A stretch of 64,000 nucleotides of DNA from Candidatus Woesearchaeota archaeon (GTDB lineage: Archaea; Nanobdellota; Nanobdellia; Woesearchaeales; UBA10216), in assembly GCA_016192945.1 (NCBI GenBank), contig JACPTE010000012.1, positions 9,557 through 73,556 of the forward strand, given 5' to 3'. This document shows, piece by piece, positions 1-64,000 of this stretch; within the stretch, counting starts at the first letter, position 1; each line of letters begins with the position of its first letter. The position numbers were made by a program, and so were the translations under genes. The notes below the pieces were generated by a model. That model searched no databases and was not told the origin of the DNA. It saw only the letters and a program-made list of their open reading frames with translations.

Positions 1-45
1 TTATGTTATCTACATCCCCAGAAACAGTCTTTTCATCTGCCATTT

Positions 46-384
46 TTACTCTTCCTTTATTTCGCCCAGAACTTCCTTTTGCAGCTTGGTTGCCCTTTCC
101 CTTATCAGCTTTTCCTGCTTTTCAATTGTTTTTATCCTAAGCTCTGTTGTCTCCTTCTTTCCCCCAAGGAGGCTTTTCAGCTCGTCTTTGTCTGAGCTTA
201 CCATTATGCTGCCTATTATCCTGTATGCAGTGCCTGTCTTTTCCAGCTCGCCCAGGGCTGACTCTGATTCAACAAGCTGCATCTGCATCGCCTGCTTCTG
301 CAGCATGAGGTTCTGAAGGTTCTGCTCAAAAATCTGGAGCTGCTGTATCTTTTCCTCAGTATCCTTTGAGACGGCCATTTTCAA
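46..384 (-). CDS. pfdB: prefoldin beta subunit
   Basis: 112 aa, coiled-coil/beta-hairpin/coiled-coil layout; sits in the conserved L37ae-RpoP-Pcc1-PfdB archaeal cluster. Confidence 0.7.
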   Translation of the reverse strand: MKMAVSKDTEEKIQQLQIFEQNLQNLMLQKQAMQMQLVESESALGELEKTGTAYRIIGSIMVSSDKDELKSLLGGKKETTELRIKTIEKQEKLIRERATKLQKEVLGEIKEE

Positions 385-608
385 GCGCTTTTTGTTTTTT
401 CTATCACAGCAAGCATCCTGGTTATCCCGTTAACTGTAGCCCTTAATGCAACTGCGTCGGCAGCCTTCACATGGAATACCACTGAACCGCCTGTTTTCTT
501 AATTGTGTATTCTGACCTTTCCAGTGCCATCTCTTTTTTGTCAGGCAAAAAAGCGCTGTAGACCAACTCGGGGTCTGCACATGTCTTTATAGTGGCCTCG
601 TAGTTCAT
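381..608 (-). CDS. KEOPS subunit Pcc1-like protein
   Basis: 75 aa; pattern ...VYSAFLPDK...FHVKAADAVALRATVNGITRMLAV resembles the Pcc1 family; 4-nt overlap with pfdB. Confidence 0.5.
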   Translation of the reverse strand: MNYEATIKTCADPELVYSAFLPDKKEMALERSEYTIKKTGGSVVFHVKAADAVALRATVNGITRMLAVIEKTKSA

Positions 609-614
609 AGTGGC

Positions 615-752
615 TTATCTTGCCTTGATTTTTGTTGCGGTTTTCCTTGGCTTGTAAAGTATCTTGCTTCCGCAATAAGGGCACCTGACCTTTTTCCTCA
701 GATAGTCAATAGATACTTTTTTATTGCAATAAAAGCATTTGTATTCTACCAT
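615..752 (-). CDS. rpoP: DNA-directed RNA polymerase subunit P (Rpb12 homolog)
   Basis: 45-aa ORF missing from the ORF track: MVEYKCFYCNKKVSIDYLRKKVRCPYCGSKILYKPRK..., a CxxC-x13-CxxC zinc ribbon; lies between L37ae and the Pcc1-like gene. Confidence 0.6.
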   Translation of the reverse strand: MVEYKCFYCNKKVSIDYLRKKVRCPYCGSKILYKPRKTATKIKAR

Positions 753-753
753 T

Positions 754-999
754 TTACTGGGCCTGCACTGTTTCTATTGCCCTCTTTCCAGGCATGTATG
801 CCCCGCCGGCAAGCTTTATGTTGCATTTCCTGCAGCTCCATATCCCTGCTGCCAGCCGTTTCATCTGGGTTTTCCTGCAGTAAGGGCACAGCGAGTTTTC
901 ATGCCTTCCCTGCTCTATCTTTCCGAATTTTTCCTTTAAGCTCCTCCCATACCTGACGCCGAAGCGCTTCACAGAGCCGTACTTTGTTTCGGTAACCAT
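754..999 (-). CDS. rpl37ae: 50S ribosomal protein L37Ae (eL43)
   Basis: 81 aa; KYGVRYGRSLK...CPYC...C..C C4 zinc-ribbon pattern of L37ae. Confidence 0.8.
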   Translation of the reverse strand: MVTETKYGSVKRFGVRYGRSLKEKFGKIEQGRHENSLCPYCRKTQMKRLAAGIWSCRKCNIKLAGGAYMPGKRAIETVQAQ

Positions 1000-1048
1000 T
1001 TTAGAGAACAGGATGAAGGTTACAGGGGTTATTTATAAAAGTTTTGTA

Positions 1049-1122
1049 TGGGGCTGCGAGGATTTGAACCCCGATTACAAGGTCCCAAACCTTGTGTGAT
1101 AGCCAGGTTACACCACAGCCCC
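1049..1122 (-). tRNA. tRNA-Pro (anticodon UGG)
   Basis: Manual fold: GGGGCUG acceptor, CAAGG/CCUUG anticodon stem, loop UUUGGGA, CGGGG-UUCAAAU-CCUCG T arm; no intron, no encoded CCA. Confidence 0.7.
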
Positions 1123-1198
1123 ATAACAACCAGTTTCTGTGGCTGTTTTTTAAACTTATCGCAAACTTTTATATAAGGACATCTTCAACTTCCCTCCC

Positions 1199-3811
1199 AT
1201 GACGCTTACTGCCAAGCAGAAATATGAGCTGAAGAAGTTCCTTGCAGAGCTTGATAGCCACAAGGCCATGCATACTGAGCTGATTTCTGTATATATCCCG
1301 CAGGGTTATGACATGAACAAGATTATAAACCACCTTTCCCAGGAGCAGGGAACTGCTGCCAACATAAAGTCTGCGTCAACCAGGAAGAACGTCATTTCTG
1401 CACTGGAGAGGATGATTCAGCACCTCAGGCTTTTCAGGCAGACTCCTGAGAACGGCCTGGCAGTGTTCTCAGGGAATGTCGCCAAGCAGGGCCAGATTGA
1501 CCTGAGGGTCTGGAGCATTGACCCCCCGGTCCCATTGCAGACGAGGATTTACAGGTGCGACAAGAATTTCCAGCTGGATATACTCAGGGATATGCTGGAT
1601 GTCAAGGAGATGTACGGGCTGGTTGTAATGGACAGGAGGGAGGGCAATGTCGCAATTCTGAAGGGCAAGTCAATAATCCCTGTTGCAAAGTACACTTCAA
1701 ACGTACCGGGGAAGACGAAGGCGGGAGGGCAATGCTGTGTTCCTGACACATTGGTTGTCCTGGACTCAGGGGATATAATTCAAATGGCTGATTGTGAAAA
1801 GCCAATGGCTTTGAAGGCTGCAAATTTCTCCAGGAAATCAATTGAGGACTCAGCCGTTACAAATAAGTGGAATACGCAAAAAAATGCTGTTTTCCGCATA
1901 ACTACCAAATTTCCCCGCCTTGAGATTGAAACCTCAGCTGAACACGTGTTTTTTGTTTTGGTGGATGGTGAGATGGTTGAAAAAACCGCAGATCAGCTTA
2001 ATCCTGGAGATTGCCTTGTTATGCCTGAAAAAATGGAAGCTAAGGGCAAACTCCAGAAGCTTGAAACAGGAAGATTCTACAATTCATTTATCCTGTCTGA
2101 AAAAGGCAGGGCTTTTCTAAAGTCTCTTAGGCAGAAAATTAAGCAGAAAGAGCTGGCAGCCGAGATAGGCGTTACACAAACTGCAATTTCAGCCTATGAA
2201 CTGGGTAAAAGGAATATTGAACTACCGGCGCTGACCAGCCTATGCAAGCTTTTCAACCTGAGCATTGATGAATTCATTGAAAATTATGCTGAGCCATTCA
2301 GGCACCAGGGAACTGAAATTACTCTGCCAACTGTTCTTGACAGGGATTTGGCTCAATTCCTGGGCTATCTGACTGGCGATGGCACTATTGAAGAGGATAG
2401 GATAACCCTTTTTGAGCAAAGGGCACAGGTAGCCATAGCTTATAAAGAAAAATTTGATGAATACTTCAGGTTAAAAAGCAGCTACAAGTTCAGGCCCTCC
2501 AAGAACTATCATCAGCTCCGCTTTACCTGCCGCCCTCTCGTTAGGATGATAAGAAGCCTTTTCCCGGAAATCATGCTGTCTTCAGATTCAGCCATTCCCT
2601 CCAAGGTTCTGAGGTCAGATGACAACACCCTTGCCGGATATTTGAAGGGCTTGTTTGATGCTGACGGGTATATTTCCGCAAGAGGGCTGGGTTTGGGAAT
2701 GAACAACAAGCTGATAATCAGGCAGGTTCAGCTTGCATTGCTCAGGTTTGGCATTATAGCTTCATTCCATGAATATGATAACAGAAGGAACCCCTTTAGC
2801 AGCAGTATGCGCTATTCTGTCCAGGTTTCAGAGGCAGAATCATTGAGAATTTTCAGAGAATGCGTGGGCTTCACTTCTGTTGAAAAGCAGCTTATTCTTG
2901 AGGAAGTAATTTCAGGCCGAACTGAAAAAAGCAGCGTGCGCCAGATTTTAACTACCGGTTCAGAAGTCAGGGAAAAAATTGAAGGTGAGGGTTATGGCCT
3001 GAAAATGTTTCCAAAAGTAAGCAATTTCTTCAGAAATAAAAGGGCAATGAGCAAGCAGGCTTTCAGGTCGTCAATTTTGTCTTTAGTCCCTGAAGGGAAA
3101 TTAAGCAAAGATTTGCAAAAAATTTCTGACGCTGCTCTTTTGCCTGTGAAGATTCATAAGATAGAGATTATTGCAAAACCTGCCCAAATGGTGGATATTT
3201 CTGTGATAAACCAAACTTTCTTTGCAAACGGCATTTTGGTGCATAACTCTTCACAGAGATTTGAAAGATTGAGAGAGGGGGCTGCAAAGGAGTTCTACAC
3301 GAGGCTTGGGGAGCACATCAAGGACGAGTTTTTCGGCAAGCCTGAGCTTAAGGGGATTATTGTTGGAGGCCCTGGCCCCACGAAGTATGATTTTGTAGAG
3401 GGCAATTACATAGTCACTGAGCTGAAGAAGAGGATTATCGCAATAAAGGACCTGTCATATACAGGCGATTTCGGCCTTCAGGAGCTTGTTGACAAGAGCC
3501 AGGACGTGCTGGCTGAAGAGGAATTGGTCTCTGAAAAGAAAATCATGAACAGGTTCTTTGAGCTGCTTTCAACAAGGCAGGGGATGGTGAGCTACGGGCA
3601 GGCAGATGTCATGCGCCTTGTAAAGGGCGGTGTTGTGGATGTCGTCCTCCTTTCAGAGGCTCTGGAATCAGAGATTATCGGGGAGTTTGAGGAGGAGGCA
3701 AGGAAGTTCGGGACAAGGGTTGAGATAATCTCAACAGAGACAAGGGAGGGCGCGCAATTGAGGGATTTTGGCATGATTGCGGCAATCCTGAGATATGAGG
3801 TAAATTCCTAA
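1199..3811 (+). CDS. prf1: peptide chain release factor aRF1, interrupted by an intein
   Basis: NIKS motif (ANIKSASTRKNV) and GGQ motif; after the intein the sequence resumes SSQRFERLR..., matching canonical GGQSALRFARL; 365 extein aa plus 505 intein aa. Confidence 0.85.
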   Translation: MTLTAKQKYELKKFLAELDSHKAMHTELISVYIPQGYDMNKIINHLSQEQGTAANIKSASTRKNVISALERMIQHLRLFRQTPENGLAVFSGNVAKQGQIDLRVWSIDPPVPLQTRIYRCDKNFQLDILRDMLDVKEMYGLVVMDRREGNVAILKGKSIIPVAKYTSNVPGKTKAGGQCCVPDTLVVLDSGDIIQMADCEKPMALKAANFSRKSIEDSAVTNKWNTQKNAVFRITTKFPRLEIETSAEHVFFVLVDGEMVEKTADQLNPGDCLVMPEKMEAKGKLQKLETGRFYNSFILSEKGRAFLKSLRQKIKQKELAAEIGVTQTAISAYELGKRNIELPALTSLCKLFNLSIDEFIENYAEPFRHQGTEITLPTVLDRDLAQFLGYLTGDGTIEEDRITLFEQRAQVAIAYKEKFDEYFRLKSSYKFRPSKNYHQLRFTCRPLVRMIRSLFPEIMLSSDSAIPSKVLRSDDNTLAGYLKGLFDADGYISARGLGLGMNNKLIIRQVQLALLRFGIIASFHEYDNRRNPFSSSMRYSVQVSEAESLRIFRECVGFTSVEKQLILEEVISGRTEKSSVRQILTTGSEVREKIEGEGYGLKMFPKVSNFFRNKRAMSKQAFRSSILSLVPEGKLSKDLQKISDAALLPVKIHKIEIIAKPAQMVDISVINQTFFANGILVHNSSQRFERLREGAAKEFYTRLGEHIKDEFFGKPELKGIIVGGPGPTKYDFVEGNYIVTELKKRIIAIKDLSYTGDFGLQELVDKSQDVLAEEELVSEKKIMNRFFELLSTRQGMVSYGQADVMRLVKGGVVDVVLLSEALESEIIGEFEEEARKFGTRVEIISTETREGAQLRDFGMIAAILRYEVNS
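1733..3247 (+). mobile_element. intein (Hint domain + XRE-type HTH + LAGLIDADG homing endonuclease) inserted after the GGQ motif of aRF1
   Basis: Begins with Cys right after GGQ and ends ...GILVHN with Ser at +1; block B TxxH (ETSAEH); two LAGLIDADG motifs (LAQFLGYLTGDGTI, LAGYLKGLFDADGYI); Cro/C1-like HTH (ELAAEIGVTQTAISAYELGKRNI). Confidence 0.75.
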
Positions 3812-3812
3812 A

Positions 3813-4457
3813 ATGGGCGGGGCTGCTTCGGGCCTGCTGCTGGAGTTTCTTTCGTCTGAAGGCCTTAAGTTCTCATTAAGCGTGAGGTATTCCGGGAGAT
3901 TCAAGCCTTACAATGCCAATGTCAGAAAGTCAGGGAGCCATCTTGAGTTTAACCTGAGCAGGGAATGGAAGAGTGTCAGCGATGAGATTGTCCTCGGGCT
4001 GCTTCAGTCGCTTGCAGCCAGGATTCTGAGAGCGGGCTTCAAGACAGCCAACATGGACATTTACAACAACTTTGTGAGGAGCCTGCACTTAAGCTACCCC
4101 AAGGCAGCTACAGACCCGTGCCTGGCAGAGTCATTCAGGAGGGTGAACAGCAAGTATTTTGACGGCCTCCTGGAAATAACCAACTTTGCGTGGCACTCCT
4201 CATTGAGGAGGCTTGCCAGCTATGACTACCAGACCGACACTATCAGCGTCAGCGGTGTTTTCAGGGGAATGGACGAGCTCATAGATTACCTTATTTACCA
4301 TGAGCTGCTTCACAAGAAGCTGAAGTATCATAATGCCGGAGGCAGGAGCATACATCACAGCGCCATTTTCAGGCAGATGGAGAGAAAGTTTGAAAACCAG
4401 GAGCTGATTGAGAGGCAGATAAGCCGAATGATTAGAAACCAAAAATTTAAATATTAA
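3813..4457 (+). CDS. HExxH metal-dependent hydrolase, DUF45/YgjP(SprT)-like
   Basis: 214 aa; motif IYHELLHKKLKYHN...HHS similar to the YgjP family H-E-x-x-H-x(n)-H signature. Confidence 0.4.
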   Translation: MGGAASGLLLEFLSSEGLKFSLSVRYSGRFKPYNANVRKSGSHLEFNLSREWKSVSDEIVLGLLQSLAARILRAGFKTANMDIYNNFVRSLHLSYPKAATDPCLAESFRRVNSKYFDGLLEITNFAWHSSLRRLASYDYQTDTISVSGVFRGMDELIDYLIYHELLHKKLKYHNAGGRSIHHSAIFRQMERKFENQELIERQISRMIRNQKFKY

Positions 4458-4479
4458 CCCCTGAACCTTCTTAACAGAT

Positions 4480-4881
4480 ATGACAACAAAGACTGTTGGT
4501 GCAAATTCACTCAAAGAGGGCTCTTACCTGGTTATAGATGGGGCGCCTTGCAGGATTTCCACCATCCAGATTTCAAGGCCCGGGAAGCATGGCCATGCCA
4601 AGATGCGCATTGAGGGCGTTGGCATAGTTGATGACAAAAAAAGGGTAATTGTGCTGCCTGCACATGACAATGTTGAGGTTCCTATTATTGAGAAAAAGAA
4701 CGCCCAGGTGCTCTCTGTAAGCGGCAACTCTGCCAATGTAATGGACTTGGATACTTACGAGACATTTGACCTGGCAATCCCTGAAGAGCTGAAGGGAAGC
4801 TGCGTAGCCGGAGTCACTGTGCTTTACTGGCATGTGATGGAATACAGGTTCATGAAGCAGGCCAAGGGGGGAGAGGAATAA
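4480..4881 (+). CDS. eif5a: translation initiation factor 5A (aIF-5A)
   Basis: 133 aa; hypusine-site motif SRPGKHGHAKMR. Confidence 0.85.
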   Translation: MTTKTVGANSLKEGSYLVIDGAPCRISTIQISRPGKHGHAKMRIEGVGIVDDKKRVIVLPAHDNVEVPIIEKKNAQVLSVSGNSANVMDLDTYETFDLAIPEELKGSCVAGVTVLYWHVMEYRFMKQAKGGEE

Positions 4882-4885
4882 TCTT

Positions 4886-5047
4886 ATGGTAAAATTCCAG
4901 GAAGCTGAAGCGAGGCTTTTGAGGAATGTCTTTGTATGCAGGAAATGCAAGTCAAAGCTGCGGGCTCCCAACCTGAAGGTTGTGCAGGGCAAGGTAAACT
5001 GCAGGAAGTGCGGCGGCAAGGCACTCAGGTCTGTAAGGAAGAAATAA
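4886..5047 (+). CDS. rpl40e: 50S ribosomal protein L40e
   Basis: 53-aa ORF missing from the track: MVKFQEAEARLLRNVFVCRKCKSKLRAPNLKVVQGKVNCRKCGGKALRSVRKK, C4 zinc ribbon and EAEARLL pattern of L40e. Confidence 0.55.
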   Translation: MVKFQEAEARLLRNVFVCRKCKSKLRAPNLKVVQGKVNCRKCGGKALRSVRKK

Positions 5048-5054
5048 CCCTAAA

Positions 5055-6239
5055 ATGCCTTCCATACCTGATGCTCTCCTGGACTACAAGTGGATAATAC
5101 TTTTCTACCTCGCTGTTTTCCTCATAATCTATTTCAACAGGAAAAAGTTTGAGATACACTTCAAGGTTTTCGCCCTTTACAAGTCCAGGTGGGGCATCAG
5201 GCTGATGGACCAGCTTGGCTCGCGGTTTTCATCACCCATAAAGATACTGGGGTATGCGGGGATTGTCCTCGGATTTGCAGGCATGGCTTTCGTTGTAGGC
5301 TCTGTTTTCTATGCCCTGTACGCGCTGTTTTTCATCCCGAACGCCCCTGCCTCTGTCGCCCCGGTGCTTCCTGGGGTTAAGATTCCCGGCACGACTTTCT
5401 TCATCCCATTCTGGGAAGGCATAATTGCAATATTCATAGTGGCTGTTGTGCATGAGTTCGGGCACGGTGTCATTGCCCGCGCCCACAAAGTAGAAATCAA
5501 GAGCACAGGCCCATTTGTGATGGGCCCTTTTTTTGGGGCTTTTGTAGAGCCAGACGAGAATTCGCTGAAAAAGAAAAAGAGCCTAGTCCAGCTTTCAATA
5601 TTCTCAGCAGGCCCCTGCTTTAACCTGCTACTCGCCCTTGCATGCCTCGGGCTGATAAACCTTGCCTTTGCGCCGATAGCCAATTCCTATTTCCAGCCAT
5701 CAGGAGTTTCAGCATTGAAGATTGCCCCGGGAAGCCCTGCTGAGGCCTCTGGCCTTCAAAGCGGGGTTGTTTATTCTGAATTGAACGGAAGGCAGATAGC
5801 TGATGTGGATGACTTTGTTGATGCTGTCAGCAGGACGAAGCCAGGGGATAAGCTCTCCATCTCAAGCAGGGATAAGTCCTATGATGTTGTTGCAGCACCA
5901 AACCCGAACAATGCATCAAGCCCATATATAGGCGTTGTTGGGCTGGAAACAAGGCACAGGAACGATAAGAGCCTCCTTTTCGCACCGTTCGTGTTCATAG
6001 TGAAGCTGTTCTGGTTCATCTTTGTGTTGAGCATAGCCATTGGCACTGCAAACCTGCTGCCCCTTGGCCCGATTGACGGCGGCAGGATGATACTTCTCGT
6101 GATTAACCGCGTTTTCGGCGAGGAACGGGGAAAGGCCATCTGGGCGCGCATGTCCATTGTTTTCCTTTTCTTCATAATACTCCTGATGACACCGATATTC
6201 AAGGCGGTGTTTGAATCAATTTTCGGCAAGTTTGCTTAA
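5055..6239 (+). CDS. site-2 protease (M50 family, RseP-like) with PDZ domain
   Basis: HEFGHGVIA (HExxH) in a TM helix, central PDZ-like region, LLPLGPIDGGRM (LDG motif); multiple TM segments. Confidence 0.8.
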   Translation: MPSIPDALLDYKWIILFYLAVFLIIYFNRKKFEIHFKVFALYKSRWGIRLMDQLGSRFSSPIKILGYAGIVLGFAGMAFVVGSVFYALYALFFIPNAPASVAPVLPGVKIPGTTFFIPFWEGIIAIFIVAVVHEFGHGVIARAHKVEIKSTGPFVMGPFFGAFVEPDENSLKKKKSLVQLSIFSAGPCFNLLLALACLGLINLAFAPIANSYFQPSGVSALKIAPGSPAEASGLQSGVVYSELNGRQIADVDDFVDAVSRTKPGDKLSISSRDKSYDVVAAPNPNNASSPYIGVVGLETRHRNDKSLLFAPFVFIVKLFWFIFVLSIAIGTANLLPLGPIDGGRMILLVINRVFGEERGKAIWARMSIVFLFFIILLMTPIFKAVFESIFGKFA

Positions 6240-6243
6240 CTGC

Positions 6244-6561
6244 TTATGATAACCTTCCTGTTTTTTCAAGAAACTCCCTGACCCTCTGGTCTGCCTTTGG
6301 CTGGGCATTCTCCCCAAGCGCATAGATTGTTTTTTCAGCCTCGCCTCCCCAGCTGTATTCCCCTTTTGCCTTTTCTATCCTTTCAACCCTGAATTCGCCT
6401 GTATCTATCCCTTTTTTCAGGTGATAATAGATTGAGCGCATCGTCGCCTTCGGGTATATCTCCCTGTAAATCTTGAATATCCCATACCCATGTCCAGCCC
6501 TCAGGAAGTGAAGGATTTCCACTATATTCTGCCTGATTTGGCTTTTTGGAGGCCTTGCCAT
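6244..6561 (-). CDS. PadR-like winged-helix transcriptional regulator
   Basis: 105 aa; ILHFLRAGHGYGIFKIY...SIYYHLKKG...EKTIYALGENA fits the PadR pattern. Confidence 0.45.
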   Translation of the reverse strand: MARPPKSQIRQNIVEILHFLRAGHGYGIFKIYREIYPKATMRSIYYHLKKGIDTGEFRVERIEKAKGEYSWGGEAEKTIYALGENAQPKADQRVREFLEKTGRLS

Positions 6562-6682
6562 ACCAGCTTTTCAGCTGATTGAAGCTATAAATATGTTATG
6601 CCACCAATAAACCAAAAATTTATATATACTGCAGCCTTTAGACCACAGGTATTTATCGGAAAAGATTTTTGAGGTGGAAAGA

Positions 6683-6829
6683 ATGGTGCAGGGAAGATGC
6701 ATGAAATGCAAGGCAGAAAGAGAGATGAAGGACGCTAAGGAAGTTGTGATGAAAAACAAGATGAAGGCCATGAAGGGCACGTGCCCCAAGTGCGGCACAA
6801 AGATGTTCAGGATTATAGGCAAGGCTTAA
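6683..6829 (+). CDS. small zinc-ribbon protein (48 aa)
   Basis: GAGGTGG Shine-Dalgarno 5 nt upstream of ATG; CxxC...CPKCG; preferred over the overlapping antisense ORFs at 6571..6877. Confidence 0.4.
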   Translation: MVQGRCMKCKAEREMKDAKEVVMKNKMKAMKGTCPKCGTKMFRIIGKA

Positions 6830-6904
6830 CAGCCTTGTTCTATAATCGCTTCCTGTTTCTTTTATAGCGCAAACCATTTAAACTTCAGTTTTCCTTGATA
6901 AGGA

Positions 6905-7873
6905 ATGAAATGCCTTTTGCTCTTGTCAGGGGAGAATCCCAAACTGGCAGTTGGAGAGGCTGCGGCAGTTCTGGGATTGAAGAAGTTCACGCATGAGCGC
7001 AGGATACTGGCTTTTGACCTGAAAGGGATTATGCCTGAGGATTTCAGCAGGCTTGCTTACTCTGTTTCTGCCTTCTCAGTGCTTTTCCATTCAAGCAGAA
7101 GGGATTTCACATCCAGATTCAGGGGCTACAAGTGGAACAATGTTTACTCAGGCAGCTTTTCTGTAAGGATAAAGGATTTCAGCCGCAACCCGCTGAATCT
7201 CTCTGAGAAAGAGCTTGCCTCAATAATCTGGAGGAAGCTTAAAAATCCTGCTGTCAATCTTGAGAATCCATCCACTCCGGTGGTCATAATCGCGACTGAT
7301 AAGGGCATTTACTGCTGCATCATTATGGCAGAGCTCAAGCATGATTTTGAGTCGAGGCTCCCTAAGAACAGGCCTGGCTTCAGCCCTGTTTCGCTCCATC
7401 CCAAGCTGGCGAGGGCTGTTGTCAACCTCACAGGAATCCGGAAGGGAATTATCCTTGACCCTTTCTGCGGGACAGGCGGGCTGCTTATTGAGGCAGGGCT
7501 TATGGGCTTCAAGCCAATTGGATTCGACATAGACGATGCAATGCTTGACAAGAGCATTGCCAATTTAAATCAGGCAGGCATAGGCAATTTCGTCCTGGTG
7601 AACCAGGATGCGACCACCATTAAATCCAGGTATGATTTTATAGCCGCAGACCTGCCATACGGAATAAACTCCAGGCTATCAGCAGAGCTGAATGAGCTGT
7701 ATTCAAGATTTTTGGCAAGGCTCAGGAAAATCCTTGGAAAAAGGGCGGTGATAGTTTTCCCTGATTTCGTTGATTTCAGGAAGCTGGCAAGAAACTCTGA
7801 CCTGAAGCTCGTGTCAGTTTACAGCTGCTACATTCACAAGGGCCTGACAAAGAAGATTGCTGTTTTGGAATGA
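6905..7873 (+). CDS. tRNA (guanine10-N2)-methyltransferase Trm11/Trm-G10 (THUMP + class I MTase)
   Basis: 322 aa; N-terminal THUMP-like region; DPFCGTGG SAM motif and DLPYG (D/N-PP-Y-like) catalytic motif. Confidence 0.7.
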   Translation: MKCLLLLSGENPKLAVGEAAAVLGLKKFTHERRILAFDLKGIMPEDFSRLAYSVSAFSVLFHSSRRDFTSRFRGYKWNNVYSGSFSVRIKDFSRNPLNLSEKELASIIWRKLKNPAVNLENPSTPVVIIATDKGIYCCIIMAELKHDFESRLPKNRPGFSPVSLHPKLARAVVNLTGIRKGIILDPFCGTGGLLIEAGLMGFKPIGFDIDDAMLDKSIANLNQAGIGNFVLVNQDATTIKSRYDFIAADLPYGINSRLSAELNELYSRFLARLRKILGKRAVIVFPDFVDFRKLARNSDLKLVSVYSCYIHKGLTKKIAVLE

Positions 7874-7894
7874 TTTTTATAATCAAAACCCTCT

Positions 7895-8569
7895 GTGCAT
7901 CCTATGGAGCTGGCTGAGAAAAAACGCAGGCTTGCTGATTATTGGCTGGAGTCAGGCATAATCTCTGACAAGGCTGTAATCAGGGCATTCATGCATGTCC
8001 CGAGGGAGCTTTTTGTACTTGAGCAATACAAGAGCGAGGCTTATGGTGATTATCCGCTTCCAATCCCGGCAGGCCAGACTATCTCCCAGCCAACAACCGT
8101 GCTGCTCATCACGCAGGCTTTGGAGCTGAAAAAAGGAATGAAAGTCCTTGAAGTTGGCGCTGGCTCAGGCTATCAGGCATCCATAATATCAAAAGTCATT
8201 GGAAGCAGGGGTTTTGTCTATGCAACCGAAATCATCCCAGAGCTTTCTGATTTCGGAGAGAAGAACCTGCGCAGGGCTGGGATAAAGAATGCCCTGATTG
8301 TTAACTGTGATGGGGGCAGGGGGTATGAAAAGGCATCCCCTTATGACAGGATAGTTGTGTCAGCAGCCTGCCCTGAAATACCAGCGCCGCTTATAGGGCA
8401 ACTAAAGGACGGCGGAATACTCATAGTCCCTGTCGGCGGCTCAATGGGCCAGAAGCTCACCAGGCTCAGGAAAAAGGGCTCAGGGGCTGAAACAGAGATT
8501 CTTGGGGATTTTGCATTTGTCCCACTAAAGGGCAAGCATGGAACTAATAAGCTGGATTTTCAGAAATAA
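7895..8569 (+). CDS. pcm: protein-L-isoaspartate O-methyltransferase
   Basis: 224 aa; GQTISQP and VLEVGAGSGY motifs. Confidence 0.8.
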   Translation: MHPMELAEKKRRLADYWLESGIISDKAVIRAFMHVPRELFVLEQYKSEAYGDYPLPIPAGQTISQPTTVLLITQALELKKGMKVLEVGAGSGYQASIISKVIGSRGFVYATEIIPELSDFGEKNLRRAGIKNALIVNCDGGRGYEKASPYDRIVVSAACPEIPAPLIGQLKDGGILIVPVGGSMGQKLTRLRKKGSGAETEILGDFAFVPLKGKHGTNKLDFQK

Positions 8570-8598
8570 TTAAATAACTCCAATAAGGCTTTTATCTC

Positions 8599-9315
8599 AT
8601 GGATGCAACAGAGCTAATGGAAGCATTGGACTCCAACAAGACCATCATAATATCAGCGAACTGCAACATCGCTTACAGCGGCAGGGCTGAGAGCTTTCTT
8701 GCAGACGGGGACAGGATTATAATAATAAAGTCTGACAAGACGCTCCTGGTGCACCAGCCAACTGGAAGCATCCCAATAAATTACATGAAAGAGGGCTCTT
8801 CATTCAGGGTCAGCTCTGATGGGGAAAGGGTGGAATTGCACTGCACAAATTCCAGGGAATTTCTCACTGTAAGAATGCATCGGGTCTATTCGCATGACTT
8901 CCTGGAGCTGTCTGACGGGCAGAAGCTCCAGATTACAGGCTCTGAGAAGGACATGTCACAGATGATTTACAACCATCCGGAGCTCATTGAGAAGGGATTC
9001 AGGCCGTTGAGCATGGAGGAGCACACAAAGTTCGGCTTCATAGATGTTTTCGGGTTTGATGTGAGCAACACGCTTGTAGTGGTTGAATGCAAGCGATACT
9101 CTGCCGACCACAAGGCTGTTGAGCAGCTGAACAGGTACGTGAAGAAGATAAAGCAGGCAAAGGGCCTGAAAACAGTCAGGGGCATAATTGCAGCCCCTAG
9201 GATTACTGCTGCTGCAGAAATGCACATCAGGGAGTTCGGGTTTGAATTCAGGAGGATAAACCCCCCGAAGTACATGGAGAGGTTTGACAGCAGCCAGAGG
9301 AGGCTTGAGTTTTGA
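8599..9315 (+). CDS. nucS: endonuclease NucS (EndoMS)
   Basis: 238 aa; C-terminal RecB-like nuclease motif FIDVFGFDVSNTLVVVECKR (D...E.K) and NucS N-terminal domain. Confidence 0.7.
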   Translation: MDATELMEALDSNKTIIISANCNIAYSGRAESFLADGDRIIIIKSDKTLLVHQPTGSIPINYMKEGSSFRVSSDGERVELHCTNSREFLTVRMHRVYSHDFLELSDGQKLQITGSEKDMSQMIYNHPELIEKGFRPLSMEEHTKFGFIDVFGFDVSNTLVVVECKRYSADHKAVEQLNRYVKKIKQAKGLKTVRGIIAAPRITAAAEMHIREFGFEFRRINPPKYMERFDSSQRRLEF

Positions 9316-9335
9316 GAAAATTAAATCACAATAAT

Positions 9336-10106
9336 TCAGACCTTGAAGAAACTCTCCAGCTTCTTGTCCTTTGAAATCTCTTCCCTTATCGCGCTCTGGA
9401 CTCCCTTTTTCTCCATCAGCATCCTCAGGAACCTGCTTCCTGTGCGCTTTGTCAGGATTTCCTCCAGCGCATTTGCAAGCCTTTCAGGGTTGTTCAATGA
9501 GGATGAGCGCAGGATTTCCACCAATAGCTGCTCGTTTGACTGCTTCCTGAAAACCCTCTTGCCTGACTCCTGGCTGAGCAGCTCTTTTATCAGCTCCTCT
9601 TTTGCCTGTGCGCTCATCGGCTTGTATAGCGACTGCCTCCCGAATAATTCTGACATCCTGACAGGGTTGCCCATCAGAAGGAACTTGATAAGCTGCATGG
9701 TTCTTATTGCCTGGCTCCTGTAGCGCTGCTTGTCCATGTCGTTTATCACATCAAACAGGACATCCTCAAACTTGATTATCCTGATGCCGTCCAGCTTCAG
9801 GTTCTGGAAATTAGTTACAAGGACATTCTCGTAGTTGTATGGCTTTCCAAACCAGTCCCTTATGTATCTCTGCACAGCTGAATTTACATTTGAGTCCTTG
9901 AACAGGCGGTTGATTTCAATGACATCCCTCTCCAGGATAAAATTAGATGAGATTGAGCAGGTAACCTCTATGTGCATTATGCGAGGCTCTGCCTTGTGGC
10001 TTACTGCGATGAAGTCAATTACCCTTGAGCCAGCGTTGATTCCTGAAACTGTGAAGAACCCCCTCCTGTTCAGCCATATGTTCACTATCTCGCGTTCAGG
10101 ACTCAT
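9336..10106 (-). CDS. hypothetical protein with N-terminal PD-(D/E)xK-like (Hjc-like) nuclease fold signature
   Basis: 256 aa; ERE-IVNIWL..GFF...IDFIAV...IMHIEVT pattern; C-terminal helical domain; no confident family. Confidence 0.3.
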   Translation of the reverse strand: MSPEREIVNIWLNRRGFFTVSGINAGSRVIDFIAVSHKAEPRIMHIEVTCSISSNFILERDVIEINRLFKDSNVNSAVQRYIRDWFGKPYNYENVLVTNFQNLKLDGIRIIKFEDVLFDVINDMDKQRYRSQAIRTMQLIKFLLMGNPVRMSELFGRQSLYKPMSAQAKEELIKELLSQESGKRVFRKQSNEQLLVEILRSSSLNNPERLANALEEILTKRTGSRFLRMLMEKKGVQSAIREEISKDKKLESFFKV

Positions 10107-10170
10107 GAAACCACCCCATGGCTGAAATGCTCAGCTATGTATATAAATTTTGTCAGAATAATTTTTAAAG

Positions 10171-10665
10171 GTGAAGTTTCCCTGGCTTTTCATGAATGTG
10201 CGGGAAATAATAGAGAGGCTTGAGGCAAGCGCTGAATTCCTTCTCTGGAAGGATGAGCATCATGATGCTTTCCTGATGAGCATCTTCTCAATGTTTGACA
10301 GCGAATCTTCTGATGATTACCTTGTCAGCTATTTTGAGGGAATGACTGTCACTACTTTCTACATGGATGCAAAGGAGACTTACAAGAAGGGTGTTGAGGA
10401 GTCTGAAAAGCCTATCAAGCAGCTTGACATCACAAACCTGGGGGTTGAGCTGAAGCAGGCGGTTTCAACTGCAAGGGCCGCATTTCTCAGGAAATCAGGC
10501 GAGAGCATAGCAAAGACCATAGCAATCCTCCAGAACCTTGATGACGGCCCCCTGTGGAACATAAGCTTCATGTCATCAAACTACAACGTGTATAACGCAA
10601 GGATAAACGCTGAGACAGGCCAGCTGGTTTCAGAGGATTACGGTGCCATGTTCAGGCAGGCCTGA
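10171..10665 (+). CDS. hypothetical protein
   Basis: 164-aa ORF in a coding-dense context; no recognisable motifs. Confidence 0.3.
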   Translation: MKFPWLFMNVREIIERLEASAEFLLWKDEHHDAFLMSIFSMFDSESSDDYLVSYFEGMTVTTFYMDAKETYKKGVEESEKPIKQLDITNLGVELKQAVSTARAAFLRKSGESIAKTIAILQNLDDGPLWNISFMSSNYNVYNARINAETGQLVSEDYGAMFRQA

Positions 10666-10705
10666 GCAATTGCAGGGTTTAATCAGTTCAAACAACAGAA
10701 TTCCA

Positions 10706-11647
10706 CTAAAGCCTGAACTCTTCCTCTCCGCTGCATACCTTCATTGCCCTCTCAGCAGTGTAGTTTCCAAGAGTGATTGCTGAAATCGCATTGCACATCC
10801 TGACTGCATCCTTCAGGGTTTTCTGGTGTATGTTCCTTCCTGTGGCGTTGCCTGATACACCTCCTGTGTGTATCTGCCTGTAAAGCCCTTCAAGGAACTT
10901 CTTTGTGTCAACGCTGCTTCCGCCTGCGCATATCACCTTTGTCATTTTCCCTGCTGATAGTATTGCTTCTTTGAGCAGCTCTGCAGAGTCAAACCCCTCT
11001 TTCTTCGGGGGGTTTACCTTGACAAAGTCAGTCCCGAGGCATGCTGCAACTCCTGTTGCGCCAGCTATAAGGTGCGGGTCCTTCTCGTCCTTCACTGCCT
11101 TTCCCCTCGGGTACATCCACACTATTGTGATGAGGCCGTTCTGGTGGGCTTTGTAGATTATCTGGGCTGCCTCATTCATCATATCGGTCTCGTACTCTGA
11201 GCCGAGATAAACTGTGTAGCCCACTCCGAGTATGCCCAGGCCAGAGCTTTTCTTAAAGCTAACTACCTGCTCCACTGTCCACATAGCCCGGCTCAGCGGG
11301 TCTTTCTGGTCTGTTTTGACCAGATGCGACTTGGAGTTCAGCTTCACAACGTATGGCAATTTGCTGTATGCCTGCCCGTATTTGGCAATCAGCCCCAGCT
11401 GTGTTGCGAAAACCCCTATGGTGCCCTGTGAGGCTATCCTGAACAGGTGCTCAGGCTCTGCATCGTCAGCAGGTATCTGCCCTATGTCTGCTGAGCCGTA
11501 GAAATCATCATTAAGGTGCTCTATCTTCTGGTCCCCTGCAAACAGCATAAGCCTTCCTGTGCCGCGGGTTGCTATATTGTAGTTTTCAATATATTCCTTC
11601 TCTTTTGACTCAGGCACGTCTGCCGGAACTTTAATTTCATTTTTCAT
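10706..11647 (-). CDS. fbaB: fructose-bisphosphate aldolase, class I (FbaB/DhnA family)
   Basis: ILGVGYTVYLGSEYE...GLITIVWMYPRG and VKLNSKSHL segments match E. coli FbaB. Confidence 0.7.
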   Translation of the reverse strand: MKNEIKVPADVPESKEKEYIENYNIATRGTGRLMLFAGDQKIEHLNDDFYGSADIGQIPADDAEPEHLFRIASQGTIGVFATQLGLIAKYGQAYSKLPYVVKLNSKSHLVKTDQKDPLSRAMWTVEQVVSFKKSSGLGILGVGYTVYLGSEYETDMMNEAAQIIYKAHQNGLITIVWMYPRGKAVKDEKDPHLIAGATGVAACLGTDFVKVNPPKKEGFDSAELLKEAILSAGKMTKVICAGGSSVDTKKFLEGLYRQIHTGGVSGNATGRNIHQKTLKDAVRMCNAISAITLGNYTAERAMKVCSGEEEFRL

Positions 11648-11660
11648 CAGATCACCTGTT

Positions 11661-12599
11661 TTAGAATTTATGTATTGCCTTTATGTGTCTTATTGTCCCT
11701 GATTTTGAACGCATGACTATTGAATGCGTAATGGCTCCATTGCTTGTGAATCTTACTCCCTCAAGGAGCAGTCCAGTTATCACGCCAGTTGCTGAAAAGA
11801 CTATATTGTTGCCTTTTGCAAGGTCTTCTGTATGCATCTTTGCATTAAGGTCTTTTATTCCCATCTCCTTTGCCCTTTTTTTCTCTTCATTGTTCCTGAA
11901 TGCAAATCTTGCCTGGATTTCCCCACCCATGCACTTTATTGCAGCAGCAGCCAGGACACCTTCTGGAGCTGCTCCTATTCCAAGCAGCATATCAACCTCA
12001 TTCTCTTCAATGCAAGGTGCTATTGCTCCTGATACATCGCCATCAGGTATAAGTATGATTCTTGCTTCTGTTGCCCTTATCTGGCTTATCAGGTCCTTGT
12101 GCCTGTCCCTGTCCAATACAACAACAGTTACCTCTCCAACATCTTTTTTCAATACATCTGCAACAATCTGAATGTTTTCAGCAGGGCTATTGTCAAGGTC
12201 TACTTTTCCTTTTGCCTTCGGTCCAACCGCAATCTTGTTCATGTATGTGTCTGGCGCTCCCAAAAGGCACCCATGAGGGGCTGCTGCCAATACAGATATT
12301 GCATTCGGCCTTCCGTATGCAACGCTGTTCGTGCATTCGAGCGGGTCAACCGCTATGTCAAATTTGGGCCCCTTCTTGTTGCCGACATGCTCTCCGATGA
12401 AAAGCATTGGCGCCTCATCCCTTTCCCCTTCGCCTATAACCACCGTGCCATCAACATCTATGCTGTCAAATCTTTTTCTCATCAGGTTTACAGCTGCCTG
12501 GTCTGCAGAATTCTTGTCGCCTTTCCCGACCCATTTTGCTGCAGCTATTGCTGCTTCCTCAGTAACCCTTGCAAATTCAAGAGCAAGATTTCGTTCCAT
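11661..12599 (-). CDS. glpX: fructose-1,6-bisphosphatase class II (GlpX type)
   Basis: 312 aa; GEGERDEAPMLFIGE and FDIAVDPLECTNS motifs of GlpX. Confidence 0.8.
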   Translation of the reverse strand: MERNLALEFARVTEEAAIAAAKWVGKGDKNSADQAAVNLMRKRFDSIDVDGTVVIGEGERDEAPMLFIGEHVGNKKGPKFDIAVDPLECTNSVAYGRPNAISVLAAAPHGCLLGAPDTYMNKIAVGPKAKGKVDLDNSPAENIQIVADVLKKDVGEVTVVVLDRDRHKDLISQIRATEARIILIPDGDVSGAIAPCIEENEVDMLLGIGAAPEGVLAAAAIKCMGGEIQARFAFRNNEEKKRAKEMGIKDLNAKMHTEDLAKGNNIVFSATGVITGLLLEGVRFTSNGAITHSIVMRSKSGTIRHIKAIHKF

Positions 12600-12681
12600 A
12601 AAAACACCCCATCATACTTCATATGATGCTTGTTTATATAAGTTTTGGTCATCGCACTTGGTGGGATTTGCCTGCAGTAAT

Positions 12682-13845
12682 TTAAATCCCAGCATCCCTC
12701 CTCAGGGCGTCAGCCTTGTCTGCCTGCTCCCACGTGAATTCCGGCTCGTTCCTTCCGAAGTGGCCGTAGGCTGCTGTTTTCCGGTATATTGGCCTTCTCA
12801 GATTCAGGGAATCAATTATTCCCCTTGGCGTAAGCCTGAAGTGCTTCCTCACCAGCTCAGAGATTCTGTCCTCGGGTATTTTTGCAGTCCCGAATGTCTC
12901 AACATTGATTGATGTCGGCTCTGCAACACCAATTGCATAGGAGACAGACACCTCGCATTTTGATGCAAGCCCAGCAGCAACAATGTTCTTTGCAACATAC
13001 CTTGCTGCATATGCGCCGCTCCTGTCCACCTTTGACGGGTCTTTGCCTGAGAATGCCCCTCCCCCGTGCCTTCCAACGCCTCCGTAAGTGTCAACTATTA
13101 TCTTCCTTCCTGTTACGCCTGTGTCGCCCTCAGGCCCCCCTATTACGAACTTGCCTGTGGCGTTTATGTGAACCCTTGTGCTTGCATCAAAGTATTTCCC
13201 CAGCACCGGCTTTATCACCTTCTCAAGTATTTCCTGCCTGAGGGCGTTGCTTGTCTGCCCCCCCTCTGTCTTTTCTTCTGTGTGCTGGCATGCTATGACT
13301 ACTGCTGATACCCTTTTCGGAACTTCATCGTGATATTCAACGCTTACCTGGGATTTCCCATCAGGGCCTATGTGTGTTACCACGCCGCTCTTCCTGACCT
13401 CAGCAAGCTTTCTTGTCAATTTGTGCGCAAGCATTATGGGCAGCGGCATAAGCTCTGGCGTTTCAGTGCACGCATACCCGTACATCATTCCCTGGTCTCC
13501 TGCGCCCTGCTCCCTGCCCTCCTTTTCATCCACTCCCTGTGCAATGTCAGGGCTTTGCGCATGGATGGAAACCAGGACTCCAGCATCCTCGTGGTCTATT
13601 CCGAATGCAGGGTTTGTATAGCCTATCTCCTTTAGCGTTCTCCTGGCTATTGACTGAACGTCTGCAAAACCCTTTGTTGTGACCTCCCCTGCAACAACCA
13701 CAAGCCCTGTGGTGGTCAGGCATTCAACAGCCACTCTGGAATACGGGTCCTGCGCATATAAGTCATCAAGTATTGCGTCGCTTATCTGGTCGCAAATCTT
13801 GTCCGGGTGGCCTTCAGTTACTGACTCTGAAGTTATATATTTCAT
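12682..13845 (-). CDS. metK: S-adenosylmethionine synthetase, bacterial/eukaryotic (MetK) type
   Basis: [46 protein letters not shown]; ORF is open to 13869 but MKYITSESV at 13845 matches the MetK N-terminus. Confidence 0.85.
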
Positions 13846-14017
13846 CTTAACCATTCCAAACACCTCCAATCCTGTGCAATGGGCATCAGCCGGTTTCTAT
13901 AAATAATTTTCTGAATAAATTATTCCTATCAGAATAAAACTGCTTGTGCTTGCCTGAGCTAAAGTCCTTGATGGGCGACAAAAGCTTATAATACTACTGT
14001 TCATTATTGATAAGAAA

Positions 14018-14677
14018 ATGACCAGTAAAAAGTTGGCAATAGCAGTTATGGCAGTCCTTCTTGTGCAGGCAATCTTCCTTTCCAGTTTCAGGGCATTGGT
14101 ATTCAACGCAGGCTATTACCAGTCCAAGTTCAGTGATGTGGGGACTTATTGCAGGGTCCAGGATGCAGACTCAGTCCTGGATGACATTCTCAGCTACCTT
14201 AAGGGAGACAAGCCTGCCCTGCAGGCAGCATACTTCAACCAGAGGGAATCCAGCCACATGAGTGATGTAAAAAAATTCATAGGCATTGCAGTCAATTACC
14301 TGTATCTTCTGGCTGCGGCATTGGCGCTGCTTGCAGCGCTTGTTCTGCGCGACAGGAAAAACCGGAGGCGCATATTGTTGAACTCCCTTGCAATAAGCAG
14401 CCTGGCAGTGATAATCATCTCATCAGCCATGTTCATTGCATCAAACAGCTTCCCCCTCCTCTTTGAGAAATTCCATTTATCCTTCTTCAAGCCGGGAACT
14501 TACCTTTTTCCAGACAGCAATATGCTTATCAGGCTCTTCCCTGAAAGGTTCTTTTATGAGTTCACCTATGATATCTTGATTAACAGCGCTGTTGCTGCAG
14601 GGATAATGCTCATACTTTCACTCTTTTTCCTGAGAAGAACAAAGGGTATGGAAAAAAAGAAAAAGAGGCAGGTTTAG
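14018..14677 (+). CDS. polytopic membrane protein (possibly DUF1461/TIGR01906-like)
   Basis: 219 aa; 4-5 TM segments; FNQRESSHMSDVK motif. Confidence 0.3.
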   Translation: MTSKKLAIAVMAVLLVQAIFLSSFRALVFNAGYYQSKFSDVGTYCRVQDADSVLDDILSYLKGDKPALQAAYFNQRESSHMSDVKKFIGIAVNYLYLLAAALALLAALVLRDRKNRRRILLNSLAISSLAVIIISSAMFIASNSFPLLFEKFHLSFFKPGTYLFPDSNMLIRLFPERFFYEFTYDILINSAVAAGIMLILSLFFLRRTKGMEKKKKRQV

Positions 14678-14865
14678 ACCATCTGCCCTATTTCTACTTC
14701 GCTTGAGTCATTGACAAGCGAGTTGCCAGCGCTATCAAGCGTTTCAGAACCCTCCTGGGGGGAGAAGTCTGATGATGGCTGTTGGGTGGGCTGTGCATTC
14801 TGTGTGCACCCAGCAAATGCTCCTATCAGCAACAGTCCGATTATCAGGGCGTGTGCTGCTTTCAT
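14674..14865 (-). CDS. small secreted lipoprotein-like peptide
   Basis: 63 aa; signal peptide followed by AGC lipobox; ATGA overlap with upstream gene. Confidence 0.3.
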   Translation of the reverse strand: MKAAHALIIGLLLIGAFAGCTQNAQPTQQPSSDFSPQEGSETLDSAGNSLVNDSSEVEIGQMV

Positions 14866-15896
14866 CTTATGTTCACCCCCACTTTCCCATCAACGCCTGC
14901 GTTGATGCCTTCTCCGCTGGCAGATGTTCTTGCATTCCCTTCTGCCCTGGCTTTTCCATCGCCTGATTCCGCCCTTTTTTCCATGATTACATCAAGCCTT
15001 TTCTTCACAAGACCCTTTACATCCCTGTTCTGTATTTTTTCAATCCTCATCTCTATTCTTGCTTCCTTGCCTTTAAGGAATTCTGTCTTTGCCTTTGCAA
15101 TTGCCGCCTGTTTCATGACCTGCTTTCTTGACAGGTCTTCATTGAGCCTGGCTATTGCCTCTTTCTTCTGCTCCTTGTCCATTGAGCTTATCTCAAGCCT
15201 TATTGCAGCCATGATTTCCCCTTTGCCTGCCTCCCCATTCCTTGCCTTTTCCACAAGAGTGCCATTGCTTGCTCCTATGTCAACAAGAATTTTCTGCAGG
15301 ACTTCTGCATTGTATGTCCGCGTTTCATGTCTTATTTCCCCATTGAGCCTTGCCATCTCTGTGTCTTCGCTTTTGGCATAGGCCTTTAGCCTTACCTTTT
15401 CAAGGTCATTTTCCCTGACAACCTGCCTTAATTGTGTCCTGAACTTGTGCGAAAGCTCAATTGCATCGTTCTTGAACTCAACAAACTGCTGTGCAGACTC
15501 GCTTCCTCCTGTAGGGTTTGCCTGGCTTACCTGCAGTTTTAATGCAGCCAATTCCTCAATTATTGCTTTCAATCCTGTTGTGTTTGCAGATGCGTTTGCT
15601 TCCACTATTGCATTTATTGCTGCATTTCCCTGGAAAATGTTCCTTTGTATTGCTTTTTCAAGCTGCAGAAGCCTTACTTTTGCGCCATGAGCTGTTGTTG
15701 CAGCTTCCATCTCTGCCTGCGTTTCCGAGCTTACTTCCAGGCTTTCATTCTCAACTGAATTGTGTGCCTCTGCATTTTCACTTGCCTCATCATGTCCCTG
15801 GAAACTACCGTTTCCCTGATTGCCTTCCTCTGCCATGGCAACAGGCACCATTGCCACCAGCATCAAGATTGCAACCGCTTTTATCCATTCTGTCAT
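14862..15896 (-). CDS. secreted coiled-coil protein
   Basis: 344 aa; N-terminal signal peptide (AVAILMLVAMVPVAMA), acidic low-complexity region, long heptad-like helical region. Confidence 0.45.
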   Translation of the reverse strand: MTEWIKAVAILMLVAMVPVAMAEEGNQGNGSFQGHDEASENAEAHNSVENESLEVSSETQAEMEAATTAHGAKVRLLQLEKAIQRNIFQGNAAINAIVEANASANTTGLKAIIEELAALKLQVSQANPTGGSESAQQFVEFKNDAIELSHKFRTQLRQVVRENDLEKVRLKAYAKSEDTEMARLNGEIRHETRTYNAEVLQKILVDIGASNGTLVEKARNGEAGKGEIMAAIRLEISSMDKEQKKEAIARLNEDLSRKQVMKQAAIAKAKTEFLKGKEARIEMRIEKIQNRDVKGLVKKRLDVIMEKRAESGDGKARAEGNARTSASGEGINAGVDGKVGVNIR

Positions 15897-16005
15897 TAAG
15901 GCTCACCTCCCTGATTTTTTCTGAACCGTGACATCCTTTAATGCGGAACAGCATTTTAATTTTTTCCGGAATCAGGTGGAACAACACGGAACAACCATCA
16001 GTTTC

Positions 16006-16761
16006 CTAGAATTCCGGCTTGGTTTTGTTTATGCATATCACATTTGTCATTCCTTTTGACTCTTTCCTTATTATTCCCTTTCTAGCCAATGCGTCTATGT
16101 TTCTGGAAAGAGATGACTTTGGTATGCTCATCCCAGATTCCAGCTGCCTTTGCGTTATCATTCCGTTGTTCTTCTCAACAATTTCCAGTATTTCTTTCTG
16201 CCTGTCAGCAAGGAATTCCTTGTCATACCAGGGCTTTTCTCCAGCTGAAGTTATTTTTTCTTCCTTGCCTGAAGGAGACTGGACAGCTGTGCTTTTGCTT
16301 TTCCTGAAATAGAAATAGCCTGCTGCGGCAAAAGCCATTGCCACTGCCAACGAAAGAATCAAGACAACATCTGCCCTGTTTCTGGGACTGAGCGTATATT
16401 GGACTGTCACTTGCATCGTGTTATTTTTACCTGTTGCCTTTATGAAAGTCCTTCCCTCCCCCCCTATTCTTACTGGTGTTGATGCCTTAATGTAGTTTAT
16501 CACAGCCCCTTCAGGAAGGCTTATTGTATAAATGAAGTTGGAGAAAGGCTCTTTTACGCTTAAGTTAAAAACCCAGTATTCTCCTTTTTTGGAGGTGAAT
16601 TCCTGTGTCTGCCGCCCTGTGAGGGCTGGGTTGTTTGTCACCCCGCTTACCAGCGTGCTTCCAGAGTCGCCTATGTCAAAAGTGATGTCTGCATAATACT
16701 CTTCTGCACTCGCGGCCTGAATGCAGATAAGGGCTATTGCTGCCAATATGAATAATCTCAT
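16006..16761 (-). CDS. membrane-anchored transcriptional regulator (extracytoplasmic domain - TM - C-terminal winged HTH)
   Basis: Signal peptide MRLFILAAIALICIQAASA; TM VVLILSLAVAMAFAAAGYFYF; C-terminal MarR/TrmB-like HTH ITQRQLESGMSIPKSSLSRNIDALARKGII; ORF is open to 16800 but Met at 16761 carries the signal peptide and an AGGGGGA Shine-Dalgarno. Confidence 0.5.
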   Translation of the reverse strand: MRLFILAAIALICIQAASAEEYYADITFDIGDSGSTLVSGVTNNPALTGRQTQEFTSKKGEYWVFNLSVKEPFSNFIYTISLPEGAVINYIKASTPVRIGGEGRTFIKATGKNNTMQVTVQYTLSPRNRADVVLILSLAVAMAFAAAGYFYFRKSKSTAVQSPSGKEEKITSAGEKPWYDKEFLADRQKEILEIVEKNNGMITQRQLESGMSIPKSSLSRNIDALARKGIIRKESKGMTNVICINKTKPEF

Positions 16762-16883
16762 ATATCCCCCTGAAGTGAATTGTGTTTTTAAATTTATCAT
16801 AAATTGCGGGATTTTTCAATGCCATCCCTTCAAAAGAAAAATATATAAACCAGCCAACAATCCACTAAAAGGGGTGATGTGAA

Positions 16884-16970
16884 ATGGCTGCTAAAGCAAA
16901 GGCAAAGAAATCATCAATGCCAAAGAAGGAGTCTGGAAAGGAAGAGTCTGGCTGCTGCAACTGCTGCTAG
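16884..16970 (+). CDS. putative 28-aa Lys-rich peptide ending CCNCC
   Basis: AAAGGGGTGA Shine-Dalgarno upstream; MAAKAKAKKSSMPKKESGKEESGCCNCC. Confidence 0.2.
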   Translation: MAAKAKAKKSSMPKKESGKEESGCCNCC

Positions 16971-16973
16971 GGC

Positions 16974-17918
16974 TTATTTCTTTCTTTTTATTTCCCTTTT
17001 TACTTCTCTTTTCATGCTATCTTTTTTCCTGTTTTCTGCAACGGCAGGTATTTGCCTTACTGGAGGGGCTTGGGCTTTTCCGTCCCTTTCCTCAAGCTCC
17101 CTGTATGCCTGCCCGTACATTGTATACCCTGAAATCATCAGCAGCATCATAATTGCTGCCATGAACGCGTCTGTCAATAGCTCGCCCAGGTATGGGATGA
17201 ACACGAATATTATTATTGGAATCAGTATTATCAAAAACAGGAGTATTCCGTATGCAATCTGCACCCCTATTGCCCCCAGGTATTTGCCTGTGAATGCCTT
17301 TCCAGTTACTGCCTTCAGGTCAAATGCTGCTGAAAACCTGTCCTGCCTTATGAAGTTCATTAAAGCCATAGGCAGCAGGATAACTGTGAACAGCAGCAGA
17401 ATTAATGCAAATACCATAATCAGGATGCCCACAAGAAGTGATGCGGCCATGCTGCCTGCGCTCATCAGCGTATAGCCCGTGCCTTTCAGAGGGAGCAAAA
17501 ACATCACATATGCTGTGAGGAACAATATCAGGGCAGGCAACAGGTAGATTATGCTTATTGCAGTGGCAAGCAGCCCGCTCCTTAGCAACTCGTCCCGCTT
17601 GTCCCATCCTGGAAGCCTGAAATCCCTGTTCATGGCTGTCTTTGCGCACCTTAATGCGTAGCCGCTTATTGCTATTCCGAAAAGAACTCCAAAAACCGCT
17701 GTTACGATATTTATTGCCTGTATTTTCAGGCTATCTGCCTCTGACAGGGACATCACGTATAAGTCCCTGCTCATTGCATTGCCTTTCAGGTAATCAGGGA
17801 TTATTATAAGGAACAGGATGAATCCTATCACATAGGGGATAAAATAAAGAACTGCTCCGATAGAGAGGCTTCTGAAGTTTGTAAAGGGCCTTTTTATAGC
17901 AGCTCCGAAGTCAACCAT
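16974..17918 (-). CDS. polytopic membrane protein (possibly DUF4013-like)
   Basis: about 8 TM helices; start chosen at MVDFGAAIK (17918), 30 nt downstream of a TTTAAATA box; ORF is open to 17993. Confidence 0.4.
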   Translation of the reverse strand: MVDFGAAIKRPFTNFRSLSIGAVLYFIPYVIGFILFLIIIPDYLKGNAMSRDLYVMSLSEADSLKIQAINIVTAVFGVLFGIAISGYALRCAKTAMNRDFRLPGWDKRDELLRSGLLATAISIIYLLPALILFLTAYVMFLLPLKGTGYTLMSAGSMAASLLVGILIMVFALILLLFTVILLPMALMNFIRQDRFSAAFDLKAVTGKAFTGKYLGAIGVQIAYGILLFLIILIPIIIFVFIPYLGELLTDAFMAAIMMLLMISGYTMYGQAYRELEERDGKAQAPPVRQIPAVAENRKKDSMKREVKREIKRKK

Positions 17919-17939
17919 TGTGCTTTTATGGCTTTGAAC

Positions 17940-17985
17940 TGCCAAGTATTTAAATCTTTTTAATGATAAATTTTTTAAACAAATT
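17940..17985. promoter_or_regulatory. divergent promoter region with TATA-like boxes (TTTAAATA / TTTTTTAAAC) for the membrane protein (-) and the tRNA (+)
   Basis: AT-rich boxes about 25-35 nt upstream of each transcription unit. Confidence 0.35.
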
Positions 17986-18006
17986 GAGCCCAACCCCTAT
18001 CCTGTC

Positions 18007-18138
18007 GGGCCCGTAGCTCAGCCTGGTTAGACAGGACTAGTAATCCTGGACAAAAGCGCCGGTCTTATATGGCCACGCTTTGCACAAAGCAAGCTCTAGG
18101 TGAGCCGGATGTCGCCGGTTCGAATCCGGTCGGGCCCA
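18007..18138 (+). tRNA. intron-containing tRNA, probably two introns (D-arm 24 nt, canonical 37/38 33 nt); anticodon reads UAU (putative tRNA-Ile)
   Basis: Exons 18007-18031, 18056-18069, 18103-18138 assemble into a 75-nt tRNA with perfect acceptor (GGGCCCG/CGGGCCC), D stem GCUC/GAGC, anticodon stem CCGGU/GCCGG, T arm GCCGG-UUCGAAU-CCGGU; loop CUUAUAA. Confidence 0.5.
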
Positions 18139-18189
18139 CTCTTTTCAAGGTGGTGGTCTGTTATGAAAAATGATAGCTGGATTCCTGGC

Positions 18190-18459
18190 TTAATAATTCA
18201 GGATTACCTTCCCAATCACCTGCTCTTTCCTTACGGCCCCATAATCCCTGCTGTCAGTGCTGTGCAGCTTGTTGTCGCCTTCAACAAAAAGTGAGTCTCC
18301 GTTTATTGCACAGACTCTTTTTATGCAGTCCATCCCGGGGTTTGAGAATACAATTACATCCCCAATTTTCACTTTCCTGGTTTTGAACAGCAGAACCCTT
18401 TCTCCCTGCCTGAAGGCAGGCTCCATGCTGCGGCCCTTCACTTCATAGCGCGCGAACAT
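18190..18459 (-). CDS. sodX: NiSOD maturation peptidase SodX (S26 signal-peptidase-like)
   Basis: 89 aa; GRSMEPAF catalytic Ser motif; lies immediately downstream of sodN. Confidence 0.6.
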   Translation of the reverse strand: MFARYEVKGRSMEPAFRQGERVLLFKTRKVKIGDVIVFSNPGMDCIKRVCAINGDSLFVEGDNKLHSTDSRDYGAVRKEQVIGKVILNY

Positions 18460-18460
18460 C

Positions 18461-18871
18461 TTATTTTTTTGTTGCTGCGAATACTATTGCAATCTCGGCA
18501 ACCATATCCTTCAGCTTCTGCGCTGCCTCAAGGCTTATTTCCCTCTTGACTGCGGAGCACTGCTTTGCTGCCTTCCATATAGTGTCGTGCAGGCCCGGGT
18601 ATTTCTGCAGGTGCTCAGGCTTGAAGTAGTCTGTCCATAAGATAAGGATTTCCTGCTTGCATACCTGGGCAAACTTCTCCTTTATCCCAGCAATCCTGCT
18701 CACTGTGTGGGCATAAGCCAGCCTTGCCTTCTCGTCCTTTGGAGGCTCAAGCTTCAGGAGCTTTTCCGTAAGCACATAAACTGTCTGTGCAGCATGCGTT
18801 GCGCTGTCAGCCTCATAAACCCCGCAGGGTATGTCGCAGTGGGCGTGTGCTGTCTTTGGCTTTGATGCCAT
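18461..18871 (-). CDS. sodN: nickel superoxide dismutase (NiSOD) precursor
   Basis: Ni-hook HCDIPCGVY preceded by a 10-aa leader MASKPKTAHA; ORF is open to 18970 but the Met at 18871 gives the canonical short propeptide. Confidence 0.75.
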   Translation of the reverse strand: MASKPKTAHAHCDIPCGVYEADSATHAAQTVYVLTEKLLKLEPPKDEKARLAYAHTVSRIAGIKEKFAQVCKQEILILWTDYFKPEHLQKYPGLHDTIWKAAKQCSAVKREISLEAAQKLKDMVAEIAIVFAATKK

Positions 18872-19000
18872 GTCAACAATCCTGAGCAGCTTTGCAATCC
18901 TCATAACCATCACCCATTTGGAAAAGTAGCTACGATATATAAAAAATTTTTGTGGCGTTCTTGACAACATTTAAATATGATTGGCAGGCTTTATATGGGC

Positions 19001-19750
19001 ATGGAAGACAAAATCATGGAGCTTGTTGTTGGCAAGGATGAGGTTACCTGGCAGAGCATGCTCCTTGACCTTGTGAGGGCAGAGGGCATGGACCCCTGGG
19101 ATGTCAACATCACGCTTCTCACCCAGAAATACCTTGAAATGCTCAAGAAGCTCAAGGGCATTGACTTCAGGGTTTCAGGCAAGATGGTCCTTGCTGCCGC
19201 AATCCTTCTGAGGCTTAAGACCTCGCGGCTTATTGGCGAGGACATGATGGAGCTGGACAGGCTGATGAGGCCCCCGGAGGAGGTTAGCGAGGACGAGTTC
19301 TATGGCGAGCTTGAGTCAGGGAATGCTGAGCCTGAGCAGTTTGAGTACCCCCAGTTATTGCCCAGGACCCCCCAGCCGAGAAAGCGGAAGGTCAGCATAT
19401 ACGACCTTATGAACGCGCTTAACAAGGCCCTTGAAGTTCGGGATAGGAGGGTTATCCGGAGGATGCCAATCACAAACATCAGGATGCCTGAGAAGAAATA
19501 TGACATATCAAAGCTGATAACAGGCACCCTTGAGAGGATAAGGGAGCTCTTCAGCAGGGAGCACAAGGCTGCATTCTCCCAGATTGTTTTCAGCCCTGAA
19601 GAGAGGATACTTACATTCATCTCGCTGCTTCATCTCGCGAACCACGATCAGAGGAAGATAGACTTAGTCCAGAAAGAGCCATTTGGCGAGATTGAGATAA
19701 TTCTCAGGGAGGATTCCCCTGGCACTGGTTTGGCTGTTCAGCAGCAATAG
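19001..19750 (+). CDS. scpA: segregation and condensation protein A (ScpA kleisin)
   Basis: MDPWDVNITLLTQKYLEMLKKL...VLAAAILLRLK pattern of ScpA; TATA-like TTTAAATAT about 25 nt upstream; alternative starts at 18977 or 19016. Confidence 0.6.
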   Translation: MEDKIMELVVGKDEVTWQSMLLDLVRAEGMDPWDVNITLLTQKYLEMLKKLKGIDFRVSGKMVLAAAILLRLKTSRLIGEDMMELDRLMRPPEEVSEDEFYGELESGNAEPEQFEYPQLLPRTPQPRKRKVSIYDLMNALNKALEVRDRRVIRRMPITNIRMPEKKYDISKLITGTLERIRELFSREHKAAFSQIVFSPEERILTFISLLHLANHDQRKIDLVQKEPFGEIEIILREDSPGTGLAVQQQ

Positions 19751-19909
19751 AAACATCCACCAAAGCACCTCAACGAAACGAATTACAAAGCTGCTCTATA
19801 AAGTTTTACGTAATATTTCAACGGGTTTTATTCTTACAGGAATAAAATTGACAGAAAATTATTAATATTGGAATGATAATCTTAATTAAAAAAATGGAGG
19901 CGATATAAA

Positions 19910-20314
19910 ATGGCAACACGCCAAATCACTGAAATAACAGGAATAAACGGAAAGAAATTTGTTGTTGAATTGGCCGGAGATCAATATAACCCCCGGATTG
20001 CAGGCGTTCTACACATACCGCAAGAAGGAGCCACACAAGCCGAGTATTATGACGCACTGGAACAGGTTTTTGGTCTTGGGCCAAGAAGAATTGTAGTTGA
20101 TGTGAGCAGAGTGAATAATCCGGCTGAAAAGCTAACTTTCCGCTATGCAACACCCGGCTTCCCAAACAGGCCGCTAGACAGCCTGATTTATATTTCAGGG
20201 ATAAGGCCAGAAGATACTGGAGCTTCAGCTAACGAAAGATTTGCAAAAAGCTTTCTAACCAGCCCCGGAATAATTCCGGACTTGGAAACTGCAATACGGG
20301 CTGCACTGAGATAA
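19910..20314 (+). CDS. hypothetical protein
   Basis: 134 aa; GGAGG Shine-Dalgarno 9 nt upstream; long AT-rich leader; followed by a strong terminator; no recognisable family. Confidence 0.35.
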   Translation: MATRQITEITGINGKKFVVELAGDQYNPRIAGVLHIPQEGATQAEYYDALEQVFGLGPRRIVVDVSRVNNPAEKLTFRYATPGFPNRPLDSLIYISGIRPEDTGASANERFAKSFLTSPGIIPDLETAIRAALR

Positions 20315-20339
20315 ACTTGATTGCTCGAATGGGTACATA

Positions 20340-20380
20340 CCCCGCAGCTTGCTGTGGGGATTTTTTATTTTGTTTTTTTT
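20340..20380 (+). terminator. hairpin + oligo-T terminator
   Basis: CCCCGCAG-cttg-CTGTGGGG 8-bp stem followed by ATTTTTTATTTTGTTTTTTTT. Confidence 0.5.
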
Positions 20381-20505
20381 ATTTATACTAGCGGATTTTA
20401 ACTTCCTTGCCTATAAATGAACAACCCTACTGCCCCAAGTGGCGGGGTAAAATCATAAAAATTTATAAACCGCCAGCTTATCCGGAAGCCAGTGAAGGTG
20501 GCATT

Positions 20506-21477
20506 ATGAAGGCAAGGAATGGTGATGATTTCAAGGAGGATTTAGCTCTTATCTCAGGGAACGCCAACAGGGGGCTGTCTGAGGAAATAGCCAGGGTACT
20601 GGGCATGCCCCTTGCAAAGGCTGATATCGGCAGGTTTCCCAATGGCGAGTCCAGGGTTGAGATTCTTGAGTCTGTGAGAGGGAAGAATGTTTTTGTAATA
20701 CAGCCAACATGCCCACCTGTTAATGACAACCTGATGGAGCTTCTGCTCATAATTGATGCCCTGAAGAGGTCGTCAGCCCGCTCAATAACTGCTGTTGTGC
20801 CTTATTTTGGCTATTCAAAGCAGGATAAGAAAAAGACAGGGAGAGAGCCCATTTCGTCAAGGCTGGTTGCTGACATGCTTGCAACCGCAGGCATTCAGAG
20901 AATAGTCACCATAGACCTCCACGCCCCCCAGATTGAGGGCTTTTTCAACATACCTGTTGACAATCTCTCTGCATTGAGCCTTATCGCCGATTATGTAAGG
21001 GAAAAGAAGATTCAGGACCTGGTCATTGTGACTCCCGACGCTGGAGGCGCAAAGCGCGCCAGGTCGCTTGCCAACATGCTGGAGGCGAGGCTTGCCATCA
21101 TAGACAAGTACAGGGGCCATTATAAGGAGGCTACTGCCATGAATGTTGTAGGAAAGGTTAAGGACCTTAATGCAGTAATAGTTGATGACTTCATTGACAC
21201 GGGCTCAAGCATTGTTGAGGCTGTCAGGGCACTCAGGAATCACGAGGCAAAGAAAATTTATGTGGCTTGCACCCACCCGATAAACACAGAGCCTGCCACT
21301 GAGAGGCTTAAGGAGCTGGAGTGTGAGGAGATAATTGTCACAGACACAGTACCCCTGAGGGATGAGCAAAAGTTTGATAAAATAAGGGTGCTATCAGTTG
21401 CAGGCATGCTGGCTGAGACAATAAAAAAGATTCATCTGGGCGAGTCAGTAGCCCACCTGTTTCATCATTACAAATGA
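20506..21477 (+). CDS. prs: ribose-phosphate pyrophosphokinase (PRPP synthetase)
   Basis: GRFPNGESRVEI, VIQPTCPP, DLHAPQIEGFF, VTPDAGGAKRA motifs; start at MKARNG with GAAGGTGG Shine-Dalgarno; the track ORF starts at a TTG at 20407. Confidence 0.85.
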   Translation: MKARNGDDFKEDLALISGNANRGLSEEIARVLGMPLAKADIGRFPNGESRVEILESVRGKNVFVIQPTCPPVNDNLMELLLIIDALKRSSARSITAVVPYFGYSKQDKKKTGREPISSRLVADMLATAGIQRIVTIDLHAPQIEGFFNIPVDNLSALSLIADYVREKKIQDLVIVTPDAGGAKRARSLANMLEARLAIIDKYRGHYKEATAMNVVGKVKDLNAVIVDDFIDTGSSIVEAVRALRNHEAKKIYVACTHPINTEPATERLKELECEEIIVTDTVPLRDEQKFDKIRVLSVAGMLAETIKKIHLGESVAHLFHHYK

Positions 21478-21902
21478 CCCCGACAGAAGGGAAAAAAGTG
21501 GATGAGGAAGAGCTGCAGAAGAAGTATCTTGAGCTCCAGCTGATGGGAAAGCAGATAAAGAGCTCCCAGGCCCAGATAGAGGCGCTTGATGAGCAGCTTG
21601 AGGCAATGGAGCAGCTCCTGATTTATCTTGACGAGTTCAAGAGAGTGAAGCCCGGCTCAGAGATGCTGAGCGCAATAAGCGAGGGAATTTTCGTTAAGAG
21701 CACCCTCCAGTCCAATGCTGAGCTGGTTGTGAATGTTGGCAGCGATGTGGCTGTCACCAAGACCCCTGATGAGGCCCAGGAGCTTATAAGGGCCAGGATA
21801 GGGCAGGGCCAGAGGCATCGCACCAGACTTGTTGAAGACTTTGAGGGCATGGTTATGCTCGCCAGAGAATCTGAAAAAGAGCTTTCATCAATGGTGGAGT
21901 AG
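21474..21902 (+). CDS. pfdA: prefoldin alpha subunit
   Basis: 142 aa; coiled coil - beta hairpins (GSEMLSAISEGIFVKS) - coiled coil; conserved pfdA-ftsY linkage. Confidence 0.7.
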   Translation: MTPTEGKKVDEEELQKKYLELQLMGKQIKSSQAQIEALDEQLEAMEQLLIYLDEFKRVKPGSEMLSAISEGIFVKSTLQSNAELVVNVGSDVAVTKTPDEAQELIRARIGQGQRHRTRLVEDFEGMVMLARESEKELSSMVE

Positions 21903-21904
21903 CT

Positions 21905-23014
21905 GTGTTCAAATTCCTGAAGGATAAGCTCAAGGGAGTTCTTTCAAATTTTTCCAGGGAGATTGAAAAAGAAGCAGGCCAGGAGCCTGCTGAGGCAGCC
22001 CCTGAGAAATCCAAAGCAGAACCTATTGGGAAAGTGCAAAATGAACTTAAGGAAAAAGACCTGCCTGCAAGGGGCTTTTTTCAGCGCATAAAGGAGACTT
22101 TTGAAGGGCGCAGGGAAACAGACTCAGGGGAAAGGAAGGGCCTTGCCACTGTAGTGAAGGAGGCATTAACAACAAAACGGATTTCCAAAGAGAAGTTCCA
22201 TGAGCTTTTCTGGGACATGGAAGTAATGCTGCTTGAGAACAATGTTGCCATGGAAGTCATTGAGAAGATAAAGGGCGACCTTGAGTCAAGCCTTGTTGAC
22301 AAGCCCCTTCCAAGAGCAGGGGTTTCACAGGCCATATCAGCCACATTGAGGAAGACTATTGAAGGGCTGTTCGTGGCTGAAAAAGCCAGATTTATTGAAA
22401 AAGCCCGCTCAAAGAAGCCATTCATAATCCTGTTTCTGGGGATAAACGGCTCTGGCAAGACCACCACCATCGCAAAAATGGCAAAGCTGCTGATGAACCA
22501 CAAGCTGAAAGTGGCTTTGGCTGCATCAGACACCTTCAGGGCTGCATCAATAGAGCAGCTGCAGCATCATGCAGACATGCTGGGCGTACGGCTTATCAGG
22601 CATGATTACGGCTCAGACCCTGCAGCAGTCGCGTTTGATGCAATAAAATATGCTGAGTCAAAGGGAATTGACGCAGTGCTTATAGACACTGCAGGAAGGC
22701 TTCACAGCAACTCAAACCTGATGGCTGAGATGGGCAAGATAGTCAGGGTTTCCAACCCGGACCTCAAGCTTTTTATTGGCGAAAGCATCACAGGGAATGA
22801 CTGCGTTGAGCAGGCAAGAAGCTTTAACGAGGCAATAGGGATTGACGGCATAATACTCTCCAAGGCGGATGTTGATGAAAAGGGCGGGGCTGCAATCTCT
22901 GTTTCGCACGTCACAAAGAAGCCAATCCTATTCATAGGCACAGGCCAGGGCTATGATGACCTTGTTGAGTTCAATCCTAAGCTGGTCATTGAGGGGCTTG
23001 GGCTTGAGGCGTAA
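21905..23014 (+). CDS. ftsY: signal recognition particle receptor FtsY
   Basis: GINGSGKTTTIAKMA (G1), DTAGRLH (G3), SKADVDEKGG (G4); GTG start overlapping the pfdA stop. Confidence 0.85.
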   Translation: MFKFLKDKLKGVLSNFSREIEKEAGQEPAEAAPEKSKAEPIGKVQNELKEKDLPARGFFQRIKETFEGRRETDSGERKGLATVVKEALTTKRISKEKFHELFWDMEVMLLENNVAMEVIEKIKGDLESSLVDKPLPRAGVSQAISATLRKTIEGLFVAEKARFIEKARSKKPFIILFLGINGSGKTTTIAKMAKLLMNHKLKVALAASDTFRAASIEQLQHHADMLGVRLIRHDYGSDPAAVAFDAIKYAESKGIDAVLIDTAGRLHSNSNLMAEMGKIVRVSNPDLKLFIGESITGNDCVEQARSFNEAIGIDGIILSKADVDEKGGAAISVSHVTKKPILFIGTGQGYDDLVEFNPKLVIEGLGLEA

Positions 23015-23028
23015 TCCTGATAGCCTGG

Positions 23029-24033
23029 CTATTGGCCCTTGCTCCCCTGATAAGCAAGCACAATTGCCCCTTCCAGCAGGGTCTTTTCAATGCCATGCCT
23101 CATTGCCATGTAAACCTTGACTGGCCTCTGCCTTGCTCTTTCCTGCATGAACACGCCTGAAAAATAATCCATAGCGCCCTCCTCAGCCACTAATCCTTCA
23201 ATTCCATTTCCCCTAATCGTGTAAGCATTATTCCCTTCGGGTATTACCATGTATTTAACCGGCTCGCCTCCTGATTCAAGGAAGAATGTGAGGGCATGTT
23301 TGTCCTGAAGGTACTCCCTCTCCTGTCTTTTGGCAGCCTGCCCTTCCTGTCTGGATTCGGTATTTCTTCCATTATTCCTGACTATTCTGAGCAGCTTTTC
23401 TGATTTTTCAGGCGGTATGCTGCCTCCCACCACCAGCACTGCATATTGGCCTATGCCTCTTAATCTGCTTGAAGCTGCCATGGCAGCGTCCTCCAGCCTT
23501 CCATAAAATCTTGGCGCACCCAATGGAATCCTGCGCCCATGTATCTCCAATGCCTCGCTCGTTTTCATTCCATCAGCTCCCTGCCTTCCAGGGTAAATGC
23601 TGTAGCCTCTGCCATCAGGGCCTGAGCTGTTCGTAATGTAAAATAACACGCCTTCAGCGCCTAACGGCATTTCTGCATCTGCAAGGCTCTCAAGCGGAGC
23701 CCCAGGGGCTAATGCATAAGCTCTTGGTCCTGCTTCTGCGTGAATGCGTTTTAATCCAGATGGACTGCGCCTGTACCCTATTTTCCGGGCTGTATCATAC
23801 AGCTTTTCAGCTATTGCCACTCCTGCAGGCATTCTTGAAACTCCATCAGCCATCTCTTTAAGGCAATTGGGGCTTGCGTTAGCAGCAAGGTCTTCCAATG
23901 GGATTCCCCTGCCCCAGGACGCCCTTCTCAGGCTGTCCAGCTCCCCTGCCTTCTGAGGAGAGGTTTCCCTGAGGTAATGATAAAGGTAATTGGCCTCCTG
24001 CCATGTTAGTACTTCATCCGTTTGAATTGCCAT
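23029..24033 (-). CDS. hypothetical protein, compositionally atypical (GC-rich, Ala/Gly/Arg-rich)
   Basis: 334-aa ORF with visibly higher GC than its neighbours; no recognisable motifs. Confidence 0.3.
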   Translation of the reverse strand: MAIQTDEVLTWQEANYLYHYLRETSPQKAGELDSLRRASWGRGIPLEDLAANASPNCLKEMADGVSRMPAGVAIAEKLYDTARKIGYRRSPSGLKRIHAEAGPRAYALAPGAPLESLADAEMPLGAEGVLFYITNSSGPDGRGYSIYPGRQGADGMKTSEALEIHGRRIPLGAPRFYGRLEDAAMAASSRLRGIGQYAVLVVGGSIPPEKSEKLLRIVRNNGRNTESRQEGQAAKRQEREYLQDKHALTFFLESGGEPVKYMVIPEGNNAYTIRGNGIEGLVAEEGAMDYFSGVFMQERARQRPVKVYMAMRHGIEKTLLEGAIVLAYQGSKGQ

Positions 24034-24446
24034 ATTCTTCCCTCCCCTCAGTTTTTTTCCTATAGCCCTGCCTCAAGACCTTTTTTCGGGTTTGCCTCAA
24101 AAGGCCTTGAGAAAGAGCTTTTTTATTGAAGCAGTACTAGTACCAGCAACAATACGACTACCAATGCTAAAATCAAGTTTTCCCTGTTTGCCTTTTTTTG
24201 CTGCGCCATTTTGTTTTTTTATAGAGATGCCTTCCCAAGCGTTATAAAGCTCAGGAAGAAATTAGGAGAGCCTAGTTAAGGCTCAATACAATTACCAGAC
24301 CCAACAATGCAATAGAAGATATTGCTTTTAAAGCGTTTTTTTTCCTGCCAATGTTTTTCAGGGTCATGAATGGTGTATGCAATAGCTAATATTTAAACTT
24401 TGCGGCTTGTTTTTGTTTTTTTATATAAAATTAATATCTTATATAG

Positions 24447-25112
24447 TCAGTAGAACTCAAGCTCCCCTTCTGAATAAATCCCTTTCATCAGCTTTACAGG
24501 CCTCCAGTCATCAACAACCAGCTTTGCCCCAAGCCAGTCTGCCAGCTCCTGCGGGTTTCCTATGGTTGCAGAAAGGCCTATGATTTGCGCGTTTTTAAGG
24601 AGCTTTTTCAGCATGGTTATTATAATTTCAAGTGTAGGCCCCCTCTCAGGCTCGTTGAGAAGGTGTATCTCGTCCACAACTATTACGCCAACCATGCTTA
24701 TCCAGGGCGCGTAATGCCTAATCAGGCTGTCAAGCTTTTCAGAGACTGTGATTATCAGGTCGTATTCGGCAAGGTAAGGGTCTGCTGAGTCAAGGTCGCC
24801 TATTGACAGGGCTATCTTCAGAAAGCTCCCGTACCTGGCTTTGAAGTCGTTGTATTTCTCATTCGCAAGGGCTTTCAGGGGAACTATATAAACTGCTTTC
24901 CTGTTCCTGCCTAATATGGCTGATACTGCTGCAAGCTCTGCAATCAGGGTTTTTCCAGAGCTGGTTGGAGTGCATACGAGGACATTCTCCCCATCAAGCA
25001 GCCCGGCGGCTATTGCCTTTTCCTGGGCAGGCCTCAGCTCCTTTATCTCGCTGTCAAGCACAGCGTATAATTGCTCAGGCACTTTTCCCTTTAGCTCATG
25101 AAGTTTCATCAT
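24447..25112 (-). pseudogene. truncated Hel308/Ski2-like helicase (N-terminal RecA1 domain only)
   Basis: 221 aa with Walker A TPTSSGKT, DEIH box, SAT; ends at ...DDWRPVKLMKGIYSEGELEFY*, where full-length Hel308 continues for ~500 aa; ~400 bp of ORF-free AT-rich DNA follow. Confidence 0.6.
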
Positions 25113-25249
25113 CCAGGGGAAAAACCTGCGGTTTATAAAATTATAGACACGAAGTTAAGGTTTTTAGCCAGAAATTCAGCAGGAGATATCTGACAACCGC
25201 CTTTTAGGGAGCAGCAAAATATTTAAATGAGTTGCTCCAAACAACAGAT

Positions 25250-25387
25250 ATGGAAACCATAACAATACCCAAAGAAGAATATGAAAGATTAAAGCGAGAA
25301 GCAGAAGTTGACATAGAACTAGTCAACAAGATAAAAAGGAGCCTAGAGGACATAAAGCATGGAAGAGTAAAGGAATGGACTGGTTAG
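25250..25387 (+). CDS. small antitoxin-like protein (45 aa)
   Basis: METITIPKEEYERLKREAEVDIELVNKIKRSLEDIKHGRV; TATA-like ATATTTAAAT about 25 nt upstream; convergent, with its stop overlapping the RelE-like ORF. Confidence 0.35.
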   Translation: METITIPKEEYERLKREAEVDIELVNKIKRSLEDIKHGRVKEWTG

Positions 25388-25722
25388 TTCTTTTTCAATA
25401 AATCATAAACATATTGCTGATATTCTACCAAATCCAGTAAAATCCTATTAATTGTTGCCTTCTGTGCTTTCTTATCGCTTATAGCAATAGCCAAGATTAC
25501 AAAAGAATCCTTATAAACCAGATAATATAACCGTTTGCCATCAAACTTTTTTTCTCTGAAAAATGAAACTCCAGAAAGAGGCTTTCCCACGTCACCACCT
25601 TGTTCTTTTAATTGCTTTAAAATTTTGTTTACTCTTGCTTGCTCTTGAGAACTAAGTTTACTAAAGTCCTTGTTAAATTCAACTGTCGTGAATACCCGGA
25701 ATACCGGTGGTTTTACAATTAT
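25384..25722 (-). pseudogene. RelE/ParE-family toxin homolog lacking a canonical start codon
   Basis: Frame stays open for 112 codons (..TTVEFNKDFSKLSSQEQARVNKILKQLKEQGGDVGKPLSGVSFFREKKFDGKRLYYLVYKDSFVILAIAISDKK..); the only ATG/GTG/TTG start is the internal GTG at 25590 (the 68-aa track ORF), which would drop the N-terminal helix. Confidence 0.4.
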
Positions 25723-25971
25723 TATCTATATAAACATTTGGTTCAAAATGAACTTTGAACGGAGCTTTTTAAAGCAATGGCGAATATGGATGATTTTGGA
25801 TGACTTCACATATCTTTCAATGCTACCATACAAAGAAAGACAAAAGTTTCCTATTGCATTATTTCATCCTGATTTACTCGCTGGCAGGTGTCCTGCTTGC
25901 CATAACACTCGTCCACCAGAACAGGCAGGCTAAGGGGGAGAAAAGCAAATCTGATTAGTTATATCAGTATA

Positions 25972-27261
25972 TCAGAAATAATCATCAAGCCCTTTCTGGC
26001 CCTGGTTTTTGTGGCTGCCCTTAACCTGCTTTTTCAAGCCCTTTTCAGGATTTTCATTATTCTCAATCGCTCCAAAAACAGGCTTTCCATATTCGCCGTC
26101 GTAGCCTGGGATTATCTTCAGCTTCCCAGCCCTGTTCAGCATTATTGCAGATGCGATTTTTTCGCCTGTAACCCTTCCTATTTCCTCTCCCGGAGCTTCC
26201 AGGAGGACATTATACTCGCTTCCAAATGCCTTTATCAGCTCGTTAAATGCCTTCCATACTTTGGCTGTTGCTATTCCTGTGCCTGTTGCCTGGGCGATTA
26301 TTTCAGAGACTGGTATCAGCGAGTGGAATGGGGCTGCGTTTGGAGGCCTGAACCCCTCTGGCCTGTCTGCAAGCTCTTCAACCCTGTGGAGAACCCCTAT
26401 TGTCAGCTTTCTCCTGCATTTCGGGCAGATGTTTTTTTGCATTATTGATTCCTTCGGCTCGAGGCAGACTTCGCACGCCCTGTGCCCGTCAAGATGGTAT
26501 TTCCCGTATGCAGGGTCTACTTCAATTGTGGCTGCCAGCTTCTTGTTCCTTATTGAGCTTATTATTGCCCTGTAGCTTATTTCATTCAGCTCAAAAATAT
26601 TTGCTTCCCTTCCTATCCTCCATGGCCAGTAGCTGTGGCTGTCGGAATTTGAGATGAGCGTTATGCGGTCAAGCTCGCTTATGCGCCAGTTCATTGGGGG
26701 GTCTGAAGATAAACCTGTTTCTATTGCATGAATCTTGTTAACCCTGTCCCGGAAGCATTCCTTCAGGGAGTTAAACCCTGAGTTGCTCCCAAAAACGCTA
26801 AACCAGGGCGTCCATGCGTGCGCAGGTATTATCTCTATGTCTGCACTTATGCCCATCATCATGTCAACAAGCTCAATGCTGCTGAACCCGAAGATAGGCC
26901 TTCCGTCGTAGTCAAGCCTTCCCTTTCCTGCAAGTGCCTCTGTTACCTGGGAAACCACCTCTCCGCCTGGGGCGAGCAGGATGTAATGTATCCTCCTGCC
27001 TGCGTTATCCTGGGTGTAAATCAGCGATATCTCTGTCTGCCAGATAAATGGAAACCCCCCCTTGCTCCAGAGGATTCCTTTTTCGTCCTCTTCCAGCTCC
27101 TGCCTTACATCCTGCTGCCACTTTGGATGCTGAAAGTCCCCAGTCCCAAGGAGCCCGAGGCCTTTTATCCGAGCATACTTCTCAAGGTTTGCAAGGTTCA
27201 GGTCCTTGCTTGTGGCCCTCGCATAGTGGCTGTGAAGATGAAGGTCTGCTATCAGTTTCAT
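25972..27261 (-). CDS. PHP-domain nuclease, endonuclease Q (EndoQ/TIGR00375)-like
   Basis: MKLIADLHLHSHYA PHP motif, IPAHAWTPW, NSDSHS, zinc finger CEVC...CPKCRRK; start chosen at 27261 (ORF open to 27417), with a TTTAAAATA box about 30 nt upstream. Confidence 0.5.
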   Translation of the reverse strand: MKLIADLHLHSHYARATSKDLNLANLEKYARIKGLGLLGTGDFQHPKWQQDVRQELEEDEKGILWSKGGFPFIWQTEISLIYTQDNAGRRIHYILLAPGGEVVSQVTEALAGKGRLDYDGRPIFGFSSIELVDMMMGISADIEIIPAHAWTPWFSVFGSNSGFNSLKECFRDRVNKIHAIETGLSSDPPMNWRISELDRITLISNSDSHSYWPWRIGREANIFELNEISYRAIISSIRNKKLAATIEVDPAYGKYHLDGHRACEVCLEPKESIMQKNICPKCRRKLTIGVLHRVEELADRPEGFRPPNAAPFHSLIPVSEIIAQATGTGIATAKVWKAFNELIKAFGSEYNVLLEAPGEEIGRVTGEKIASAIMLNRAGKLKIIPGYDGEYGKPVFGAIENNENPEKGLKKQVKGSHKNQGQKGLDDYF

Positions 27262-27333
27262 TATTTTGAGAACCGTAGTGTTTATTTTAAAGGTTGTGTT
27301 ACATGTCTGAAGTGTGTGCGCCGGCAGGTAATT

Positions 27334-27354
27334 GTGAGCGAGTTCGTCGCTCAC
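27334..27354. repeat. perfect 8-bp stem / 5-nt loop hairpin GTGAGCGA-gttcg-TCGCTCAC in the EndoQ upstream region
   Basis: seen directly in sequence. Confidence 0.4.
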
Positions 27355-27441
27355 TCGCAAGTCACGGAGTTTCGCCCGCATTGAGTTTCGAACCCGCGTG
27401 ATACGGGATTGTATCAACTGGATTTTTTGTGATTTTATACG

Positions 27442-27530
27442 AGCGGAATTTAATATCCGGATAAAAATTGTAAATTCCGCTGGATATAGGCAAGGAAAAA
27501 ATCATACGAAAATTAACTTCCTTGCCTATA
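27442..27530. repeat. two adjacent long-loop inverted repeats (AGCGGAATTTA...TAAATTCCGCT and TATAGGCAAGGAA...TTCCTTGCCTATA)
   Basis: 11-bp and 13-bp perfect arms; an 18-nt segment TTAACTTCCTTGCCTATA and an AGCGGAtTTTA arm recur at 20390-20415 upstream of prs. Confidence 0.5.
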
Positions 27531-27555
27531 CTTAAGAAATAAAATTCGAACCTGT

Positions 27556-29976
27556 TTAACCAAAAAACGAGTCCAGCTTTTTTTGCGCTCTTGGCTCGGC
27601 ATATTCCAGTATGTTTGTGCCGAACACATCAAAAATCTTCTCAACAGCAGGAATCACCTGATTGTACACGTAATATTCAGGGTCGTAATCCCCCTCTTTT
27701 ATCTCTGATGGCAGCCTTGCCCTGTCCCTTATCTTGTCCTTTCCGCTGACAACCACATAGCTTATTACCGAGCCGCTCCCAACCCGCTTTCCCTGCTCTT
27801 TCATCCTCCTGGCCACTGCAACATGTGGAGGCATAATCCTGCTGTAGCTCATTACTTCCTTCTGGAGCTGCGTGTTTATTATCATCTTCTCTGACGGGAT
27901 GGTTTTCTGCCTTATTGCCTCTATTGTCTCCTTGACGTATCTTCTGGCTTTTTCCTCATCATGCTCCCTCAATATTATCCTTATCACGTTTTCCTGGACT
28001 TCCCTTGATATCATTGACAGGTTTCTCCGTATTGCCTCAAATCCCTTTATTCTTATGCCGCCCTCTTCTGAGATGAGCGCGTATTTCTTCTTTGCCCCGT
28101 ATCCTTTTTCCTTTGTTGCCACAAAGAGCCCTGAAGGATAAAAGCCCTCGTAGTCCAGCTCCATAAGCCCGGGAAGCGTGCTGTTGATTTCGTTTACGAA
28201 ATTCTCGGCGTCCTGCCTTGTTTTGCCCTCCAGAGCCAGGAATATTGAGTCTGTGTCTGAATAGAGCACCTTGAATTCCCTGCCTGCTTTTTCAATTACC
28301 TTCATTATGTAGTGCCTTCCGTAGGCTGTTATGCTCCTTGCGCATTCCAGGCTGTACCATCTCGCCCCAAAGAAGCCCATATAGCCATACATTGAGTTGG
28401 CGATTGTTTTCAGGGCCTCTGCCCTTGCTTTCAGGAGTTTTGTGTCCTCAGCAGTCTTCATTATCTCCTTTATCCTCATTCTCCTCTTTATGAGGCCCTC
28501 TATCATTGTTGAGATGAACCCTTTCTTGTTCCTGCAGAACCAGCTTTTCATTCCATCTCCGGGAACTGTGTCCTGCTCAACACAGCATCCGCAGTTCATT
28601 GTTTCAGGGCTTATGTTATGGGCCGATATTATTGAAGGATACAGGCTCCTGAAATCAAACACAACTATGTCATTGTAAAGCCCGGGGACTGGCTCAAAGA
28701 CATATGCGCCTGCGTATGTGCTTTCAATCCTCTGCCTTGACTCGCTGTACTCGGGCCTGTTTGGCGCCAGCTCATTGAAATGCTTTGCCTCATTCATCAA
28801 GTACCATTCAACAAGCTGTGAGAAGCTCATCCTGCTCACTTCATAAGGTGTCAGGCCGACTATCTTTACCAGCTCTGTAAGGTTTGGAAGGAGTTTCCTC
28901 GCAAGCTTTAGCGTAAGCTCTGCATCCTGCAGGTTATACCTGCAGAAGTCCTCCAGCCCTGTGTTGGTTTCCCACGAATTGTAAAGGCTGCTTAAGTCCA
29001 CCTCATGCTTTCCCTCGTTCAGGATTTCCATAGCAACTGAGTCAAGGCCATATGACGTTGTAGCCATAGATCTCCCGAATATCCTCTTGACAAACATGAA
29101 CACGTCAAAATGCGAGATTCCTGTAATTTCAGCGGACTTATTCTGCCTCCTGCCTATCTTCAGGCTGGAATAATCCAGTCCTATGTCAAGGGGAATCTTG
29201 TACTTCTCAGCTCTTGTGCTGATATATGGGAGATCAAAGCCGTCTGAGAAATAGCCTGCCAGCATATCCGGCTTGTACTCCTCCAAAAGCTGCTTGAACC
29301 TCTCAATCAGCCCCAGTTCGCTGTCCACGAACTCCACGTAGTCCAGCTCTGTTTTCCACTGCTTCCATGTAATCACTTTCCTGAAGTTGTCGCCTGCCAG
29401 CGCAAGCATTATGATTGGCTGGCTCTCAGGCACTATTTCGCTTCCAAACTTGCTGTGCGTCTCTATGTCAAGGGCCAGAACCCTGAAATCCTGAAGGACC
29501 ACATCCTCTGTCTGGGCTATCCTGACTGCCTTAAAAACAGGCACCTTTGAGCGCTGGCTTATGAATTCGCCCTCTGCCTCGCATAGCGATAGCGGGCTTA
29601 TTGAGCGGTCTATTAGGTAGCGCCTTGTGAATGGTATGTCTGCCTCAAGGCATTTTCCGAGGCCTGCTGCAGCTTCCCTGAGTGCTGGCACATCTGAAGG
29701 GAGATAAGCAAACGCCTTGATGGCGCTTACTTCCTTTCCACCATACCTTTTTCTGTGCAGTTCTGCCTTTTTGACCTTTATATCGCCCTCCTGCGTTTTG
29801 GCTGCCAGGGATTCAACAGCTGCCTTGTCATCAGTCACAATCCAGAAATAGGGCTCAAATGTGTCATCAGTAACGCATATCTGGCGGTTGTCATCAGTTC
29901 TTCCGTATAGCTGTATGACTGCCGCATCCCTGACAACCTTGTATGTGACGTCAATAGGGTAAAACCTGATATTCAT
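27556..29976 (-). CDS. polB: DNA polymerase, family B
   Basis: 806 aa; exo I LALDIETHS, motif A DFRSLYPSIISAHN, motif C VLYSDTDSIFL; no intein. Confidence 0.9.
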   Translation of the reverse strand: MNIRFYPIDVTYKVVRDAAVIQLYGRTDDNRQICVTDDTFEPYFWIVTDDKAAVESLAAKTQEGDIKVKKAELHRKRYGGKEVSAIKAFAYLPSDVPALREAAAGLGKCLEADIPFTRRYLIDRSISPLSLCEAEGEFISQRSKVPVFKAVRIAQTEDVVLQDFRVLALDIETHSKFGSEIVPESQPIIMLALAGDNFRKVITWKQWKTELDYVEFVDSELGLIERFKQLLEEYKPDMLAGYFSDGFDLPYISTRAEKYKIPLDIGLDYSSLKIGRRQNKSAEITGISHFDVFMFVKRIFGRSMATTSYGLDSVAMEILNEGKHEVDLSSLYNSWETNTGLEDFCRYNLQDAELTLKLARKLLPNLTELVKIVGLTPYEVSRMSFSQLVEWYLMNEAKHFNELAPNRPEYSESRQRIESTYAGAYVFEPVPGLYNDIVVFDFRSLYPSIISAHNISPETMNCGCCVEQDTVPGDGMKSWFCRNKKGFISTMIEGLIKRRMRIKEIMKTAEDTKLLKARAEALKTIANSMYGYMGFFGARWYSLECARSITAYGRHYIMKVIEKAGREFKVLYSDTDSIFLALEGKTRQDAENFVNEINSTLPGLMELDYEGFYPSGLFVATKEKGYGAKKKYALISEEGGIRIKGFEAIRRNLSMISREVQENVIRIILREHDEEKARRYVKETIEAIRQKTIPSEKMIINTQLQKEVMSYSRIMPPHVAVARRMKEQGKRVGSGSVISYVVVSGKDKIRDRARLPSEIKEGDYDPEYYVYNQVIPAVEKIFDVFGTNILEYAEPRAQKKLDSFFG

Positions 29977-30107
29977 AATAATAGGTGTTTAAGCCCTATT
30001 TTTATATAAATTTTTGGCAGAATTTACCGAAATCTTTAAATATAAGTTTTACATACCATGTAACAGTTGGGCTTCAGGCATCGCGCTCTATCATCATATT
30101 AATGTGC

Positions 30108-30145
30108 GGTTGGGTTAGGTTCAGCACCTCTTTCCTAACCCAACC
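30108..30145. promoter_or_regulatory. perfect 12-bp palindrome GGTTGGGTTAGG-n14-CCTAACCCAACC between the divergent polB and ROK-kinase promoters
   Basis: seen in sequence; flanked by TATA-like boxes for both divergent genes. Confidence 0.4.
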
Positions 30146-30195
30146 CCATTAAACCTGCCCATAAATTTAAAAACTGTTTCTGGCAATACCTGATT

Positions 30196-31092
30196 ATGGG
30201 CCGCACTTATATAGGGCTTGACATAGGCGGAACAATGATAAGGAGCCTGCTTATAAGCGATGGGCTCAAGGTCATGGGAGAGCATGAGATGCCCCTTCTG
30301 GCCAGCGGAGGCAGGACTGTTATAATAAGCAGGATTATTGAATCAATCAGAAGGCTTGACTATAAGCATGCTGATGGCGTAGGTGTTGGCTTTGCCGGGC
30401 GGGTAGATGATGATGTAATCACATTCTCCCCAAACATCCCTAAGCTGGCAGGGGTTAATTTAAGGGGCATCATTGAGTCAAAAACCGGGAAACAGGCGCT
30501 TATTGAGAATGATGCTGCCTGCTTTGCAGTTGCTGAGCATCAGCTTGGTGCTGGCAGGGGTTTAGGAAACATGGTTGGCCTGATAATAGGCACAGGCATA
30601 GGAGCTGGCATCATCATAAACAGCTCACTTTATAAGGGCAAGGGAGGCGGAGGGGAGGTTGGGCATATGATGATTGACCCTTCAGGGATTGCTTGCGGCT
30701 GCGGTAAAAGGGGCGATTTTGAAAGCTGGTGTTCCGGCAGGTCAATAGTCAGGAGGTATATCCAGGCAGGCGGCAGGATTGCCAAACCAGAGCCTGCTAA
30801 AATCTACTTCTCAAAGGAGAAGGCAGCTGTAGTGGTAATGAAGGAAACCATAGACAAGCTGGGGGTTGGCTTGTCAAACATATCAGCCATTTTTGACCCT
30901 GAAATGATAATACTGGGCGGTGGAGTGAGCAATTTGCCATTCCTTGACAGCGTAAGAAAGGCTGAGAGAAGGCATAGCTATGCTGGCCAGCATCCTGTCA
31001 GGATTGAAAAAAGCAGGCTTAAGAATCCTGGGGCTATTGGAGCTGCGCTGATTGCCAGGATGAGCGCTTCTTCCAATGATACAGTGAATTAA
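30196..31092 (+). CDS. ROK-family sugar kinase (glucokinase-like)
   Basis: LDIGGT N-terminal motif; ROK zinc motif GHMMIDPSGIACGCGKRGDFE. Confidence 0.75.
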   Translation: MGRTYIGLDIGGTMIRSLLISDGLKVMGEHEMPLLASGGRTVIISRIIESIRRLDYKHADGVGVGFAGRVDDDVITFSPNIPKLAGVNLRGIIESKTGKQALIENDAACFAVAEHQLGAGRGLGNMVGLIIGTGIGAGIIINSSLYKGKGGGGEVGHMMIDPSGIACGCGKRGDFESWCSGRSIVRRYIQAGGRIAKPEPAKIYFSKEKAAVVVMKETIDKLGVGLSNISAIFDPEMIILGGGVSNLPFLDSVRKAERRHSYAGQHPVRIEKSRLKNPGAIGAALIARMSASSNDTVN

Positions 31093-31114
31093 TTGAGCTT
31101 ATTAAATAGCAGGC

Positions 31115-32629
31115 TTATTTGAACTGCTTTTCCTTGAGCATGTCCTCTACGAACTTCTTGTGCTTGTCCCTGTCCAGGGGATTTCCTGCTCCTGCGATTT
31201 CATCAGCACTTGACTCCTCTTTTGGGATGGATGCAAGCTGCTGCTGCCTTTTCCTTTCTGCCAGCTCTTTTCTCCTTTGCCGCTCCCCCCTCAATATTAC
31301 TACTGACAGAACTGCTATCGCGAGCATTGTGAGAAGAACCAGGAATGGCTTTTTGAAAACTACTGCATCTCCAGGCGCGGTTCCAGTGACCATTCCGGTT
31401 ATGCCGCCCAGCCCGTCTGATACCTTTTTCCCAATGCTTCTTTCATCCTGGGTTGCTATTCCCTGGAATACCTTCTGCTCCCCTCCTGATGCAAAGCTGA
31501 CATCATATGTTCCTGCAGGGGCTTCCCTGTAAATGTCCACGCTGCTTTCCTCTCCCGGCTTGAGGCTTATTTTCTTTTCAATAGGTATTACATTCCCCTG
31601 CTCTGTAGTGAGCTTTATGTTGACATTCTTCTCATAGTTCACGTTTCCTGTGTTTTTTGAGCTTATCACCCTTTTGCCGTCAAAAGACAGCACTACAGAC
31701 TCTATTGTGTTCACAGCAATCCTTTTCTCTGATTTGAGACCCTGGCTTGTTGCCTTTACTGTGTAGATTCCTGGAGCTGCATACTTGTCAAACTGGTATG
31801 AGAAAGACTGCTTTGAATCTGTGTCACGGCTCATAAGCTCGTTCTTATCCTGGCTTGTTATCTTGATTGTCAGCTTTCCATCCATTGTGTCGTTTGCCTG
31901 GTCAAGTATTGTAGCATAGCCCTTTATTTCATCTCCAGGATTTATCCGCTCCTTGCTGAGGCTTATGAGAATGATGGATGGCACCTGGGCAACTGATATC
32001 TCAGCTTCTGCCTGCCCGCTGTTGCCATAGGAGTCGTTTGCTGTCACAACAATCTTGTGTGTTCCTGACCTGATTGATTTTGGTATCTCTATTGTCTGAT
32101 TAAAGCTTAGCGCGCCTATGCTTGCCATGAGGGTTTGCCTTTCAAAGCTTATCGTTATTGTTTTCGGCGTGCTGAAGCTTTGGACTACGTTTCCAGCCAG
32201 CTCTATTTTTTCAGAGGGATAGAAGCTTCTGCCATTTGTGTCCAGGCTTATCCCGATAATATCTGTGACATAAAACTTGTCTGATTTCAGCTCCTCTGAA
32301 AATTTCTTGTCAGTGGACTGCAGGCTGGAGATTATCATGCACTCGCCAAGCATCTGGCTGTTCGCAGAGATTGAAGGCGCAACTATGCTCTTGTTTGAAC
32401 CAGGCACCAAGCTGACCGGCGTGGTGAAGTAGCCAAGGCTGTATGAGGGGCATTCAAGGCTCAGCCTGAACAGCGCTTCCTGCTCTGTTGCCAGCGAGAG
32501 GTTGTATGAGACTGTTATCTTGTCGCCTAGGCTGAACTGCTCCTTGCCGACGCTGTCTATTGATATTGCTGCGCTTGCGGCCATGGAAGAAACCAGAAGA
32601 ACAAATAACATGGCCAGATATGTTTTCAT
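31115..32629 (-). CDS. cell-surface protein with signal peptide, repeated beta-rich domains and C-terminal TM anchor
   Basis: 504 aa; N-terminal signal peptide, Thr/Ser-rich repeats, C-terminal TM LVLLTMLAIAVLSVVIL followed by basic tail. Confidence 0.45.
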   Translation of the reverse strand: MKTYLAMLFVLLVSSMAASAAISIDSVGKEQFSLGDKITVSYNLSLATEQEALFRLSLECPSYSLGYFTTPVSLVPGSNKSIVAPSISANSQMLGECMIISSLQSTDKKFSEELKSDKFYVTDIIGISLDTNGRSFYPSEKIELAGNVVQSFSTPKTITISFERQTLMASIGALSFNQTIEIPKSIRSGTHKIVVTANDSYGNSGQAEAEISVAQVPSIILISLSKERINPGDEIKGYATILDQANDTMDGKLTIKITSQDKNELMSRDTDSKQSFSYQFDKYAAPGIYTVKATSQGLKSEKRIAVNTIESVVLSFDGKRVISSKNTGNVNYEKNVNIKLTTEQGNVIPIEKKISLKPGEESSVDIYREAPAGTYDVSFASGGEQKVFQGIATQDERSIGKKVSDGLGGITGMVTGTAPGDAVVFKKPFLVLLTMLAIAVLSVVILRGERQRRKELAERKRQQQLASIPKEESSADEIAGAGNPLDRDKHKKFVEDMLKEKQFK

Positions 32630-32678
32630 GACCCCCTTACCTTAAAGCCATTAGTATAAAAATATTTTGATATTGCAT

Positions 32679-33533
32679 TCAGAAGAAAACAGGAGTTACG
32701 TATACCTCTACTGCCGCCGCTATTACAAGCATTATCACTGATATTGCTGCAAGGTTTGCAAAATCAACCAGCGTTTTCCCGAACTCAGGGCTTCTTATGT
32801 CGTGCTTCAGCATGGATATTGATATGATGCCTCCTGCAAGCGCTGCTGTGAAATATGCGAGAATCTCCAGCCACCCGTGCGTCAGGTATCTCAGCAGCCC
32901 AAGCGAATAAGATGACAGGTAGCTTCCTATGCTTGTCAGCCCCAGTGTGTTGGCTACATTCGCCAGCCCGTTTCTTGTAAAGCTGCCTATGGCTGTTCCA
33001 ACTACTGAAGCGTTCCATGCGAGTATGAATATCGCACCTGCCCCGTAGAAGAACGCAAAAAGGAAGCTGAAAAACAGGACCTTCAGGTTGTTGAAGAGTA
33101 TTTTCGTGAATAACCCTGTTGCTGCTGTTGAGTTTCCTGTGGTGCCAGGCGAGTTTATGGATTCTATTGTTGTCATCTGCACCCCATATACCTTGTTCAG
33201 GCTCTCGGCTGGCATGAAAACATACCCGAGCGAGAAAGCCAATGTAAAGCCGAGGAACAGGAACATCAGGAAAGACAGGGCCTTGGCGTGCTCTTTCAGG
33301 CGGGATATCTCTTTTTTCAGATTCTCGTCCTTCTTTTCCTCAAGCCTGAATGTTCCCTGAATCAGGTAGGTGCATGAGAGCACTGTGAGAAAAACCATTA
33401 CCATGCTGATGTTATCCTCAAAAATCCACATGCTCAGCAGCATTGCCACTGACGCATATACCAACCCAAGAAAAAACATCTCCCAGGGCGTCTTTTCAGC
33501 CTTTTTCGGATTTATCAGCAGCTCCAGAACCAT
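32679..33533 (-). CDS. SpoIIM/DUF95-like integral membrane protein
   Basis: 284 aa; 6 TM helices; ILAWNASVVG and THGWLEILAYFTA segments resemble DUF95. Confidence 0.4.
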   Translation of the reverse strand: MVLELLINPKKAEKTPWEMFFLGLVYASVAMLLSMWIFEDNISMVMVFLTVLSCTYLIQGTFRLEEKKDENLKKEISRLKEHAKALSFLMFLFLGFTLAFSLGYVFMPAESLNKVYGVQMTTIESINSPGTTGNSTAATGLFTKILFNNLKVLFFSFLFAFFYGAGAIFILAWNASVVGTAIGSFTRNGLANVANTLGLTSIGSYLSSYSLGLLRYLTHGWLEILAYFTAALAGGIISISMLKHDIRSPEFGKTLVDFANLAAISVIMLVIAAAVEVYVTPVFF

Positions 33534-33584
33534 TGCTATTGACTCATCCGCATAGTTTATATATCTTTTGCAGGGATTAAGGAA

Positions 33585-34118
33585 ATGTTTATTAACCCTG
33601 CTGAGTGCTGCTTTCTCATGGTTGTTCCTTCAAGAAGGGAATGCTTTGAGCTGCTCTGGAGCCATAACGTGCCCCAGAACATCATCAGGCACAGCATTGC
33701 TGTGAGCAGGATTGCAGCAGATGTTGCACAGGGCCTGTTGCTGAGGCGCAAGCGGATAAACCTTGAACTGCTGGACAGGGCCTGCCTTCTCCATGACATT
33801 GGGAAGCTGAAGGCTATCCAGACAGGGGGAAACCATGAGGAGATTGGCTATGAAATCCTCGCAAAGCATGGATATGGCGAGGTTGCTGAAATAATAAGGA
33901 AGCATCCTGTTCACTATATCTATGATGCCGTGAACAGGCCCAGCTCCTGGGAGGAGAAGGTTCTTTATTACGCTGACAAAAGGGCAAATGGCCATAAGGT
34001 TGTCTCCCTGAGGGAAAGGTTTGCTGATTTCAGGAAGCGCTACCAAAATTTCAGGGAAAGCATAGACAGGGCAGAGCCCCTGGCTGCCAGGCTTGAGAAG
34101 GAACTGCTCAGTCCATAA
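33585..34118 (+). CDS. HD-domain phosphohydrolase
   Basis: H...HD motif (LLHDIGK) and downstream His/Asp residues. Confidence 0.7.
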   Translation: MFINPAECCFLMVVPSRRECFELLWSHNVPQNIIRHSIAVSRIAADVAQGLLLRRKRINLELLDRACLLHDIGKLKAIQTGGNHEEIGYEILAKHGYGEVAEIIRKHPVHYIYDAVNRPSSWEEKVLYYADKRANGHKVVSLRERFADFRKRYQNFRESIDRAEPLAARLEKELLSP

Positions 34119-34129
34119 ACCGAAAGGGA

Positions 34130-34882
34130 TTATAGCTTCCTGAACAGCTCAAACAAGTCGTCTGCCCTTTTCAATGGGAGCGAGCCTGAAACCCCCTCTG
34201 GCATGTACAGGCCGCTGACTGGCGACTTGTAGAAGGCAGCAGTGATGCCTGGCTGCCTGTTTGAAAATCCCTGAACAGACCTTACTCCCCTTTCCCTGCG
34301 CATATCCGACTCGCTTAGATTTTTTTCATCCATCATAAGCAGCAGGCTCAGCAGGTATGAATCTATGTTTGCATCCCGCAGCCTGTAAACCTGCATTCCG
34401 GCTTTTTCAGGGCCATAGAAAAACGGCACTATTCCAACAGGGCTTGTCTCGTATACCCAAAGGTTTGGATTTGGAGCCATTAACATTTCATCTCCTTTCC
34501 ATACACCATTCTGAACTCCCTTATTATATACCTCGTGAAGGTTCCATATTTCAAAGTCATCAGGGCTTGGCGGCAGGTCGTAATTTCCGCCTGCAATCTT
34601 GTGCGTGTGGCAGCTTGCAAGGACTATGCCCTTTACACCCTGGAATATAAGGTGCTCTTCAAGGTTGGTTTCCCCTGTATCGCCCTGGATTACATCGCTT
34701 ATGTAAATCCCGCTTTCATCTGCCTCTACTGTGAGCCCGTATTCCCTCACCCTTCTGTAGTCCCTTTCCTTTCCAAAATCCTGGAAAGTCCTGTCTCTAA
34801 TCTCTGCGAATCGCGCTCTGAATTCAGGGGATTCAACTATGTTTTTCAGGGTTACTTCCTCAAGATTCAGCATTGCTGCCAT
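34130..34882 (-). CDS. hypothetical protein with a JAMM/MPN-like HxH...S..D motif
   Basis: 250 aa; EEH...ASCHTHKIAGGNYDLPPSPDD. Confidence 0.3.
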   Translation of the reverse strand: MAAMLNLEEVTLKNIVESPEFRARFAEIRDRTFQDFGKERDYRRVREYGLTVEADESGIYISDVIQGDTGETNLEEHLIFQGVKGIVLASCHTHKIAGGNYDLPPSPDDFEIWNLHEVYNKGVQNGVWKGDEMLMAPNPNLWVYETSPVGIVPFFYGPEKAGMQVYRLRDANIDSYLLSLLLMMDEKNLSESDMRRERGVRSVQGFSNRQPGITAAFYKSPVSGLYMPEGVSGSLPLKRADDLFELFRKL

Positions 34883-34965
34883 ATTGTGAAGGCAGGCTCA
34901 GGCAGGGTATTTAAATCTTTCTATTTTTACTACTATTGAATTACTATAATTTAGGCTGCTGAACT

Positions 34966-35491
34966 TTATTTTCTTGTGGTCACCTTTCTTAGTGTTTTTT
35001 TATACTGTTTCACTAAAAACTCAACAGTTGGCTTTAGATTCTGGTTCTTTTGGTATTCGTGTAAAGTCCGGTAGTATTCTGCCCTGTCTTCCAAGTTTAT
35101 GCTTATGGGGGGATATTTTCTCTTTAAGAGAATGAAATTCAGAAGCAGCCTTCCGACCCTCCCGTTCCCATCCTGAAAGGGATGCACATATTCGAACTGA
35201 TTGTGTATGATTGCCGCCAATACCAGAGGCTTGAATTTATTTTTATTCTGCTCGTACCAAGAAACCATATCCCTTAATGCAAGGCTAAGATGAGAAACAC
35301 TAACCCTTTGCATTTTTAATGTATAATTGCTGCCATTCTTTTCTGTCCAGATGGATGATTTTGATTTCATCATCATACTTGTTCAGCTTTTCAATCTGGT
35401 TCCTGGTTAATGTAAAAAGAAATACATCAGTGTTCAGTTCTTCCAAAATCTCGAAGATATACTTTGCCGCTTTATCTTTGCCTTCTTCCAA
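34966..35491 (-). pseudogene. frameshifted/truncated Fic-domain gene (tandem paralog of the intact Fic gene)
   Basis: 136-aa ORF with Fic motif HPFQDGNGRVGR plus an overlapping 63-aa ORF in another frame; lacks the N-terminal ~100 aa found in the neighbouring intact Fic. Confidence 0.5.
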
Positions 35492-35763
35492 GATTGGATA
35501 AGCCTGAAAGCATCTTTAGTGTTTACGCAGTCTGTAAGCCTCATTCTGCCATCTTCAGCTGGCATTTTCAACTGTAAACAAATTGTTAACAGTTGGGGTT
35601 CTCTGCTTTTTAATACACCCCAGTATTGCCTTGGGCTGAGACTCTCTGTCAGTGCTTGAACTATATCAGTAACTGAGAAATACCACTCATCATTATGCCA
35701 GATTCTTCTTATTTTCTTATCCTGAAATACTACTAGTGCTTTGTCTTTGTCCATTTTGACCAA
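35434..35763 (-). CDS. Bro-N/KilA-N-like domain protein (antirepressor-like)
   Basis: 109 aa; ALVVFQDKKIRRIWHNDEWYFSVTDIVQALTES pattern of Bro-N domains. Confidence 0.4.
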   Translation of the reverse strand: MVKMDKDKALVVFQDKKIRRIWHNDEWYFSVTDIVQALTESLSPRQYWGVLKSREPQLLTICLQLKMPAEDGRMRLTDCVNTKDAFRLIQSWKKAKIKRQSISSRFWKN

Positions 35764-35878
35764 CTATCAATCTTAACTTGTCTCAGACTTTTAAATATCT
35801 TTCCCCCACCTGTCCATTGTCCAGTGGGGAACTGAAGAATTAATAGCCCGTGCGGACACTCTATTTTCTTGTTAAAAG

Positions 35879-36733
35879 TCAGGGCTTTCTAAGGAATTCT
35901 TTGTGTCTGCTCAGATAGCGCTTTATCAGGTAGTTTACAAAATCATTTTCGGTCTTGCTCAATGCATGATAATATGACTTCCTCCTCTTATATTCAATTA
36001 TAAGCAGCGGGTATCCTCCATTTTTCAGTATGTGTGCAATGATAAGCCTGCCAACTCTGCCGTTTCCGTCTCCAAAGGGGTGTATCTTCTCAAATTTGTA
36101 GTGGGCACGGGCAGCGAGCTCCAAAGGGTGCATTATTTTCTTGTTTTTGCAATACCAGGAAAAGAGTTCCTTCAGCAGAGTTGGAACATCTTGCCAGTCT
36201 GGCGCCCTGTAGTCTCCTACTCGAACCAAGTATTCCCTGATTTTGCCGGCAATATCTGGCTTTGTATCCTTGAATAATTCATAGTGCCATTTCAAGATAA
36301 GATTTCCGGATAATTCTTTCTTTTCATTTAGTGCGCTGAAAAACACTTTGGAGTGAGCGATTGTTTCCAAGATATCTGGTAATGGCTTGTTGGGGGATAT
36401 TCTCTTCTCAAGTATCTCCTGTGTTTCTTCCTTTGTGATTTTTGAGCCTTCTATGGCGTTCGTGTTATAGGTGAAATCTATAGAAAAATCAAGGAGTATT
36501 TTCTTTTTTATTGTTTCAGGGTACCTTTTCCACTGCTCCTTGAAGCTCTTCCTTATCTTTTCAAGCTTGACAAAAGCTTCCTCATTTAGGATTTTTCTTA
36601 GAAAAGCCTCTTTTGTCAGTTCAATATCATTGGGCACAGTCTTGCCCAGGTAAATTTCCCGGTAAGTAGGCCTCCCTGACTTCCTGAATGAATGGCCAAG
36701 GTAATAATAGCCTCTCTTTTGCACGATTTGCAT
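35879..36733 (-). CDS. fic: Fic family protein (AMPylase-like) with internal inhibitory motif
   Basis: 284 aa; Fic motif HPFGDGNGRVGR; TNAIEG matches the [ST]xxxE[GN] inhibitory helix. Confidence 0.8.
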   Translation of the reverse strand: MQIVQKRGYYYLGHSFRKSGRPTYREIYLGKTVPNDIELTKEAFLRKILNEEAFVKLEKIRKSFKEQWKRYPETIKKKILLDFSIDFTYNTNAIEGSKITKEETQEILEKRISPNKPLPDILETIAHSKVFFSALNEKKELSGNLILKWHYELFKDTKPDIAGKIREYLVRVGDYRAPDWQDVPTLLKELFSWYCKNKKIMHPLELAARAHYKFEKIHPFGDGNGRVGRLIIAHILKNGGYPLLIIEYKRRKSYYHALSKTENDFVNYLIKRYLSRHKEFLRKP

Positions 36734-36897
36734 AGAAATCTATATGCCATTACAAATATAAAAAAGTTTCGTTATTTAGAACGAATGTAATGGTATAGCC
36801 CCGGGCGGACATACCATAAATTTGTAACTGTTTTGGGATTTTTTGTTTTTCAAAGTATTCTGCTAAACTACCCCTGGCTAAAGCACCCAGGTTTCTT

Positions 36898-37164
36898 TCA
36901 AAAGAGCGCCCCTAAAAATCGTTCTACTTCTGCCTTGTTCTCATCATCATATCCTCCTAGCCCGTGCAGATATCGAATAACATTTATATAAAACCGTATA
37001 TGGTTCAATGAGTCTGCTTCTTTACCTGAAACTTCAGGATGGGACCCCATCATTGCGTATTGAAGGATTGCATCAGTGCAGTGTTCAATTAAGTCTCCTG
37101 CTGTTCTGAGCTGGTATCTTCTCCCTAATTCAATAACTTTTTCAAGCCCTTCTCCCAAGGTCAT
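36898..37164 (-). CDS. hypothetical protein
   Basis: 88-aa ORF tightly spaced (1 nt) behind the 157-aa ORF; no motifs. Confidence 0.3.
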   Translation of the reverse strand: MTLGEGLEKVIELGRRYQLRTAGDLIEHCTDAILQYAMMGSHPEVSGKEADSLNHIRFYINVIRYLHGLGGYDDENKAEVERFLGALF

Positions 37165-37165
37165 A

Positions 37166-37636
37166 TTACCAAAATTCTCTTAAATATTCTTTTCGCGAAT
37201 TTAACTCTGCAACTAAGTTAGACGGGTCCAAACCATATTGGATGCACAATCCTACGTCTTTTTGAAGCAACTCAATGCGTGCCTGTAGAGTGCGTCTTAA
37301 TTGGACCCTTTCTTCTAAGGTAAGCTGTCCATTTTGTTTTACTGCAGTTTCCAGACCTTCACCGTTAATTATGACAGTAGTTCCTCTGCCAACATACGCA
37401 TCGGGGGGCTCAATATTGCAAACTTCATATACGACATAGGTTTTATGTCCGCCGATTATGTAATCTATCTTCACAGGTTGTCCTTCATGAAGTTCCATGC
37501 CGAACAATTCCTGTTTTTCGTCTCTTCGGAGTATTATTTCTTCTGCAGTTACTATACAACCAAGAGAATGCAGCCCTTTAGCATCAATTGGTGTTAATAC
37601 GACTTTTGAAGCTTCTGGTGCTTGGTAATCCGCCAT
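37166..37636 (-). CDS. hypothetical protein
   Basis: 157 aa from MADYQAPE; ORF is open to 37852 but that extension overlaps rps12. Confidence 0.35.
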   Translation of the reverse strand: MADYQAPEASKVVLTPIDAKGLHSLGCIVTAEEIILRRDEKQELFGMELHEGQPVKIDYIIGGHKTYVVYEVCNIEPPDAYVGRGTTVIINGEGLETAVKQNGQLTLEERVQLRRTLQARIELLQKDVGLCIQYGLDPSNLVAELNSRKEYLREFW

Positions 37637-37725
37637 ATGTTTTATTTTTTCTTTTTGGTTACGATTCAAAAAATCAGCCGCATCCGGATTCCCGTATCCA
37701 ACCGGGAAATCAGATTTCCTGATGC

Positions 37726-38163
37726 TTACTTCCTTGCCTTCTCTATCTTTCCTGAGAGAAGCGCCCTTAGTGACTGGTCGTTGACCTTGATTACCTGCCA
37801 CCTTACGCCAGGTATGTCGCCCTTTGCACGCCCCTTGTTCCCGCCGATGCACTCTATCACGACTTCATCGTGCTCGTCCATCATCTTTATTGCGCCGTCC
37901 CCTGGGGCAAAGGCTGTGACCTGCCTTCCGTTCTTGATAAGCTGCACCCTTACTGCCTTTCTCATTGCCGAGTTTGGCTGCTTTGCCTCTATCTGGACTT
38001 TTTCAAGGACAAGCCCTTTTGCCTGCGCAGCCCCTTCAAGGGGGTCTGACCTCTTCTTAAGGTCAAGCAGCCTTTTAGTGTATTTTTCAGAACTCCACTT
38101 AAACCTGGCCCTTTTCTGCATGAGCTTTTTGCCTGAATTCAACCCATTTGATTTTTTCCCCAT
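37726..38163 (-). CDS. rps12: 30S ribosomal protein S12 (uS12)
   Basis: 145 aa; [29 protein letters not shown] signature. Confidence 0.9.
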
Positions 38164-38164
38164 T

Positions 38165-38593
38165 TCAGATTACCCTTATTTCCCTTATTTCAAAATATCT
38201 CCTGATTATTTCCTTGTAATGGTTAAGGTTTGATGAGTTCCTTCCTATCAGCATGGCCTTTGTTTTGGTGTCAGGCCCTGTTATCGTGACTTTGCCGTCG
38301 TCAACATCTATCTGCTTTGCTGTCAGGGGATAAATCAGGTTCTTTATAAATGTTGCCAAATCCGGACTGTATTCAATCACCCTTGTTCTTCTTTTCAGGA
38401 GGCTTTCCATCCTTCTGATGTTTGCCCCGCTTTTGCCTATGGCCTTTCCCATGTTCTCTGACTCAACCACGAAGTATATTGCGCCGTTTGCAGTGAAGCA
38501 GTCCTTCAATTGGACCTTTGTGAGCGTCTCAAACAGCGACATTACCTTCATCAGGTTAGAGTCGTATATTATCTTAGATGTAGGGATGGGCAT
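38165..38593 (-). CDS. nusA: transcription elongation factor NusA (archaeal two-KH type)
   Basis: 142 aa; two KH motifs ([24 protein letters not shown]). Confidence 0.8.
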
Positions 38594-38597
38594 TTAA

Positions 38598-38867
38598 TTA
38601 ATCCTTTAATCCAATCACCGATATTGAAAACTGCTTCTTGCATATAACTCCAAGCTCGTCGTTTGGTATGTCTAGCTGCTCAATCTTGCAGCTTGAAAGC
38701 CTGCTGTAGTGCTCTATGCTGCTTTTCACGCTTGCAGGGCAGTTGCTGGTCAGGAATACTTTCTGGAGTTTCCCCAGCTTGAGGGCCTTTATCGTCCTTG
38801 CTGTTCCTATAAGTGCTTTTTTCTCCTTCACTCCTTTCTTGATTTCTGATATTGCATCTGTTGGCAT
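38598..38867 (-). CDS. rpl30e: 50S ribosomal protein L30e
   Basis: 89 aa; GKLQKVFLTSNCP...pattern and conserved position after rpoA''. Confidence 0.75.
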   Translation of the reverse strand: MPTDAISEIKKGVKEKKALIGTARTIKALKLGKLQKVFLTSNCPASVKSSIEHYSRLSSCKIEQLDIPNDELGVICKKQFSISVIGLKD

Positions 38868-38894
38868 TTTAACGGCCTCTTTGGCTTGCGGATT

Positions 38895-39275
38895 TTATTG
38901 TGGCACTGCCTCCCCGCTTCTGAAGCTGAACCTCGCATATGATGCATGGCAGCTCCCATCAGGATATATCCTGGGCGTGCTGAATATTTCTGCTGTCCCT
39001 GCATTCCGATTTACCATCAGGGTTCCTATTCTTTGCTGCGGCGGCTGCCCCTGCTGCTGAAATATCTGCCCTGCTGCTGCCTGGTAAAGGACTGCTCCGC
39101 TTTCATCTTTAGCTATAATCATGTCTGATGCTGGCTTTCCTAAAACGGCATTTACAAGCTGCCCTATGCAAGAGGGTGCAGGCACTACTTCAATTGTTCC
39201 GCCAGGCACATGGATTTTGAGGCTTCCTCCTGCCAGGCTTCCACAATGGTCCCTGACTAAAATAGCGTCAAGCAT
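38895..39275 (-). CDS. hypothetical 126-aa protein inserted between rpoA'' and rpl30e
   Basis: ATG directly abuts the rpoA'' stop; Gly/Ala/Pro/Gln-rich, GC-rich; no recognisable family. Confidence 0.3.
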   Translation of the reverse strand: MLDAILVRDHCGSLAGGSLKIHVPGGTIEVVPAPSCIGQLVNAVLGKPASDMIIAKDESGAVLYQAAAGQIFQQQGQPPQQRIGTLMVNRNAGTAEIFSTPRIYPDGSCHASYARFSFRSGEAVPQ

Positions 39276-39277
39276 GC

Positions 39278-40411
39278 CTACTTCACCCTCTTAGTGATAA
39301 GCTTTGGCAAACCTGTCCCTACAGGAACTGGCTGGTTGAGCATCACATTCTCAACTACTGAGTTGAGCTTGTCCACTTCACCTGTAAGCGACGCGCTGAT
39401 TATGTGCTTTATCGGGGTTTCAAAAGACGCGCGAGCGAGCACGCTTGCCTTTTCCCTCACAACGCCATACCTTGTTATCCCCTTCAGTTTTCCATTGAAG
39501 CACATTGTGTCTGCTACAAGCATCAGGTGCCTTATGTCCACATTGAGCCCCTGGTTTTCTATGACCTTGAACACCTCATTTATAAGGGCATGCCTTGCAG
39601 CCTCTATCCCAAGCACTTCCTCTATCTCAAATATGTCGTTTGTTGTTGTCCTTGTCCCGTCCACGAATGGAAGGCCCAGCAGCTTTTTCAAGTTTGAGCC
39701 TGCTGTTATTATTATGAATTCGCCGTCCTTTTTCACAGGGAGTATCTGTGTTATTCCCCTTACGCCCCTTATGTAGCTTTCTTTTATCTTTTCCTTGAGC
39801 TTGTAGATTGCGTTTGAGTTTTCATCCTTGCTTTTCATCTTGAATATGTAAATTCCTTTCTTGATGTCTATTGAAAGGTTCTTGTTTGCTGTCTTGAGGG
39901 CTTTAAGGAGGTTTGCCTCTGTAATCGCCAGCTCTTTTGCCTTGTCGTTGTCTATAGTGACCTCTATCCTTGATTCTGCCAGGTTCAGGGTTATCTCTGA
40001 AGCTATGTCAGCAAGCTTCGTCTCCTTCACGTACAGGGCTATCTTCTTGATGTCTTTTCCCTGGCTGTATGGCTTCTTCAGGTATATCTCCATCATTGGC
40101 GTTGTGATATTCCTCCTTCCATCAAGGATTTCTATTATCCTTGGAAGCCCTGTTGTGATGTTCATCTCTGCAACGCCTGCAAAGTGGAATGTGTTGAGCG
40201 TCATCTGGGTTCCGGGCTCGCCTATTGATTCTGCAGATACAATGCCTACGCTTTCCCCAGGCTCTGCCAGCATCTGGGTGTACTCTTTTTCCACAGTTTC
40301 CATGACTTCCCTTAGCTTGCTTTCCGATATCTTTTTGGGCATGCTCTGCCTTACATCCTCAAGCACGCTTTCAGGAAGCCTTCCCTCGTATTTTTTTAGA
40401 GTATCTTCCAT
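39278..40411 (-). CDS. rpoA2: DNA-directed RNA polymerase subunit A''
   Basis: 377 aa; homologous to the C-terminal third of Rpb1/beta'; 2-nt spacing to rpoA'. Confidence 0.9.
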
Positions 40412-40412
40412 T

Positions 40413-43097
40413 TTATTCCCCTGTCACTTCGCTTATTATTCTCTTGACGTTTATTTTTCCCGCCTCTGATTTTGATACGTCTATCCCGTCCTCCCCGTAC
40501 ATGAACTGTATTATCCTCTTTGATGCATCCCTTACTGTGAGGTCGTATTCCACTCTCAGGTCCTGCATTGCGTTTGCAAGCCTCCTGTACAGGTATCCTG
40601 ATTTCGGGGTTCTCAGGGCGGTGTCCATGAGCGAGTCCCTTCCCACCATTGCCTGGAAAAAGAACTCTGCAGGCGCAAGCCCTTTCTTGAAGCAGTTCTT
40701 TATGAATCCGTGCGCCTCAGGCCCCATGTCGTTTCTCTCAAAGCAGCTCAGTGTCCTGTATTTGTATCCCTTTTCTATCCTTTTCGCCCTTAGCGCCTGC
40801 TGCCCTACTGTTGCTGACATCTGGGCGAGGTTTATTGTTGTTCCCCTTGCCCCTGAAAGCGCCATTATCATGGTATGGCTGCTTCTGTCAGCGCTTTTTG
40901 CCACGACTATTCCTGCCTCATTTCTTGCCCTGTTAAGGACTTCCATTATCTTCAGCTCAAGCGTTTCCCTCAGCTTTCTTCCGGGGAATGCCTCAAGCGT
41001 CCCATCCTTGTATGACTTTATGAGCTCTTCAACCTCCAATCTTGATGCCTCCAGGAGGCGCTTTATCTCGCTGTCTGTTTTTTCAGGCAGGTCAGTGTCT
41101 GACACTGTTGTTGTGAATCCCCTTCTCATCAGCGTTTCTATTCCCAGCCTGAATACCTTTCCTATGAATTCAACTGCTACCTGCTCCCCGTATTTCTTGT
41201 GTATGTTCCTGAGAAGCAGCCCTGAGCCTTCGCCAAGGTTGTTCTTGTCCATCACACCGGATATGAGCTTTCCGCTCTCTATTATTACATCAGGCTCTTC
41301 AGATGATTTTGACCTTCCAGAATAGCTGAAGTCTTCCGGGAGAAGGGCGCTGAATATTTCCTTTCCTGTAACTGTTTCTTTTCTTGGCAGCCTTGATGGC
41401 TCTGTGATTCCCACCTGGGCAAGCAAGTCTATTGCCTCTTCCCTTTTCATGGCAAAGCTTTTCTGGGTAAGTATGTAGTTTCCTGATATCGCGTCCTGCA
41501 CGCACCCGATGACTGAGAGCCCGTATCTTGGGCTTATCAGCTGCTTCTGGACAAGCATGAGTATCTCTGCCTCGGCTATTGCCTCCTCTGTCTGGGGTAT
41601 GTGGAGGTTCATCTCGTCGCCGTCAAAATCCGCATTGTAGGGGAAGCACACTGCCGGGTTCAGCCTCAGCGTCTTGTATGGGAGGACACTTACCCTGTGG
41701 CACATCATGCTCATCCTGTGGAGCGATGGCTGCCTGTTGAATATTGCTATGTCCCCGTCCATTAAGTGCCTTTCCACAACATAGCCCGGCTGGAGCTCTT
41801 CAAGCGCCTGCTCTATTGTTTCCTCAGTGAGCTTCTTTTTCTTCCCGTCAGGCCTTATGATGTAGTTTGCCCCCGGATATTTCTTTGGGCCTCGCTCAAT
41901 GAACTTCTTGAGGTGCGCCATGTTCCACTCTGTAACCCGCTCAGGAACTGTAAGCTTGAGCGCCATTATCTCTGGGACTCCCACTTCATTTATGTCCAGC
42001 ATCGGGTCCGGGCTTATCACTGTCCTTGCAGAGAAGTTTGTCCTTTTCCCGACAAGGTTGTGCCTTATTCTCCCCTCCTTGCTCTTGATTCTTTCTGTCA
42101 AGGTCTTGAGGGGCTGCCCTGACCTGTGCCTGGCTGGAGGAAGCTGCGCCACCTCATTGTCAAAGAAGGTGGTTATGTGATATTGCAGAAGGTCCCACAG
42201 GTCTTCAACTATTATCTCAGGCGCACCTGCATTTATGTTTTCAAAAAGCCTCTGGTTTATCCTTACTATGTCTCCCAGCTTGTGGGTCAGGTCGTCCTCG
42301 CTTCTCTCGCCTGTTTCAAGCGTGATTGAGGGCCTCATTGTCACTGGCGGTATTGGCATTACTGTCAGCACCATCCACTCAGGCCTGGTTGCCTTGGGGT
42401 TCAGCCCGAAGAGCTCTACATCGCTATCTGTTATTTTTTCAAGCCTCGTCCTTATCTCTATTGGTGATATCCTTTTGTCATCCTCAAAGATTGTTGTTGG
42501 CTTTTCCACTGTTATCTTGAACTGCTTTGCCTTGCAGTGCGGGCATTTCCCGCCGGCCTTTGAAATTATTTCCTTTACTTTCTTCCTCATCTGCTCCTCG
42601 CCCTTTTCCATGCCGAACTGCTTCAGCTTTTCCCCGTATTTGTCTATCTTGTCCTGGGCTATGAGTATCCTTCCGCATTCCCTGCATGTGCATCTTAAGT
42701 GCGTGAGTATTATAGGCACAAAGTTCAGGTGGATTATGGGCCTTGCCAGGGCTATGTACCCGAAGTGGCCTACGCATTCCTTCAGCTTTGAGCCGCATGT
42801 CTTGCATCTCAGCCCGGGGTCTATTACCCCCAGCCTTATGTCCATCAGGCCGCCGTCAACAGGGTATCCCTCCTTGTCGTAAAGCTCTGGCGTCACTATC
42901 TTTGCAGAGGCCATCTTCTTTATCATCATTGGGCTGAGCATCCCGAAGGTAAGTTCGCTTACCTGCTTGTAGATTGGGTGCTCTGGCTCAATCAACTCCT
43001 TTTTCTCTGCCTTCACTTCAAGGGCTGCATCTGGAGCTTTTGCCTCCTCCAGCTCTGTTTCCTCTGCTATTGCCTCAGGTTTTTCCTCTTCATCCAT
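40413..43097 (-). CDS. rpoA1: DNA-directed RNA polymerase subunit A'
   Basis: 894 aa; catalytic [10 protein letters not shown] motif, zinc-binding Cys clusters. Confidence 0.9.
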
Positions 43098-43115
43098 TTT
43101 GATGCACCTATAATC

Positions 43116-44918
43116 TTAGTACTTGCTCTTCAGCTGTATTTTCGGGTATATGCACATGCTCTTGAACTCGTCCAGAATAAGCTTGAACGCATAGCTTATT
43201 TCTATGAAGCTTATTTCTACAGATTCGCCGCATGTTGGGCAGTAGTCGCGCCTTTTGAAGTCGTCGTGTATTGCTATCAGCCCGCAGGTCTCGCAAACAG
43301 GCACTATTGTCCTGTCAGAGTCAAACCTTTCCTTGAGGAGAAGTGATGCGCCGTGGGCCACGTAAGTGTCCTTTTCCATCTCTCCAAGCCTCAGGCCGCC
43401 CTCTTTCGCCCTTCCCTCTGTTGGCTGCCTTGTCAGGAGCTGGATTGGCCCCCTGGCTCTTGAATGTATCTTATTCGCGACCATGTGCTTCAGCTTCAGG
43501 TAATACATGTCCCCTACAAAAATCCTTACAGTGAACTTTTCCCCTGTTTCGCCGTTGAACATGGTTTCAAGCCCGTTGTCCCTGAATCCGAGCCCCAGCA
43601 GCTCCTTTCTCAGCGCATCTTCAGGCTCAGAGTCAAATACTGTCCCGTTGACATACCTCCCTGACAGCGCGCCAACCTTTCCTGCAAGCAGCTCTATAAG
43701 GTGCGCCATGGTCATCCTGCTCGGTATTCCGTGGGGGCTGAACAGCAGGTCAGGGACTATCCCTGATGCTGTGAATGGCATATCTGCATGAGGCACTATA
43801 AGCCCGACAACCCCTTTCTGGCCGTGCCTTGATGTGAGCTTGTCGCCCACTTCAGGTATCCTTTCATCCCGGATTTTTACCTGAACCAGCTTGTTGCCCT
43901 CTCCATTCTCTGTGATAAGTATCATGTCCACTATGCCTTCCTCGCCGTGCTTCATTGTTACAGAGCTTTCCCTTCTCGTATCGCTCGCAAGCCTGTACTG
44001 GTCCATGCTGCTCAGGAATCTTGGCGGGGAGGTTTTTCCGATTATTACATCCCCTTCCTTAACCTTTGCCTCAGGGTAGATTATCCCGTCATCTTCCAGG
44101 TAGCGGTAGTCTTTTTCGCTCTTGTAACCCTTCACGTCCTTATTTGGTATTGATATCTCATCTACCAGCCCGCCGCTGTACCTTAATTCTTCAGCAACCA
44201 TCGGCCTGTAGTAGCTTCCCCTTCCAAGCCCTCTTTCTATTGAGCCCTTGTTTATTATTACCGCATCTTCCATGTTGTATCCCTTGTAGCTCATTACAGC
44301 CACCACTATATTCTGCCCTGATGCGTGCTTCTCATAGTCGCTTATGCTGTGCATCACAGACCTTACAATAGGCGATTGCGGGTAGTGGAGCAGGTTTACG
44401 TCCATGTCCATCCTTACAGGGTAGTTTGCTGCATAGAACCCGAGTGCCTGCTTCTGGTTCTTTGAGCCTGTATTTACCTTTTGCGCTGAGTTGAAGTTTG
44501 CGTATGGCACCAGCGAGGTTATCAACCCGAATATTGCAAGGGGCGTTATTTCAAGGTGAGTGTGCTTTGGCGTAAGGTCTTTTTCAAAAAAAGCCACCAG
44601 CGAGTTGTCTTCCTCTGCCGCGTCAAGGTATTCTATTACGCCCTGCTTCACCAGGTCGCTCCATGTTATTTCTTTTTTCTCAAGCTGTTTTATGTGCTGT
44701 TCAGTGAGAACCGGCTTTCCATCCCTTACAACTATCAACGGCCTTCTTAGCCTTCCCTTTGCTCCCTCAATATACACCTCATTGGATTCCTTGTCATATG
44801 ATACGTTGACATTTTCAGACAATATGCCCTTTCTTCTCTCATCAACTATCTTCCTGACAAGCTCCAGCGGATTTTCTGTTGTTCCTATGAATTTTCCATT
44901 AAGAAATGTGTCAACCAT
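43116..44918 (-). CDS. rpoB1: DNA-directed RNA polymerase subunit B' (C-terminal part of split B)
   Basis: 600 aa; GDKLTSRHGQKGVVG motif and C-terminal Zn ribbon CETCG...CPTCG. Confidence 0.9.
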   Translation of the reverse strand: MVDTFLNGKFIGTTENPLELVRKIVDERRKGILSENVNVSYDKESNEVYIEGAKGRLRRPLIVVRDGKPVLTEQHIKQLEKKEITWSDLVKQGVIEYLDAAEEDNSLVAFFEKDLTPKHTHLEITPLAIFGLITSLVPYANFNSAQKVNTGSKNQKQALGFYAANYPVRMDMDVNLLHYPQSPIVRSVMHSISDYEKHASGQNIVVAVMSYKGYNMEDAVIINKGSIERGLGRGSYYRPMVAEELRYSGGLVDEISIPNKDVKGYKSEKDYRYLEDDGIIYPEAKVKEGDVIIGKTSPPRFLSSMDQYRLASDTRRESSVTMKHGEEGIVDMILITENGEGNKLVQVKIRDERIPEVGDKLTSRHGQKGVVGLIVPHADMPFTASGIVPDLLFSPHGIPSRMTMAHLIELLAGKVGALSGRYVNGTVFDSEPEDALRKELLGLGFRDNGLETMFNGETGEKFTVRIFVGDMYYLKLKHMVANKIHSRARGPIQLLTRQPTEGRAKEGGLRLGEMEKDTYVAHGASLLLKERFDSDRTIVPVCETCGLIAIHDDFKRRDYCPTCGESVEISFIEISYAFKLILDEFKSMCIYPKIQLKSKY

Positions 44919-46419
44919 TTTTTGCCTCTATTATTTTTGTGGTGCTCTTCACTCCGAACCCCCTTAATGCCTTTATCAGCTCCTCTTCCTGCGAGTCCTG
45001 CGAGACTGTTGCAAGAAGGGCAAGATTCTTCTTGAGGCCTATGTTTGTTCCCTCAGGCGTTTCAATAGGGCACAATCTCCCAAGGTGCGTGCAGTGAAGC
45101 TCCCTTGCCTCAAAGTTTTCCTGTGTAGCAGATAATGGGCTGACTACCCTTTGAAGGTGTGAAATAGTCTCAAGGAAGTTCAGCCTTTGCATTCTCTGGC
45201 TGATTCCCTTTCTTCCCCCAGCCCATGAGCCTGTTGCCATTGAGCTGTAAATCCTTGATGTCAGGAGCTTTTCCCTGATTATCACCTTGATGGTCGGGAA
45301 TTTCCCCCTCTTGACTATCCTCTGGAAATTGTAAAGCAAATCCCCGATTAGCACCTTTATGTTCACCCTTACAAGGTCTGCAAGCAGGTCGCCGCTCAGC
45401 TTGAGCCTCTTGTTGGCGTAGTTGTCCTTGTCGTCAATCTCAAGCTCGCCCCTTATTGTGAGTATGAGCTTCTTAAGCATCTTGCACAGGTTGTATGCCT
45501 TGACCATCCTGTCCCTGGGCAATGTTCCCAAGTGGGGAAGAAGATATTTGTCCAGGATTTCCCTCATCCTTTCTATCCTTATTTCCTTTGACTGGGTGAT
45601 TCCGGACCTTTTTGCAATGTAGTCAACTGCTTCCTCTTCAGTCTTTATCTCGGCTGCCTCAAGCATATTAACTATTATCTCGTCAAACTCCCTGTCTGCC
45701 GAGACAAACCTCATTATGTCCTCATCCTTGGTCAGCCCAAGAGACTTTATTACAACTATTATCGGGATTCTCCTCACCCTCGTGAATGTCAGGTAGAATA
45801 TTCCGTCCCTGAGCCGTTCCATGGTGTGAGGTATCTTGTATGAGCCGTATTCTGAGAAAAGCTTCCCCACAAACTTGCTCGGCCCTGTTGACTCGGTGTC
45901 TGTGATAAACTTGTTTGATGCGAGGTCCTCCACCTTTACAAGCACCTTCTCAGTGCCATTTATTATGAAATACCCGCCTGGGTCGTCAGGGTCTTCACCC
46001 TGCTGTATCAGCTCTTCCCGCGGGAGCTTGTACAGGTGGCACTGCCTTGATTTAAGCATTATAGGGAGGTTTCCTATCTGCGTCTCAAATGACTCCCTCT
46101 GGGCGCCGTTTATGTGCGCGCTGACAGTGATGAACATGGGTGCTGCGTATGTTATCTTCCTGAGCCTTGCCTCTATGGGGAATATTTTTCTCCTGCTTCC
46201 GTCAGCCTCAGTCATTTCAGGCTTTGTTATCCTTATCCTGTCAAACTTTATCTTGAATTCCTCTACATTGGCAGGTATTATTGTTGGCTCTATCTCCCTG
46301 TTTTCGTCTATTATCTTTGGAAGCTCCTGCTCTACGAAATTGTTGAATGACTCTATGTCTGACTTGATGAATGACTGCTCATCAAAATATTTCCTCATCA
46401 GGATTTCATAATTAACCAT
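44911..46419 (-). CDS. rpoB2: DNA-directed RNA polymerase subunit B'' (N-terminal part of split B)
   Basis: 502 aa; 8-nt overlap with rpoB' as in euryarchaeal split rpoB. Confidence 0.9.
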   Translation of the reverse strand: MVNYEILMRKYFDEQSFIKSDIESFNNFVEQELPKIIDENREIEPTIIPANVEEFKIKFDRIRITKPEMTEADGSRRKIFPIEARLRKITYAAPMFITVSAHINGAQRESFETQIGNLPIMLKSRQCHLYKLPREELIQQGEDPDDPGGYFIINGTEKVLVKVEDLASNKFITDTESTGPSKFVGKLFSEYGSYKIPHTMERLRDGIFYLTFTRVRRIPIIVVIKSLGLTKDEDIMRFVSADREFDEIIVNMLEAAEIKTEEEAVDYIAKRSGITQSKEIRIERMREILDKYLLPHLGTLPRDRMVKAYNLCKMLKKLILTIRGELEIDDKDNYANKRLKLSGDLLADLVRVNIKVLIGDLLYNFQRIVKRGKFPTIKVIIREKLLTSRIYSSMATGSWAGGRKGISQRMQRLNFLETISHLQRVVSPLSATQENFEARELHCTHLGRLCPIETPEGTNIGLKKNLALLATVSQDSQEEELIKALRGFGVKSTTKIIEAKNG

Positions 46420-46663
46420 TCACAACCACTCTGTAAAAGACATTCCTGCCCGCAGTGGAGCTGTTCCTTGTTATCTGCATTACATCTCCAGGCTTTGCTC
46501 CCACCCCTGCAAGCATAGGGTCGCTTTTCAGTATCCTGGGAAGCTCAGAAGTTGTCACGTTGTATTTTTGCAGAAGCTCTTCCTTTTCCTTGTCGCTGAG
46601 CTTCTGGTATTTCGGCACTAGGATGTGTTTTTTTACGTCAATCTTCTTATTCATTTTAGGCAT
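46412..46663 (-). CDS. rpoH: DNA-directed RNA polymerase subunit H (Rpb5 homolog)
   Basis: HILVPKYQKLSDKEKEELLQKYNVTTSELPRI...FYRVVV; start chosen at MPKMNKK (or MNKK at 46654); the longer ORF to 46723 would overlap tRNA-Lys. Confidence 0.75.
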   Translation of the reverse strand: MPKMNKKIDVKKHILVPKYQKLSDKEKEELLQKYNVTTSELPRILKSDPMLAGVGAKPGDVMQITRNSSTAGRNVFYRVVVNG

Positions 46664-46681
46664 GTGCTCCTGTAAACAATA

Positions 46682-46799
46682 TGGGCCGGACGGGACTTTC
46701 CTGCAATTACCTGATTGTTGCAATTCGAACCCGCGACCGTCTGCTTAAAAGGCAGACGCGCTATTGCCCAGCTTTCCTTCCAGGCTGCGCTACCGGCCC
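46682..46799 (-). tRNA. tRNA-Lys (UUU) with two non-canonical introns (17 nt in D loop, 28 nt in T loop)
   Basis: Exons 46799-46780, 46762-46723, 46694-46682 give a 73-nt tRNA: GGGCCGG acceptor, GCGC D stem, UCUGC-CUUUUAA-GCAGA, GCGGG-UUCGAAU-CCCGU; total 118 nt = 73 + 17 + 28. Confidence 0.6.
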
Positions 46800-46824
46800 A
46801 AGAGCATAATCAATCAATATAAGG

Positions 46825-46962
46825 CGCCCTGGCCGGGACTTTCAGGCTAGGTTCGTGTCACGAGCTTGCTTTTGAACCCGGGTCGCAGCCGCTCTGCCTA
46901 TCTAGCCTCATCAGGCTTTAGTTGACAGGGCTGCATGATAGGCCGGACTACACTACCAGGGC
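46825..46962 (-). tRNA. tRNA-Asp (GUC) with a canonical 37/38 intron (31 nt) and a T-loop intron (32 nt)
   Basis: Exons 46962-46923, 46891-46871, 46838-46825; 5' half GCCCUGGUAGUGUAGUCCGGCCUAUCAU matches archaeal tRNA-Asp; loop CUGUCAC; T-loop intron ends GAAAG like the tRNA-Lys intron. Confidence 0.6.
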
Positions 46963-47268
46963 ATTTTGTTTTAACCCAAACTATTAGTTCTATATATTAG
47001 TTCTATATATTAATTCTATACCCCTAATCCTGTCTTCTATGCATAGCTCTGGCAATCCTCTTCATAAAACCAATCAACAGCTCTTGATATAGCCTGAAAC
47101 AGTTATGTGCTGATAGAAAGATTGCAGAGCCATATGTATTCGGGAAATGGGAGTTATATTTAAAGCTTTCTAATTGCGATTTTCCCTGTTTTCAGCTGCA
47201 TAGCTTGATAAATGTTTAAATACTGGGCATGGCTGAAGCAGCCTGTAAAAGTGGCGAAATACAGGATT

Positions 47269-47661
47269 ATGGTGGCGTATTGCATCATCTTGATAGCAGC
47301 CATACTGCTGGCTGGCTGCTCTCCTGACAGGTATGGCTCGCGGGTTTATGACCTTGACGGCATATTCAATGATGACCCTTCTGGAAAGGATATCAAAATA
47401 GGCTCTTTTGTTGAGCCAGGACAGGTCCAGTGCACTGATTACTTATGCCCGGCTTCAGACCCCTGCTGCAACAATTGCTATGCAAAGCTCTTCCTTGTTG
47501 ACCCTGCAAAGACTGACCTGAGGATTGAGACAGACAAGCGCTGCACAGGCAATAATTGCAGGCTTGATTGCGAAATCCCGACCAACCAGTCACACATCCT
47601 GAATGGCAGGCTTGAGCTGACAAACCTGAGGTATTACATCTTCAGGGTGGCTTACCCTTAG
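47269..47661 (+). CDS. cysteine-rich secreted lipoprotein
   Basis: Signal peptide with LLAGC lipobox; 10 Cys in the mature part; ORF is open to 47212 but Met at 47269 places the signal peptide at the N-terminus. Confidence 0.4.
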   Translation: MVAYCIILIAAILLAGCSPDRYGSRVYDLDGIFNDDPSGKDIKIGSFVEPGQVQCTDYLCPASDPCCNNCYAKLFLVDPAKTDLRIETDKRCTGNNCRLDCEIPTNQSHILNGRLELTNLRYYIFRVAYP

Positions 47662-47782
47662 GCTGCAAAAATAAGGAAGCTTTATAAATATGCCTGAATT
47701 CTTTTTTTTGTTAATATAGCGTTAGTGCCTTTTCAAGGATTGCTAATTCTATATTTTTCATATAAAACAAGCGAGGTATGTA

Positions 47783-49075
47783 ATGATGGAATTTAGTGAA
47801 TTGAAGTTAGAGGATGATTTAATCAGGGTCGCCGTGGAATCGGGATTCAAGGAGCCTACAGCCATCCAGGCCAAGGCTATCCCGCTTATAAAGTCAGGCA
47901 GCGATCTGATAGGCCAGAGCGAGACAGGCTCTGGGAAGACTGTGGCCTTTGTGCTTCCCATTCTTGAAAAGATTGCCCGCGGAGGAGGCGTCCAGTGCCT
48001 TGTCCTGACACCTACAAGGGAGCTGGCTGAACAGGTTGCCAGCGAGTTTTCCAGATTCGGGAAATACAGGCACGCAACTATTTCAGCGGTATATGGGGGC
48101 GTTGAGATAAACCCCCAGATAAACAGAATCAGGCATTCAGAAATCGTGGTTGCAACCCCTGGCAGGCTCCTGGACCACCTTTCAAGGAGGACAGTGGACC
48201 TGAGCAGGGTGAAGTTCCTCATTCTTGACGAGGCTGACAAGATGTTTGACATGGGCTTCATCGGGGATGTGAAGGAAATAATCAGCCATACCCCGAGGAA
48301 CAGGCAGACTCTACTCTTTTCTGCTACAATCAGCCACGACGTTATGGAGCTTTCAAGGAGCTACATGAACAGCCCGGCCAGCGTCAAGTCAAGCCATCTT
48401 GTTGACAAGAAGTTCCTAAAGCAGGAATACTATGATTCCTCGCCCAGGGACAAGTTCTCGCTGCTGCTTCACCTGATAAAGCAGGAGAATCCGGGATTGG
48501 GAATGGTTTTCTGCGCAACACGCACCAGGACTGACTCTGTTGCGAGGAACCTGCACAAGAACAACGTTGAGGCGATTGCCCTTCACGGCGGCCACAGCCA
48601 GAACAGGAGGAACGCCATAATCAGGGATTTCCACTCAGGCAAGATACACATACTTGTAGCAACAGACGTTGCAGCCAGGGGCCTTGACATAAAGAATGTC
48701 ACTCATGTTTTCAACTTTGACATTCCAAAGACCTCGCAGGAGTATGTCCACAGGATTGGAAGGACTGCAAGGGCAGGGAAGTCAGGCAAGGCAATTTCCA
48801 TCCTTTGTGATATTGACCACGACAATTTCAGGAGGGTTTTGGATGACCGCACACTGGTAATTGAGAAGATGCCTCCCCAGAGCTTCGCAAGGGTTCCTTT
48901 CATTGCAAGGCAGCATGATGCTGGAGACAGGAAGTTCGGGAATAGGCCTCGCCCAGGAGGCGGCAGGTTTCACCCTATGCCAAGCCACCCACGGCGTTCA
49001 CCTGGCAACAGGAGCGGATATGGCAGCAGCTATGGCCACAGAAGGCAGCACAGCTCTCCAGGATTAAGGCAATAG
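47783..49075 (+). CDS. DEAD-box ATP-dependent RNA helicase
   Basis: Q motif, GSGKT, PTRELA, DEAD (LILDEADKMFDMGF), SAT, HRIGRTARAG; Arg/Gly/Ser-rich C-terminal tail. Confidence 0.85.
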   Translation: MMEFSELKLEDDLIRVAVESGFKEPTAIQAKAIPLIKSGSDLIGQSETGSGKTVAFVLPILEKIARGGGVQCLVLTPTRELAEQVASEFSRFGKYRHATISAVYGGVEINPQINRIRHSEIVVATPGRLLDHLSRRTVDLSRVKFLILDEADKMFDMGFIGDVKEIISHTPRNRQTLLFSATISHDVMELSRSYMNSPASVKSSHLVDKKFLKQEYYDSSPRDKFSLLLHLIKQENPGLGMVFCATRTRTDSVARNLHKNNVEAIALHGGHSQNRRNAIIRDFHSGKIHILVATDVAARGLDIKNVTHVFNFDIPKTSQEYVHRIGRTARAGKSGKAISILCDIDHDNFRRVLDDRTLVIEKMPPQSFARVPFIARQHDAGDRKFGNRPRPGGGRFHPMPSHPRRSPGNRSGYGSSYGHRRQHSSPGLRQ

Positions 49076-49102
49076 AGAACTGAAAACTCTCTATAAGAAA
49101 AA

Positions 49103-49228
49103 TCCCCACGGCCGGATTTGAACCGGCAGCCTTTCGGGAACGGCTGGCTAAGCTTCATCAACAGCCAGATGGCTTTTTTCTGCATAGCATATCTACAGCC
49201 GAACGCTCTGCCGTTGAGCTACGCGGGG
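49103..49228 (-). tRNA. tRNA-Tyr (GUA) with a 54-nt canonical intron
   Basis: Exons 49228-49193 and 49138-49103: CCCCGCG acceptor, GCUC/GAGC D stem, UUCGG-CUGUAG[intron]C-CCGAA anticodon arm, GCCGG-UUCAAAU-CCGGC T arm. Confidence 0.65.
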
Positions 49229-49323
49229 TTAATCTTAAGAATTAAAGTTTCATTTATAAATCTTTTTTATTGCCCGAAATTATTGAGCAATATTTTTATA
49301 CGCCATCATTAATATGACCTGCT

Positions 49324-49632
49324 GTGATAAGCGTTTACATCACCTTCAGGGATGAGCCAGAGGCAAGGTCCATTGCAAGGCACCTGCTTGAGAAGAGGCT
49401 GATTGCCTGCGCCAACATCTTCCCTGTCAAGAGCATGTTCTGGTGGCAGGGCAAGGTCACGGATGAGCAGGAGGTGGCTATGCTTGCCAAGGCTCCCAAG
49501 AGGAATTTTGGGAGAATCAAGGATGAGGTCAGAAAGCTCCACAGCTACGAAGTGCCCTGCATTGTAAGCCTGCCAGTGGAGCACAAGGATGAGGACTTCT
49601 CAAAATGGGTTGAGGGCGAGACTCAACCATAA
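49324..49632 (+). CDS. cutA: divalent-cation tolerance protein CutA
   Basis: 102 aa; VYITF...ACANIFPVKSMFWWQGKV...pattern of CutA1; GTG start. Confidence 0.65.
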   Translation: MISVYITFRDEPEARSIARHLLEKRLIACANIFPVKSMFWWQGKVTDEQEVAMLAKAPKRNFGRIKDEVRKLHSYEVPCIVSLPVEHKDEDFSKWVEGETQP

Positions 49633-49735
49633 GGCCAGCCTTAATAGTTCAAAAATCATTTGCGCTGCAAAAAAGAGAGCAGAAAACACAAATCCTACTC
49701 CAATGATTTTTGAAATAAGGGTTATTCAAAACTTT

Positions 49736-51166
49736 CTATACTTTCACCAGAACTGAGTTGGATGATGTTTTCCTTTCCCTGCTGTTGTCAACGAATCTTG
49801 CTGTGCATGCTGGAAGGCTGAACCTCTCAAGAACTGAAAGCCTTGTTTTTATGGTGTATGAGAATACCCTCTCCTCGTTCTTCTCCAGCTTGTCCATTTC
49901 CCATTTTATTATCGTGCCCTCCCTTGCCTGCACTATCTTTGATGCCTTGAGCGTTCCTATTTCCGAGTGCTTTTCTATGCTTGCTATCTGAGGCACCCTG
50001 TCTGCAACCAGCAGCTTGTCATATGCCCTTGATTTCCTGTTCTTTACGTGAATAATGACTTTTATGTCTGTTATGCCCTCCTCCTCTATGCCTATGACTG
50101 CCGCCTCTTTCCTCAATGCCACAGGGCTTCTCAGCATGTAGTAAAGAGAGACTATAAGGGCAGCTCCTATTATGAGCATGAAGACTATGGTATAGTTCTC
50201 AACTATGGTTATGGTTTTTCTTTCCTGCGGCGCAAGGATTACGTCCCAGGAGTAGAAGTCCCCCTCTGGCTTGCTTACTATGTTTGCCTTTGGCTCTGTT
50301 GATGTGAAAATGCTCTTGAGCATGTTTGCCTTGGATTCAACTGTCTTGAATGTGTCTGTATTCCCGTTGTTGTAGTAAGTTCTCTGCAGGACTGTTGTAA
50401 ACAGGCTTGTCTGCGGCTCCTTTGCCTCTTCAATTATTTCCGAGTATGGAATTATTTCAAAAGTCTGCCTTAAGTCCGGCTCAAGATTTTCACCCTGCAC
50501 CTGGAAGCTCCAGGTTATGTCATCTTTCTGCGGCCTTGTGAAGGGGTCAATGGTTATGTTGTAATGGAGTGTTTTCCTTGACAGCGGCTCCAGCCCGGCT
50601 ACGTACTGCGCATTTATAACGCTGCTCTTCCCTGTTATTATCATCTCTTTTATGTTTTTTGGGTTCCTGTTGACAAGCTCCATGCTTACCTGAACTGGCT
50701 TCCTTGGGTCTATTCTTGAGGGCATGTTCACTGTCCTTGCAACCGATGGAAGGTACTCCCTAACAGGGCTTGAGAATGGGCCTATATTGACAATGAGGAA
50801 TTCCTTCTCTGTCATGCCTGTGTTGACTGAGTCAAAGTCAATCTCAACCTTGTACTGGCCAGGGGGGATACTCTGAATTGGGCTTACAAGAAGAGATACC
50901 TTTGCTGATGATTTAGCCTTGACATCAACCCCTGAAAAATAGTGATACAATGGGTCTGACTGCACGCTCCAGAATACTTCAGGCGCCCTTATCCTGAATG
51001 TGTCATCAAACGACCGGTCATTGGTTATTGTTATCTCATACGTTGCCCGCTGGTCCCTGCTTATTATTGTGTCGCTGACTGGCTTCACATCCAGGGAAAA
51101 TGCTGCTGCAGCATTCACAGCAAGAAGTGCCAATATTATGAATAAAACCCCTCTTTTGAAACTCAA
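49736..51166 (-). CDS. secreted/membrane-anchored hypothetical protein
   Basis: 476 aa; signal peptide; internal TM IVFMLIIGAALIVSLYYML; beta-rich extracellular part. Confidence 0.4.
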   Translation of the reverse strand: MSFKRGVLFIILALLAVNAAAAFSLDVKPVSDTIISRDQRATYEITITNDRSFDDTFRIRAPEVFWSVQSDPLYHYFSGVDVKAKSSAKVSLLVSPIQSIPPGQYKVEIDFDSVNTGMTEKEFLIVNIGPFSSPVREYLPSVARTVNMPSRIDPRKPVQVSMELVNRNPKNIKEMIITGKSSVINAQYVAGLEPLSRKTLHYNITIDPFTRPQKDDITWSFQVQGENLEPDLRQTFEIIPYSEIIEEAKEPQTSLFTTVLQRTYYNNGNTDTFKTVESKANMLKSIFTSTEPKANIVSKPEGDFYSWDVILAPQERKTITIVENYTIVFMLIIGAALIVSLYYMLRSPVALRKEAAVIGIEEEGITDIKVIIHVKNRKSRAYDKLLVADRVPQIASIEKHSEIGTLKASKIVQAREGTIIKWEMDKLEKNEERVFSYTIKTRLSVLERFSLPACTARFVDNSRERKTSSNSVLVKV

Positions 51167-51247
51167 TCTTTCACCAACCCAAATTTTAGGAATCCTTATT
51201 TATATAGTTTTCTAATTCCCGTATTATAGCCTGTTCCCACATGATTA

Positions 51248-51322
51248 TGGGACTGCCCGGATTTGAACCGGGGTTACCACCACCCCAAGGTGGAGTGATA
51301 GACCAAGCTACACTACAGCCCC
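51248..51322 (-). tRNA. tRNA-Pro (GGG)
   Basis: GGGGCUG/CAGUCCC acceptor, CCACC-UUGGGGU-GGUGG anticodon arm, CCCGG-UUCAAAU-CCGGG T arm; no intron. Confidence 0.7.
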
Positions 51323-51370
51323 ATTGGCGACAGTGTTTTTGCGCTTGTTTAAAATTTTATTGTTGGATTA

Positions 51371-53635
51371 TCATCCCACAATCCTGCTTACGTGCTCTTC
51401 CTTTCCGATTCTTATTACGCTGCTGACAAAGCTCTCTATCTTTGACTCGTGGCTGACTATTATCAGCTGGTTTGTGTTGAGCTGCGCTATCACGTCCCTT
51501 ATCCTTTCAAGCTGCTCGCTGCTGAACCCCTCTGTCGGCTCGTCAAGGATGAGGAGGTTTCTTGTCTTTATGGTTGAGACAAGGTCATTTATTACCCTGT
51601 TAAGCGCCAGCCTGTATGAGAGGGCGCAGCTTGTCCTCTCCCCCCCTGACAGGCTTTCAAACACCTGCTCGTACCCGTTCTGCTCTATCACTGGCGTGAA
51701 GTCCTCGTCAAGCCTTATGCTGAGCGTATTGTCTTCCATAAGCGTGCTGAACCAGCTTTGGAAGAATGCGTTGAACTCATTGTATACCTTGAGCATGACC
51801 TGCTGTTCCATCAGCCCCATCATGCTTATGAAGTGCTCGTCCATCCAGTGAGCTGTCCTCTTAAGCTGCTCTGCCTCGCTTTTTATCCCTGTTTTCTTAG
51901 CTATCTCGGTGCTTATCAGCCCTATCTCCCTATTCAGCGAGTCTTTCCTGCTGTTAAGGGATGCGCATTGCATGCTCAGCGCCTTTTCATTCCTCAGCAG
52001 CTCATCAAGCCCTGACCTGCCTTCCCGGATTTGCTTTTCAAGCTCCCCGAATTCACCCATCCTGCTGCTTTCCAGCTCAAGCCCTGCAACCAGCCCCTTA
52101 ATATCCACTGCAAGCGCTGCAGCCTTTTCCTTCAGGGACTTTATCCTTATTTCCCTCTCCTCAAGCAGCTGCTCGTATTGCCTGCTTTCCCTTATCAGCC
52201 GGTTTATCCTTCGCAGCTCTGTTTCATCCGGAGCGTCAAGATGGCTTGATGCCTGCATTTTTTCATGCAGCTTTTGCTGCAGCCCTGCCTCTGCAGCGGT
52301 TTCAAGGCACATTGATATTTCTGCGCTTATGCCAGCCAGCTGCCGTTCCTTCTCACGAAGCAGGCAGATTTCCTTTTTCAAGCCGGATATCTTCAGCTCA
52401 AGCCTGCTCTTGCTGGCGGAGGTTTCTGATAACAATGCAACTGCCTTTTCCATTTTCTCGCGTTCAAGTGTAATTATATGGCTCTTGTGCTCATCGCTTA
52501 CCGGCTGCCTGCAGGTTGGGCAGGTCTCAAGCGAGGATACGCTTCCAGCCACCTTTTCTGACAGCTCCACAATGTACTGCTGCTTCCTGATTTCTGCGCT
52601 TGCCCTGCCCAGCTCCTCTTCAAGACCTTCCAGCTCCTTTTCCAGAATCGCTTTCCTGCCGGATTCCTCAACCAGCCTTTCCTTTTTTTTCATTGAGCAT
52701 GCAAGCATCCCTGCAAATGTGTCGTGCAGCTTTTTTCCCTCCTCGTTCTTTTTCTTCAGCTCCCCTGTTTCCAGCCCAGCCCCTGCCAGCTCTGTTTCAG
52801 CATCTTTCAGCGAATTTTTCCTTTCCCTGATTCTGGCTGAAAGGACCTCTATGAGCTTCTTGCGCTCGTACATCTGCCTTGATTTCTCCTCAAGGCCTTC
52901 GTTATGCCTTTTTTTACTTTCAATCAGCCCTTCAAGAGCGACTATTTTTGGCGTGACCTGGGCGATTGACTCATCTATTCCTGAAAGCTCCTTTTCCAGC
53001 CCATCCTTTCTTGCCCCGATTTGCGGAAGGTCCTCTACCCTGGCTGAGAGCTCCCTTATCCTCTCTTTCGTGCTTTTTATTATAAACAGGGCATTGTCCC
53101 TAATCCTCTTGTACTTGTCTATGTTGAAGACCCTCCTGAGAGTGTCAAGCCTGTTAGTGTTGTTGTCCATCAGTATGAGCTTCATCTCCTCCTGTGGCGT
53201 GTAAACAGTATACCTGAAGATAAGGGATTTTGATTTTGTAAGGAGTTCCTTTGGATAACCCAGCAGCTCAAGCACCCTTGCCTTAAGCTCTGTCGGCGTT
53301 CCCTCCTGCCTTTTCCCGTCAACTACAATGTAGCCTTCATCCTGCCTCACAGAGTCCTTCAGCCTCTTAAGTCCCCTTTTAACCAAAACGATTCTCCTGT
53401 CAATAGTCAGCTTTAATTCTACTTCCCCAAAGTCCCTCCCATTCCTGAGCAGTGTTGAGCCGTCAACACTTGAGGTAAGCCCAAAAAGGGCAAACTCTAT
53501 AGCGAGAAGTATGGTTGATTTGCCTGTGCCGATATCCCCGCTCAGCATTATGCTTCCTGTAGGAAATTCTATGAACGCATCTGTATAGCTCCTTATGTTG
53601 TGCAGCCTCAATGAATGGATTATCACAACTGACAT
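51371..53635 (-). CDS. rad50: DNA double-strand break repair ATPase Rad50 (SMC-like)
   Basis: Walker A GDIGTGKST, long coiled coil, zinc hook CPTC, signature SGGE, Walker B LILDEPT; no mre11 adjacent. Confidence 0.8.
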   Translation of the reverse strand: MSVVIIHSLRLHNIRSYTDAFIEFPTGSIMLSGDIGTGKSTILLAIEFALFGLTSSVDGSTLLRNGRDFGEVELKLTIDRRIVLVKRGLKRLKDSVRQDEGYIVVDGKRQEGTPTELKARVLELLGYPKELLTKSKSLIFRYTVYTPQEEMKLILMDNNTNRLDTLRRVFNIDKYKRIRDNALFIIKSTKERIRELSARVEDLPQIGARKDGLEKELSGIDESIAQVTPKIVALEGLIESKKRHNEGLEEKSRQMYERKKLIEVLSARIRERKNSLKDAETELAGAGLETGELKKKNEEGKKLHDTFAGMLACSMKKKERLVEESGRKAILEKELEGLEEELGRASAEIRKQQYIVELSEKVAGSVSSLETCPTCRQPVSDEHKSHIITLEREKMEKAVALLSETSASKSRLELKISGLKKEICLLREKERQLAGISAEISMCLETAAEAGLQQKLHEKMQASSHLDAPDETELRRINRLIRESRQYEQLLEEREIRIKSLKEKAAALAVDIKGLVAGLELESSRMGEFGELEKQIREGRSGLDELLRNEKALSMQCASLNSRKDSLNREIGLISTEIAKKTGIKSEAEQLKRTAHWMDEHFISMMGLMEQQVMLKVYNEFNAFFQSWFSTLMEDNTLSIRLDEDFTPVIEQNGYEQVFESLSGGERTSCALSYRLALNRVINDLVSTIKTRNLLILDEPTEGFSSEQLERIRDVIAQLNTNQLIIVSHESKIESFVSSVIRIGKEEHVSRIVG

Positions 53636-53724
53636 GTCGGTTTTGTTTTATAAAAAGGTTGTTGGTTGTTTGAATTAAAACGCATATAAGAAATCAGATA
53701 TTGCTGATATTATGACCTGGCATT

Positions 53725-54735
53725 TCAGCTATCCCTGAACTTCCTCCTGAGCCTTGCCTTGAGCTCCTCAACAACAGGCACTGGTGTCGGGTCTGTGCTG
53801 TAGTTCAGCGCAAGGTAGTATGAAACATACATCCCTGTAAGGATTGCAGTGAACAGCTTTGTTATGAATGACCTTCCCTTGAGCACTATCTGGGTTGATT
53901 CAACCCCTGCTTTGGATATTATATCCTTGCTTATCGCCATCCTTTCCCTGACCCTTTCGTGGTCAAGCTCATCCTGCAGGATTACAGCATAATATTTAGC
54001 CTGCATATTCCTGAAGGCATTTATCTCGTTGTGGTTCATCTCAGGGAACACATTGCTGAAAGCGTGTGCTTTTGAGCACTCGTTTATGAGTATCTTCCAT
54101 ATGTATGCTGCTATCCCGAGCTGTGTTGACGCGTAAATAAGCGGTATTTTCCCTGTGAGCTTTGACGCCAGCTCCCTTGACTGCTCCCTTACACTTGAGC
54201 GCCTCAGGAAGTCAGCTGTTTTCCTGATTTCGCCTTCAACATCCCTTATGTACCCTGAATTTGCAAGCACTGTAAGCATAGGCATGAACATGTATGCCAG
54301 AGAAAGCCTCGGCTGTATTCCTGCAGGAACCAGTATGAGCGGTAGGCTTTTCTCATCTGCAATCTGCCTGAGCTTCCCCCCTGATGTTATAACAATTATC
54401 TTGCAGCCCTTTCTCACTGCGTTCTTCAGCGTGCTTATTGTTTCCTCAGTGTTTCCAGAGTAGGATATCGCAAAAACAAGAGTCTTGCTGCCTACGAACT
54501 CAGGAAGCGAATAATCCCTAACAACCAGAACAGGGGTTTTCAGCCCTATGCTTTGCGCGTATGCCTTGAGCATATCCCCTGGATGGCCTGAGCCCCCCAT
54601 CCCTGCAACTATTATCTGGGTTACCTCGCCGGTTATCTTTATCTTCCCTGCAAGGCCTGCAGCCTCCTCTATCTGCTTGGGAAAATTGTCAAGGACCCCT
54701 ATCATGTTTCCGCTGTCTACCTCGCTTTCAGGCAT
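53725..54735 (-). CDS. bifunctional phosphoglucose/phosphomannose isomerase (SIS domain)
   Basis: 336 aa; SIS motif IIVAGMGGSGHPG and AISYSGNTEET. Confidence 0.7.
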   Translation of the reverse strand: MPESEVDSGNMIGVLDNFPKQIEEAAGLAGKIKITGEVTQIIVAGMGGSGHPGDMLKAYAQSIGLKTPVLVVRDYSLPEFVGSKTLVFAISYSGNTEETISTLKNAVRKGCKIIVITSGGKLRQIADEKSLPLILVPAGIQPRLSLAYMFMPMLTVLANSGYIRDVEGEIRKTADFLRRSSVREQSRELASKLTGKIPLIYASTQLGIAAYIWKILINECSKAHAFSNVFPEMNHNEINAFRNMQAKYYAVILQDELDHERVRERMAISKDIISKAGVESTQIVLKGRSFITKLFTAILTGMYVSYYLALNYSTDPTPVPVVEELKARLRRKFRDS

Positions 54736-55140
54736 GCCCGGATTCTATCCTGCATCTTATATAAATTTTGTGCGAGGGGCTGATTGAATCCGCCGAGAGC
54801 GTAGCCCGAGAGTGCAACATACCCGAATTCCCCGAAGGTCTGAAATCATTTGAAAATTAAGAATAATCCGAAGATTATTGGGATAACAACATACCCAATA
54901 AAATGTGATACGACTCCAAATTTACCTCATCAAAACCTTTCTTTATAGGAGATATTTTTAGATACAAAGAAATTAATGTTGAAACTATGATTATAACGAC
55001 TAAAAATATTTTTAAAATATTTTTTTCCATTTTTATCCATCCAATAAAATTTCTTTGTCTTTTAACATAACTATTAGTTTAAGAGATGACTTTATAAAGT
55101 TTCTACTTCCGGCGGCTGAGGAGGAAAGCCTCAAGAAGAG

Positions 55141-55302
55141 TCAAAGGGCAAAGTTTGCAGGAAAAAGTCCCGGCATGGTTAGCCTGACTATTCCGACGAG
55201 CCGCCCATTGTTGTTATCCAGGTGGTTGTTGCCATCAGCCCTGCCATTATTGATATTATCATTGAGCCTAGCCACAAACCACAAGCGGCAGGTAGTAGCC
55301 AT
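55141..55302 (-). pseudogene. diverged duplicate of the 3' end of the gene at 55480-56304
   Basis: ~95-nt similarity between 55193-55290 and 55640-55740; encodes CRLWFVARLNDNINNGRADGNNHLDNNNGRLVG versus GRLWFVAGLGGSISSGGAVGVNHLGSDGGRFVG. Confidence 0.35.
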
Positions 55303-55479
55303 TCCACTTAAAATTTCCTCACTGCCGCTTCATTTCTGTTGCAGCTGAATTTTATAGCAACAATGTTGCCGTAGTGGAAAGGCGTGTAGTTCCAAGCTAC
55401 ACCTCAACACACATCCTCCTTGTAAAGGATGATGCGTAGCCGGGACAAATAACAAAAAAGAACACACTCATATAAAAAA

Positions 55480-56304
55480 TTACTTGTAAAGCGGCTTCAA
55501 AGCCGCACGGACATCAGTTCCAAAGCCAGCTCTGCCAACCTCAGCAACATATTTCCCAGCGGCAGATAAAACAACATTAACAGTCTGGTCAAGAGTTGGA
55601 CCTGCAACCCCACCTGTAACGGCGCGCGCCTCCGGCGCTACCCCGACGAAACGCCCACCGTCGCTACCCAGGTGGTTGACGCCAACAGCCCCGCCACTAC
55701 TGATACTACCACCGAGCCCAGCCACAAACCACAAGCGGCCAGCCGCTCCTTCAGAAGGAACAGTAGAATGATAAATTCCCATCAGATTGCCATCATAACC
55801 AAACCTTTCTTTGGCCTGAGCAAAAGTAGAATCAACAAACCCAGCAAGCAAGGACTTATCCCCTCCCGCCAAAGCAAGCCATCCTGGATTGATTTTAGCG
55901 TCAGAGCTTCCAAGAGGCTTGTTAAAATAACGCTCTACCTGCTGAGGACTGAATTCCTCACCTTCCAAACCCCTATAAAAGTCATTACTCAAAGGAACAG
56001 CACCATTGACCAGAACCTTTTCCGGTGTGAACTGCCTCAAGTATTCAGCATCAGGAACTATTTTCAGCCTGCCATCACTATGCCTAACAGCACCATCACC
56101 AGTATCAACATAATTGTCCCACCACGCAAGCTTAACCTCATCAGGCACTCCTGAAGCAAGAACTTCCAAACGCCTCTTCATGAGACCGGAAACAGATAAT
56201 GGGCTTCTGCCTTCTGCAACAAGCAAAGACATCTGCTCAACAGTACTTCCATAAAACTCCATATAATCAGCAACAGGAATGTTCAGTTGTAAGCTCATGT
56301 TCAT
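55480..56304 (-). CDS. hypothetical protein (Gly/Ala-rich C-terminus), compositionally atypical
   Basis: 274 aa; GC-richer than the flanks; no recognisable family. Confidence 0.35.
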   Translation of the reverse strand: MNMSLQLNIPVADYMEFYGSTVEQMSLLVAEGRSPLSVSGLMKRRLEVLASGVPDEVKLAWWDNYVDTGDGAVRHSDGRLKIVPDAEYLRQFTPEKVLVNGAVPLSNDFYRGLEGEEFSPQQVERYFNKPLGSSDAKINPGWLALAGGDKSLLAGFVDSTFAQAKERFGYDGNLMGIYHSTVPSEGAAGRLWFVAGLGGSISSGGAVGVNHLGSDGGRFVGVAPEARAVTGGVAGPTLDQTVNVVLSAAGKYVAEVGRAGFGTDVRAALKPLYK

Positions 56305-56410
56305 ACCCTCTATTTGTTAAGGAATTAAACGCCCATATATAAACTTTTTCATTTATTTGTTACCATGAAGTAGTATTGAAATTGGGCCGTTAGAATTATT
56401 CCGATTAGTT

Positions 56411-57040
56411 TCAAATAGCTTTTCTTCTGCTCCTGCTCTTAACGCTTGCCAAAACACAGCTTACCTCATCAAAACTGATTGAACTGTCATTGAGCCTTGC
56501 TTTTATCTGCTTAAGCTTGTCATCAGGGCTTCCAATTTTTTGCAGAATCCTGATTACTTTCTCCTTCTGCATAATCTTCCAGACAGAAAGCTGGTTATAC
56601 TGGATAAGCATTGCCAAGTGACCCCAAACCGTTGAATCCTTTATGCCTCTTCTCTTTGCTATTTCCGCAACGCTCAGACCTTTCTTAAGCAAATATGCTG
56701 TTTGCTGACTGCTGAGAGGAAACCGTGCCTCTTCAGATTTCTTTGCAAAGTTACTTTCCTTTTTGCTATTAACAGGTTGCTCCCGTTGCTCCTCCGAAAA
56801 ACAATGCGCCAAAAGTCTGGTCAGATGCATCCTATATTTATATGTGTCCGCATGCGAAACATAGGCAAGCCACCCTTCAAACCTCTCAATAAATTCCTCT
56901 TGCCCAATAAGCTTTAATTTGTATAGCTCCTTTAGCTCCTCAAACCTCTTCTCAAATTTCCTGAGGTTTTTCCTCCTCACGAGCTTATGATAAAAAAATA
57001 TCCTGAACCCCAAGAATCCAACGCCATTATTAAGCATCAA
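56411..57040 (-). pseudogene. N-terminally truncated reverse transcriptase (group II intron maturase-like thumb/X domain) with C-terminal LuxR/sigma70-r4-like HTH
   Basis: Begins at ...NNGVGFLGF (post-YxDD region); FIERFEGWLAYVSHADTYKYR resembles the GWxNYY X-domain; HTH LSSQQTAYLLKKGLSVAEIAKRRGIKDSTV; frame upstream is closed by stops within 8 codons. Confidence 0.45.
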
Positions 57041-57242
57041 TATCTTGCATTTATTCCTTTCTCAATCCGGGCTACTTCTTCATAACAGCCGCAAGCGGCT
57101 GATTAAAGTTCCTGCCAAGCCAACAAGATGAAGTCAAGTTAGGTGTCTTGACTTTCTTTGGTTGAAGTGATAGAACCATAATCCGAAGAATGCTAAAGCT
57201 CCTTTTAGGCTTTGGAAAGTGCTGAACCACTTGATTCTGCGC

Positions 57243-57295
57243 TTAATTTCCCTATTCAGCCTTTCAACTTAATTTCCCTATTCAGCCTTTCAATA
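57243..57295. repeat. tandem 26-bp direct repeat (TTAATTTCCCTATTCAGCCTTTCAAC x2) spanning the transposase stop codon
   Basis: seen in sequence; a second tandem 13-bp repeat (TAGCACTTTTGA x2) lies at 58020-58045 near the other IS end. Confidence 0.5.
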
Positions 57296-57951
57296 AACCA
57301 GTTCCTTCCAATTCCACTGCTGACCACATGCCTTTTCCTTTGCTCTTTATAATTCCAGCCAATCTCTTTCTTAATCGCATAATTGTATTGCTCTAAGCCA
57401 TCCGTGATGATTCTTTTAGGCCTTACTCCAGATACTTGCATTGCTGTGCTCAGAAGGATGCGTGCATCCTTAATTCGTCTTGTCTTGCTAATGTGCCAAG
57501 AAAGAACTCCGATTTTGTCATAAACTATCCAAAGCCAATTACCCTTTCCTTTGATTTTCACATAAGTTTCGTCTGCGTGCCAAGTTGTTGGCACGGCGAT
57601 TTCTCGTCGGGAAATCGGCTTTTTTGTTGTTAATACCCATTGCCTTATAGCTTCTCGGCTGAATTTTACGTTAAATATTTGCAATAACAATTCAGCTATT
57701 CCTTCTAACGAAATTCCTTTTTTCAAATCCGTATAGATTTCAACAGCAAAACCGATAATGTGGCTGAATGTTCTTCTTCTTGGCAAGTCACTTGTCCAAA
57801 CAAAGCGAAACCCGCATTTTTTGCACTCATATTTTTGAAAGCCTTGCTCGTTTTTGCCTTTTCTGTAAAAGTCTTCTTCACCGCATTTTTTGCAAAAGGC
57901 GCAAAGCGAACCTTTTTTATAGCTAAAGCTACTCAAATCTGTTTGTATCAT
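57256..57951 (-). CDS. IS6-family DDE transposase with N-terminal zinc finger
   Basis: 231 aa; CAFCKKC...CKKCG zinc finger; WHADETYVKIKGKGNWLWIVYD...D..E typical of IS6/IS26-like transposases. Confidence 0.8.
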   Translation of the reverse strand: MIQTDLSSFSYKKGSLCAFCKKCGEEDFYRKGKNEQGFQKYECKKCGFRFVWTSDLPRRRTFSHIIGFAVEIYTDLKKGISLEGIAELLLQIFNVKFSREAIRQWVLTTKKPISRREIAVPTTWHADETYVKIKGKGNWLWIVYDKIGVLSWHISKTRRIKDARILLSTAMQVSGVRPKRIITDGLEQYNYAIKKEIGWNYKEQRKRHVVSSGIGRNWFIERLNREIKLKG

Positions 57952-58108
57952 TTCGTGTACTCCGGGCGGAGGGCAGCTTCAGCTGCCTGAGCCCGAATTT
58001 TCTAGAAGAAAACAACTATTTAGCACTTTTGATTAGCACTTTTGACACTTAACTTGACTTTGCCAGCCAACAATAACTTTTATAAATACTTGTCTTTTTC
58101 CAGACTGC

Positions 58109-58687
58109 ATGAACATGTACCAGTACCTGACCAGGGCATGGAATAATCCTTCTGACAGGCATCAAGAGATTATGCAAAAGAGAATGGTTGAATGGAGGGC
58201 TGAGCCATCTACCTTGAGGATTCCAAAACCCTCTAAGCTGGACCGGGCAAGGAAGCTCGGATACAGGGCAAAGCCAGGCATAATTGTAGTAAGGCAGCGG
58301 CTTGTCAGGGGAGGAAGGCAGAGGCCTGATATAAGGGCTGGAAGGCGAACAAAGCATTCAAGGCAGAGAAAGATTCTTAGTATGAACTACCAGCAGATAG
58401 CTGAACAGAGGGCTGCAAAGAGGTTTCCGAACACAGAGGTCCTCAACTCATATTTTGTTGCCAAGGATGGGACTCACTTCTGGTTTGAGGTCATAATGGT
58501 TGACAAGTCTCACCCGGTGATTGCATCAGACAGGCACCTTTCATGGATGTCTGGCGGCAAGCACAACCGCAGGGTTTTCAGGGGCTTGACATCTGCCGCA
58601 AGGAAGAGCAGGGGCCTGCTGCACAAGGGAAAGGGGGCAGAGAAGCTGAGACCCAGCATGCGCGCCCATGACCGGAAGGCCAAGTAG
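58109..58687 (+). CDS. rpl15e: 50S ribosomal protein L15e
   Basis: 192 aa; MYQYLTRAWNNPSDRH...RLVRGGRQRP pattern of L15e; TTTTATAAATA box about 25 nt upstream. Confidence 0.85.
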   Translation: MNMYQYLTRAWNNPSDRHQEIMQKRMVEWRAEPSTLRIPKPSKLDRARKLGYRAKPGIIVVRQRLVRGGRQRPDIRAGRRTKHSRQRKILSMNYQQIAEQRAAKRFPNTEVLNSYFVAKDGTHFWFEVIMVDKSHPVIASDRHLSWMSGGKHNRRVFRGLTSAARKSRGLLHKGKGAEKLRPSMRAHDRKAK

Positions 58688-58766
58688 GCTTCTTGTAAAA
58701 CGCTTATTGCATAACATTTATATATTTATTTTGACTATTTTTGATGCTATATAACCTGGTGTTACC

Positions 58767-58904
58767 ATGAAGCTTCACTGCTCTGACTGCAATTACCAGT
58801 TCACGCCTAAGACAGGGAAGGTTCCTGAAAGGTGCCCTTACTGCAGCAAGCCTGGAACAATAGAGAAGGTCAAGGAGATGCAGGAGTGGCTGGACGAAGT
58901 ATAG
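58767..58904 (+). CDS. small zinc-ribbon protein (45 aa)
   Basis: MKLHCSDCNYQF...RCPYCSKPG, CxxC-x15-CxxC; missing from the track. Confidence 0.4.
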   Translation: MKLHCSDCNYQFTPKTGKVPERCPYCSKPGTIEKVKEMQEWLDEV

Positions 58905-58919
58905 TTGCCTGAAAATTGG

Positions 58920-59570
58920 CTATTTTTCTGATGAAAACTGCTTTTCTGATTTGTATATCCTGTCAAAAATCTCCTTCCTGATAAGTGTTGTTTTCTTTAG
59001 CTTCTGCAGGTTCTCTTCAAGGTCAATGAGTATCCACCTTGATTTTTTCCTTTTTTTTATAGCCTCATTGACAATGCCGTTCCAGTCAATGTTTTTTTCT
59101 GTCTTTACAATCGTCTCAATGTCTTCATAGTCCTTTTCCCTGTTAGTTGCTGATTTCAACAATATAAGGAGCTCTTTCGGCGCCGTGAAAATTGTCAGCT
59201 CTTTTTTTCCCATGTAATCGTGCCTTTGCACGAATTTATCAAATTCTATCCCAAAGCCGAAGACATCCCCAACGAAAAGGTCAAAGCGTTCCTCGCCTCT
59301 TGAGTATATCAGCGGCTTATTCCTGCTTTTCAGCTTTTTTTCTTCATATAACTGCTTCAATGATTTCTGCGAATAACCCAGCTTTTCTATTGCTGAGGTG
59401 AATATTCTCCTGTCTTTGCTGTTCTTAAGCACAAGGTCTATGTCTTTTGTAGTGGCTTTATACCCGTGGAACATCATTGCAGTGCCGCCTATTGCGACAC
59501 ACTCCATATCTTCGTCCAGGTAATCAGCTATTAGCCTGAATAAATCATCCTGGTCGCCGGTGTTAATCAT
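58920..59570 (-). CDS. nucleotidyltransferase-fold protein, AbiEii-like toxin candidate
   Basis: Minimal NTase motif IGGTAMMFHGYKATTKDIDLVL; start at MINTGDQDD (59570), overlapping the upstream gene stop by 8 nt; the track ORF extends to 59738. Confidence 0.45.
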   Translation of the reverse strand: MINTGDQDDLFRLIADYLDEDMECVAIGGTAMMFHGYKATTKDIDLVLKNSKDRRIFTSAIEKLGYSQKSLKQLYEEKKLKSRNKPLIYSRGEERFDLFVGDVFGFGIEFDKFVQRHDYMGKKELTIFTAPKELLILLKSATNREKDYEDIETIVKTEKNIDWNGIVNEAIKKRKKSRWILIDLEENLQKLKKTTLIRKEIFDRIYKSEKQFSSEK

Positions 59571-60033
59571 GTAAGTACCTTTCAGGCATTTTCCTGCACT
59601 TAATTGACCCCCTGGCTTTCCTGTACAAGGCCATGACCCGGGTTCTGAGTTTGTATTCTTTTGCAAGGTCAAATAGCCTCTTCCAGTCACTAACATGCCT
59701 GAATAAATATGCTGTTGCCTGCAATGTCCTTGAATCACCTATCCTGATTCCATCAACTATGGCGTGCTCTATGGTGTATCTTCCTTTTACATAGTGTTCA
59801 AATCCGGGCTGGAGCTTTTCAGGGCTGTATTTGTTCACCACATCATAAAAGCCGTTTGTTTTTTTTCTCGGTAGTTTGTGTAGCGTATAAATCCTCTTCT
59901 GTTTTCCTCCGCCGCTTACTTCTGCCAATCCCTGCTTTTTGAGCCTGGACAGCGTGTTGATGGCTGATTGCTTGCTTAGCCTGTTCTCGCCTGCAAACCT
60001 TTCCACTGTGTATTTCCCTTCTCTATAGTCCAT
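59563..60033 (-). CDS. winged-HTH protein, AbiEi-like antitoxin/regulator candidate
   Basis: 156 aa; N-terminal wHTH (LSKQSAINTLSRLKKQGLAEV); translationally coupled to the downstream NTase. Confidence 0.4.
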   Translation of the reverse strand: MDYREGKYTVERFAGENRLSKQSAINTLSRLKKQGLAEVSGGGKQKRIYTLHKLPRKKTNGFYDVVNKYSPEKLQPGFEHYVKGRYTIEHAIVDGIRIGDSRTLQATAYLFRHVSDWKRLFDLAKEYKLRTRVMALYRKARGSIKCRKMPERYLHD

Positions 60034-60108
60034 GTTGATTATCCATACGAACTAATATATAAATATTCCTATTTTTTTGTTATCCATGGGAGAATTAGGC
60101 GTGTTTGC

Positions 60109-60975
60109 TTAGAACTGCTCTTTCTCAGCCTCAACCACATCCTTCAATGACTTGATAGCAACCCCTATCTGCCTGTCTGTAGGAGTCTTTGTTGTTATCT
60201 TCTGCAGCATAAGCCCTGGCAGCACAACCAACTTCAGCAGAATGTTGCTCTTATGTTTTGCGCTGAACTTGAGAAGCTCATATGACAGGCCTGCTATCAC
60301 TGGCAGAAGCAGTATCCTTGACAGGAATTTCACAATAAGATTTTCGCTTGTGACAGCAGAGAACACTACAATGCTCAGCAGCAGCACGAACAACAAAAAG
60401 CTTGTTCCGCACCTTGGGTGCATTATCTCAAACCTCCTCACTTCCCTTACCTGAAGTTTTTTCCCTGCCTCATAAGCGTGTATTGCCATATGCTCTGCCC
60501 CATGGTACCTGAACATTGTCCTGACATCAGGAATTAGCGATATTGCAGCTATGTAGATAACGAATATTGAGGCCCTCAGGATTCCGTCTGCAATGTTGAA
60601 CATCAATGAATTATTTTTATACAACAGTGCAGAGAGGAAGAACGGGATTCCTATGAATAGGATTACCGCGAAAATGATGGATACGAATACTGTCAGGGCA
60701 ACTTCCCTTTTCCCAAGCTTCTCATCCTCTCCCGTGCTTTCATTGGCAGAGTGCATGATTGCCTTGAAGCCTATCACGAGGGTTTCGTACAGGGCAACTA
60801 TCCCCCTTATGAAGAAAAGCCTGGCAATCCTGCTTCCTGATGACATTATCCTCTCCCTTTTTACAGAAATCCTGCCATCAGGCCTCCTTACCGCTATTGA
60901 GAAATAGTTCGGGCTCCTTATCAGCACTCCCTCAATAACTGCCTGCCCGCCTATGTTCAGCCTTTTCCTTTCCAT
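60109..60975 (-). CDS. DUF1385 (YqhQ-like) membrane-associated protein
   Basis: 288 aa; IGGQAVIEGVLIRSP N-terminal motif and HGAEH; two TM hairpins. Confidence 0.55.
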   Translation of the reverse strand: MERKRLNIGGQAVIEGVLIRSPNYFSIAVRRPDGRISVKRERIMSSGSRIARLFFIRGIVALYETLVIGFKAIMHSANESTGEDEKLGKREVALTVFVSIIFAVILFIGIPFFLSALLYKNNSLMFNIADGILRASIFVIYIAAISLIPDVRTMFRYHGAEHMAIHAYEAGKKLQVREVRRFEIMHPRCGTSFLLFVLLLSIVVFSAVTSENLIVKFLSRILLLPVIAGLSYELLKFSAKHKSNILLKLVVLPGLMLQKITTKTPTDRQIGVAIKSLKDVVEAEKEQF

Positions 60976-61007
60976 CTGATTTTAGTTTAGCAGGCGCTTT
61001 AAAAAGT

Positions 61008-61766
61008 TTGTTAGAAAGAAATATAAATAAAACAGTGAATCACTGGCTTATGACCGAGCAATTATACCTTAAGGATTGCTATCTGAGGGAGTTTGACGCT
61101 ACCATAATCTCTGCCGATGGAAGGGAAATTGAGCTTGACAGGACTGCCTTCTATGCTGCATCAGGAGGCCAGCCTGATGATACCGGGATTCTGAGCTGCA
61201 ACAATGAGGACTATGTGGTTGGCTCTGTAAGGAAGGACAAGGGCAGGATTATTCACCATGTTGACAGGGATGGGCTTAAGGCTGGCGACAAGGTGCATGG
61301 CCAGGTTGACTGGACAAGAAGGTATATTCACATGAGGTATCATACGGCAAGCCACGTCCTTTCAGGAGTAATATTCAAGGAAACGGGCGCAGAGATTACT
61401 GGCAACCAGATTGCAGCTGACAAGACAAGGATTGATTTTGACCTTGAGAATTTTGACCGTGAGAAGATAAAGGGATATGAGCAGAAGGCAAACCAGATTC
61501 TTGCAGAGAACCATCCGGTTGTAATAAAGTACCTTCCAAGAGAGGAGGCTGTGAAGATTCCCAGCGTTACAAAGCTCGCGAAAGGCCTTCCTGAAATAAT
61601 AAGGGACATAAGGATTGTCTCTGTGGAGGGCTTTGAGCAGGAGGCTTGCGGAGGCACGCACCTGAAAAACACCGGGGAGGCAGACCAGATTGAGATTATC
61701 GGGGCTGAAAACAAGGGGAAGAGCAACAGGAGAATCTACTTCAGGCTAAGGGAACAAGATGATTAA
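61008..61766 (+). CDS. alaX: alanyl-tRNA editing protein AlaX-M (Ser-tRNA(Ala) trans-editing)
   Basis: HTASHVL (HxxxH) and CGGTH zinc motifs; true start may be Met15 (61050). Confidence 0.7.
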   Translation: MLERNINKTVNHWLMTEQLYLKDCYLREFDATIISADGREIELDRTAFYAASGGQPDDTGILSCNNEDYVVGSVRKDKGRIIHHVDRDGLKAGDKVHGQVDWTRRYIHMRYHTASHVLSGVIFKETGAEITGNQIAADKTRIDFDLENFDREKIKGYEQKANQILAENHPVVIKYLPREEAVKIPSVTKLAKGLPEIIRDIRIVSVEGFEQEACGGTHLKNTGEADQIEIIGAENKGKSNRRIYFRLREQDD

Positions 61767-62313
61767 AGAGTTCCTGCTCCCTTTCATTACTGTAGGCTTG
61801 TCTGAGCTGGGCGACAAGACCCAGCTTGCAGTGATATCCCTTTCTTCAAAGTTCAGGAGCAGGCTTGTCCTGTTCATCGCGGTGATGACCGCATTTGTCA
61901 TTATTGACGGGCTTGCTGTCGTGTTCGGCAGTGTTCTGGTGAACATGAAGATAATCCCTTTTGGCATAATCAAGATTATTGCGGCAGTGATATTCGTGGC
62001 TTATGGGATTTACACAATCATACTAAGCAATGATGAGGGCACCGAGCTTAGGGGAAGGTTTGCCTTCTTTTCAGTGGTCGGGCTGCTGATAATGCTGGAA
62101 ATGGGCGACAAGTCCCAGATTGCCACTGTCCTTTTTGCATCGGAGTTTAACCCCCTGCTTGTTTTCCTCGGGGTTGAATCAGCACTCTCAATCCTGACAC
62201 TGGCAGCTATATTTGCAGGCTCCATCATCAATAAGCACGTAAGGAAGGATGTGCTGAAGTATGTTTCAGGATTTCTTTTTGTAGCTGTCGGAGTCATTTC
62301 ATTGCTCTTTTAG
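61759..62313 (+). CDS. UPF0016 (GDT1/TMEM165) family cation transporter
   Basis: Two E-x-G-D-K-[ST] motifs (ELGDKTQ, EMGDKSQ) in a 6-TM protein. Confidence 0.7.
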   Translation: MIKEFLLPFITVGLSELGDKTQLAVISLSSKFRSRLVLFIAVMTAFVIIDGLAVVFGSVLVNMKIIPFGIIKIIAAVIFVAYGIYTIILSNDEGTELRGRFAFFSVVGLLIMLEMGDKSQIATVLFASEFNPLLVFLGVESALSILTLAAIFAGSIINKHVRKDVLKYVSGFLFVAVGVISLLF

Positions 62314-62352
62314 AGCACTGGACACTGGACACGCCCTGCAGAAAACCTTTTT

Positions 62353-63168
62353 ATGTCATACTTCTGGTTTTCCTGCATGATACGCAATTCTTTCATTTTT
62401 CTGGACCGGTTCGGCCCGGTTAGGGAAAGGGGATTGTGGCAGTCAGGTATTTCCGGCTGGCAGCAGTTCCTTGACGCTAAAAAAGTGAGGCTTGTTGGGG
62501 ATGCAAGTAAGCTTTTCTACGACCGCCAGCTGATAAAGGCAAGGCAAAGCCTCCTGCAGGATGATTCAATGTTTTTCTCCCAGCGAATGCCATATTCTGA
62601 GCATTGGAGGCTTTACGACTATTTCCGTGACCAGTCGGTTTTCCTGGATATAGAAACTTCCGGCTTGTCAGATTATGATGACATCACTGTAGTCGGTTTA
62701 TATGATGGGAAGGATGCAAAGACAATGATAAAAGGCATCAACCTAAACTATAAGCATCTGCAGGAAGAGCTTGCAAAATACAAGATGATAATAACATTCA
62801 ACGGCTTGAGCTTTGACATTCCATTCATCAGGAAATTCATCAGTGTTCAAAACATTCCCCATTTTGACCTGAGGTTCGGCTGCCGGAAGCTTGGCTTGAC
62901 AGGCGGGCTTAAATCTATTGAGCGCCAGCTCGGAATCAAACGAAGCAATGAAGTTGTTGCAGGAATGAATGGCGGTGACGCAGCAGAGCTGTGGAGGATG
63001 CATAAAGGCAGCGGCGATGATTACTACCTGAATCTTCTGGTGGAATACAATGAGGAGGACGTCCTGAACTTGAAGCCGCTTGCTGATTATGTTTACAATT
63101 GCTTGGAAAAATCTATTTTTCAGTTAGACAACTCCTATTTGGCTGAAAATCATCCAGAGGAATGCTAA
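62353..63168 (+). CDS. RNase H-like 3'-5' exonuclease domain protein (YprB-like)
   Basis: FLDIETSGLS exo I motif, second acidic motif FNGLSFDIPF; start may be internal (MIRNSF, 62377). Confidence 0.5.
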   Translation: MSYFWFSCMIRNSFIFLDRFGPVRERGLWQSGISGWQQFLDAKKVRLVGDASKLFYDRQLIKARQSLLQDDSMFFSQRMPYSEHWRLYDYFRDQSVFLDIETSGLSDYDDITVVGLYDGKDAKTMIKGINLNYKHLQEELAKYKMIITFNGLSFDIPFIRKFISVQNIPHFDLRFGCRKLGLTGGLKSIERQLGIKRSNEVVAGMNGGDAAELWRMHKGSGDDYYLNLLVEYNEEDVLNLKPLADYVYNCLEKSIFQLDNSYLAENHPEEC

Positions 63169-63578
63169 TATTGAATCTTTTCTTTTAGCTTTGAGCTCTT
63201 GTAAACTTCAGGCTTGAAAGCTCCAATCCTTTTTACTTCAACTTTCAGTCCTTTCTCAAGCAGCTTCTCCTTTATATGGCCTGTGAAGAACGTCTGGTCA
63301 TATCCCAGGCAGATAATGTCTGGTTTCTCGTCAACCACAACTTTGAGTTTGTCTCCTTTGTTTCCAACAACAACCTTGTCAGCAATTCCTGCCTTCCTGA
63401 CCTGCTCTGCCCTTTGCCCTGCGCTGTGCCTCGGGCTCCTGCCCTTAACCTCTGCCACTGTGCTGTCCAGCGCAACAACAACTGTCAAATAGTTGCCATG
63501 CCTCTTTGCTTCGTTAAGGTAGAACTCATGCCCCTTGTGCACCCCATCAAAGGTGCCGAAGCACATTACCTTTTTCAT
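63165..63578 (-). CDS. cytidylyltransferase-fold nucleotidyltransferase (FAD synthase RibL-like)
   Basis: 137 aa; GTFDGVHKGH (HxGH) motif. Confidence 0.5.
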   Translation of the reverse strand: MKKVMCFGTFDGVHKGHEFYLNEAKRHGNYLTVVVALDSTVAEVKGRSPRHSAGQRAEQVRKAGIADKVVVGNKGDKLKVVVDEKPDIICLGYDQTFFTGHIKEKLLEKGLKVEVKRIGAFKPEVYKSSKLKEKIQY

Positions 63579-63628
63579 ATGCTGCCGTATCAGTAACCTT
63601 TTTAAATACTTTATTATTCCATGTTTTC

Positions 63629-64000
63629 ATGGCAAAGCTCAGGAAGGGTGTCAGCTACAGGAAAATTGAGAGGCCTTACACCAGGATTTCCAAGTTCAAG
63701 GCAAAGTCATTCATCAGGATGACCCCTCATATCAAGATTATACGCTTTGACATGGGAGAGCCTGACAAAGATTACCAATACACGCTCTGCCTTGTTCCAA
63801 AGGCCAGCATCCAGATAAGGCAGGAATCCCTTGAGTCTGCAAGGATGACCTGCTTAAGGCATATTGAGCTTAACCTTGGCAAGACTGGATATCACTTCAA
63901 GATTAAGACCTTCCCATACCACATTCTCAGGGAGAACCCGCTGGCTTCAGGCGCTGGAGCTGACAGGATGAGCACCGGAATGCAGAAGTCATACGGCAAG
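63629..64000 (+). CDS. rpl10e: 50S ribosomal protein L10e (uL16), 5' partial in window
   Basis: MAKLRKGVSYRKIERPYTRISKFKAKSFIRMTPHIKIIRFDMGEP...; TTTAAATA box about 25 nt upstream; runs off the window end. Confidence 0.75.
   Translation, partial: MAKLRKGVSYRKIERPYTRISKFKAKSFIRMTPHIKIIRFDMGEPDKDYQYTLCLVPKASIQIRQESLESARMTCLRHIELNLGKTGYHFKIKTFPYHILRENPLASGAGADRMSTGMQKSYGK

Follow-up and report, generated by a model that had tools for sequence, protein, structure and literature searches.

A probable active class-1 intein that contains a LAGLIDADG homing endonuclease at the GGQ motif of the archaeal release factor aRF1

The window, a 64-kb stretch of archaeal DNA (64,000 nucleotides), contains a single aRF1 gene that is interrupted between Gln178 and the Ser residue that follows in the mature protein. 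The 505-aa insert very probably is an active canonical class-1 intein in which a LAGLIDADG homing endonuclease is nested. The element is a selfish intein of ordinary mechanism which occupies a host site for which no description was found. The precursor from a Ca. Woesearchaeota MAG (P0001) is 100% identical to the 870-aa aRF1 open reading frame of the window. The features, with nucleotide positions in the window, are as follows:

1199..3811, plus strand: aRF1 precursor open reading frame, 870 aa plus stop (translation and Pfam)
1199..1732, plus strand: N-extein, aRF1 aa 1-178, comprising domain 1 plus the beginning of domain 2 (Pfam eRF1_1 and eRF1_2)
1361-1372, plus strand: NIKS motif, aa 55-58 (read from the translation)
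1550-1570, plus strand: YxCxxxF motif (YRCDKNF), aa 118-124 (read from the translation)
1724-1732, plus strand: GGQ motif, aa 176-178 (read from the translation)
1733..3247, plus strand: intein, 505 aa, Cys1 to Asn505, precursor aa 179-683, between GGQ and Ser
1733..2068, plus strand: N-terminal part of the Hint domain, intein aa 1-112 (PF14890; beta-strand fold in the AF2 model)
2099..2287, plus strand: XRE/Cro-C1 helix-turn-helix (HTH) domain, intein aa 123-185, in the linker between the N-terminal Hint part and the endonuclease (PF01381)
2318..2932, plus strand: two-motif LAGLIDADG homing endonuclease domain, intein aa 196-400 (PF14528, phmmer and Foldseek)
2933..3133, plus strand: helical module that follows the endonuclease, intein aa 401-467 (AF2 model: helices 409-465)
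3134..3247, plus strand: the Hint domain's C-terminal portion, intein aa 468-505 (strands 469-504 in the AF2 model)
3248..3811, plus strand: C-extein, aRF1 aa 684-870 plus stop, comprising the remainder of domain 2 plus domain 3 (Pfam)

The host protein is a class-I release factor of the aRF1/eRF1 type as judged by its equivalog score and by the presence of the NIKS, YxCxxxF and GGQ motifs. The precursor scored above the curated Pfam cut-offs for eRF1_1 (56 bits), eRF1_2 (113 bits, with the match split by the insert and one part at aa 683-773) and eRF1_3 (69 bits, aa 777-868). The N-extein covered positions 1-180 of the extein HMM, and the C-extein, which begins with the +1 nucleophile Ser of SSQRFERLR directly after GGQ, covered positions 179-365. 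The proposal in the initial annotation that removal of the insert restores a collinear aRF1 was borne out: the spliced 365-aa product scored 421 bits with the aRF1 model TIGR03676 (cut-off 234.7) and aligned without gaps across ...PGK..GGQS.QRF.RL... to the solved aRF1 structures 4af1 and 3agk and to intein-free orthologues. The precursor length of 870 aa given there also was correct, but the length of about 410 aa quoted for an uninterrupted aRF1 was not, as this protein comprises 365 aa in the lineage under study. The best 120 extein matches all were intein-free aRF1s of 364-387 aa with up to 85% identity. No second aRF1 copy was detected with the extein HMM within the 64-kb window. Within that scope, the proposal in the initial annotation that termination depends on splicing is sound, and carriers should need protein splicing to produce the one termination factor that is recognised.

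The boundaries of the insert were confirmed to the base (nt 1733..3247), with a Cys residue immediately after GGQ, 505 aa that end in His-Asn, and Ser thereafter, as described previously. The insert starts with CCVPDT and ends with ...FFANGILVHN ahead of the Ser, and has a GC content of 42.6% compared to 49-51% in the exteins. The motifs ETSAEH, LAQFLGYLTGDG, LAGYLKGLFDADG and ELAAEIGVTQTAISAYELGKRNI all are present; the ETSAEH motif had been assigned correctly to blocks A/B, with block B reading S-x-x-H (S68, H71) and not T-x-x-H. The proposed arrangement of Hint, XRE-HTH and LAGLIDADG domains was reproduced in Pfam searches in which Intein_splicing (PF14890; 58.7 bits versus a cut-off of 35.8), HTH_3 (PF01381; 46.2 bits versus 23, E 4.6e-12) and LAGLIDADG_3 (PF14528; 56.4 bits versus 22.5) exceeded their thresholds. 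The TIGR01445 and TIGR01443 models for intein N- and C-termini fell just under their cut-offs (18.8 versus 24.5 and 14.6 versus 15.6, respectively). The set of Pfam matches for the insert and host is far beyond chance. The residues that define a class-1 Hint intein are all in place: a nucleophile at residue 1 (block A, Cys1), a (T/S)xxH motif (block B, S68-A-E-H71), the block F Asp (D488), a C-terminal His-Asn (block G, H504-N505) and Ser at +1. Residues C1, S68, H71, D488, H504, N505 and the +1 Ser were invariant in 120/120 homologues. The AlphaFold (AF2) model of the intein (pLDDT 94.3, pTM 0.93) matched five solved inteins in Foldseek with a probability of 1.00, the best matches being TliVMA (7qss, E 4e-24, TM 0.74), PI-PfuI, PI-TkoII, PhoVMA and PI-SceI.

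The endonuclease possesses the two helices with acidic ends that typify monomeric two-motif LAGLIDADG enzymes, alongside profile and fold matches and a comparative signature of homing. Motif 1 (LAQFLGYLTGDG) includes the acidic residue D216 (LAQFLGYLTGD216G) and motif 2 (LAGYLKGLFDADG) includes D311 (LAGYLKGLFDAD311G). The domain was matched to PI-PfuI and VMA inteins by phmmer and to I-DmoI by Foldseek (TM 0.70), and the AF2 model revealed repeated alpha-beta-beta-alpha-beta-beta-alpha units at intein aa 204-395. An Asp or Glu residue was present at position 216 in 119/120 homologues and at position 311 in 120/120, and K257 was present in 120/120. The dN/dS values were 0.09-0.20 across all intein modules, including 0.105 for the endonuclease and 0.13 for the post-endonuclease module.

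The same insert was found in the same register in more than 120 protein clusters drawn from NCBI, JGI, ENA and Logan assemblies, with an identical register in all 120 that were compared. Relatives of the intein are encoded by at least 178 GTDB species representatives. All sources with labels are DPANN archaea, and the intein is widespread in Woesearchaeota, Nanoarchaeota and Aenigmatarchaeota with a very uniform insert length of ~505 aa. The element is not rare: it occurs in hundreds of DPANN assemblies and already bears the automated JGI annotation 'eRF1/intein/homing endonuclease'. Intein-free aRF1 alleles, which had been proposed as a target for searches in sister genomes, were located at the same locus: syntenic relatives, with up to 85% identity, hold an empty 365-aa allele. 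In one such locus (L001, protein P0121), the allele lies in the shared gene order of L37ae, aRF1, a 217-aa open reading frame, aIF5A and M50 peptidase. Its junction peptide, NVPGKTKAGGQ followed by SSQRFERLREG, is identical, and the DNA of the empty site reads ...AAGACGAAGGCCGGCGGACAG followed directly by AGCAGTCAAAGATTCGAGAGG... at the junction. A second aRF1 intein site in the YxCxxxF stop-codon-recognition motif also was found in relatives.

The history of the intein was compared with that of its host gene. Pairwise identities of inteins and exteins correlated weakly (Spearman 0.29), and some inteins were 83-91% identical in hosts that were 46-57% identical. The nearest extein neighbor was intein-free for 36/120 intein-bearing alleles. 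When the window was compared with the related locus L002, dS was 0.61 in the intein and 1.5-3.1 in the exteins. In 46 locus pairs, identity at third codon positions stepped sharply from 0.6-0.8 to ~0.5 exactly at both junctions. These comparisons, along with the empty alleles and the lower GC content of the intein, show that the intein has moved between lineages and diverges independently of the host gene. Homing often leaves a gradient of co-conversion, although the tracts can be very short and the extein flanks are strongly constrained. No such gradient was detected in these flanks at a resolution of 10 codons. The missing co-conversion tract, together with the uniform insert length and the wide spread across three DPANN groups, would suit a relic intein that splices but in which the endonuclease is dead, and which is inherited vertically only and is retained as imprecise loss from the catalytic loop is lethal. 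However, this explanation is improbable in view of the nuclease catalytic residues that persist in at least 119/120 homologues, the low dN/dS of the endonuclease, an intein dS that is well under that of the exteins, the similarity of inteins in divergent hosts, and the interleaving of intein-plus and intein-free alleles.

The HTH is assigned to the Cro/C1-XRE type by a profile score above the cut-off and by a fold of five helices (123-133, 138-145, 149-157, 164-173 and 178-185) with pLDDT above 90 in the AF2 model. Residues Q138, Q149, S153, E156 and C171 are nearly invariant, and the Q..(I/L)S..E.G signature is conserved. The HTH is cleanly absent from the aRF1 intein of P0067, and 14 HTH-less aRF1-intein representatives were noted. 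The post-endonuclease module includes a conserved FPKVSNFFRN..MSK segment and lies where VMA, PI-PfuI and PI-TkoII inteins have their accessory domain (ACD); a local HMM of the module matched aRF1 inteins only. Local HMMs detected no further copies of the intein modules in the window, matching this open reading frame only. Endonuclease-containing inteins are known to carry accessory DNA-binding domains, some of which are HTH-like (PMC8966425). By analogy, the most likely role of both the XRE-type HTH and the post-endonuclease module is that of accessory DNA-binding domains, which would extend or tune target recognition. The linker in VMA inteins that is equivalent to the position of the HTH lies away from the DNA-binding face (PMC8966425), which counts against this interpretation for the HTH.

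The presence of an HTH in the intein was correctly noted in the initial annotation, but its description as unusual was too strong. Searches with the aRF1 intein and with a local HMM of the HTH recovered the same order of Hint, HTH_3 and LAGLIDADG_3 domains in inteins that interrupt at least five further proteins, namely FttA/aCPSF1 (P0320, P0348 and P0387), an MBL/RMMBL RNase (P0305), a DHHA1 protein (P0312), Topo VI-A (P0336) and dCMP deaminase (P0354). The possibility that the HTH renders the aRF1 intein unique was discarded on this basis. These inteins resemble the aRF1 element in locating the XRE HTH between the N-terminal Hint part and the endonuclease, but differ in their genes and insertion sites, share ~24-30% identity with it, and lack the aRF1-specific post-endonuclease segment.

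A domesticated or regulatory role was weighed against the assignment as a selfish element. Conditional splicing in response to redox state, temperature or a similar cue at the GGQ loop might act as a post-translational switch that gates termination in these DPANN cells, which are reduced; alternatively, the HTH-LAGLIDADG protein might, once excised, have a second life as a WhiA-like, XRE-type DNA-binding regulator. Either role is improbable. Of all intein modules, the HTH is the most strongly constrained with the lowest dN/dS (0.09), its Cys171 is present in 119/119 homologues and might be a redox or metal sensor, Cys1-Cys2 occurs in 16/120 homologues, and WhiA, which also combines LAGLIDADG and HTH domains, is a remote structural match. 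Conditional splicing also is known in other archaeal inteins, such as that of RadA, as indicated by the reference list of the census in PMC4760082. Nevertheless, the presence and absence of the intein in close relatives and its horizontal movement are those of a selfish element and not of a host regulator. Moreover, inteins of unrelated host genes also have the HTH, some aRF1 inteins can dispense with it, and the nuclease residues are intact here whereas WhiA has lost its own. That the insert is not an intein, but either a chimera of the assembly or a domain that stays in aRF1 permanently and does not splice, is exceedingly improbable: the same architecture in the independent clusters noted above, including the complete genome CP010426.1, and the invariance of all splicing and catalytic residues rule out a chimera or pseudogene, and a permanent 505-aa domain would be incompatible with release-factor function as the GGQ loop of aRF1/eRF1 must reach the peptidyl-transferase center.

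The conserved chemistry of the class-1 intein suggests the following pathway. The 870-aa precursor would be inactive with its GGQ loop interrupted. Splicing would commence with an N-S acyl shift at Cys1, after which the +1 Ser would attack the resulting thioester and Asn505 would cyclise with assistance from His504 and Asp488. A final O-N shift would yield the 365-aa aRF1 with its native GGQ-SSQRF loop and a free 58-kDa intein. The latter is predicted to recognise and cleave an uninterrupted aRF1 allele (...GGx GGx CAR, then TCN/AGY ... across the junction), and repair from the intein-carrying copy would place the coding sequence of the intein there with precision. As a general rule, the most conserved motifs of essential genes are where inteins persist, since such motifs offer an unvarying DNA target and any imprecise deletion kills the host. 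The insertion site between GGQ and Ser fits this rule.

Among known systems, the archaeal VMA-b inteins (TliVMA and PhoVMA; PDB 7qss and 7qst; PMC8966425) most closely resemble the aRF1 intein. They combine Hint, two-motif LAGLIDADG and accessory domains, reside in the catalytic loop (P-loop) of an essential conserved protein, and provide the best structural match as well as a sequence match over the endonuclease. However, they occupy a different host gene and site and share only ~17% sequence identity. Furthermore, an unstructured loop, 28-32 residues long, links the N-terminal Hint part to the endonuclease in VMA inteins (PMC8966425), but a complete five-helix XRE HTH takes this position in the aRF1 intein, which unlike VMA inteins has this domain besides a module at the usual accessory-domain position. 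PI-PfuI (the Pfu RIR1-1 intein, PDB 1dq3) and PI-TkoII (2cw7) also are LAGLIDADG inteins of large size from archaea and have additional subdomains for DNA binding; they are the second and third fold matches and gave the best PDB sequence match (E 7e-14), but are hosted by ribonucleotide reductase and DNA polymerase, respectively. Their accessory domains, the 'stirrup' and domain IV, follow the endonuclease and are not Pfam HTH_3 domains. PI-SceI, the yeast VMA1 intein, is similarly bifunctional in splicing and homing and its non-nuclease DNA recognition region, which adds DNA contacts, is a model for accessory regions that extend the target. This region is inserted within the Hint fold instead of forming an independent HTH, and the match is distant (TM ~0.4). 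Bacterial WhiA (fold match 8dy9_I) is a free-standing host regulator with a C-terminal HTH, whereas the aRF1 module is within a Hint domain.

The literature that was searched is consistent with the view that aRF1 falls outside the classic intein hosts, as none of it connects inteins to aRF1 or eRF1. In the full texts searched, no description of an aRF1/eRF1 intein or of an XRE-HTH intein was found, and the term 'aRF1' mostly retrieved the ARF1 GTPase. The main text of the 2015 census by Novikova et al. (PMC4760082) makes no mention of aRF1/eRF1, although its supplementary tables may list them, and reports there that core translation components carry few inteins. The aRF1 intein adds the class-I release factor and its universally conserved GGQ hydrolysis loop to the list of intein host sites, and carriers offer a simple system in which to ask whether an essential process is limited, or regulated, by the rate of splicing. 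Inteins with an XRE HTH in the linker between the Hint and endonuclease domains apparently comprise a sizeable, undescribed class. They are possible meganuclease scaffolds, and the natural HTH-plus and HTH-less pairs at one site provide a ready comparison of the effect of accessory domains on homing specificity. The NCBI names for the intein-bearing genes are 'helix-turn-helix domain-containing protein' or 'LAGLIDADG family homing endonuclease' with the result that aRF1 looks absent from many DPANN MAGs, and the 505-aa insert can disturb marker-gene alignments and completeness estimates.

The aRF1 gene encodes a precursor of 870 aa in which the GGQ motif (residues 176-178) is followed directly by Cys-Cys-Val-Pro-Asp-Thr. 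The inserted segment runs through residue 683, where it ends in Leu-Val-His-Asn, and Ser is next. The insert therefore comprises residues 179-683, and translation placed it exactly at the position and length proposed in the initial annotation:

1199-3811, + strand: aRF1 precursor ORF, 870 aa (ORF translation)
1733-3247, + strand: intein insert, precursor residues 179-683, 505 aa (translation)

The precursor scored above the curated Pfam cut-offs for eRF1_1, eRF1_2, eRF1_3, Intein_splicing, HTH_3 and LAGLIDADG_3, with the eRF1_2 match broken into two stretches. Removal of the insert in silico restored a collinear aRF1, as had been claimed: the 365-aa product passed the aRF1 equivalog model TIGR03676 at 421 bits (cut-off 234.7 bits), aligned without gaps across ...PGK..GGQS.QRF.RL... 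with 4af1 and 3agk, both solved structures of aRF1, and its two flanks covered positions 1-180 and 179-365 of an HMM built from intein-free orthologues. However, the uninterrupted protein is 365 aa in this lineage and not ~410 aa as the initial annotation supposed. No second aRF1 copy was found within the 64-kb window.

An AlphaFold2 model of the intein, which rests on 102 homologues, was confident throughout (mean pLDDT 94.3, pTM 0.93). Numbered from Cys1 to Asn505, the intein is organized in the model as follows:

Residues 1-121: Hint beta-strand elements
Residues 123-185: five-helix bundle, coincident with the Pfam HTH_3 match
Residues ~204-395: two alpha-beta-beta-alpha-beta-beta-alpha units bearing both LAGLIDADG helices
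Residues 409-465: small helical module
Residues 469-504: closing Hint strands

The top PDB fold matches in Foldseek were endonuclease-containing archaeal inteins led by TliVMA (7qss; E 4e-24, TM 0.74), then PI-PfuI (1dq3), PI-TkoII (2cw7) and PhoVMA (7qst), followed by PI-SceI. I-DmoI was matched by the endonuclease part alone (TM ~0.70), and a PDB sequence search returned the same families.

The precursor query produced 378 matches, the best 120 clusters of which were 49-100% identical to it, nearly all ~870 aa in length and possessed of the same Pfam set. The named sources among these 120 were Woesearchaeota or Nanoarchaeota metagenome-assembled genomes. The GGQ/C...HN/S arrangement, in which the slash marks the splice junction, was in identical register in all 120, and insert lengths clustered tightly at 500-510 aa. 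A relative of the intein is encoded by at least 178 genomes among the GTDB species representatives; the best 80 were mostly labeled Woesearchaeota, Nanoarchaeota or Aenigmatarchaeota and included the complete genome of archaeon GW2011_AR20. More divergent representatives came from Aenigmatarchaeota and Nanohaloarchaea. The JGI automatic product name is 'peptide subunit release factor 1 (eRF1)/intein/homing endonuclease', but NCBI product names are only 'helix-turn-helix domain-containing protein' or 'LAGLIDADG family homing endonuclease', which hide the aRF1 identity of the gene. Many contigs with this Woesearchaeota-type intein were deposited as 'uncultured Methanosarcinales archaeon' (loci L007, L008, L012, L013, L018 and others) and one as 'Candidatus Aminicenantes bacterium', labels that probably reflect mislabeling or misbinning.

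Five results point to an intein that is active and homing rather than a relic, as judged from sequence comparisons. First, the splicing residues C1, S68, H71, D488, H504, N505 and the +1 Ser were invariant in 120 of 120 homologues, with block B reading S-x-x-H, and the two LAGLIDADG acidic residues were kept in 119 and 120 of them, respectively, as was K257 in all 120. Second, dN/dS between the window and the locus of an intein-carrying relative, L002, lay between 0.09 and 0.20 in every module of the intein (0.09 for the HTH, 0.105 for the endonuclease and 0.13 for the post-endonuclease module). Third, dS in the same comparison was 0.61 in the intein versus 1.5 in the N-extein and 3.1 in the C-extein, and DNA identity was 85% versus 77% in the exteins. 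Fourth, intein and extein identities were only weakly correlated over all 7140 pairs (Spearman 0.29): some inteins were 83-91% identical in hosts that were 46-57% identical, and the nearest extein neighbor was an intein-free allele for 36 of the 120 intein-bearing alleles. Fifth, third-codon-position identity across 46 locus pairs whose inteins are similar stayed at 0.6-0.8 throughout the intein ends and, on either side, fell to ~0.5 in the first bin of extein. A co-conversion gradient in the extein flanks, the single expected homing footprint that was absent, was not seen in these 46 pairs. Co-conversion tracts can be short. The GC content of the intein (42.6%) compared with the N-extein (50.6%), C-extein (49.1%) and whole window (46.3%) fits a separate origin or history from the host gene. 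A regulatory or domesticated role for the intein has a small probability, and no result favors one.

Intein-free alleles, which the homing reading predicts in sister genomes, are present. The best 120 matches to the spliced exteins were all intein-free aRF1 proteins of 364-387 aa from the same phyla, at most 85% identical. The closest one listed, P0121, lies at locus L001, which shares with the window and L002 the gene order prefoldin, Pcc1, L37ae, aRF1, 214-224-aa ORF, aIF5A and M50 peptidase; hence P0121 represents the orthologue, with the insertion site empty. The peptide at its junction, NVPGKTKAGGQ/SSQRFERLREG, is identical to the spliced junction of the window, and the DNA at the empty site reads ...GCCGGCGGACAG/AGCAGTCAAAGATTC... 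In 75 occupied loci, conservation of the reconstituted site followed the codons and extended at least 24 nt to either side. The conserved 214-aa ORF (3813-4457, + strand; 217 aa in L001 and 224 aa in L002) begins 1 nt past the aRF1 stop, bears an HExxH motif (YHELLH) and had no Pfam match at E < 1e-3.

The domain composition, intact catalytic residues, precise and conserved insertion point, syntenic empty alleles and history separate from the host are matters of observation. By established intein chemistry the precursor would undergo four-step class-1 splicing via Cys1, the +1 Ser and Asn505, and LAGLIDADG chemistry would entail double-strand cleavage of an empty aRF1 allele followed by recombinational copying of the intein. 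Unspliced precursor is expected to be inactive because a 58-kDa domain occupies the loop needed at the peptidyl-transferase center. This mechanism is textbook, and the site is of the kind that inteins usually occupy, an invariant catalytic motif in an essential gene. The view that aRF1 lies outside the classic intein hosts is borne out by the literature searched, in which no account of an aRF1 or eRF1 intein was found. The main text of a 2015 intein census describes few inteins in core translation proteins and does not mention release factors (PMC4760082). Two aRF1 precursors from the representative search, P0279 (1187 aa) and P0300 (1452 aa), contain two inteins, one at GGQ/S and the second inside the YxCxxxF stop-codon-recognition motif (...TYLY[MR]/C...VHN/CDDH[YF]H...), the Cys of which is the +1 nucleophile. 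Both functional centers of aRF1 are therefore possible intein targets.

The initial annotation also regarded the helix-turn-helix as unusual for inteins. Its presence in the linker was upheld, but its rarity was not. Endonuclease-containing inteins generally bear accessory domains of diverse structure, usually placed after the endonuclease and ahead of the C-terminal Hint segment, that modulate DNA cleavage; those of TliVMA and PI-TkoII are HTH-like (Beyer et al., PMC8966425). In the AlphaFold2 model the aRF1 intein has a further helical module at this usual position, besides a full XRE/Cro-C1 domain where VMA inteins link Hint-N to the endonuclease by an unstructured loop of 28-32 residues (PMC8966425). 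When 1.84 billion representatives were searched exhaustively, 2700 matches had E < 1e-3; among the best 150 of these, local HMMs placed an HTH at the corresponding position in 19 full-length non-aRF1 proteins, so the layout is not unique to the aRF1 intein. Hosts recognized by Pfam among them are FttA/aCPSF1, an MBL/RMMBL RNase, a DHHA1 protein, Topo VI-A and dCMP deaminase. The HTH is in turn missing from 14 full-length representatives of the aRF1 intein, and the close relative P0067 has a clean ~70-aa deletion of exactly this module. Thus, the HTH is one module of a broader class of inteins, dispensable in some members, and a modest architectural twist on a known kind of element. No published description of an XRE-HTH intein class was found in the literature searched. 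The HTH most likely provides extra binding to target DNA. Cys171 in HTH helix 4 (window 2243-2245) was invariant in 119 of 119 HTH-bearing aRF1 inteins for no obvious reason; it could be no more than a residue buried in the core, and its invariance is the sole indication of a possible redox or metal role.

Two further features were noted elsewhere in the window:

55290-55444, - strand: Rfam RT-16 RNA match, 76 bits (gathering score 50)
49103-49228, - strand: Rfam tRNA match, 126 nt for a 71-position model, 55.9 bits

The RT-16 match is directly downstream of a 274-aa ORF without a Pfam match (55480-56304, - strand) and near an HTH_40 protein (56411-57040, - strand) and a DDE transposase (57256-57951, - strand); no reverse transcriptase domain was identified in the vicinity. 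ARAGORN made no tRNA call at 49103-49228, and the match probably contains an archaeal intron.

Follow-up and report, generated by a model that had tools for sequence, protein, structure and literature searches.

A small lineage-specific variable islet of conflict-type genes follows rps12 in a groundwater Woesearchaeote

Introduction

Among the described systems that come closest to the locus reported here are some of the Fic type. SoFic has been described as an AMPylating abortive-infection toxin (PMC12249575), and SoFic and PDC systems have been reported to be enriched in DPANN archaea (PMC12988326). Here we analyze a stretch of 64 kb (hereafter, the window) from a groundwater Woesearchaeote, a member of the DPANN, and compare with these systems a 3.6-kb block that lies between rps12 and an HD-domain gene. 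An earlier note on this DNA had called the block an accessory island. We observed that it is indeed a real, lineage-specific variable islet, largely of the ordinary accessory kind: the closest genomes lack it, its composition is mostly foreign, and it holds Fic and Bro-N genes of conflict type together with uncharacterised genes. As in defence islands and variable hot spots, conflict-type genes are clustered here amid conserved housekeeping genes, and the gene content at one spot varies among related genomes. In contrast to such islands, the islet is very small (3.6 kb), lacks any mobility gene and directly adjoins the 3' end of an RNA-polymerase/ribosomal operon.

Results

The islet is absent from the closest relatives

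The window carries the operon rpoH-rpoB''-rpoB'-rpoA'-rpoA''-rpl30e-nusA-rps12 on its minus strand, and Pfam searches bore out the proposal that this operon finishes at 37726. The five same-strand genes that had been described beyond rps12 were likewise found as open reading frames, on the minus strand between 34130 and 37636 (Table 1).

Table 1 Features of the rps12-HD interval and its boundaries, in window coordinates
Feature	Coordinates	Strand	Remarks
HD-domain hydrolase gene	33585..34118	+	Pfam HD 1.2e-13; convergent with p250; right boundary
p250 (250 aa), orphan	34130..34882	-	composition native-like, GC 0.479
Decayed Bro-N–Fic fusion gene (Fic2)	34966..35763	-	Pfam Bro-N 2.5e-6, Fic 3.7e-15
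Short motif copy 2, GTGTCCGCACGGGCT	35845..35859	-	20 nt past the Fic1 stop codon
Fic1 (284 aa), Fic AMP-transferase-type enzyme (predicted), intact	35879..36733	-	Pfam Fic 9.5e-22
Short motif copy 1, TGTCCGCCCGGGGCT	36797..36811	-	between p88 and the Fic1 TATA-like box; significance weak
p88 (88 aa), probably all-helical	36898..37164	-	translationally coupled to p157
p157 (156 aa)	37166..37636	-	member of a rare uncharacterised family
Hypervariable patch, p157 codons 73-92, CNIEPPDAYVGRGTTVIING	37361..37420	-	population variants
rps12-p157 spacer	37637..37725	-	stem-loop then T6 run; length-polymorphic in the population
rps12	37726..38163	-	Pfam Ribosom_S12_S23 7.8e-43; last operon gene, left island boundary

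The closest comparison genomes (L002, L003 and L004), which are only ~70-74% identical to the window in DNA, encode rps12 proteins 90-95% identical to that of the window and share the order rps12, HD gene, SpoIIM. In all three, the HD orthologue adjoins rps12 and the island genes are missing in between: the gap holds nothing in L002 and a small membrane ORF in L003 and L004. DNA homology to L002 ends exactly at 37727 and picks up again at 34078. The composition of the block is also distinctive, as GC falls to 0.394 at 34883-37725, the minimum of the window, and GC3 is 0.31-0.34 in p157 (0.31) and p88, versus 0.52-0.60 in neighbouring and housekeeping genes. Because the closest genomes are this distant in DNA and the composition of p250 is native, this one gene might still have been lost from the relatives.

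Independent Logan assemblies run from rps12 to Fic1 (L001 and L090) and from Fic2 through p250 and the HD gene to SpoIIM (L082-L088), anchoring both ends of the island; the segment 35595-35820 is spanned by no independent contig. No integrase, transposase or flanking repeat was found marking the islet. The spacer that separates rps12 from p157 folds as RNA at -23.3 kcal/mol (z=-2.0), carries indels at 37668 and 37642-37644 (four Logan contigs) and may act as a terminator or a promoter.

The islet carries an intact Fic gene and a Bro-N–Fic pseudogene

Fic1 scored 78.1 bits against the Pfam Fic profile (gathering cut-off 24) and has the catalytic motif HxFx(D/E)GNGRxxR (HPFGDGNGRVGR, residues 218-229, 36047-36082). 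As had been proposed for this gene, it contains an internal TNAIEG (residues 91-96, 36446-36463), which corresponds to the inhibitory motif (S/T)xxxE(G/N) and lies N-terminal to the Fic motif, in the class II arrangement. Fic1 matches the PDC-S04 models almost end to end (PADLOC PDLC04836, 8.3e-40, residues 73-280 on profile positions 15-230 of 244). Its match to the PADLOC SoFic model (7.7e-29) covers the core, profile positions 56-245 of 361 only, and it reached 37.3 bits against the NCBIfam SoFic equivalog NF046030, whose cut-off is 550. Fic1 therefore shares with SoFic the core and the canonical Fic motif with the inhibitory motif N-terminal to it, but it is shorter (284 versus ~361 aa) and lacks the SoFic C-terminal domain. 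Unlike PDC-S04 and SoFic, it carries an extra N-terminal segment of ~70 aa, and no small AS1-like gene is evident downstream. Judged by its sequence, the gene encodes an intact Fic enzyme with self-inhibition, of the PDC-S04/SoFic type and with predicted activity, PDC-S04 itself being only a candidate single-gene Fic defence in PADLOC. We know of no antiviral activity of PDC-S04 in archaea. By analogy with SoFic, we hypothesize that Fic1 would be held inactive by the inhibitory glutamate helix that it carries and, once triggered, for example by infection, would attach AMP to a cellular target.

The second Fic gene is broken into three parts, namely a Bro-N ORF (35434-35763), an out-of-frame middle (35300-35491) and a Fic C-terminal fragment (34966-35376), in which HPFQDGNGRVGR is intact at 35149-35184. 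Three-frame translation revealed two frameshifts: the Bro-N and Fic parts lie in the same frame with stop codons between them, and the connecting segment lies in another frame. An independent contig, L082, carries the identical sequence, gap-free and including both frameshifts. As the disruption is reproduced in an independent assembly, it is real, as the description of a Bro-N-like ORF with a frameshifted second Fic had implied, and the Bro-N–Fic gene is a pseudogene. The frame-corrected product, of 264 aa, combines Bro-N (residues 14-104) and Fic (157-211). The PADLOC model PDLC04841 (Bro-N plus Fic, 292 aa, classed as PDC-S04) matches both parts, with the Fic fragment falling on its C-terminal part, and the Bro-N ORF matches the N-terminus of PDLC04841 and the PDC-S13 Bro-N models (4.6e-15 and 2.3e-32). 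In contrast to these fusions, the gene of the window has no single intact frame and carries the two frameshifts.

p157 and p88 form a rare, translationally coupled cassette

The two genes next to rps12 had been suspected of being a tight module, and our observations sustain this: they are separated by 1 nt (TAA-T-ATG), and the pair recurs elsewhere. A p88 homologue directly follows the p157 homologue both in L094 (39% identity, E 1e-17, 2-nt spacer) and in L100 (32% identity, E 1e-9, 4-nt overlap), and the p88 partner is absent beside the p157 homologues of L093, L096 and L097. The p157 family is small, with 23 homologues (E 4e-31 to 9e-4) among 1.84e9 representatives (24 clusters). The pair is thus a rare yet conserved cassette. 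L100 is syntenic with positions 51371-63168 of the window, where the cassette is flanked by PGI and rpl15e, and a Bro-N gene is found between AlaX and RNase_H_2. The cassette is part of the lineage's flexible gene pool, occupying another variable spot in this syntenic relative.

The p157 protein consists of a conserved beta-rich N-domain of ~95 aa, a variable linker and a C-terminal helical hairpin. Sub-threshold matches to CDC48_2 (PF02933), at the same position and over nearly the whole model, were obtained for 7 of 25 family members, the best reaching 22.1 bits (E 1.2e-4; gathering score 22.4). hhalign placed p157 residues 47-94 on p97 residues 144-188, with a probability of only 15.8%; a PDB profile search and Foldseek gave no informative match, and structure models were unreliable (pLDDT 51 and 32). 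The likeness is to the N-terminal domain 2, or beta-clam, of CDC48/p97/VAT; in contrast to those proteins, p157 has neither the double-psi barrel nor the AAA ATPase and is a free-standing protein of 156 aa with a helical hairpin at its C-terminus.

Amino-acid hypervariability is localised to one patch of p157, which falls within the region aligned to p97 at that probability of 15.8%. All eight population variants of p157 are nonsynonymous and all eight lie within codons 73-92; none was seen elsewhere in p157, nor in p88, among the Logan contigs compared, beyond which P0007 represents a further p88 variant (T21S, A22T). With four haplotypes from the short contigs of one study, the patch shows 8 nonsynonymous changes per 45 nonsynonymous sites, versus 0 per 325 synonymous sites in p157 outside the patch, p88 and Fic1 (Fisher p=2.7e-8), and the nonsynonymous to synonymous ratio is 8:0 in the patch versus 2:16 elsewhere (p=2.9e-5). 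The family-invariant residues P77, G83, T86 and I90 do not vary in the population. A localised amino-acid excess within one population is a signature usual at host-parasite interfaces. Our model suggests that p157 and p88 would form a complex, that the beta-rich N-domain would bind a protein or peptide, and that the exposed hairpin formed by codons 73-92 would determine specificity and would undergo diversifying selection from a fast-evolving partner. As a tentative extension, in which we place little confidence, the pair might represent an undescribed kind of cassette, serving recognition or conflict through two proteins, in DPANN archaea and perhaps also in ultra-small bacteria, built on a free-standing CDC48-N-like beta-clam protein whose hypervariable hairpin recognises a rapidly evolving viral or host-cell partner, and hopping between variable spots beside ribosomal-protein genes.

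One would also expect several of these properties from a type II toxin-antitoxin system, in which the partner would neutralise the toxin by direct binding and the variable patch would set the specificity of the pair. Both genes are small, translationally coupled, foreign in composition and located in variable regions; they overlap or lie no more than 2 nt apart in three unrelated contexts; they adjoin Fic genes of toxin type; and amino-acid variants occur in both proteins. However, searches of Pfam, NCBIfam, PADLOC, PHROGs and PDB linked neither p157 nor p88 to any family of toxins, antitoxins or DNA-binding proteins, and no known toxin or antitoxin fold is detectable in them. The gene order puts the larger protein first, several p157 homologues occur without the partner, and we rejected a HEPN reading of p88, whose R20-x7-H28 spacing is unlike the Rx4-6H of HEPN. 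We therefore consider a toxin-antitoxin system doubtful.

An orphan gene completes the islet

Among 5.8e9 proteins, p250 found only self-matches, and it matched nothing in Pfam, PHROG, PADLOC, NCBIfam or PDB, the last searched with PDB sequences at E<=10. Its population variants (3 synonymous, 0 nonsynonymous) show that it is under purifying selection. The earlier note had seen a JAMM-like HxH..S..D motif in this protein. HTH-x11-SPDD is present, at 34556-34609, but its spacing is four residues longer than the canonical E...HxHx7Sx2D, and a motif of this type, found in 0.16% of p250 shuffles, occurs in 12 of 379 similar-sized ORFs. The JAMM reading lacks profile support, as the JAB/MPN, Prok-JAB and RadC profiles gave no Pfam match to p250 (whole or residues 39-157) even at E<=5.

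Taken as a whole, we hypothesize, with a probability of about 60%, that the islet fills the rps12-HD gap as a mosaic of independently acquired conflict-type genes (Fic1, the Bro-N–Fic pseudogene, p157-p88 and the orphan p250), which may serve in defence, in a clade whose operon already ended at rps12. The block could instead be what remains, after decay, of a virus or plasmid that had integrated, its genes being leftover cargo without a current role in the cell. Its low GC, the gene that is already a pseudogene and the presence of the Bro-N and Fic families in phage protein families (PHROG matches) would fit such an origin, but no integrase, capsid gene, replication gene, tRNA target or att-like repeat was found at the islet, and relatives were not found in viral contigs or phage genomes. 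Moreover, p250 varies only synonymously, and the intact genes Fic1 and p88 hardly vary at all, which makes a remnant improbable.

The operon break is older than the islet

According to the earlier note, rps7/fusA should follow rps12 and the island had displaced them. This expectation holds for 52 of 74 informative Woesearchaeota loci, where rps7 lies within 1 kb after rps12, but not for the three closest genomes, which together with 19 others make up the 22 loci where it is missing. Within 10 kb of rps12 in L002-L004, rps7 was not found, nor was it found in the 64-kb window. Because rps7 does not follow rps12 in the closest relatives, the operon break is older than the island: in the clade of the window the HD gene comes next after rps12, and the operon was truncated beforehand.

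The same account derived part of the islet from a tandem duplication that took in a Fic gene and its promoter. There are indeed two Fic-domain genes, and a 12-nt motif, TGTCCGC(C/A)CGGG, occurs twice, at 36800-36811 and 35847-35858, versus 0.27 matches expected. However, at least two matches arose in 3 of 100 shuffles, a chance expectation of roughly 3%; nothing aligned in the sequence around the two copies; and copy 2 lies upstream of the Bro-N ORF, not directly before a Fic gene as had been claimed, so the shared motif is weak evidence of duplication. Fic1 and Fic2 share only 44% identity across 102 residues, and thus Fic2 is not a recent tandem duplicate of Fic1. Given this identity and their different sub-types (own N-terminal inhibitory helix versus Bro-N fusion), we rejected the duplication. 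Replacement of rps7/fusA with Fic duplication is already largely refuted, and we regard it as very improbable.

Discussion

That the p157 patch is the variable repeat of a DGR, produced by targeted mutagenesis instead of selection, is scarcely credible: DGRs occur in DPANN archaea, the diversity is strongly localised and amino-acid-changing only, and an RT-16 RNA motif lies at 55290-55444, but no template-like copy of the patch was found across the 64-kb window, no reverse-transcriptase motif in six frames and no RT in the ORFs that were scanned near the RT-16 match, and the patch is mid-protein, spans only 60 nt and keeps many adenines unvaried.

The islet, which we read as a mosaic of independently acquired genes, provides one more Fic-type single-gene system in the DPANN, as expected. 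It also shows that the textbook linkage of rps7 to rps12 does not hold in about 30% of the Woesearchaeota loci that we examined. The p157-p88 cassette is what merits further attention, as its family is very rare, the cassette moves between hot spots in related genomes, and p157 shows a sharply localised excess of amino-acid changes in one natural population. In DPANN archaea the genomes are tiny and classical defence systems are few; consequently, what their rare variable spots contain can reveal the conflicts that these organisms face.

Gene order and boundaries of the islet

Pfam searches and inspection of the ORFs recovered the gene calls and coordinates proposed earlier for this region. 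The operon is transcribed from the minus strand and every gene in it was confirmed by Pfam: rpoH, rpoB''/rpoB', rpoA'/rpoA'', rpl30e, a KH-type nusA and rps12. It is followed by the islet, a minus-strand block formed by p157, p88, Fic1, the Bro-N–Fic gene (Fic2) and p250. A SpoIIM-like membrane protein gene adjoins the HD-hydrolase gene on the side far from the islet. A TATA-like A/T-rich box is readable ~25-45 nt upstream of each of the start codons of Fic1, Bro-N and p250, and we infer that these boxes may act as promoters.

Features of the islet and of the rest of the window
Feature	Coordinates	Strand	Remarks
rpoH	46412-46660	-	Pfam
rpoA''-rpl30e spacer	38868-39277	-	~410 nt; holds a 126-aa ORF (38895-39275)
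rps12	37726-38163	-	Pfam
p157	37166-37636	-	156 aa
p88	36898-37164	-	start codon 1 nt past p157 stop codon
Fic1	35879-36733	-	284 aa
Bro-N ORF	35434-35763	-	upstream of the C-terminal Fic fragment
Second Fic, C-terminal fragment	34966-35376	-	
p250	34130-34882	-	
HD-domain hydrolase	33585-34118		convergent; beyond p250
aRF1	1199-3811	+	870-aa ORF
DEAD ORF	24447-25112	-	221 aa
DEAD-box helicase	47783-49075	+	full length
tRNA match	49103-49228	-	126 nt
RT-16 RNA	55290-55444	-	Rfam
ORF of unknown function	55480-56304		274 aa
HTH_40 protein	56411-57040		
IS-type DDE transposase	57256-57951		

Elsewhere in the window, an intein interrupts the aRF1 gene (eRF1 domains 1-3); it carries an embedded HTH_3 domain as well as a LAGLIDADG homing-endonuclease domain. 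The Rfam tRNA match, missing from the ARAGORN output, is probably an intron-containing archaeal tRNA. The 221-aa ORF, limited to the DEAD half of a DEAD-box helicase, could represent a truncated paralogue.

The islet occupies a variable gap

The earlier note had expected rps7 and fusA to follow rps12. We scanned species-representative genomes for rps12 and obtained 80 loci, most of them labelled Woesearchaeota or Nanoarchaeota and the others carrying different database labels. In most Woesearchaeota loci, the ORF 3' of rps12 encodes ribosomal protein S7 (Pfam 4.3e-37), and in 52 of the 74 informative loci rps7 was localized on the downstream side of rps12 at a distance of at most 1 kb. Thus, rps7 is usually adjacent, yet not in the closest relatives: 22 of the 74 loci contained no rps7 at all, among them L002, L003 and L004, the loci of the three closest genomes (rps12 protein identity to the window of 95% for L002 and 90% for L003 and L004), and the entire 64-kb window likewise lacks it. 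Since these three loci carry the HD gene at that place, the island displaced neither rps7 nor fusA. The operon had already ended at rps12 in this clade, and the island fills a pre-existing variable gap.

That the block is an island, as first proposed, was borne out. Downstream of rps12, L002-L004 have an oppositely oriented HD gene and, after it, SpoIIM; no relatives of the five islet ORFs were present in these loci. DNA homology between the window and L002 ends exactly at 37727 and restarts at 34078. GC content at 34883-37725 (0.394) is the minimum among same-size windows across the 64 kb, and GC3 of p157 and p88 is 0.31-0.34 versus 0.52-0.60 in the neighbouring housekeeping genes; unlike these two, p250 has a native-like composition. 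The gap between rps12 and HD holds nothing in L002 and, in L003 and L004, a small ORF (about 10630-10890) encoding a hydrophobic membrane protein of ~85 aa. In L002, HD and SpoIIM are separated by an inserted 360-aa methyltransferase (11131-12213).

Eight sequencing runs from a single groundwater study yielded independently assembled short contigs, and these recovered two islet segments at 99.3-99.9% identity, rps12→p157→p88→Fic1 and Fic2→p250→HD→SpoIIM. Because both islet ends were reproduced, both junctions are real. The only part that no independent contig spans is 35595-35820, which includes the Bro-N start and the sequence upstream of it, possibly due to strain heterogeneity there; the Logan contigs repeatedly stop at 35820 (L090, L091) or begin at 35595, 35401 or 35304. 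Of the nine SNPs separating contig L001 from the window, six fall in the rpoA''-rpl30e spacer (38908-39110). Another contig, L092, is nearly identical to the window except at its end, where eleven changes (ten synonymous, plus V102M) cluster in the 3' part of rps12 (37810-37870); the pattern resembles a recombination tract or a chimera of strains at the contig end. Insertion marked by flanking direct or inverted repeats was rejected, as the matches were no better than chance. The islet is a genuine variable spot in a DPANN genome, assembled horizontally, and the Fic-type conflict genes that it carries are nothing out of the ordinary.

Two dissimilar Fic genes and an orphan

Inspection of Fic1 confirmed an intact gene, with the canonical HPFGDGNGRVGR motif and a TNAIEG inhibitory motif upstream of it. 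Fic1 matched the PADLOC PDC-S04 models over almost their full length (8.3e-40), as well as the SoFic core at 7.7e-29, although it falls far under the SoFic equivalog threshold and the SoFic C-terminal domain is missing. SoFic has been described as an AMPylating abortive-infection toxin (PMC12249575), and DPANN archaea are reportedly enriched in SoFic, AbiE and PDC candidates (PMC12988326). An intact Fic gene at this site is no surprise. By analogy, Fic1 is most likely a toxin of the SoFic/PDC-S04 kind, acting as an AMP-transferase that inhibits itself.

The second Fic is built like PADLOC model PDLC04841, with a Bro-N domain at its N-terminus and a Fic core at its C-terminus. Both parts share a common frame with stop codons between them, and the connecting segment lies in another frame. 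The independent contig L082 carries this sequence identically and without gaps, confirming the suspected disruption; the Bro-N–Fic gene is a pseudogene. A tandem duplication of Fic that included the promoter had also been suggested, on the basis of a shared upstream motif. This 12-nt motif (2 matches observed versus 0.27 expected, with at least 2 reached in 3 of 100 shuffles) is the sole aligning stretch of the two intergenic regions. The two Fic proteins are of differing types and share 44% identity over 102 residues, on which a recent tandem duplication was rejected.

p250 is an orphan. A word-seeded search of 5.8 billion proteins returned only p250 itself, Pfam (even at E<=5), PHROGs, PADLOC, NCBIfam and PDB sequences gave no match, and tblastn against phage genomes and plasmids found nothing. 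Its single-sequence AlphaFold2 model was too poor for use (pLDDT 32). The HTH-x11-SPDD motif behind a proposed JAMM assignment is rare for a protein of this composition (0.16% of shuffles), but the loose pattern is also found in 12 of 379 similar-size ORFs; with no profile match, the assignment cannot be made. All three variants seen in the population are synonymous, which marks p250 as a real, constrained gene.

p157-p88 is a rare conserved cassette

Word-seeded searches with p157 and p88 returned only the queries. Among the homology searches tried, exhaustive HMMER alone, against 1.84 billion representatives, detected the p157 family: 23 relatives of 132-280 aa (E 4e-31 to 9e-4). Pattern scans found no relatives in JGI metagenome contigs (two family alignments) or in viral contigs (p157, p250, Fic1, Bro-N and a family alignment). 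Members share an N-domain of ~95 aa (RDEKxEL…G..V.I.Y…G….V.Y.V…PP..YVG..T.V.I.GE.), followed by a variable-length linker and a C-terminal helical hairpin. Matches to Pfam CDC48_2 (the beta-clam, p97/VAT N-domain) came from seven of 25 members, just under threshold, each at the same position and over nearly the whole model, and hhalign placed p157 on the p97 N-domain in the same register, with a probability of only 16%. A CDC48 beta-clam fold is thus suggestive only. The single-sequence AlphaFold2 model of p157 was too poor for use (pLDDT 51), and Foldseek with it gave no PDB match at E<=0.001; a tblastn search of plasmids for archaeal CDC48 N-domains, for profile building, found none.

Neither protein matched a known toxin, antitoxin, nuclease or DNA-binding family in profile and database searches. 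HEPN was rejected for p88 (R-x7-H versus Rx4-6H spacing, no profile match), as was an Hsp20-like reading of the C-terminal extensions of P0018 and P0019, which lacks Pfam support.

In L094, a locus with a p157 homologue, an uncalled ORF 2 nt past that gene shares 39% identity with p88 (E 1e-17), and in L100 the homologue overlaps by 4 nt with a 99-aa ORF that shares 32% identity with p88 (E 1e-9); no p88-like partner was found beside the homologues in L093, L096 and L097. L100 (GCA_053533825.1) is syntenic with window positions 51371-63168 (SMC-like, PGI, rpl15e, DUF1385, AlaX and RNase_H_2 genes; 54-77% identity). Its cassette is located between the PGI and rpl15e genes; AlaX and RNase_H_2 flank a 275-aa Bro-N protein that shares 57% identity with the Bro-N domain of the window (L100 regions 4677-5404 and 8722-9549). 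In the window, the variable PGI-rpl15e gap is occupied instead by an IS-type transposase, an HTH protein, an unknown gene and the RT-16 RNA. Thus, the hot spots at which these accessory genes reside differ between related genomes, and the cassette belongs to the flexible gene pool. The RT-16 RNA scored 76 bits (gathering score 50; E 5e-10) and is found a short way downstream of the 274-aa ORF; its neighbours include no reverse transcriptase. In L096, the family member (4849-5298) is surrounded by BipA GTPase, DEAD helicase, M23 and S66 peptidase and AbiEii genes, a bacterial-looking context suggesting that the family may cross the boundary between archaea and bacteria.

A hypervariable patch in p157

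We compared independent contigs with the window sequence and counted variants in each gene.

Variants in independent contigs relative to the window
Region	Nonsynonymous	Synonymous
p157 codons 73-92	8	0
p157 outside codons 73-92	0	0
p88	0	0
Fic1	1	0
p250	0	3
rps12	1	12

All p157 changes fall in codons 73-92 (C73R, N74D, E76K, P78S, D79V, R84T, N91K and G92S) and form just four haplotypes, window sequence included, from short contigs of one study. In this patch, 8 of 45 nonsynonymous sites were changed versus 0 of 325 synonymous sites of the adjacent genes (p=2.7e-8), and the nonsynonymous:synonymous ratio was 8:0 versus 2:16 elsewhere (p=2.9e-5). The family-invariant P77, G83, T86 and I90 did not vary. 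An additional database variant of p88 has changes at adjacent residues, T21S and A22T.

A diversity-generating (DGR-type) mechanism is unlikely, as the window contains neither a template-like copy of the patch nor, in any frame, a reverse-transcriptase motif. With these few haplotypes, the most economical reading of the variants is diversifying selection on an exposed hairpin. We hypothesize that p157 and p88 form a complex, with a specificity loop that would be engaged in an arms race.

Follow-up and report, generated by a model that had tools for sequence, protein, structure and literature searches.

Two-intron tRNA-Asp and tRNA-Lys genes next to rpoH in a Woesearchaeota archaeon: intron sites kept across the lineage and a structural basis for a shared intron end

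The window analysed here, a stretch of 64 kb (64,000 nucleotides) from a Candidatus Woesearchaeota archaeon, carries on its minus strand two adjacent tRNA genes, a tRNA-Asp(GUC) gene (46825..46962) and a tRNA-Lys(UUU) gene (46682..46799), which are in all likelihood functional, each with two predicted protein-spliced introns, and which probably form a unit with the neighbouring gene rpoH, encoding RNA polymerase subunit H. This explanation draws on the identity of the two genes, on the boundaries of their introns, on bulge-helix-bulge (BHB) pairing that covaries at the junctions, and on the conservation of intron positions and of synteny among related genomes.

Both genes possess perfect 7-bp acceptor stems (GCCCUGG/CCAGGGC in Asp and GGGCCGG/CCGGCCC in Lys) as well as recognisable D, anticodon and T arms, which are broken up by extra segments. 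In this unspliced form they are missed by ARAGORN, whose only calls in the window are two tRNA-Pro genes, and neither gives an Rfam match at the gathering score, a partial tRNA match of 15.4 bits being obtained on the Lys gene at a permissive threshold. The claim of an earlier, sequence-only reading of this DNA that such genes escape standard tRNA finders is thus borne out. The Asp gene is 138 nt long including the discriminator G. Removal of a 31-nt segment (ACUAAAG...GGCAGAG, 46922..46892) and of a 32-nt segment (AGCAAG...CUGAAAG, 46870..46839) leaves exon 1 (positions 1-37, 46923..46962), exon 2 (positions 38-59, 46871..46891) and exon 3 (positions 60-73, 46825..46838), which together make up a molecule of 75 nt that ARAGORN calls tRNA-Asp(GUC), with CUGUCAC as its anticodon loop. 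When the T-loop segment alone is taken out, ARAGORN run with the -i option detects a tRNA-Asp with a 31-nt anticodon-loop intron. The Lys gene comprises 118 nt including the discriminator A, and removal of its 28-nt T-loop segment (UUGCAAC...GGAAAG, 46723..46696) and of its D-loop segment leaves exon 1 (positions 1-19, 46780..46799), exon 2 (positions 20-59, 46724..46763) and exon 3 (positions 60-73, 46682..46695), a mature sequence of 74 nt called tRNA-Lys(UUU) by ARAGORN, with the anticodon loop CUUUUAA.

The location of the two minus-strand genes given by the sequence-only reading held when the coordinates were re-checked, as did its two anticodon loops, and the ARAGORN run that it had proposed missed the unspliced genes and called the spliced sequences as Asp and Lys. 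Its segment lengths of 31 and 32 nt for Asp and 28 nt for the Lys T loop stand, together with the mature length of 75 nt for Asp; its 17 nt for the Lys D-loop segment and the resulting 73-nt mature tRNA-Lys had to be corrected to 16 and 74 nt, respectively. Its description of the stems as perfect was slightly overstated, given a G10.U25 wobble and a U13.U22 mismatch in the Asp D stem, both of which are kept in all orthologues, and one G.U pair in the Lys T stem.

The exon boundaries were also recovered by a spliced aligner written for the test, which is global in the query and charges long gaps at a fixed cost. The queries were intronless tRNA-Lys and tRNA-Asp genes called by ARAGORN in other genomes, and the test is therefore independent of the window. 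Intronless Lys orthologues (L064 and L004) aligned over 46799..46682 with gaps of 16 and 28 nt and scores of 90-94, against a 99th percentile of 37-44 for Lys queries over 424 window tiles on both strands; intronless Asp orthologues (L072 and L046) aligned over 46962..46825 with gaps of 31 and 32 nt and scores of 109-110, against a 99th percentile of 44 over the same number of tiles. The match between intronless orthologues and the window exons is far beyond chance. On joining, the exons give a cloverleaf and align with the intronless orthologues from end to end, and the predicted T loops, UUCGAAU and UUCAAAU, are those of intronless orthologues (e.g. L004, L064, L065 and L072). Folded without constraints, both precursors have as their minimum free energy (MFE) structure a cloverleaf whose arms are lengthened by the introns, with z-scores of -2.25 (Asp) and -3.02 (Lys) relative to dinucleotide shuffles.

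The window's RpoB'' shows 100% identity with an NCBI protein of a Candidatus Woesearchaeota archaeon, and its close database matches all belong to Woesearchaeota or Nanoarchaeia. For comparison we assembled 80 rpoB'' loci from species-representative genomes, with 61-77% protein identity, plus four loci of the closest relatives, with 84-88% RpoB'' identity, which together represent 84 related genomes. In nearly all of these 84 loci tRNA-Asp and tRNA-Lys precede rpoH-rpoB''. Among 72 Asp genes, 15 were intronless, 21 had one intron, 30 had two, six had three and none had four; the corresponding numbers among 73 Lys genes were seven, 30, 28, seven and one. The counts of anticodon-stem and variable-region introns and of genes with three or four introns are approximate, because the aligner can split a canonical intron where the anticodon stem differs from that of the query. 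Introns recur in the D and T loops of both genes; the further recurring sites are 37/38 in Asp, and the anticodon arm or 37/38 and the variable region in Lys. The commonest combination in each gene is that of the window, namely 37/38 plus T loop in Asp (26 of 72) and D loop plus T loop in Lys (14 of 73). Multi-intron tRNA genes with non-canonical sites are hence confirmed, and their supposed restriction to a few archaeal lineages was overstated, since they are the norm in the sampled Woesearchaeota.

All four window intron positions are present in the four closest relatives, along with near-identical exons (scores 118-136). The introns of relatives measure 16-41 nt at Asp 37/38 (31 nt in the window), 13-49 nt at Asp 59/60 (32 nt), 15-34 nt in the Lys D loop (16 nt) and 15-90 nt at Lys 59/60 (28 nt), and the intron interiors cannot be aligned even among the closest relatives. 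Conserved exons beside freely diverging introns read as the signature of functional genes with spliced introns. Elsewhere in the comparative set, Asp 59/60 introns can be long (186 nt in L066, 161 in L011, 131 in L002, 113 in L052 and 102 in L023). Such introns of more than 100 nt go far beyond what a BHB needs and might carry extra structured RNA or mobile sequence; a similar sequence (CAACCUUUU...) opens the introns of L002, L015 and L052 at their 5' end. Six loci (L002, L006, L007, L011, L017 and L081) have UCCGAAU as the Lys T loop, in which position 55, normally invariant, is C, and in those of them that have a T-loop intron the pairing partner has changed to G, a compensatory change.

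The gene rpoH (46412..46663, minus strand; Pfam RNA_pol_Rpb5_C, E = 1.1e-28) is the first of an rpoH-rpoB''-rpoB'-rpoA'-rpoA'' cluster. It starts 18 nt past the Lys discriminator at its first ATG or 27 nt past it at its second, the latter being conserved in relatives and giving the 80-aa length called there; the closeness of tRNA-Lys to a real rpoH, reported earlier with a gap of 19 nt, is therefore retained with a gap of 18 or 27 nt. Asp and Lys are themselves separated by a spacer of 25 nt (46800..46824, minus strand). In related loci this spacer has a median of 13.5 nt and is at most 30 nt in 48 of 66 cases, and the gap between Lys and rpoH has a median of 23 nt and is at most 40 nt in 43 of 57. 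A standard archaeal promoter would not fit into distances so short. Ahead of tRNA-Asp, at about 25-50 nt, lies a tandem TAATATATAGAAC repeat (46987..47012, minus strand), i.e. two TATA-like boxes in a row, whose proximal copy, about 25-37 nt upstream of the gene, is a candidate TATA box. Asp, Lys and rpoH(-rpoB...) would then probably make up a single transcription unit driven by a promoter ahead of tRNA-Asp, and tRNA processing would release the 5' end of the rpoH mRNA. The short and conserved spacers make this co-transcription plausible; a literature search on archaeal tRNA-rpoH co-transcription found nothing relevant.

Given that promoters in archaea are short, that the genomes of DPANN archaea are compact and that gaps of 50-138 nt between Lys and rpoH occur in some relatives, rpoH might instead be transcribed apart from tRNA-Lys, from a promoter within the 3' part of the Lys gene or its T-loop intron, with the proximity of the two genes reflecting compaction. 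We consider this possible but doubtful: the gap is 18-27 nt here and has a median of 23 nt over 57 loci, neither the Lys 3' exon nor the T-loop intron shows a TATA-like A/T box, and the sequence of that intron is not conserved. Transcription of the two tRNA genes together with rpoH is the arrangement that we consider more probable.

The first Asp intron (31 nt, 46892..46922, minus strand) occupies the canonical site 37/38 and forms a strict hBHBh' motif. As located by a BHB scan, its central helix of 4 bp (CUGU/GGCA(G)) pairs C32-U35 with the intron, and it is accompanied by the bulges CA|A and AG|C, an outer helix of 7 bp and an inner helix of 3 bp. It is the only one of the four introns to pass the strict scan. 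The second Asp intron (32 nt, 46839..46870, minus strand) lies in the T loop at 59/60, a site that holds an intron in 50 of 72 orthologues, and has a near-canonical BHB, in which the T stem serves as outer helix, U54-U55-C56-A57 pairs with UGAA as the central helix in the MFE structure, the 3-nt bulges are AA|A and AG|U, and one bulged C shifts the inner helix. A box C/D guide RNA comparable to that encoded in the euryarchaeal pre-tRNA-Trp intron was considered for these introns and rejected. The defining combination of box C (RUGAUGA), box D (CUGA) and guide is not found here: the first Asp intron contains UGAUGA and the second contains CUGA, which places the two in separate introns of 31-32 nt. 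UGAUGA is absent from all four closest relatives, and close relatives conserve neither motif.

The first Lys intron (16 nt, AAGGAAAGCUGGGCAA, 46764..46779, minus strand) interrupts the D loop at 19/20 (G19|U20), and its removal gives the mature D loop AGCCUGGUA. It forms a relaxed BHB with the central helix G15-C16-C17-U17a/GGGC, which includes one G.U, with the bulges GG|A and AA|U and with an inner helix of 2 bp closed by GAAAG; the outer helix, according to hand analysis and structure prediction, is the D stem, beyond an A14.A38 mismatch. About 22 orthologous Lys D-loop introns show the same register and end in GGGCAA|UA, and the helix covaries, reading GUCC/GGAC in L071, GUCU/GGAC in L030 and GCCU/AGGC in L031 and L058, compared with GCCU/GGGC in the window. 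Intronless orthologues (e.g. L004, L016 and L064) read AGCCUGGUAGAGC at the Lys D loop, matching the predicted AGCCUGGUA. Since the register, the orthologous intron ends and the intronless orthologues agree, the intron is 16 nt long; a 17-nt intron, as first proposed, is off by one and is ruled out by the independent alignment, the BHB register and the intronless orthologues, three lines that agree on 16 nt.

The second Lys intron (28 nt, 46696..46723, minus strand), in the T loop at 59/60, also forms a relaxed BHB. Its central helix consists of U54-A, U55-A and C56-G plus a G57.G mismatch, its bulges are AA|U and AG|U, and its inner helix has 5 bp (UGCAA/UUGCA). The same GGAA mismatch variant is found in the Lys gene of L014 and in the Asp genes of L044 and L063. 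Three of the four window junctions, Lys 59/60, Lys 19/20 and Asp 59/60, thus depart from the strict 3-4-3 BHB and fit the published relaxed classes. BHB formation, which the sequence-only reading had named as the check to be made at each junction, is strict at Asp 37/38 and near-strict or relaxed at the other three.

Both T-loop introns of the window sit at 59/60 and end in GAAAG|U, as had been noticed earlier and attributed either to a common origin or to a shared splicing-endonuclease recognition context. The pattern was followed in 82 T-loop introns, comprising those of the window, of the close relatives and of the 80 loci, with boundaries fixed from the T stem without optimising for pairing. 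All four central-helix pairs are present in 66 of these introns and three of the four in the remaining 16, and by a formal pair count the central helix is 93% paired. When the partners are slid, at most 58% of the cells are paired, compared with 97% in register. The pair A57-U is replaced by G57-C in 15 distinct sequences and U55-A by C55-G in four, so the junction helix is kept by covariation at T-loop pairs 55 and 57, as it is in the D-loop helices. Of the orthologous T-loop introns, 35 of 46 in Asp and 12 of 28 in Lys have AG|U as their 3' bulge. From these alignments the end motif of the T-loop introns reads (Y/U)GRA-AG|U. Its GAA portion is present in the window introns because it is the complement of the near-invariant U54-U55-C56, with which it forms the central BHB helix, and its AG because these are the first two nucleotides of the 3' bulge, AG being the preferred bulge. 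The GAAAG|U end common to both introns reflects a structural constraint and not shared ancestry, and of the two earlier suggestions the shared recognition context is the one upheld, through the recurrence of the pattern in 82 introns and the covariation at 55 and 57.

A recent common origin of the two T-loop introns, by copying or transposition from one gene to the other with the GAAAG end as a remnant, would account for the shared site, the shared end and the GCAA that both introns have near their 5' end, and transposition of introns between different tRNAs has been proposed for Thermoproteales (Fujishima 2010, as cited in PMC4090602). It is nonetheless very improbable here, as the local alignment score of the two introns is no higher than that of shuffled sequence (p = 0.70 over the full length and 0.90 without the last 6 nt) and as the GAAAG end is accounted for by the pairing with U54-U55-C56 together with the preferred AG|U bulge. 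When the four window introns are compared with one another, all six pairs likewise fall within the shuffle distribution (p = 0.06-0.79). Same-position introns of the closest relatives are already unalignable, so that an old relationship would lie beyond detection.

The route by which the four introns would be removed can be outlined from the junction structures. Each intron would pair with the adjacent exon in the precursor to give a BHB motif, strict at Asp 37/38, nearly strict at Asp 59/60 and relaxed at Lys 19/20 and 59/60. The endonuclease EndA, which does not depend on the mature tRNA body for recognising the BHB and cuts both bulges, would cleave two nucleotides into each 3-nt bulge, and the exons would be joined by an RtcB-type ligase, as in archaeal tRNA splicing in general (PMC4090602, PMC3239211, PMC5829648). 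Cuts placed in this way yield a mature sequence as found in the intronless homologues. RNase P, RNase Z and a CCA-adding enzyme would finish the ends, the last of these being needed because the genes do not encode CCA. Nucleotides 54-57 are predicted to be sequestered by the T-loop introns and 15-17a by the D-loop intron, so that the elbow would be unable to form before splicing and recognition would proceed by the BHB alone. The relaxed motifs would call for an EndA of broad specificity; no EndA (tRNA_int_endo) or RtcB is found among the 58 ORFs of the 64-kb window. That these genes might be disrupted pseudogenes, with the functional Asp and Lys tRNAs encoded elsewhere in a genome of which 64 kb is visible, is hardly credible, for although standard finders reject both genes and three of the four junction motifs are imperfect, the exons are near-identical to those of relatives while the introns diverge freely, the BHB helices covary, dozens of independent genomes carry these genes in the same synteny and with introns at the same positions, and the 64-kb window holds no second copy of either gene, single tRNA copies being usual in small DPANN genomes.

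It is textbook knowledge that tRNA genes of Crenarchaeota, Nanoarchaeota and ARMAN-2 can have up to three introns and non-canonical intron sites such as 59/60 and the D loop. The 59/60 and D-loop positions were already known, and cleavage of a 13-nt 59/60 intron has been obtained in vitro (PMC3239211, PMC4090602). The window genes resemble the published multi-intron tRNAs of the TACK group in having short introns (16-32 nt in the window), in combining 37/38 with D- and T-loop sites, 59/60 being on the published list, in having a BHB or relaxed BHB at the junctions, and in carrying up to three introns per gene. They differ from them in that the lineage is the DPANN Woesearchaeota, and in that positions are kept across a phylum-level clade while interiors turn over fast; in addition, the D-loop site of the window is 19/20, whereas the listed site is 20/21. 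In contrast to Thermoproteales, the window introns showed no sign of sequence sharing between genes.

ARMAN-2 (Ca. Micrarchaeum), also a DPANN archaeon, has a pre-tRNA-Cys(GCA) with a 13-nt intron at 59/60 and a pre-tRNA-Pro(GGG) with two T-loop introns; more than half of its tRNA genes are disrupted, and a relaxed hBH form is cleaved in vitro by its cognate EndA, which is of the epsilon2 type and thereby sets this organism apart, as do the other tRNAs and other intron combinations concerned (PMC3239211). The disruption tendencies of DPANN tRNA genes were surveyed earlier by Kaneta et al. (2018), who compared EndA types and the disruption of tRNA genes across 46 archaea, one of them represented by a Woesearchaeota genome. 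They reported that tRNA genes are disrupted to a greater extent in DPANN lineages whose EndAs carry an L3 loop, these lineages being richer in non-canonical and multiple introns, and noted that gaps in a predicted tRNA set are a sign of disrupted genes that escaped detection (PMC5829648). Their survey was conducted at the level of genome summaries, without the gene-level Asp-Lys-rpoH cluster, the intron positions or their conservation (PMC5829648). Beyond the literature searched are the gene-level picture for Woesearchaeota, the phylum-wide retention of the same few sites combined with fast turnover of intron interiors, and the conserved Asp-Lys-rpoH linkage.

Several other features of the window deserve mention. 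A third disrupted tRNA gene, tRNA-Ile(UAU) (18007-18138, plus strand), is missed by both ARAGORN and Rfam. It has the acceptor stem GGGCCCG/CGGGCCC, the anticodon loop CUUAUAA and a 33-nt intron at 37/38 with a strict hBHBh' motif, and the 3' strand of its D stem is split (GA|...|GC) by a further segment of about 24 nt. No convincing BHB was found for this D-arm insertion, and trial excisions with ARAGORN -i were too permissive. A tRNA-Tyr(GUA) gene with a 57-nt anticodon-loop intron (49103-49228, minus strand) is matched by Rfam at the gathering score (55.9 bits) and missed by default ARAGORN; the tRNA-Tyr introns of related loci measure 49-60 nt. Further along on the minus strand is a pair of 102-nt repeats resembling a diversity-generating retroelement (DGR) (55188-55289 and 55638-55739) whose copies are 80% identical, with an RNA between them (55290-55444): the Rfam RT-16 RNA (RF03019, 76 bits) sits exactly between the repeats. 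On the minus strand the mismatches are almost all of one kind, with A in the intergenic, template-like copy and G or T in the variable-like copy, which is situated within the C-terminal portion of ORF 55480-56304. A reverse transcriptase gene was looked for near the repeat pair and not found. Near this element, an ORF with an IS240-type DDE transposase domain (57256-57951, minus strand) adjoins an HTH_40 protein. The aRF1 gene (1199-3811, plus strand; eRF1 domains 1-3) contains an intein with a LAGLIDADG homing-endonuclease domain and an HTH domain.

These findings leave current concepts of archaeal tRNA splicing unchanged. The 84-genome comparison is a natural experiment in which a non-canonical archaeal intron must keep its BHB-forming ends only, while the same few intron sites remain in use across the whole lineage. 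Since ARAGORN and the Rfam tRNA model miss these essential genes as well as the one at 18007-18138, DPANN tRNA complements are systematically under-called, and such incomplete sets are open to misreading as gene loss or host dependence. More tentatively, the 19/20 and 59/60 sites may be ancient and vertically inherited within the Asp-Lys-rpoH unit, with the mRNA for RNA polymerase dependent on tRNA end-processing and perhaps on splicing; although we hold this somewhat unlikely, it would, if true, contrast with the picture of recent transposition obtained from Thermoproteales and would couple tRNA maturation capacity to RNA polymerase synthesis. The tight and conserved linkage of the three genes suggests a testable tie between tRNA processing and expression of the RNA polymerase operon.
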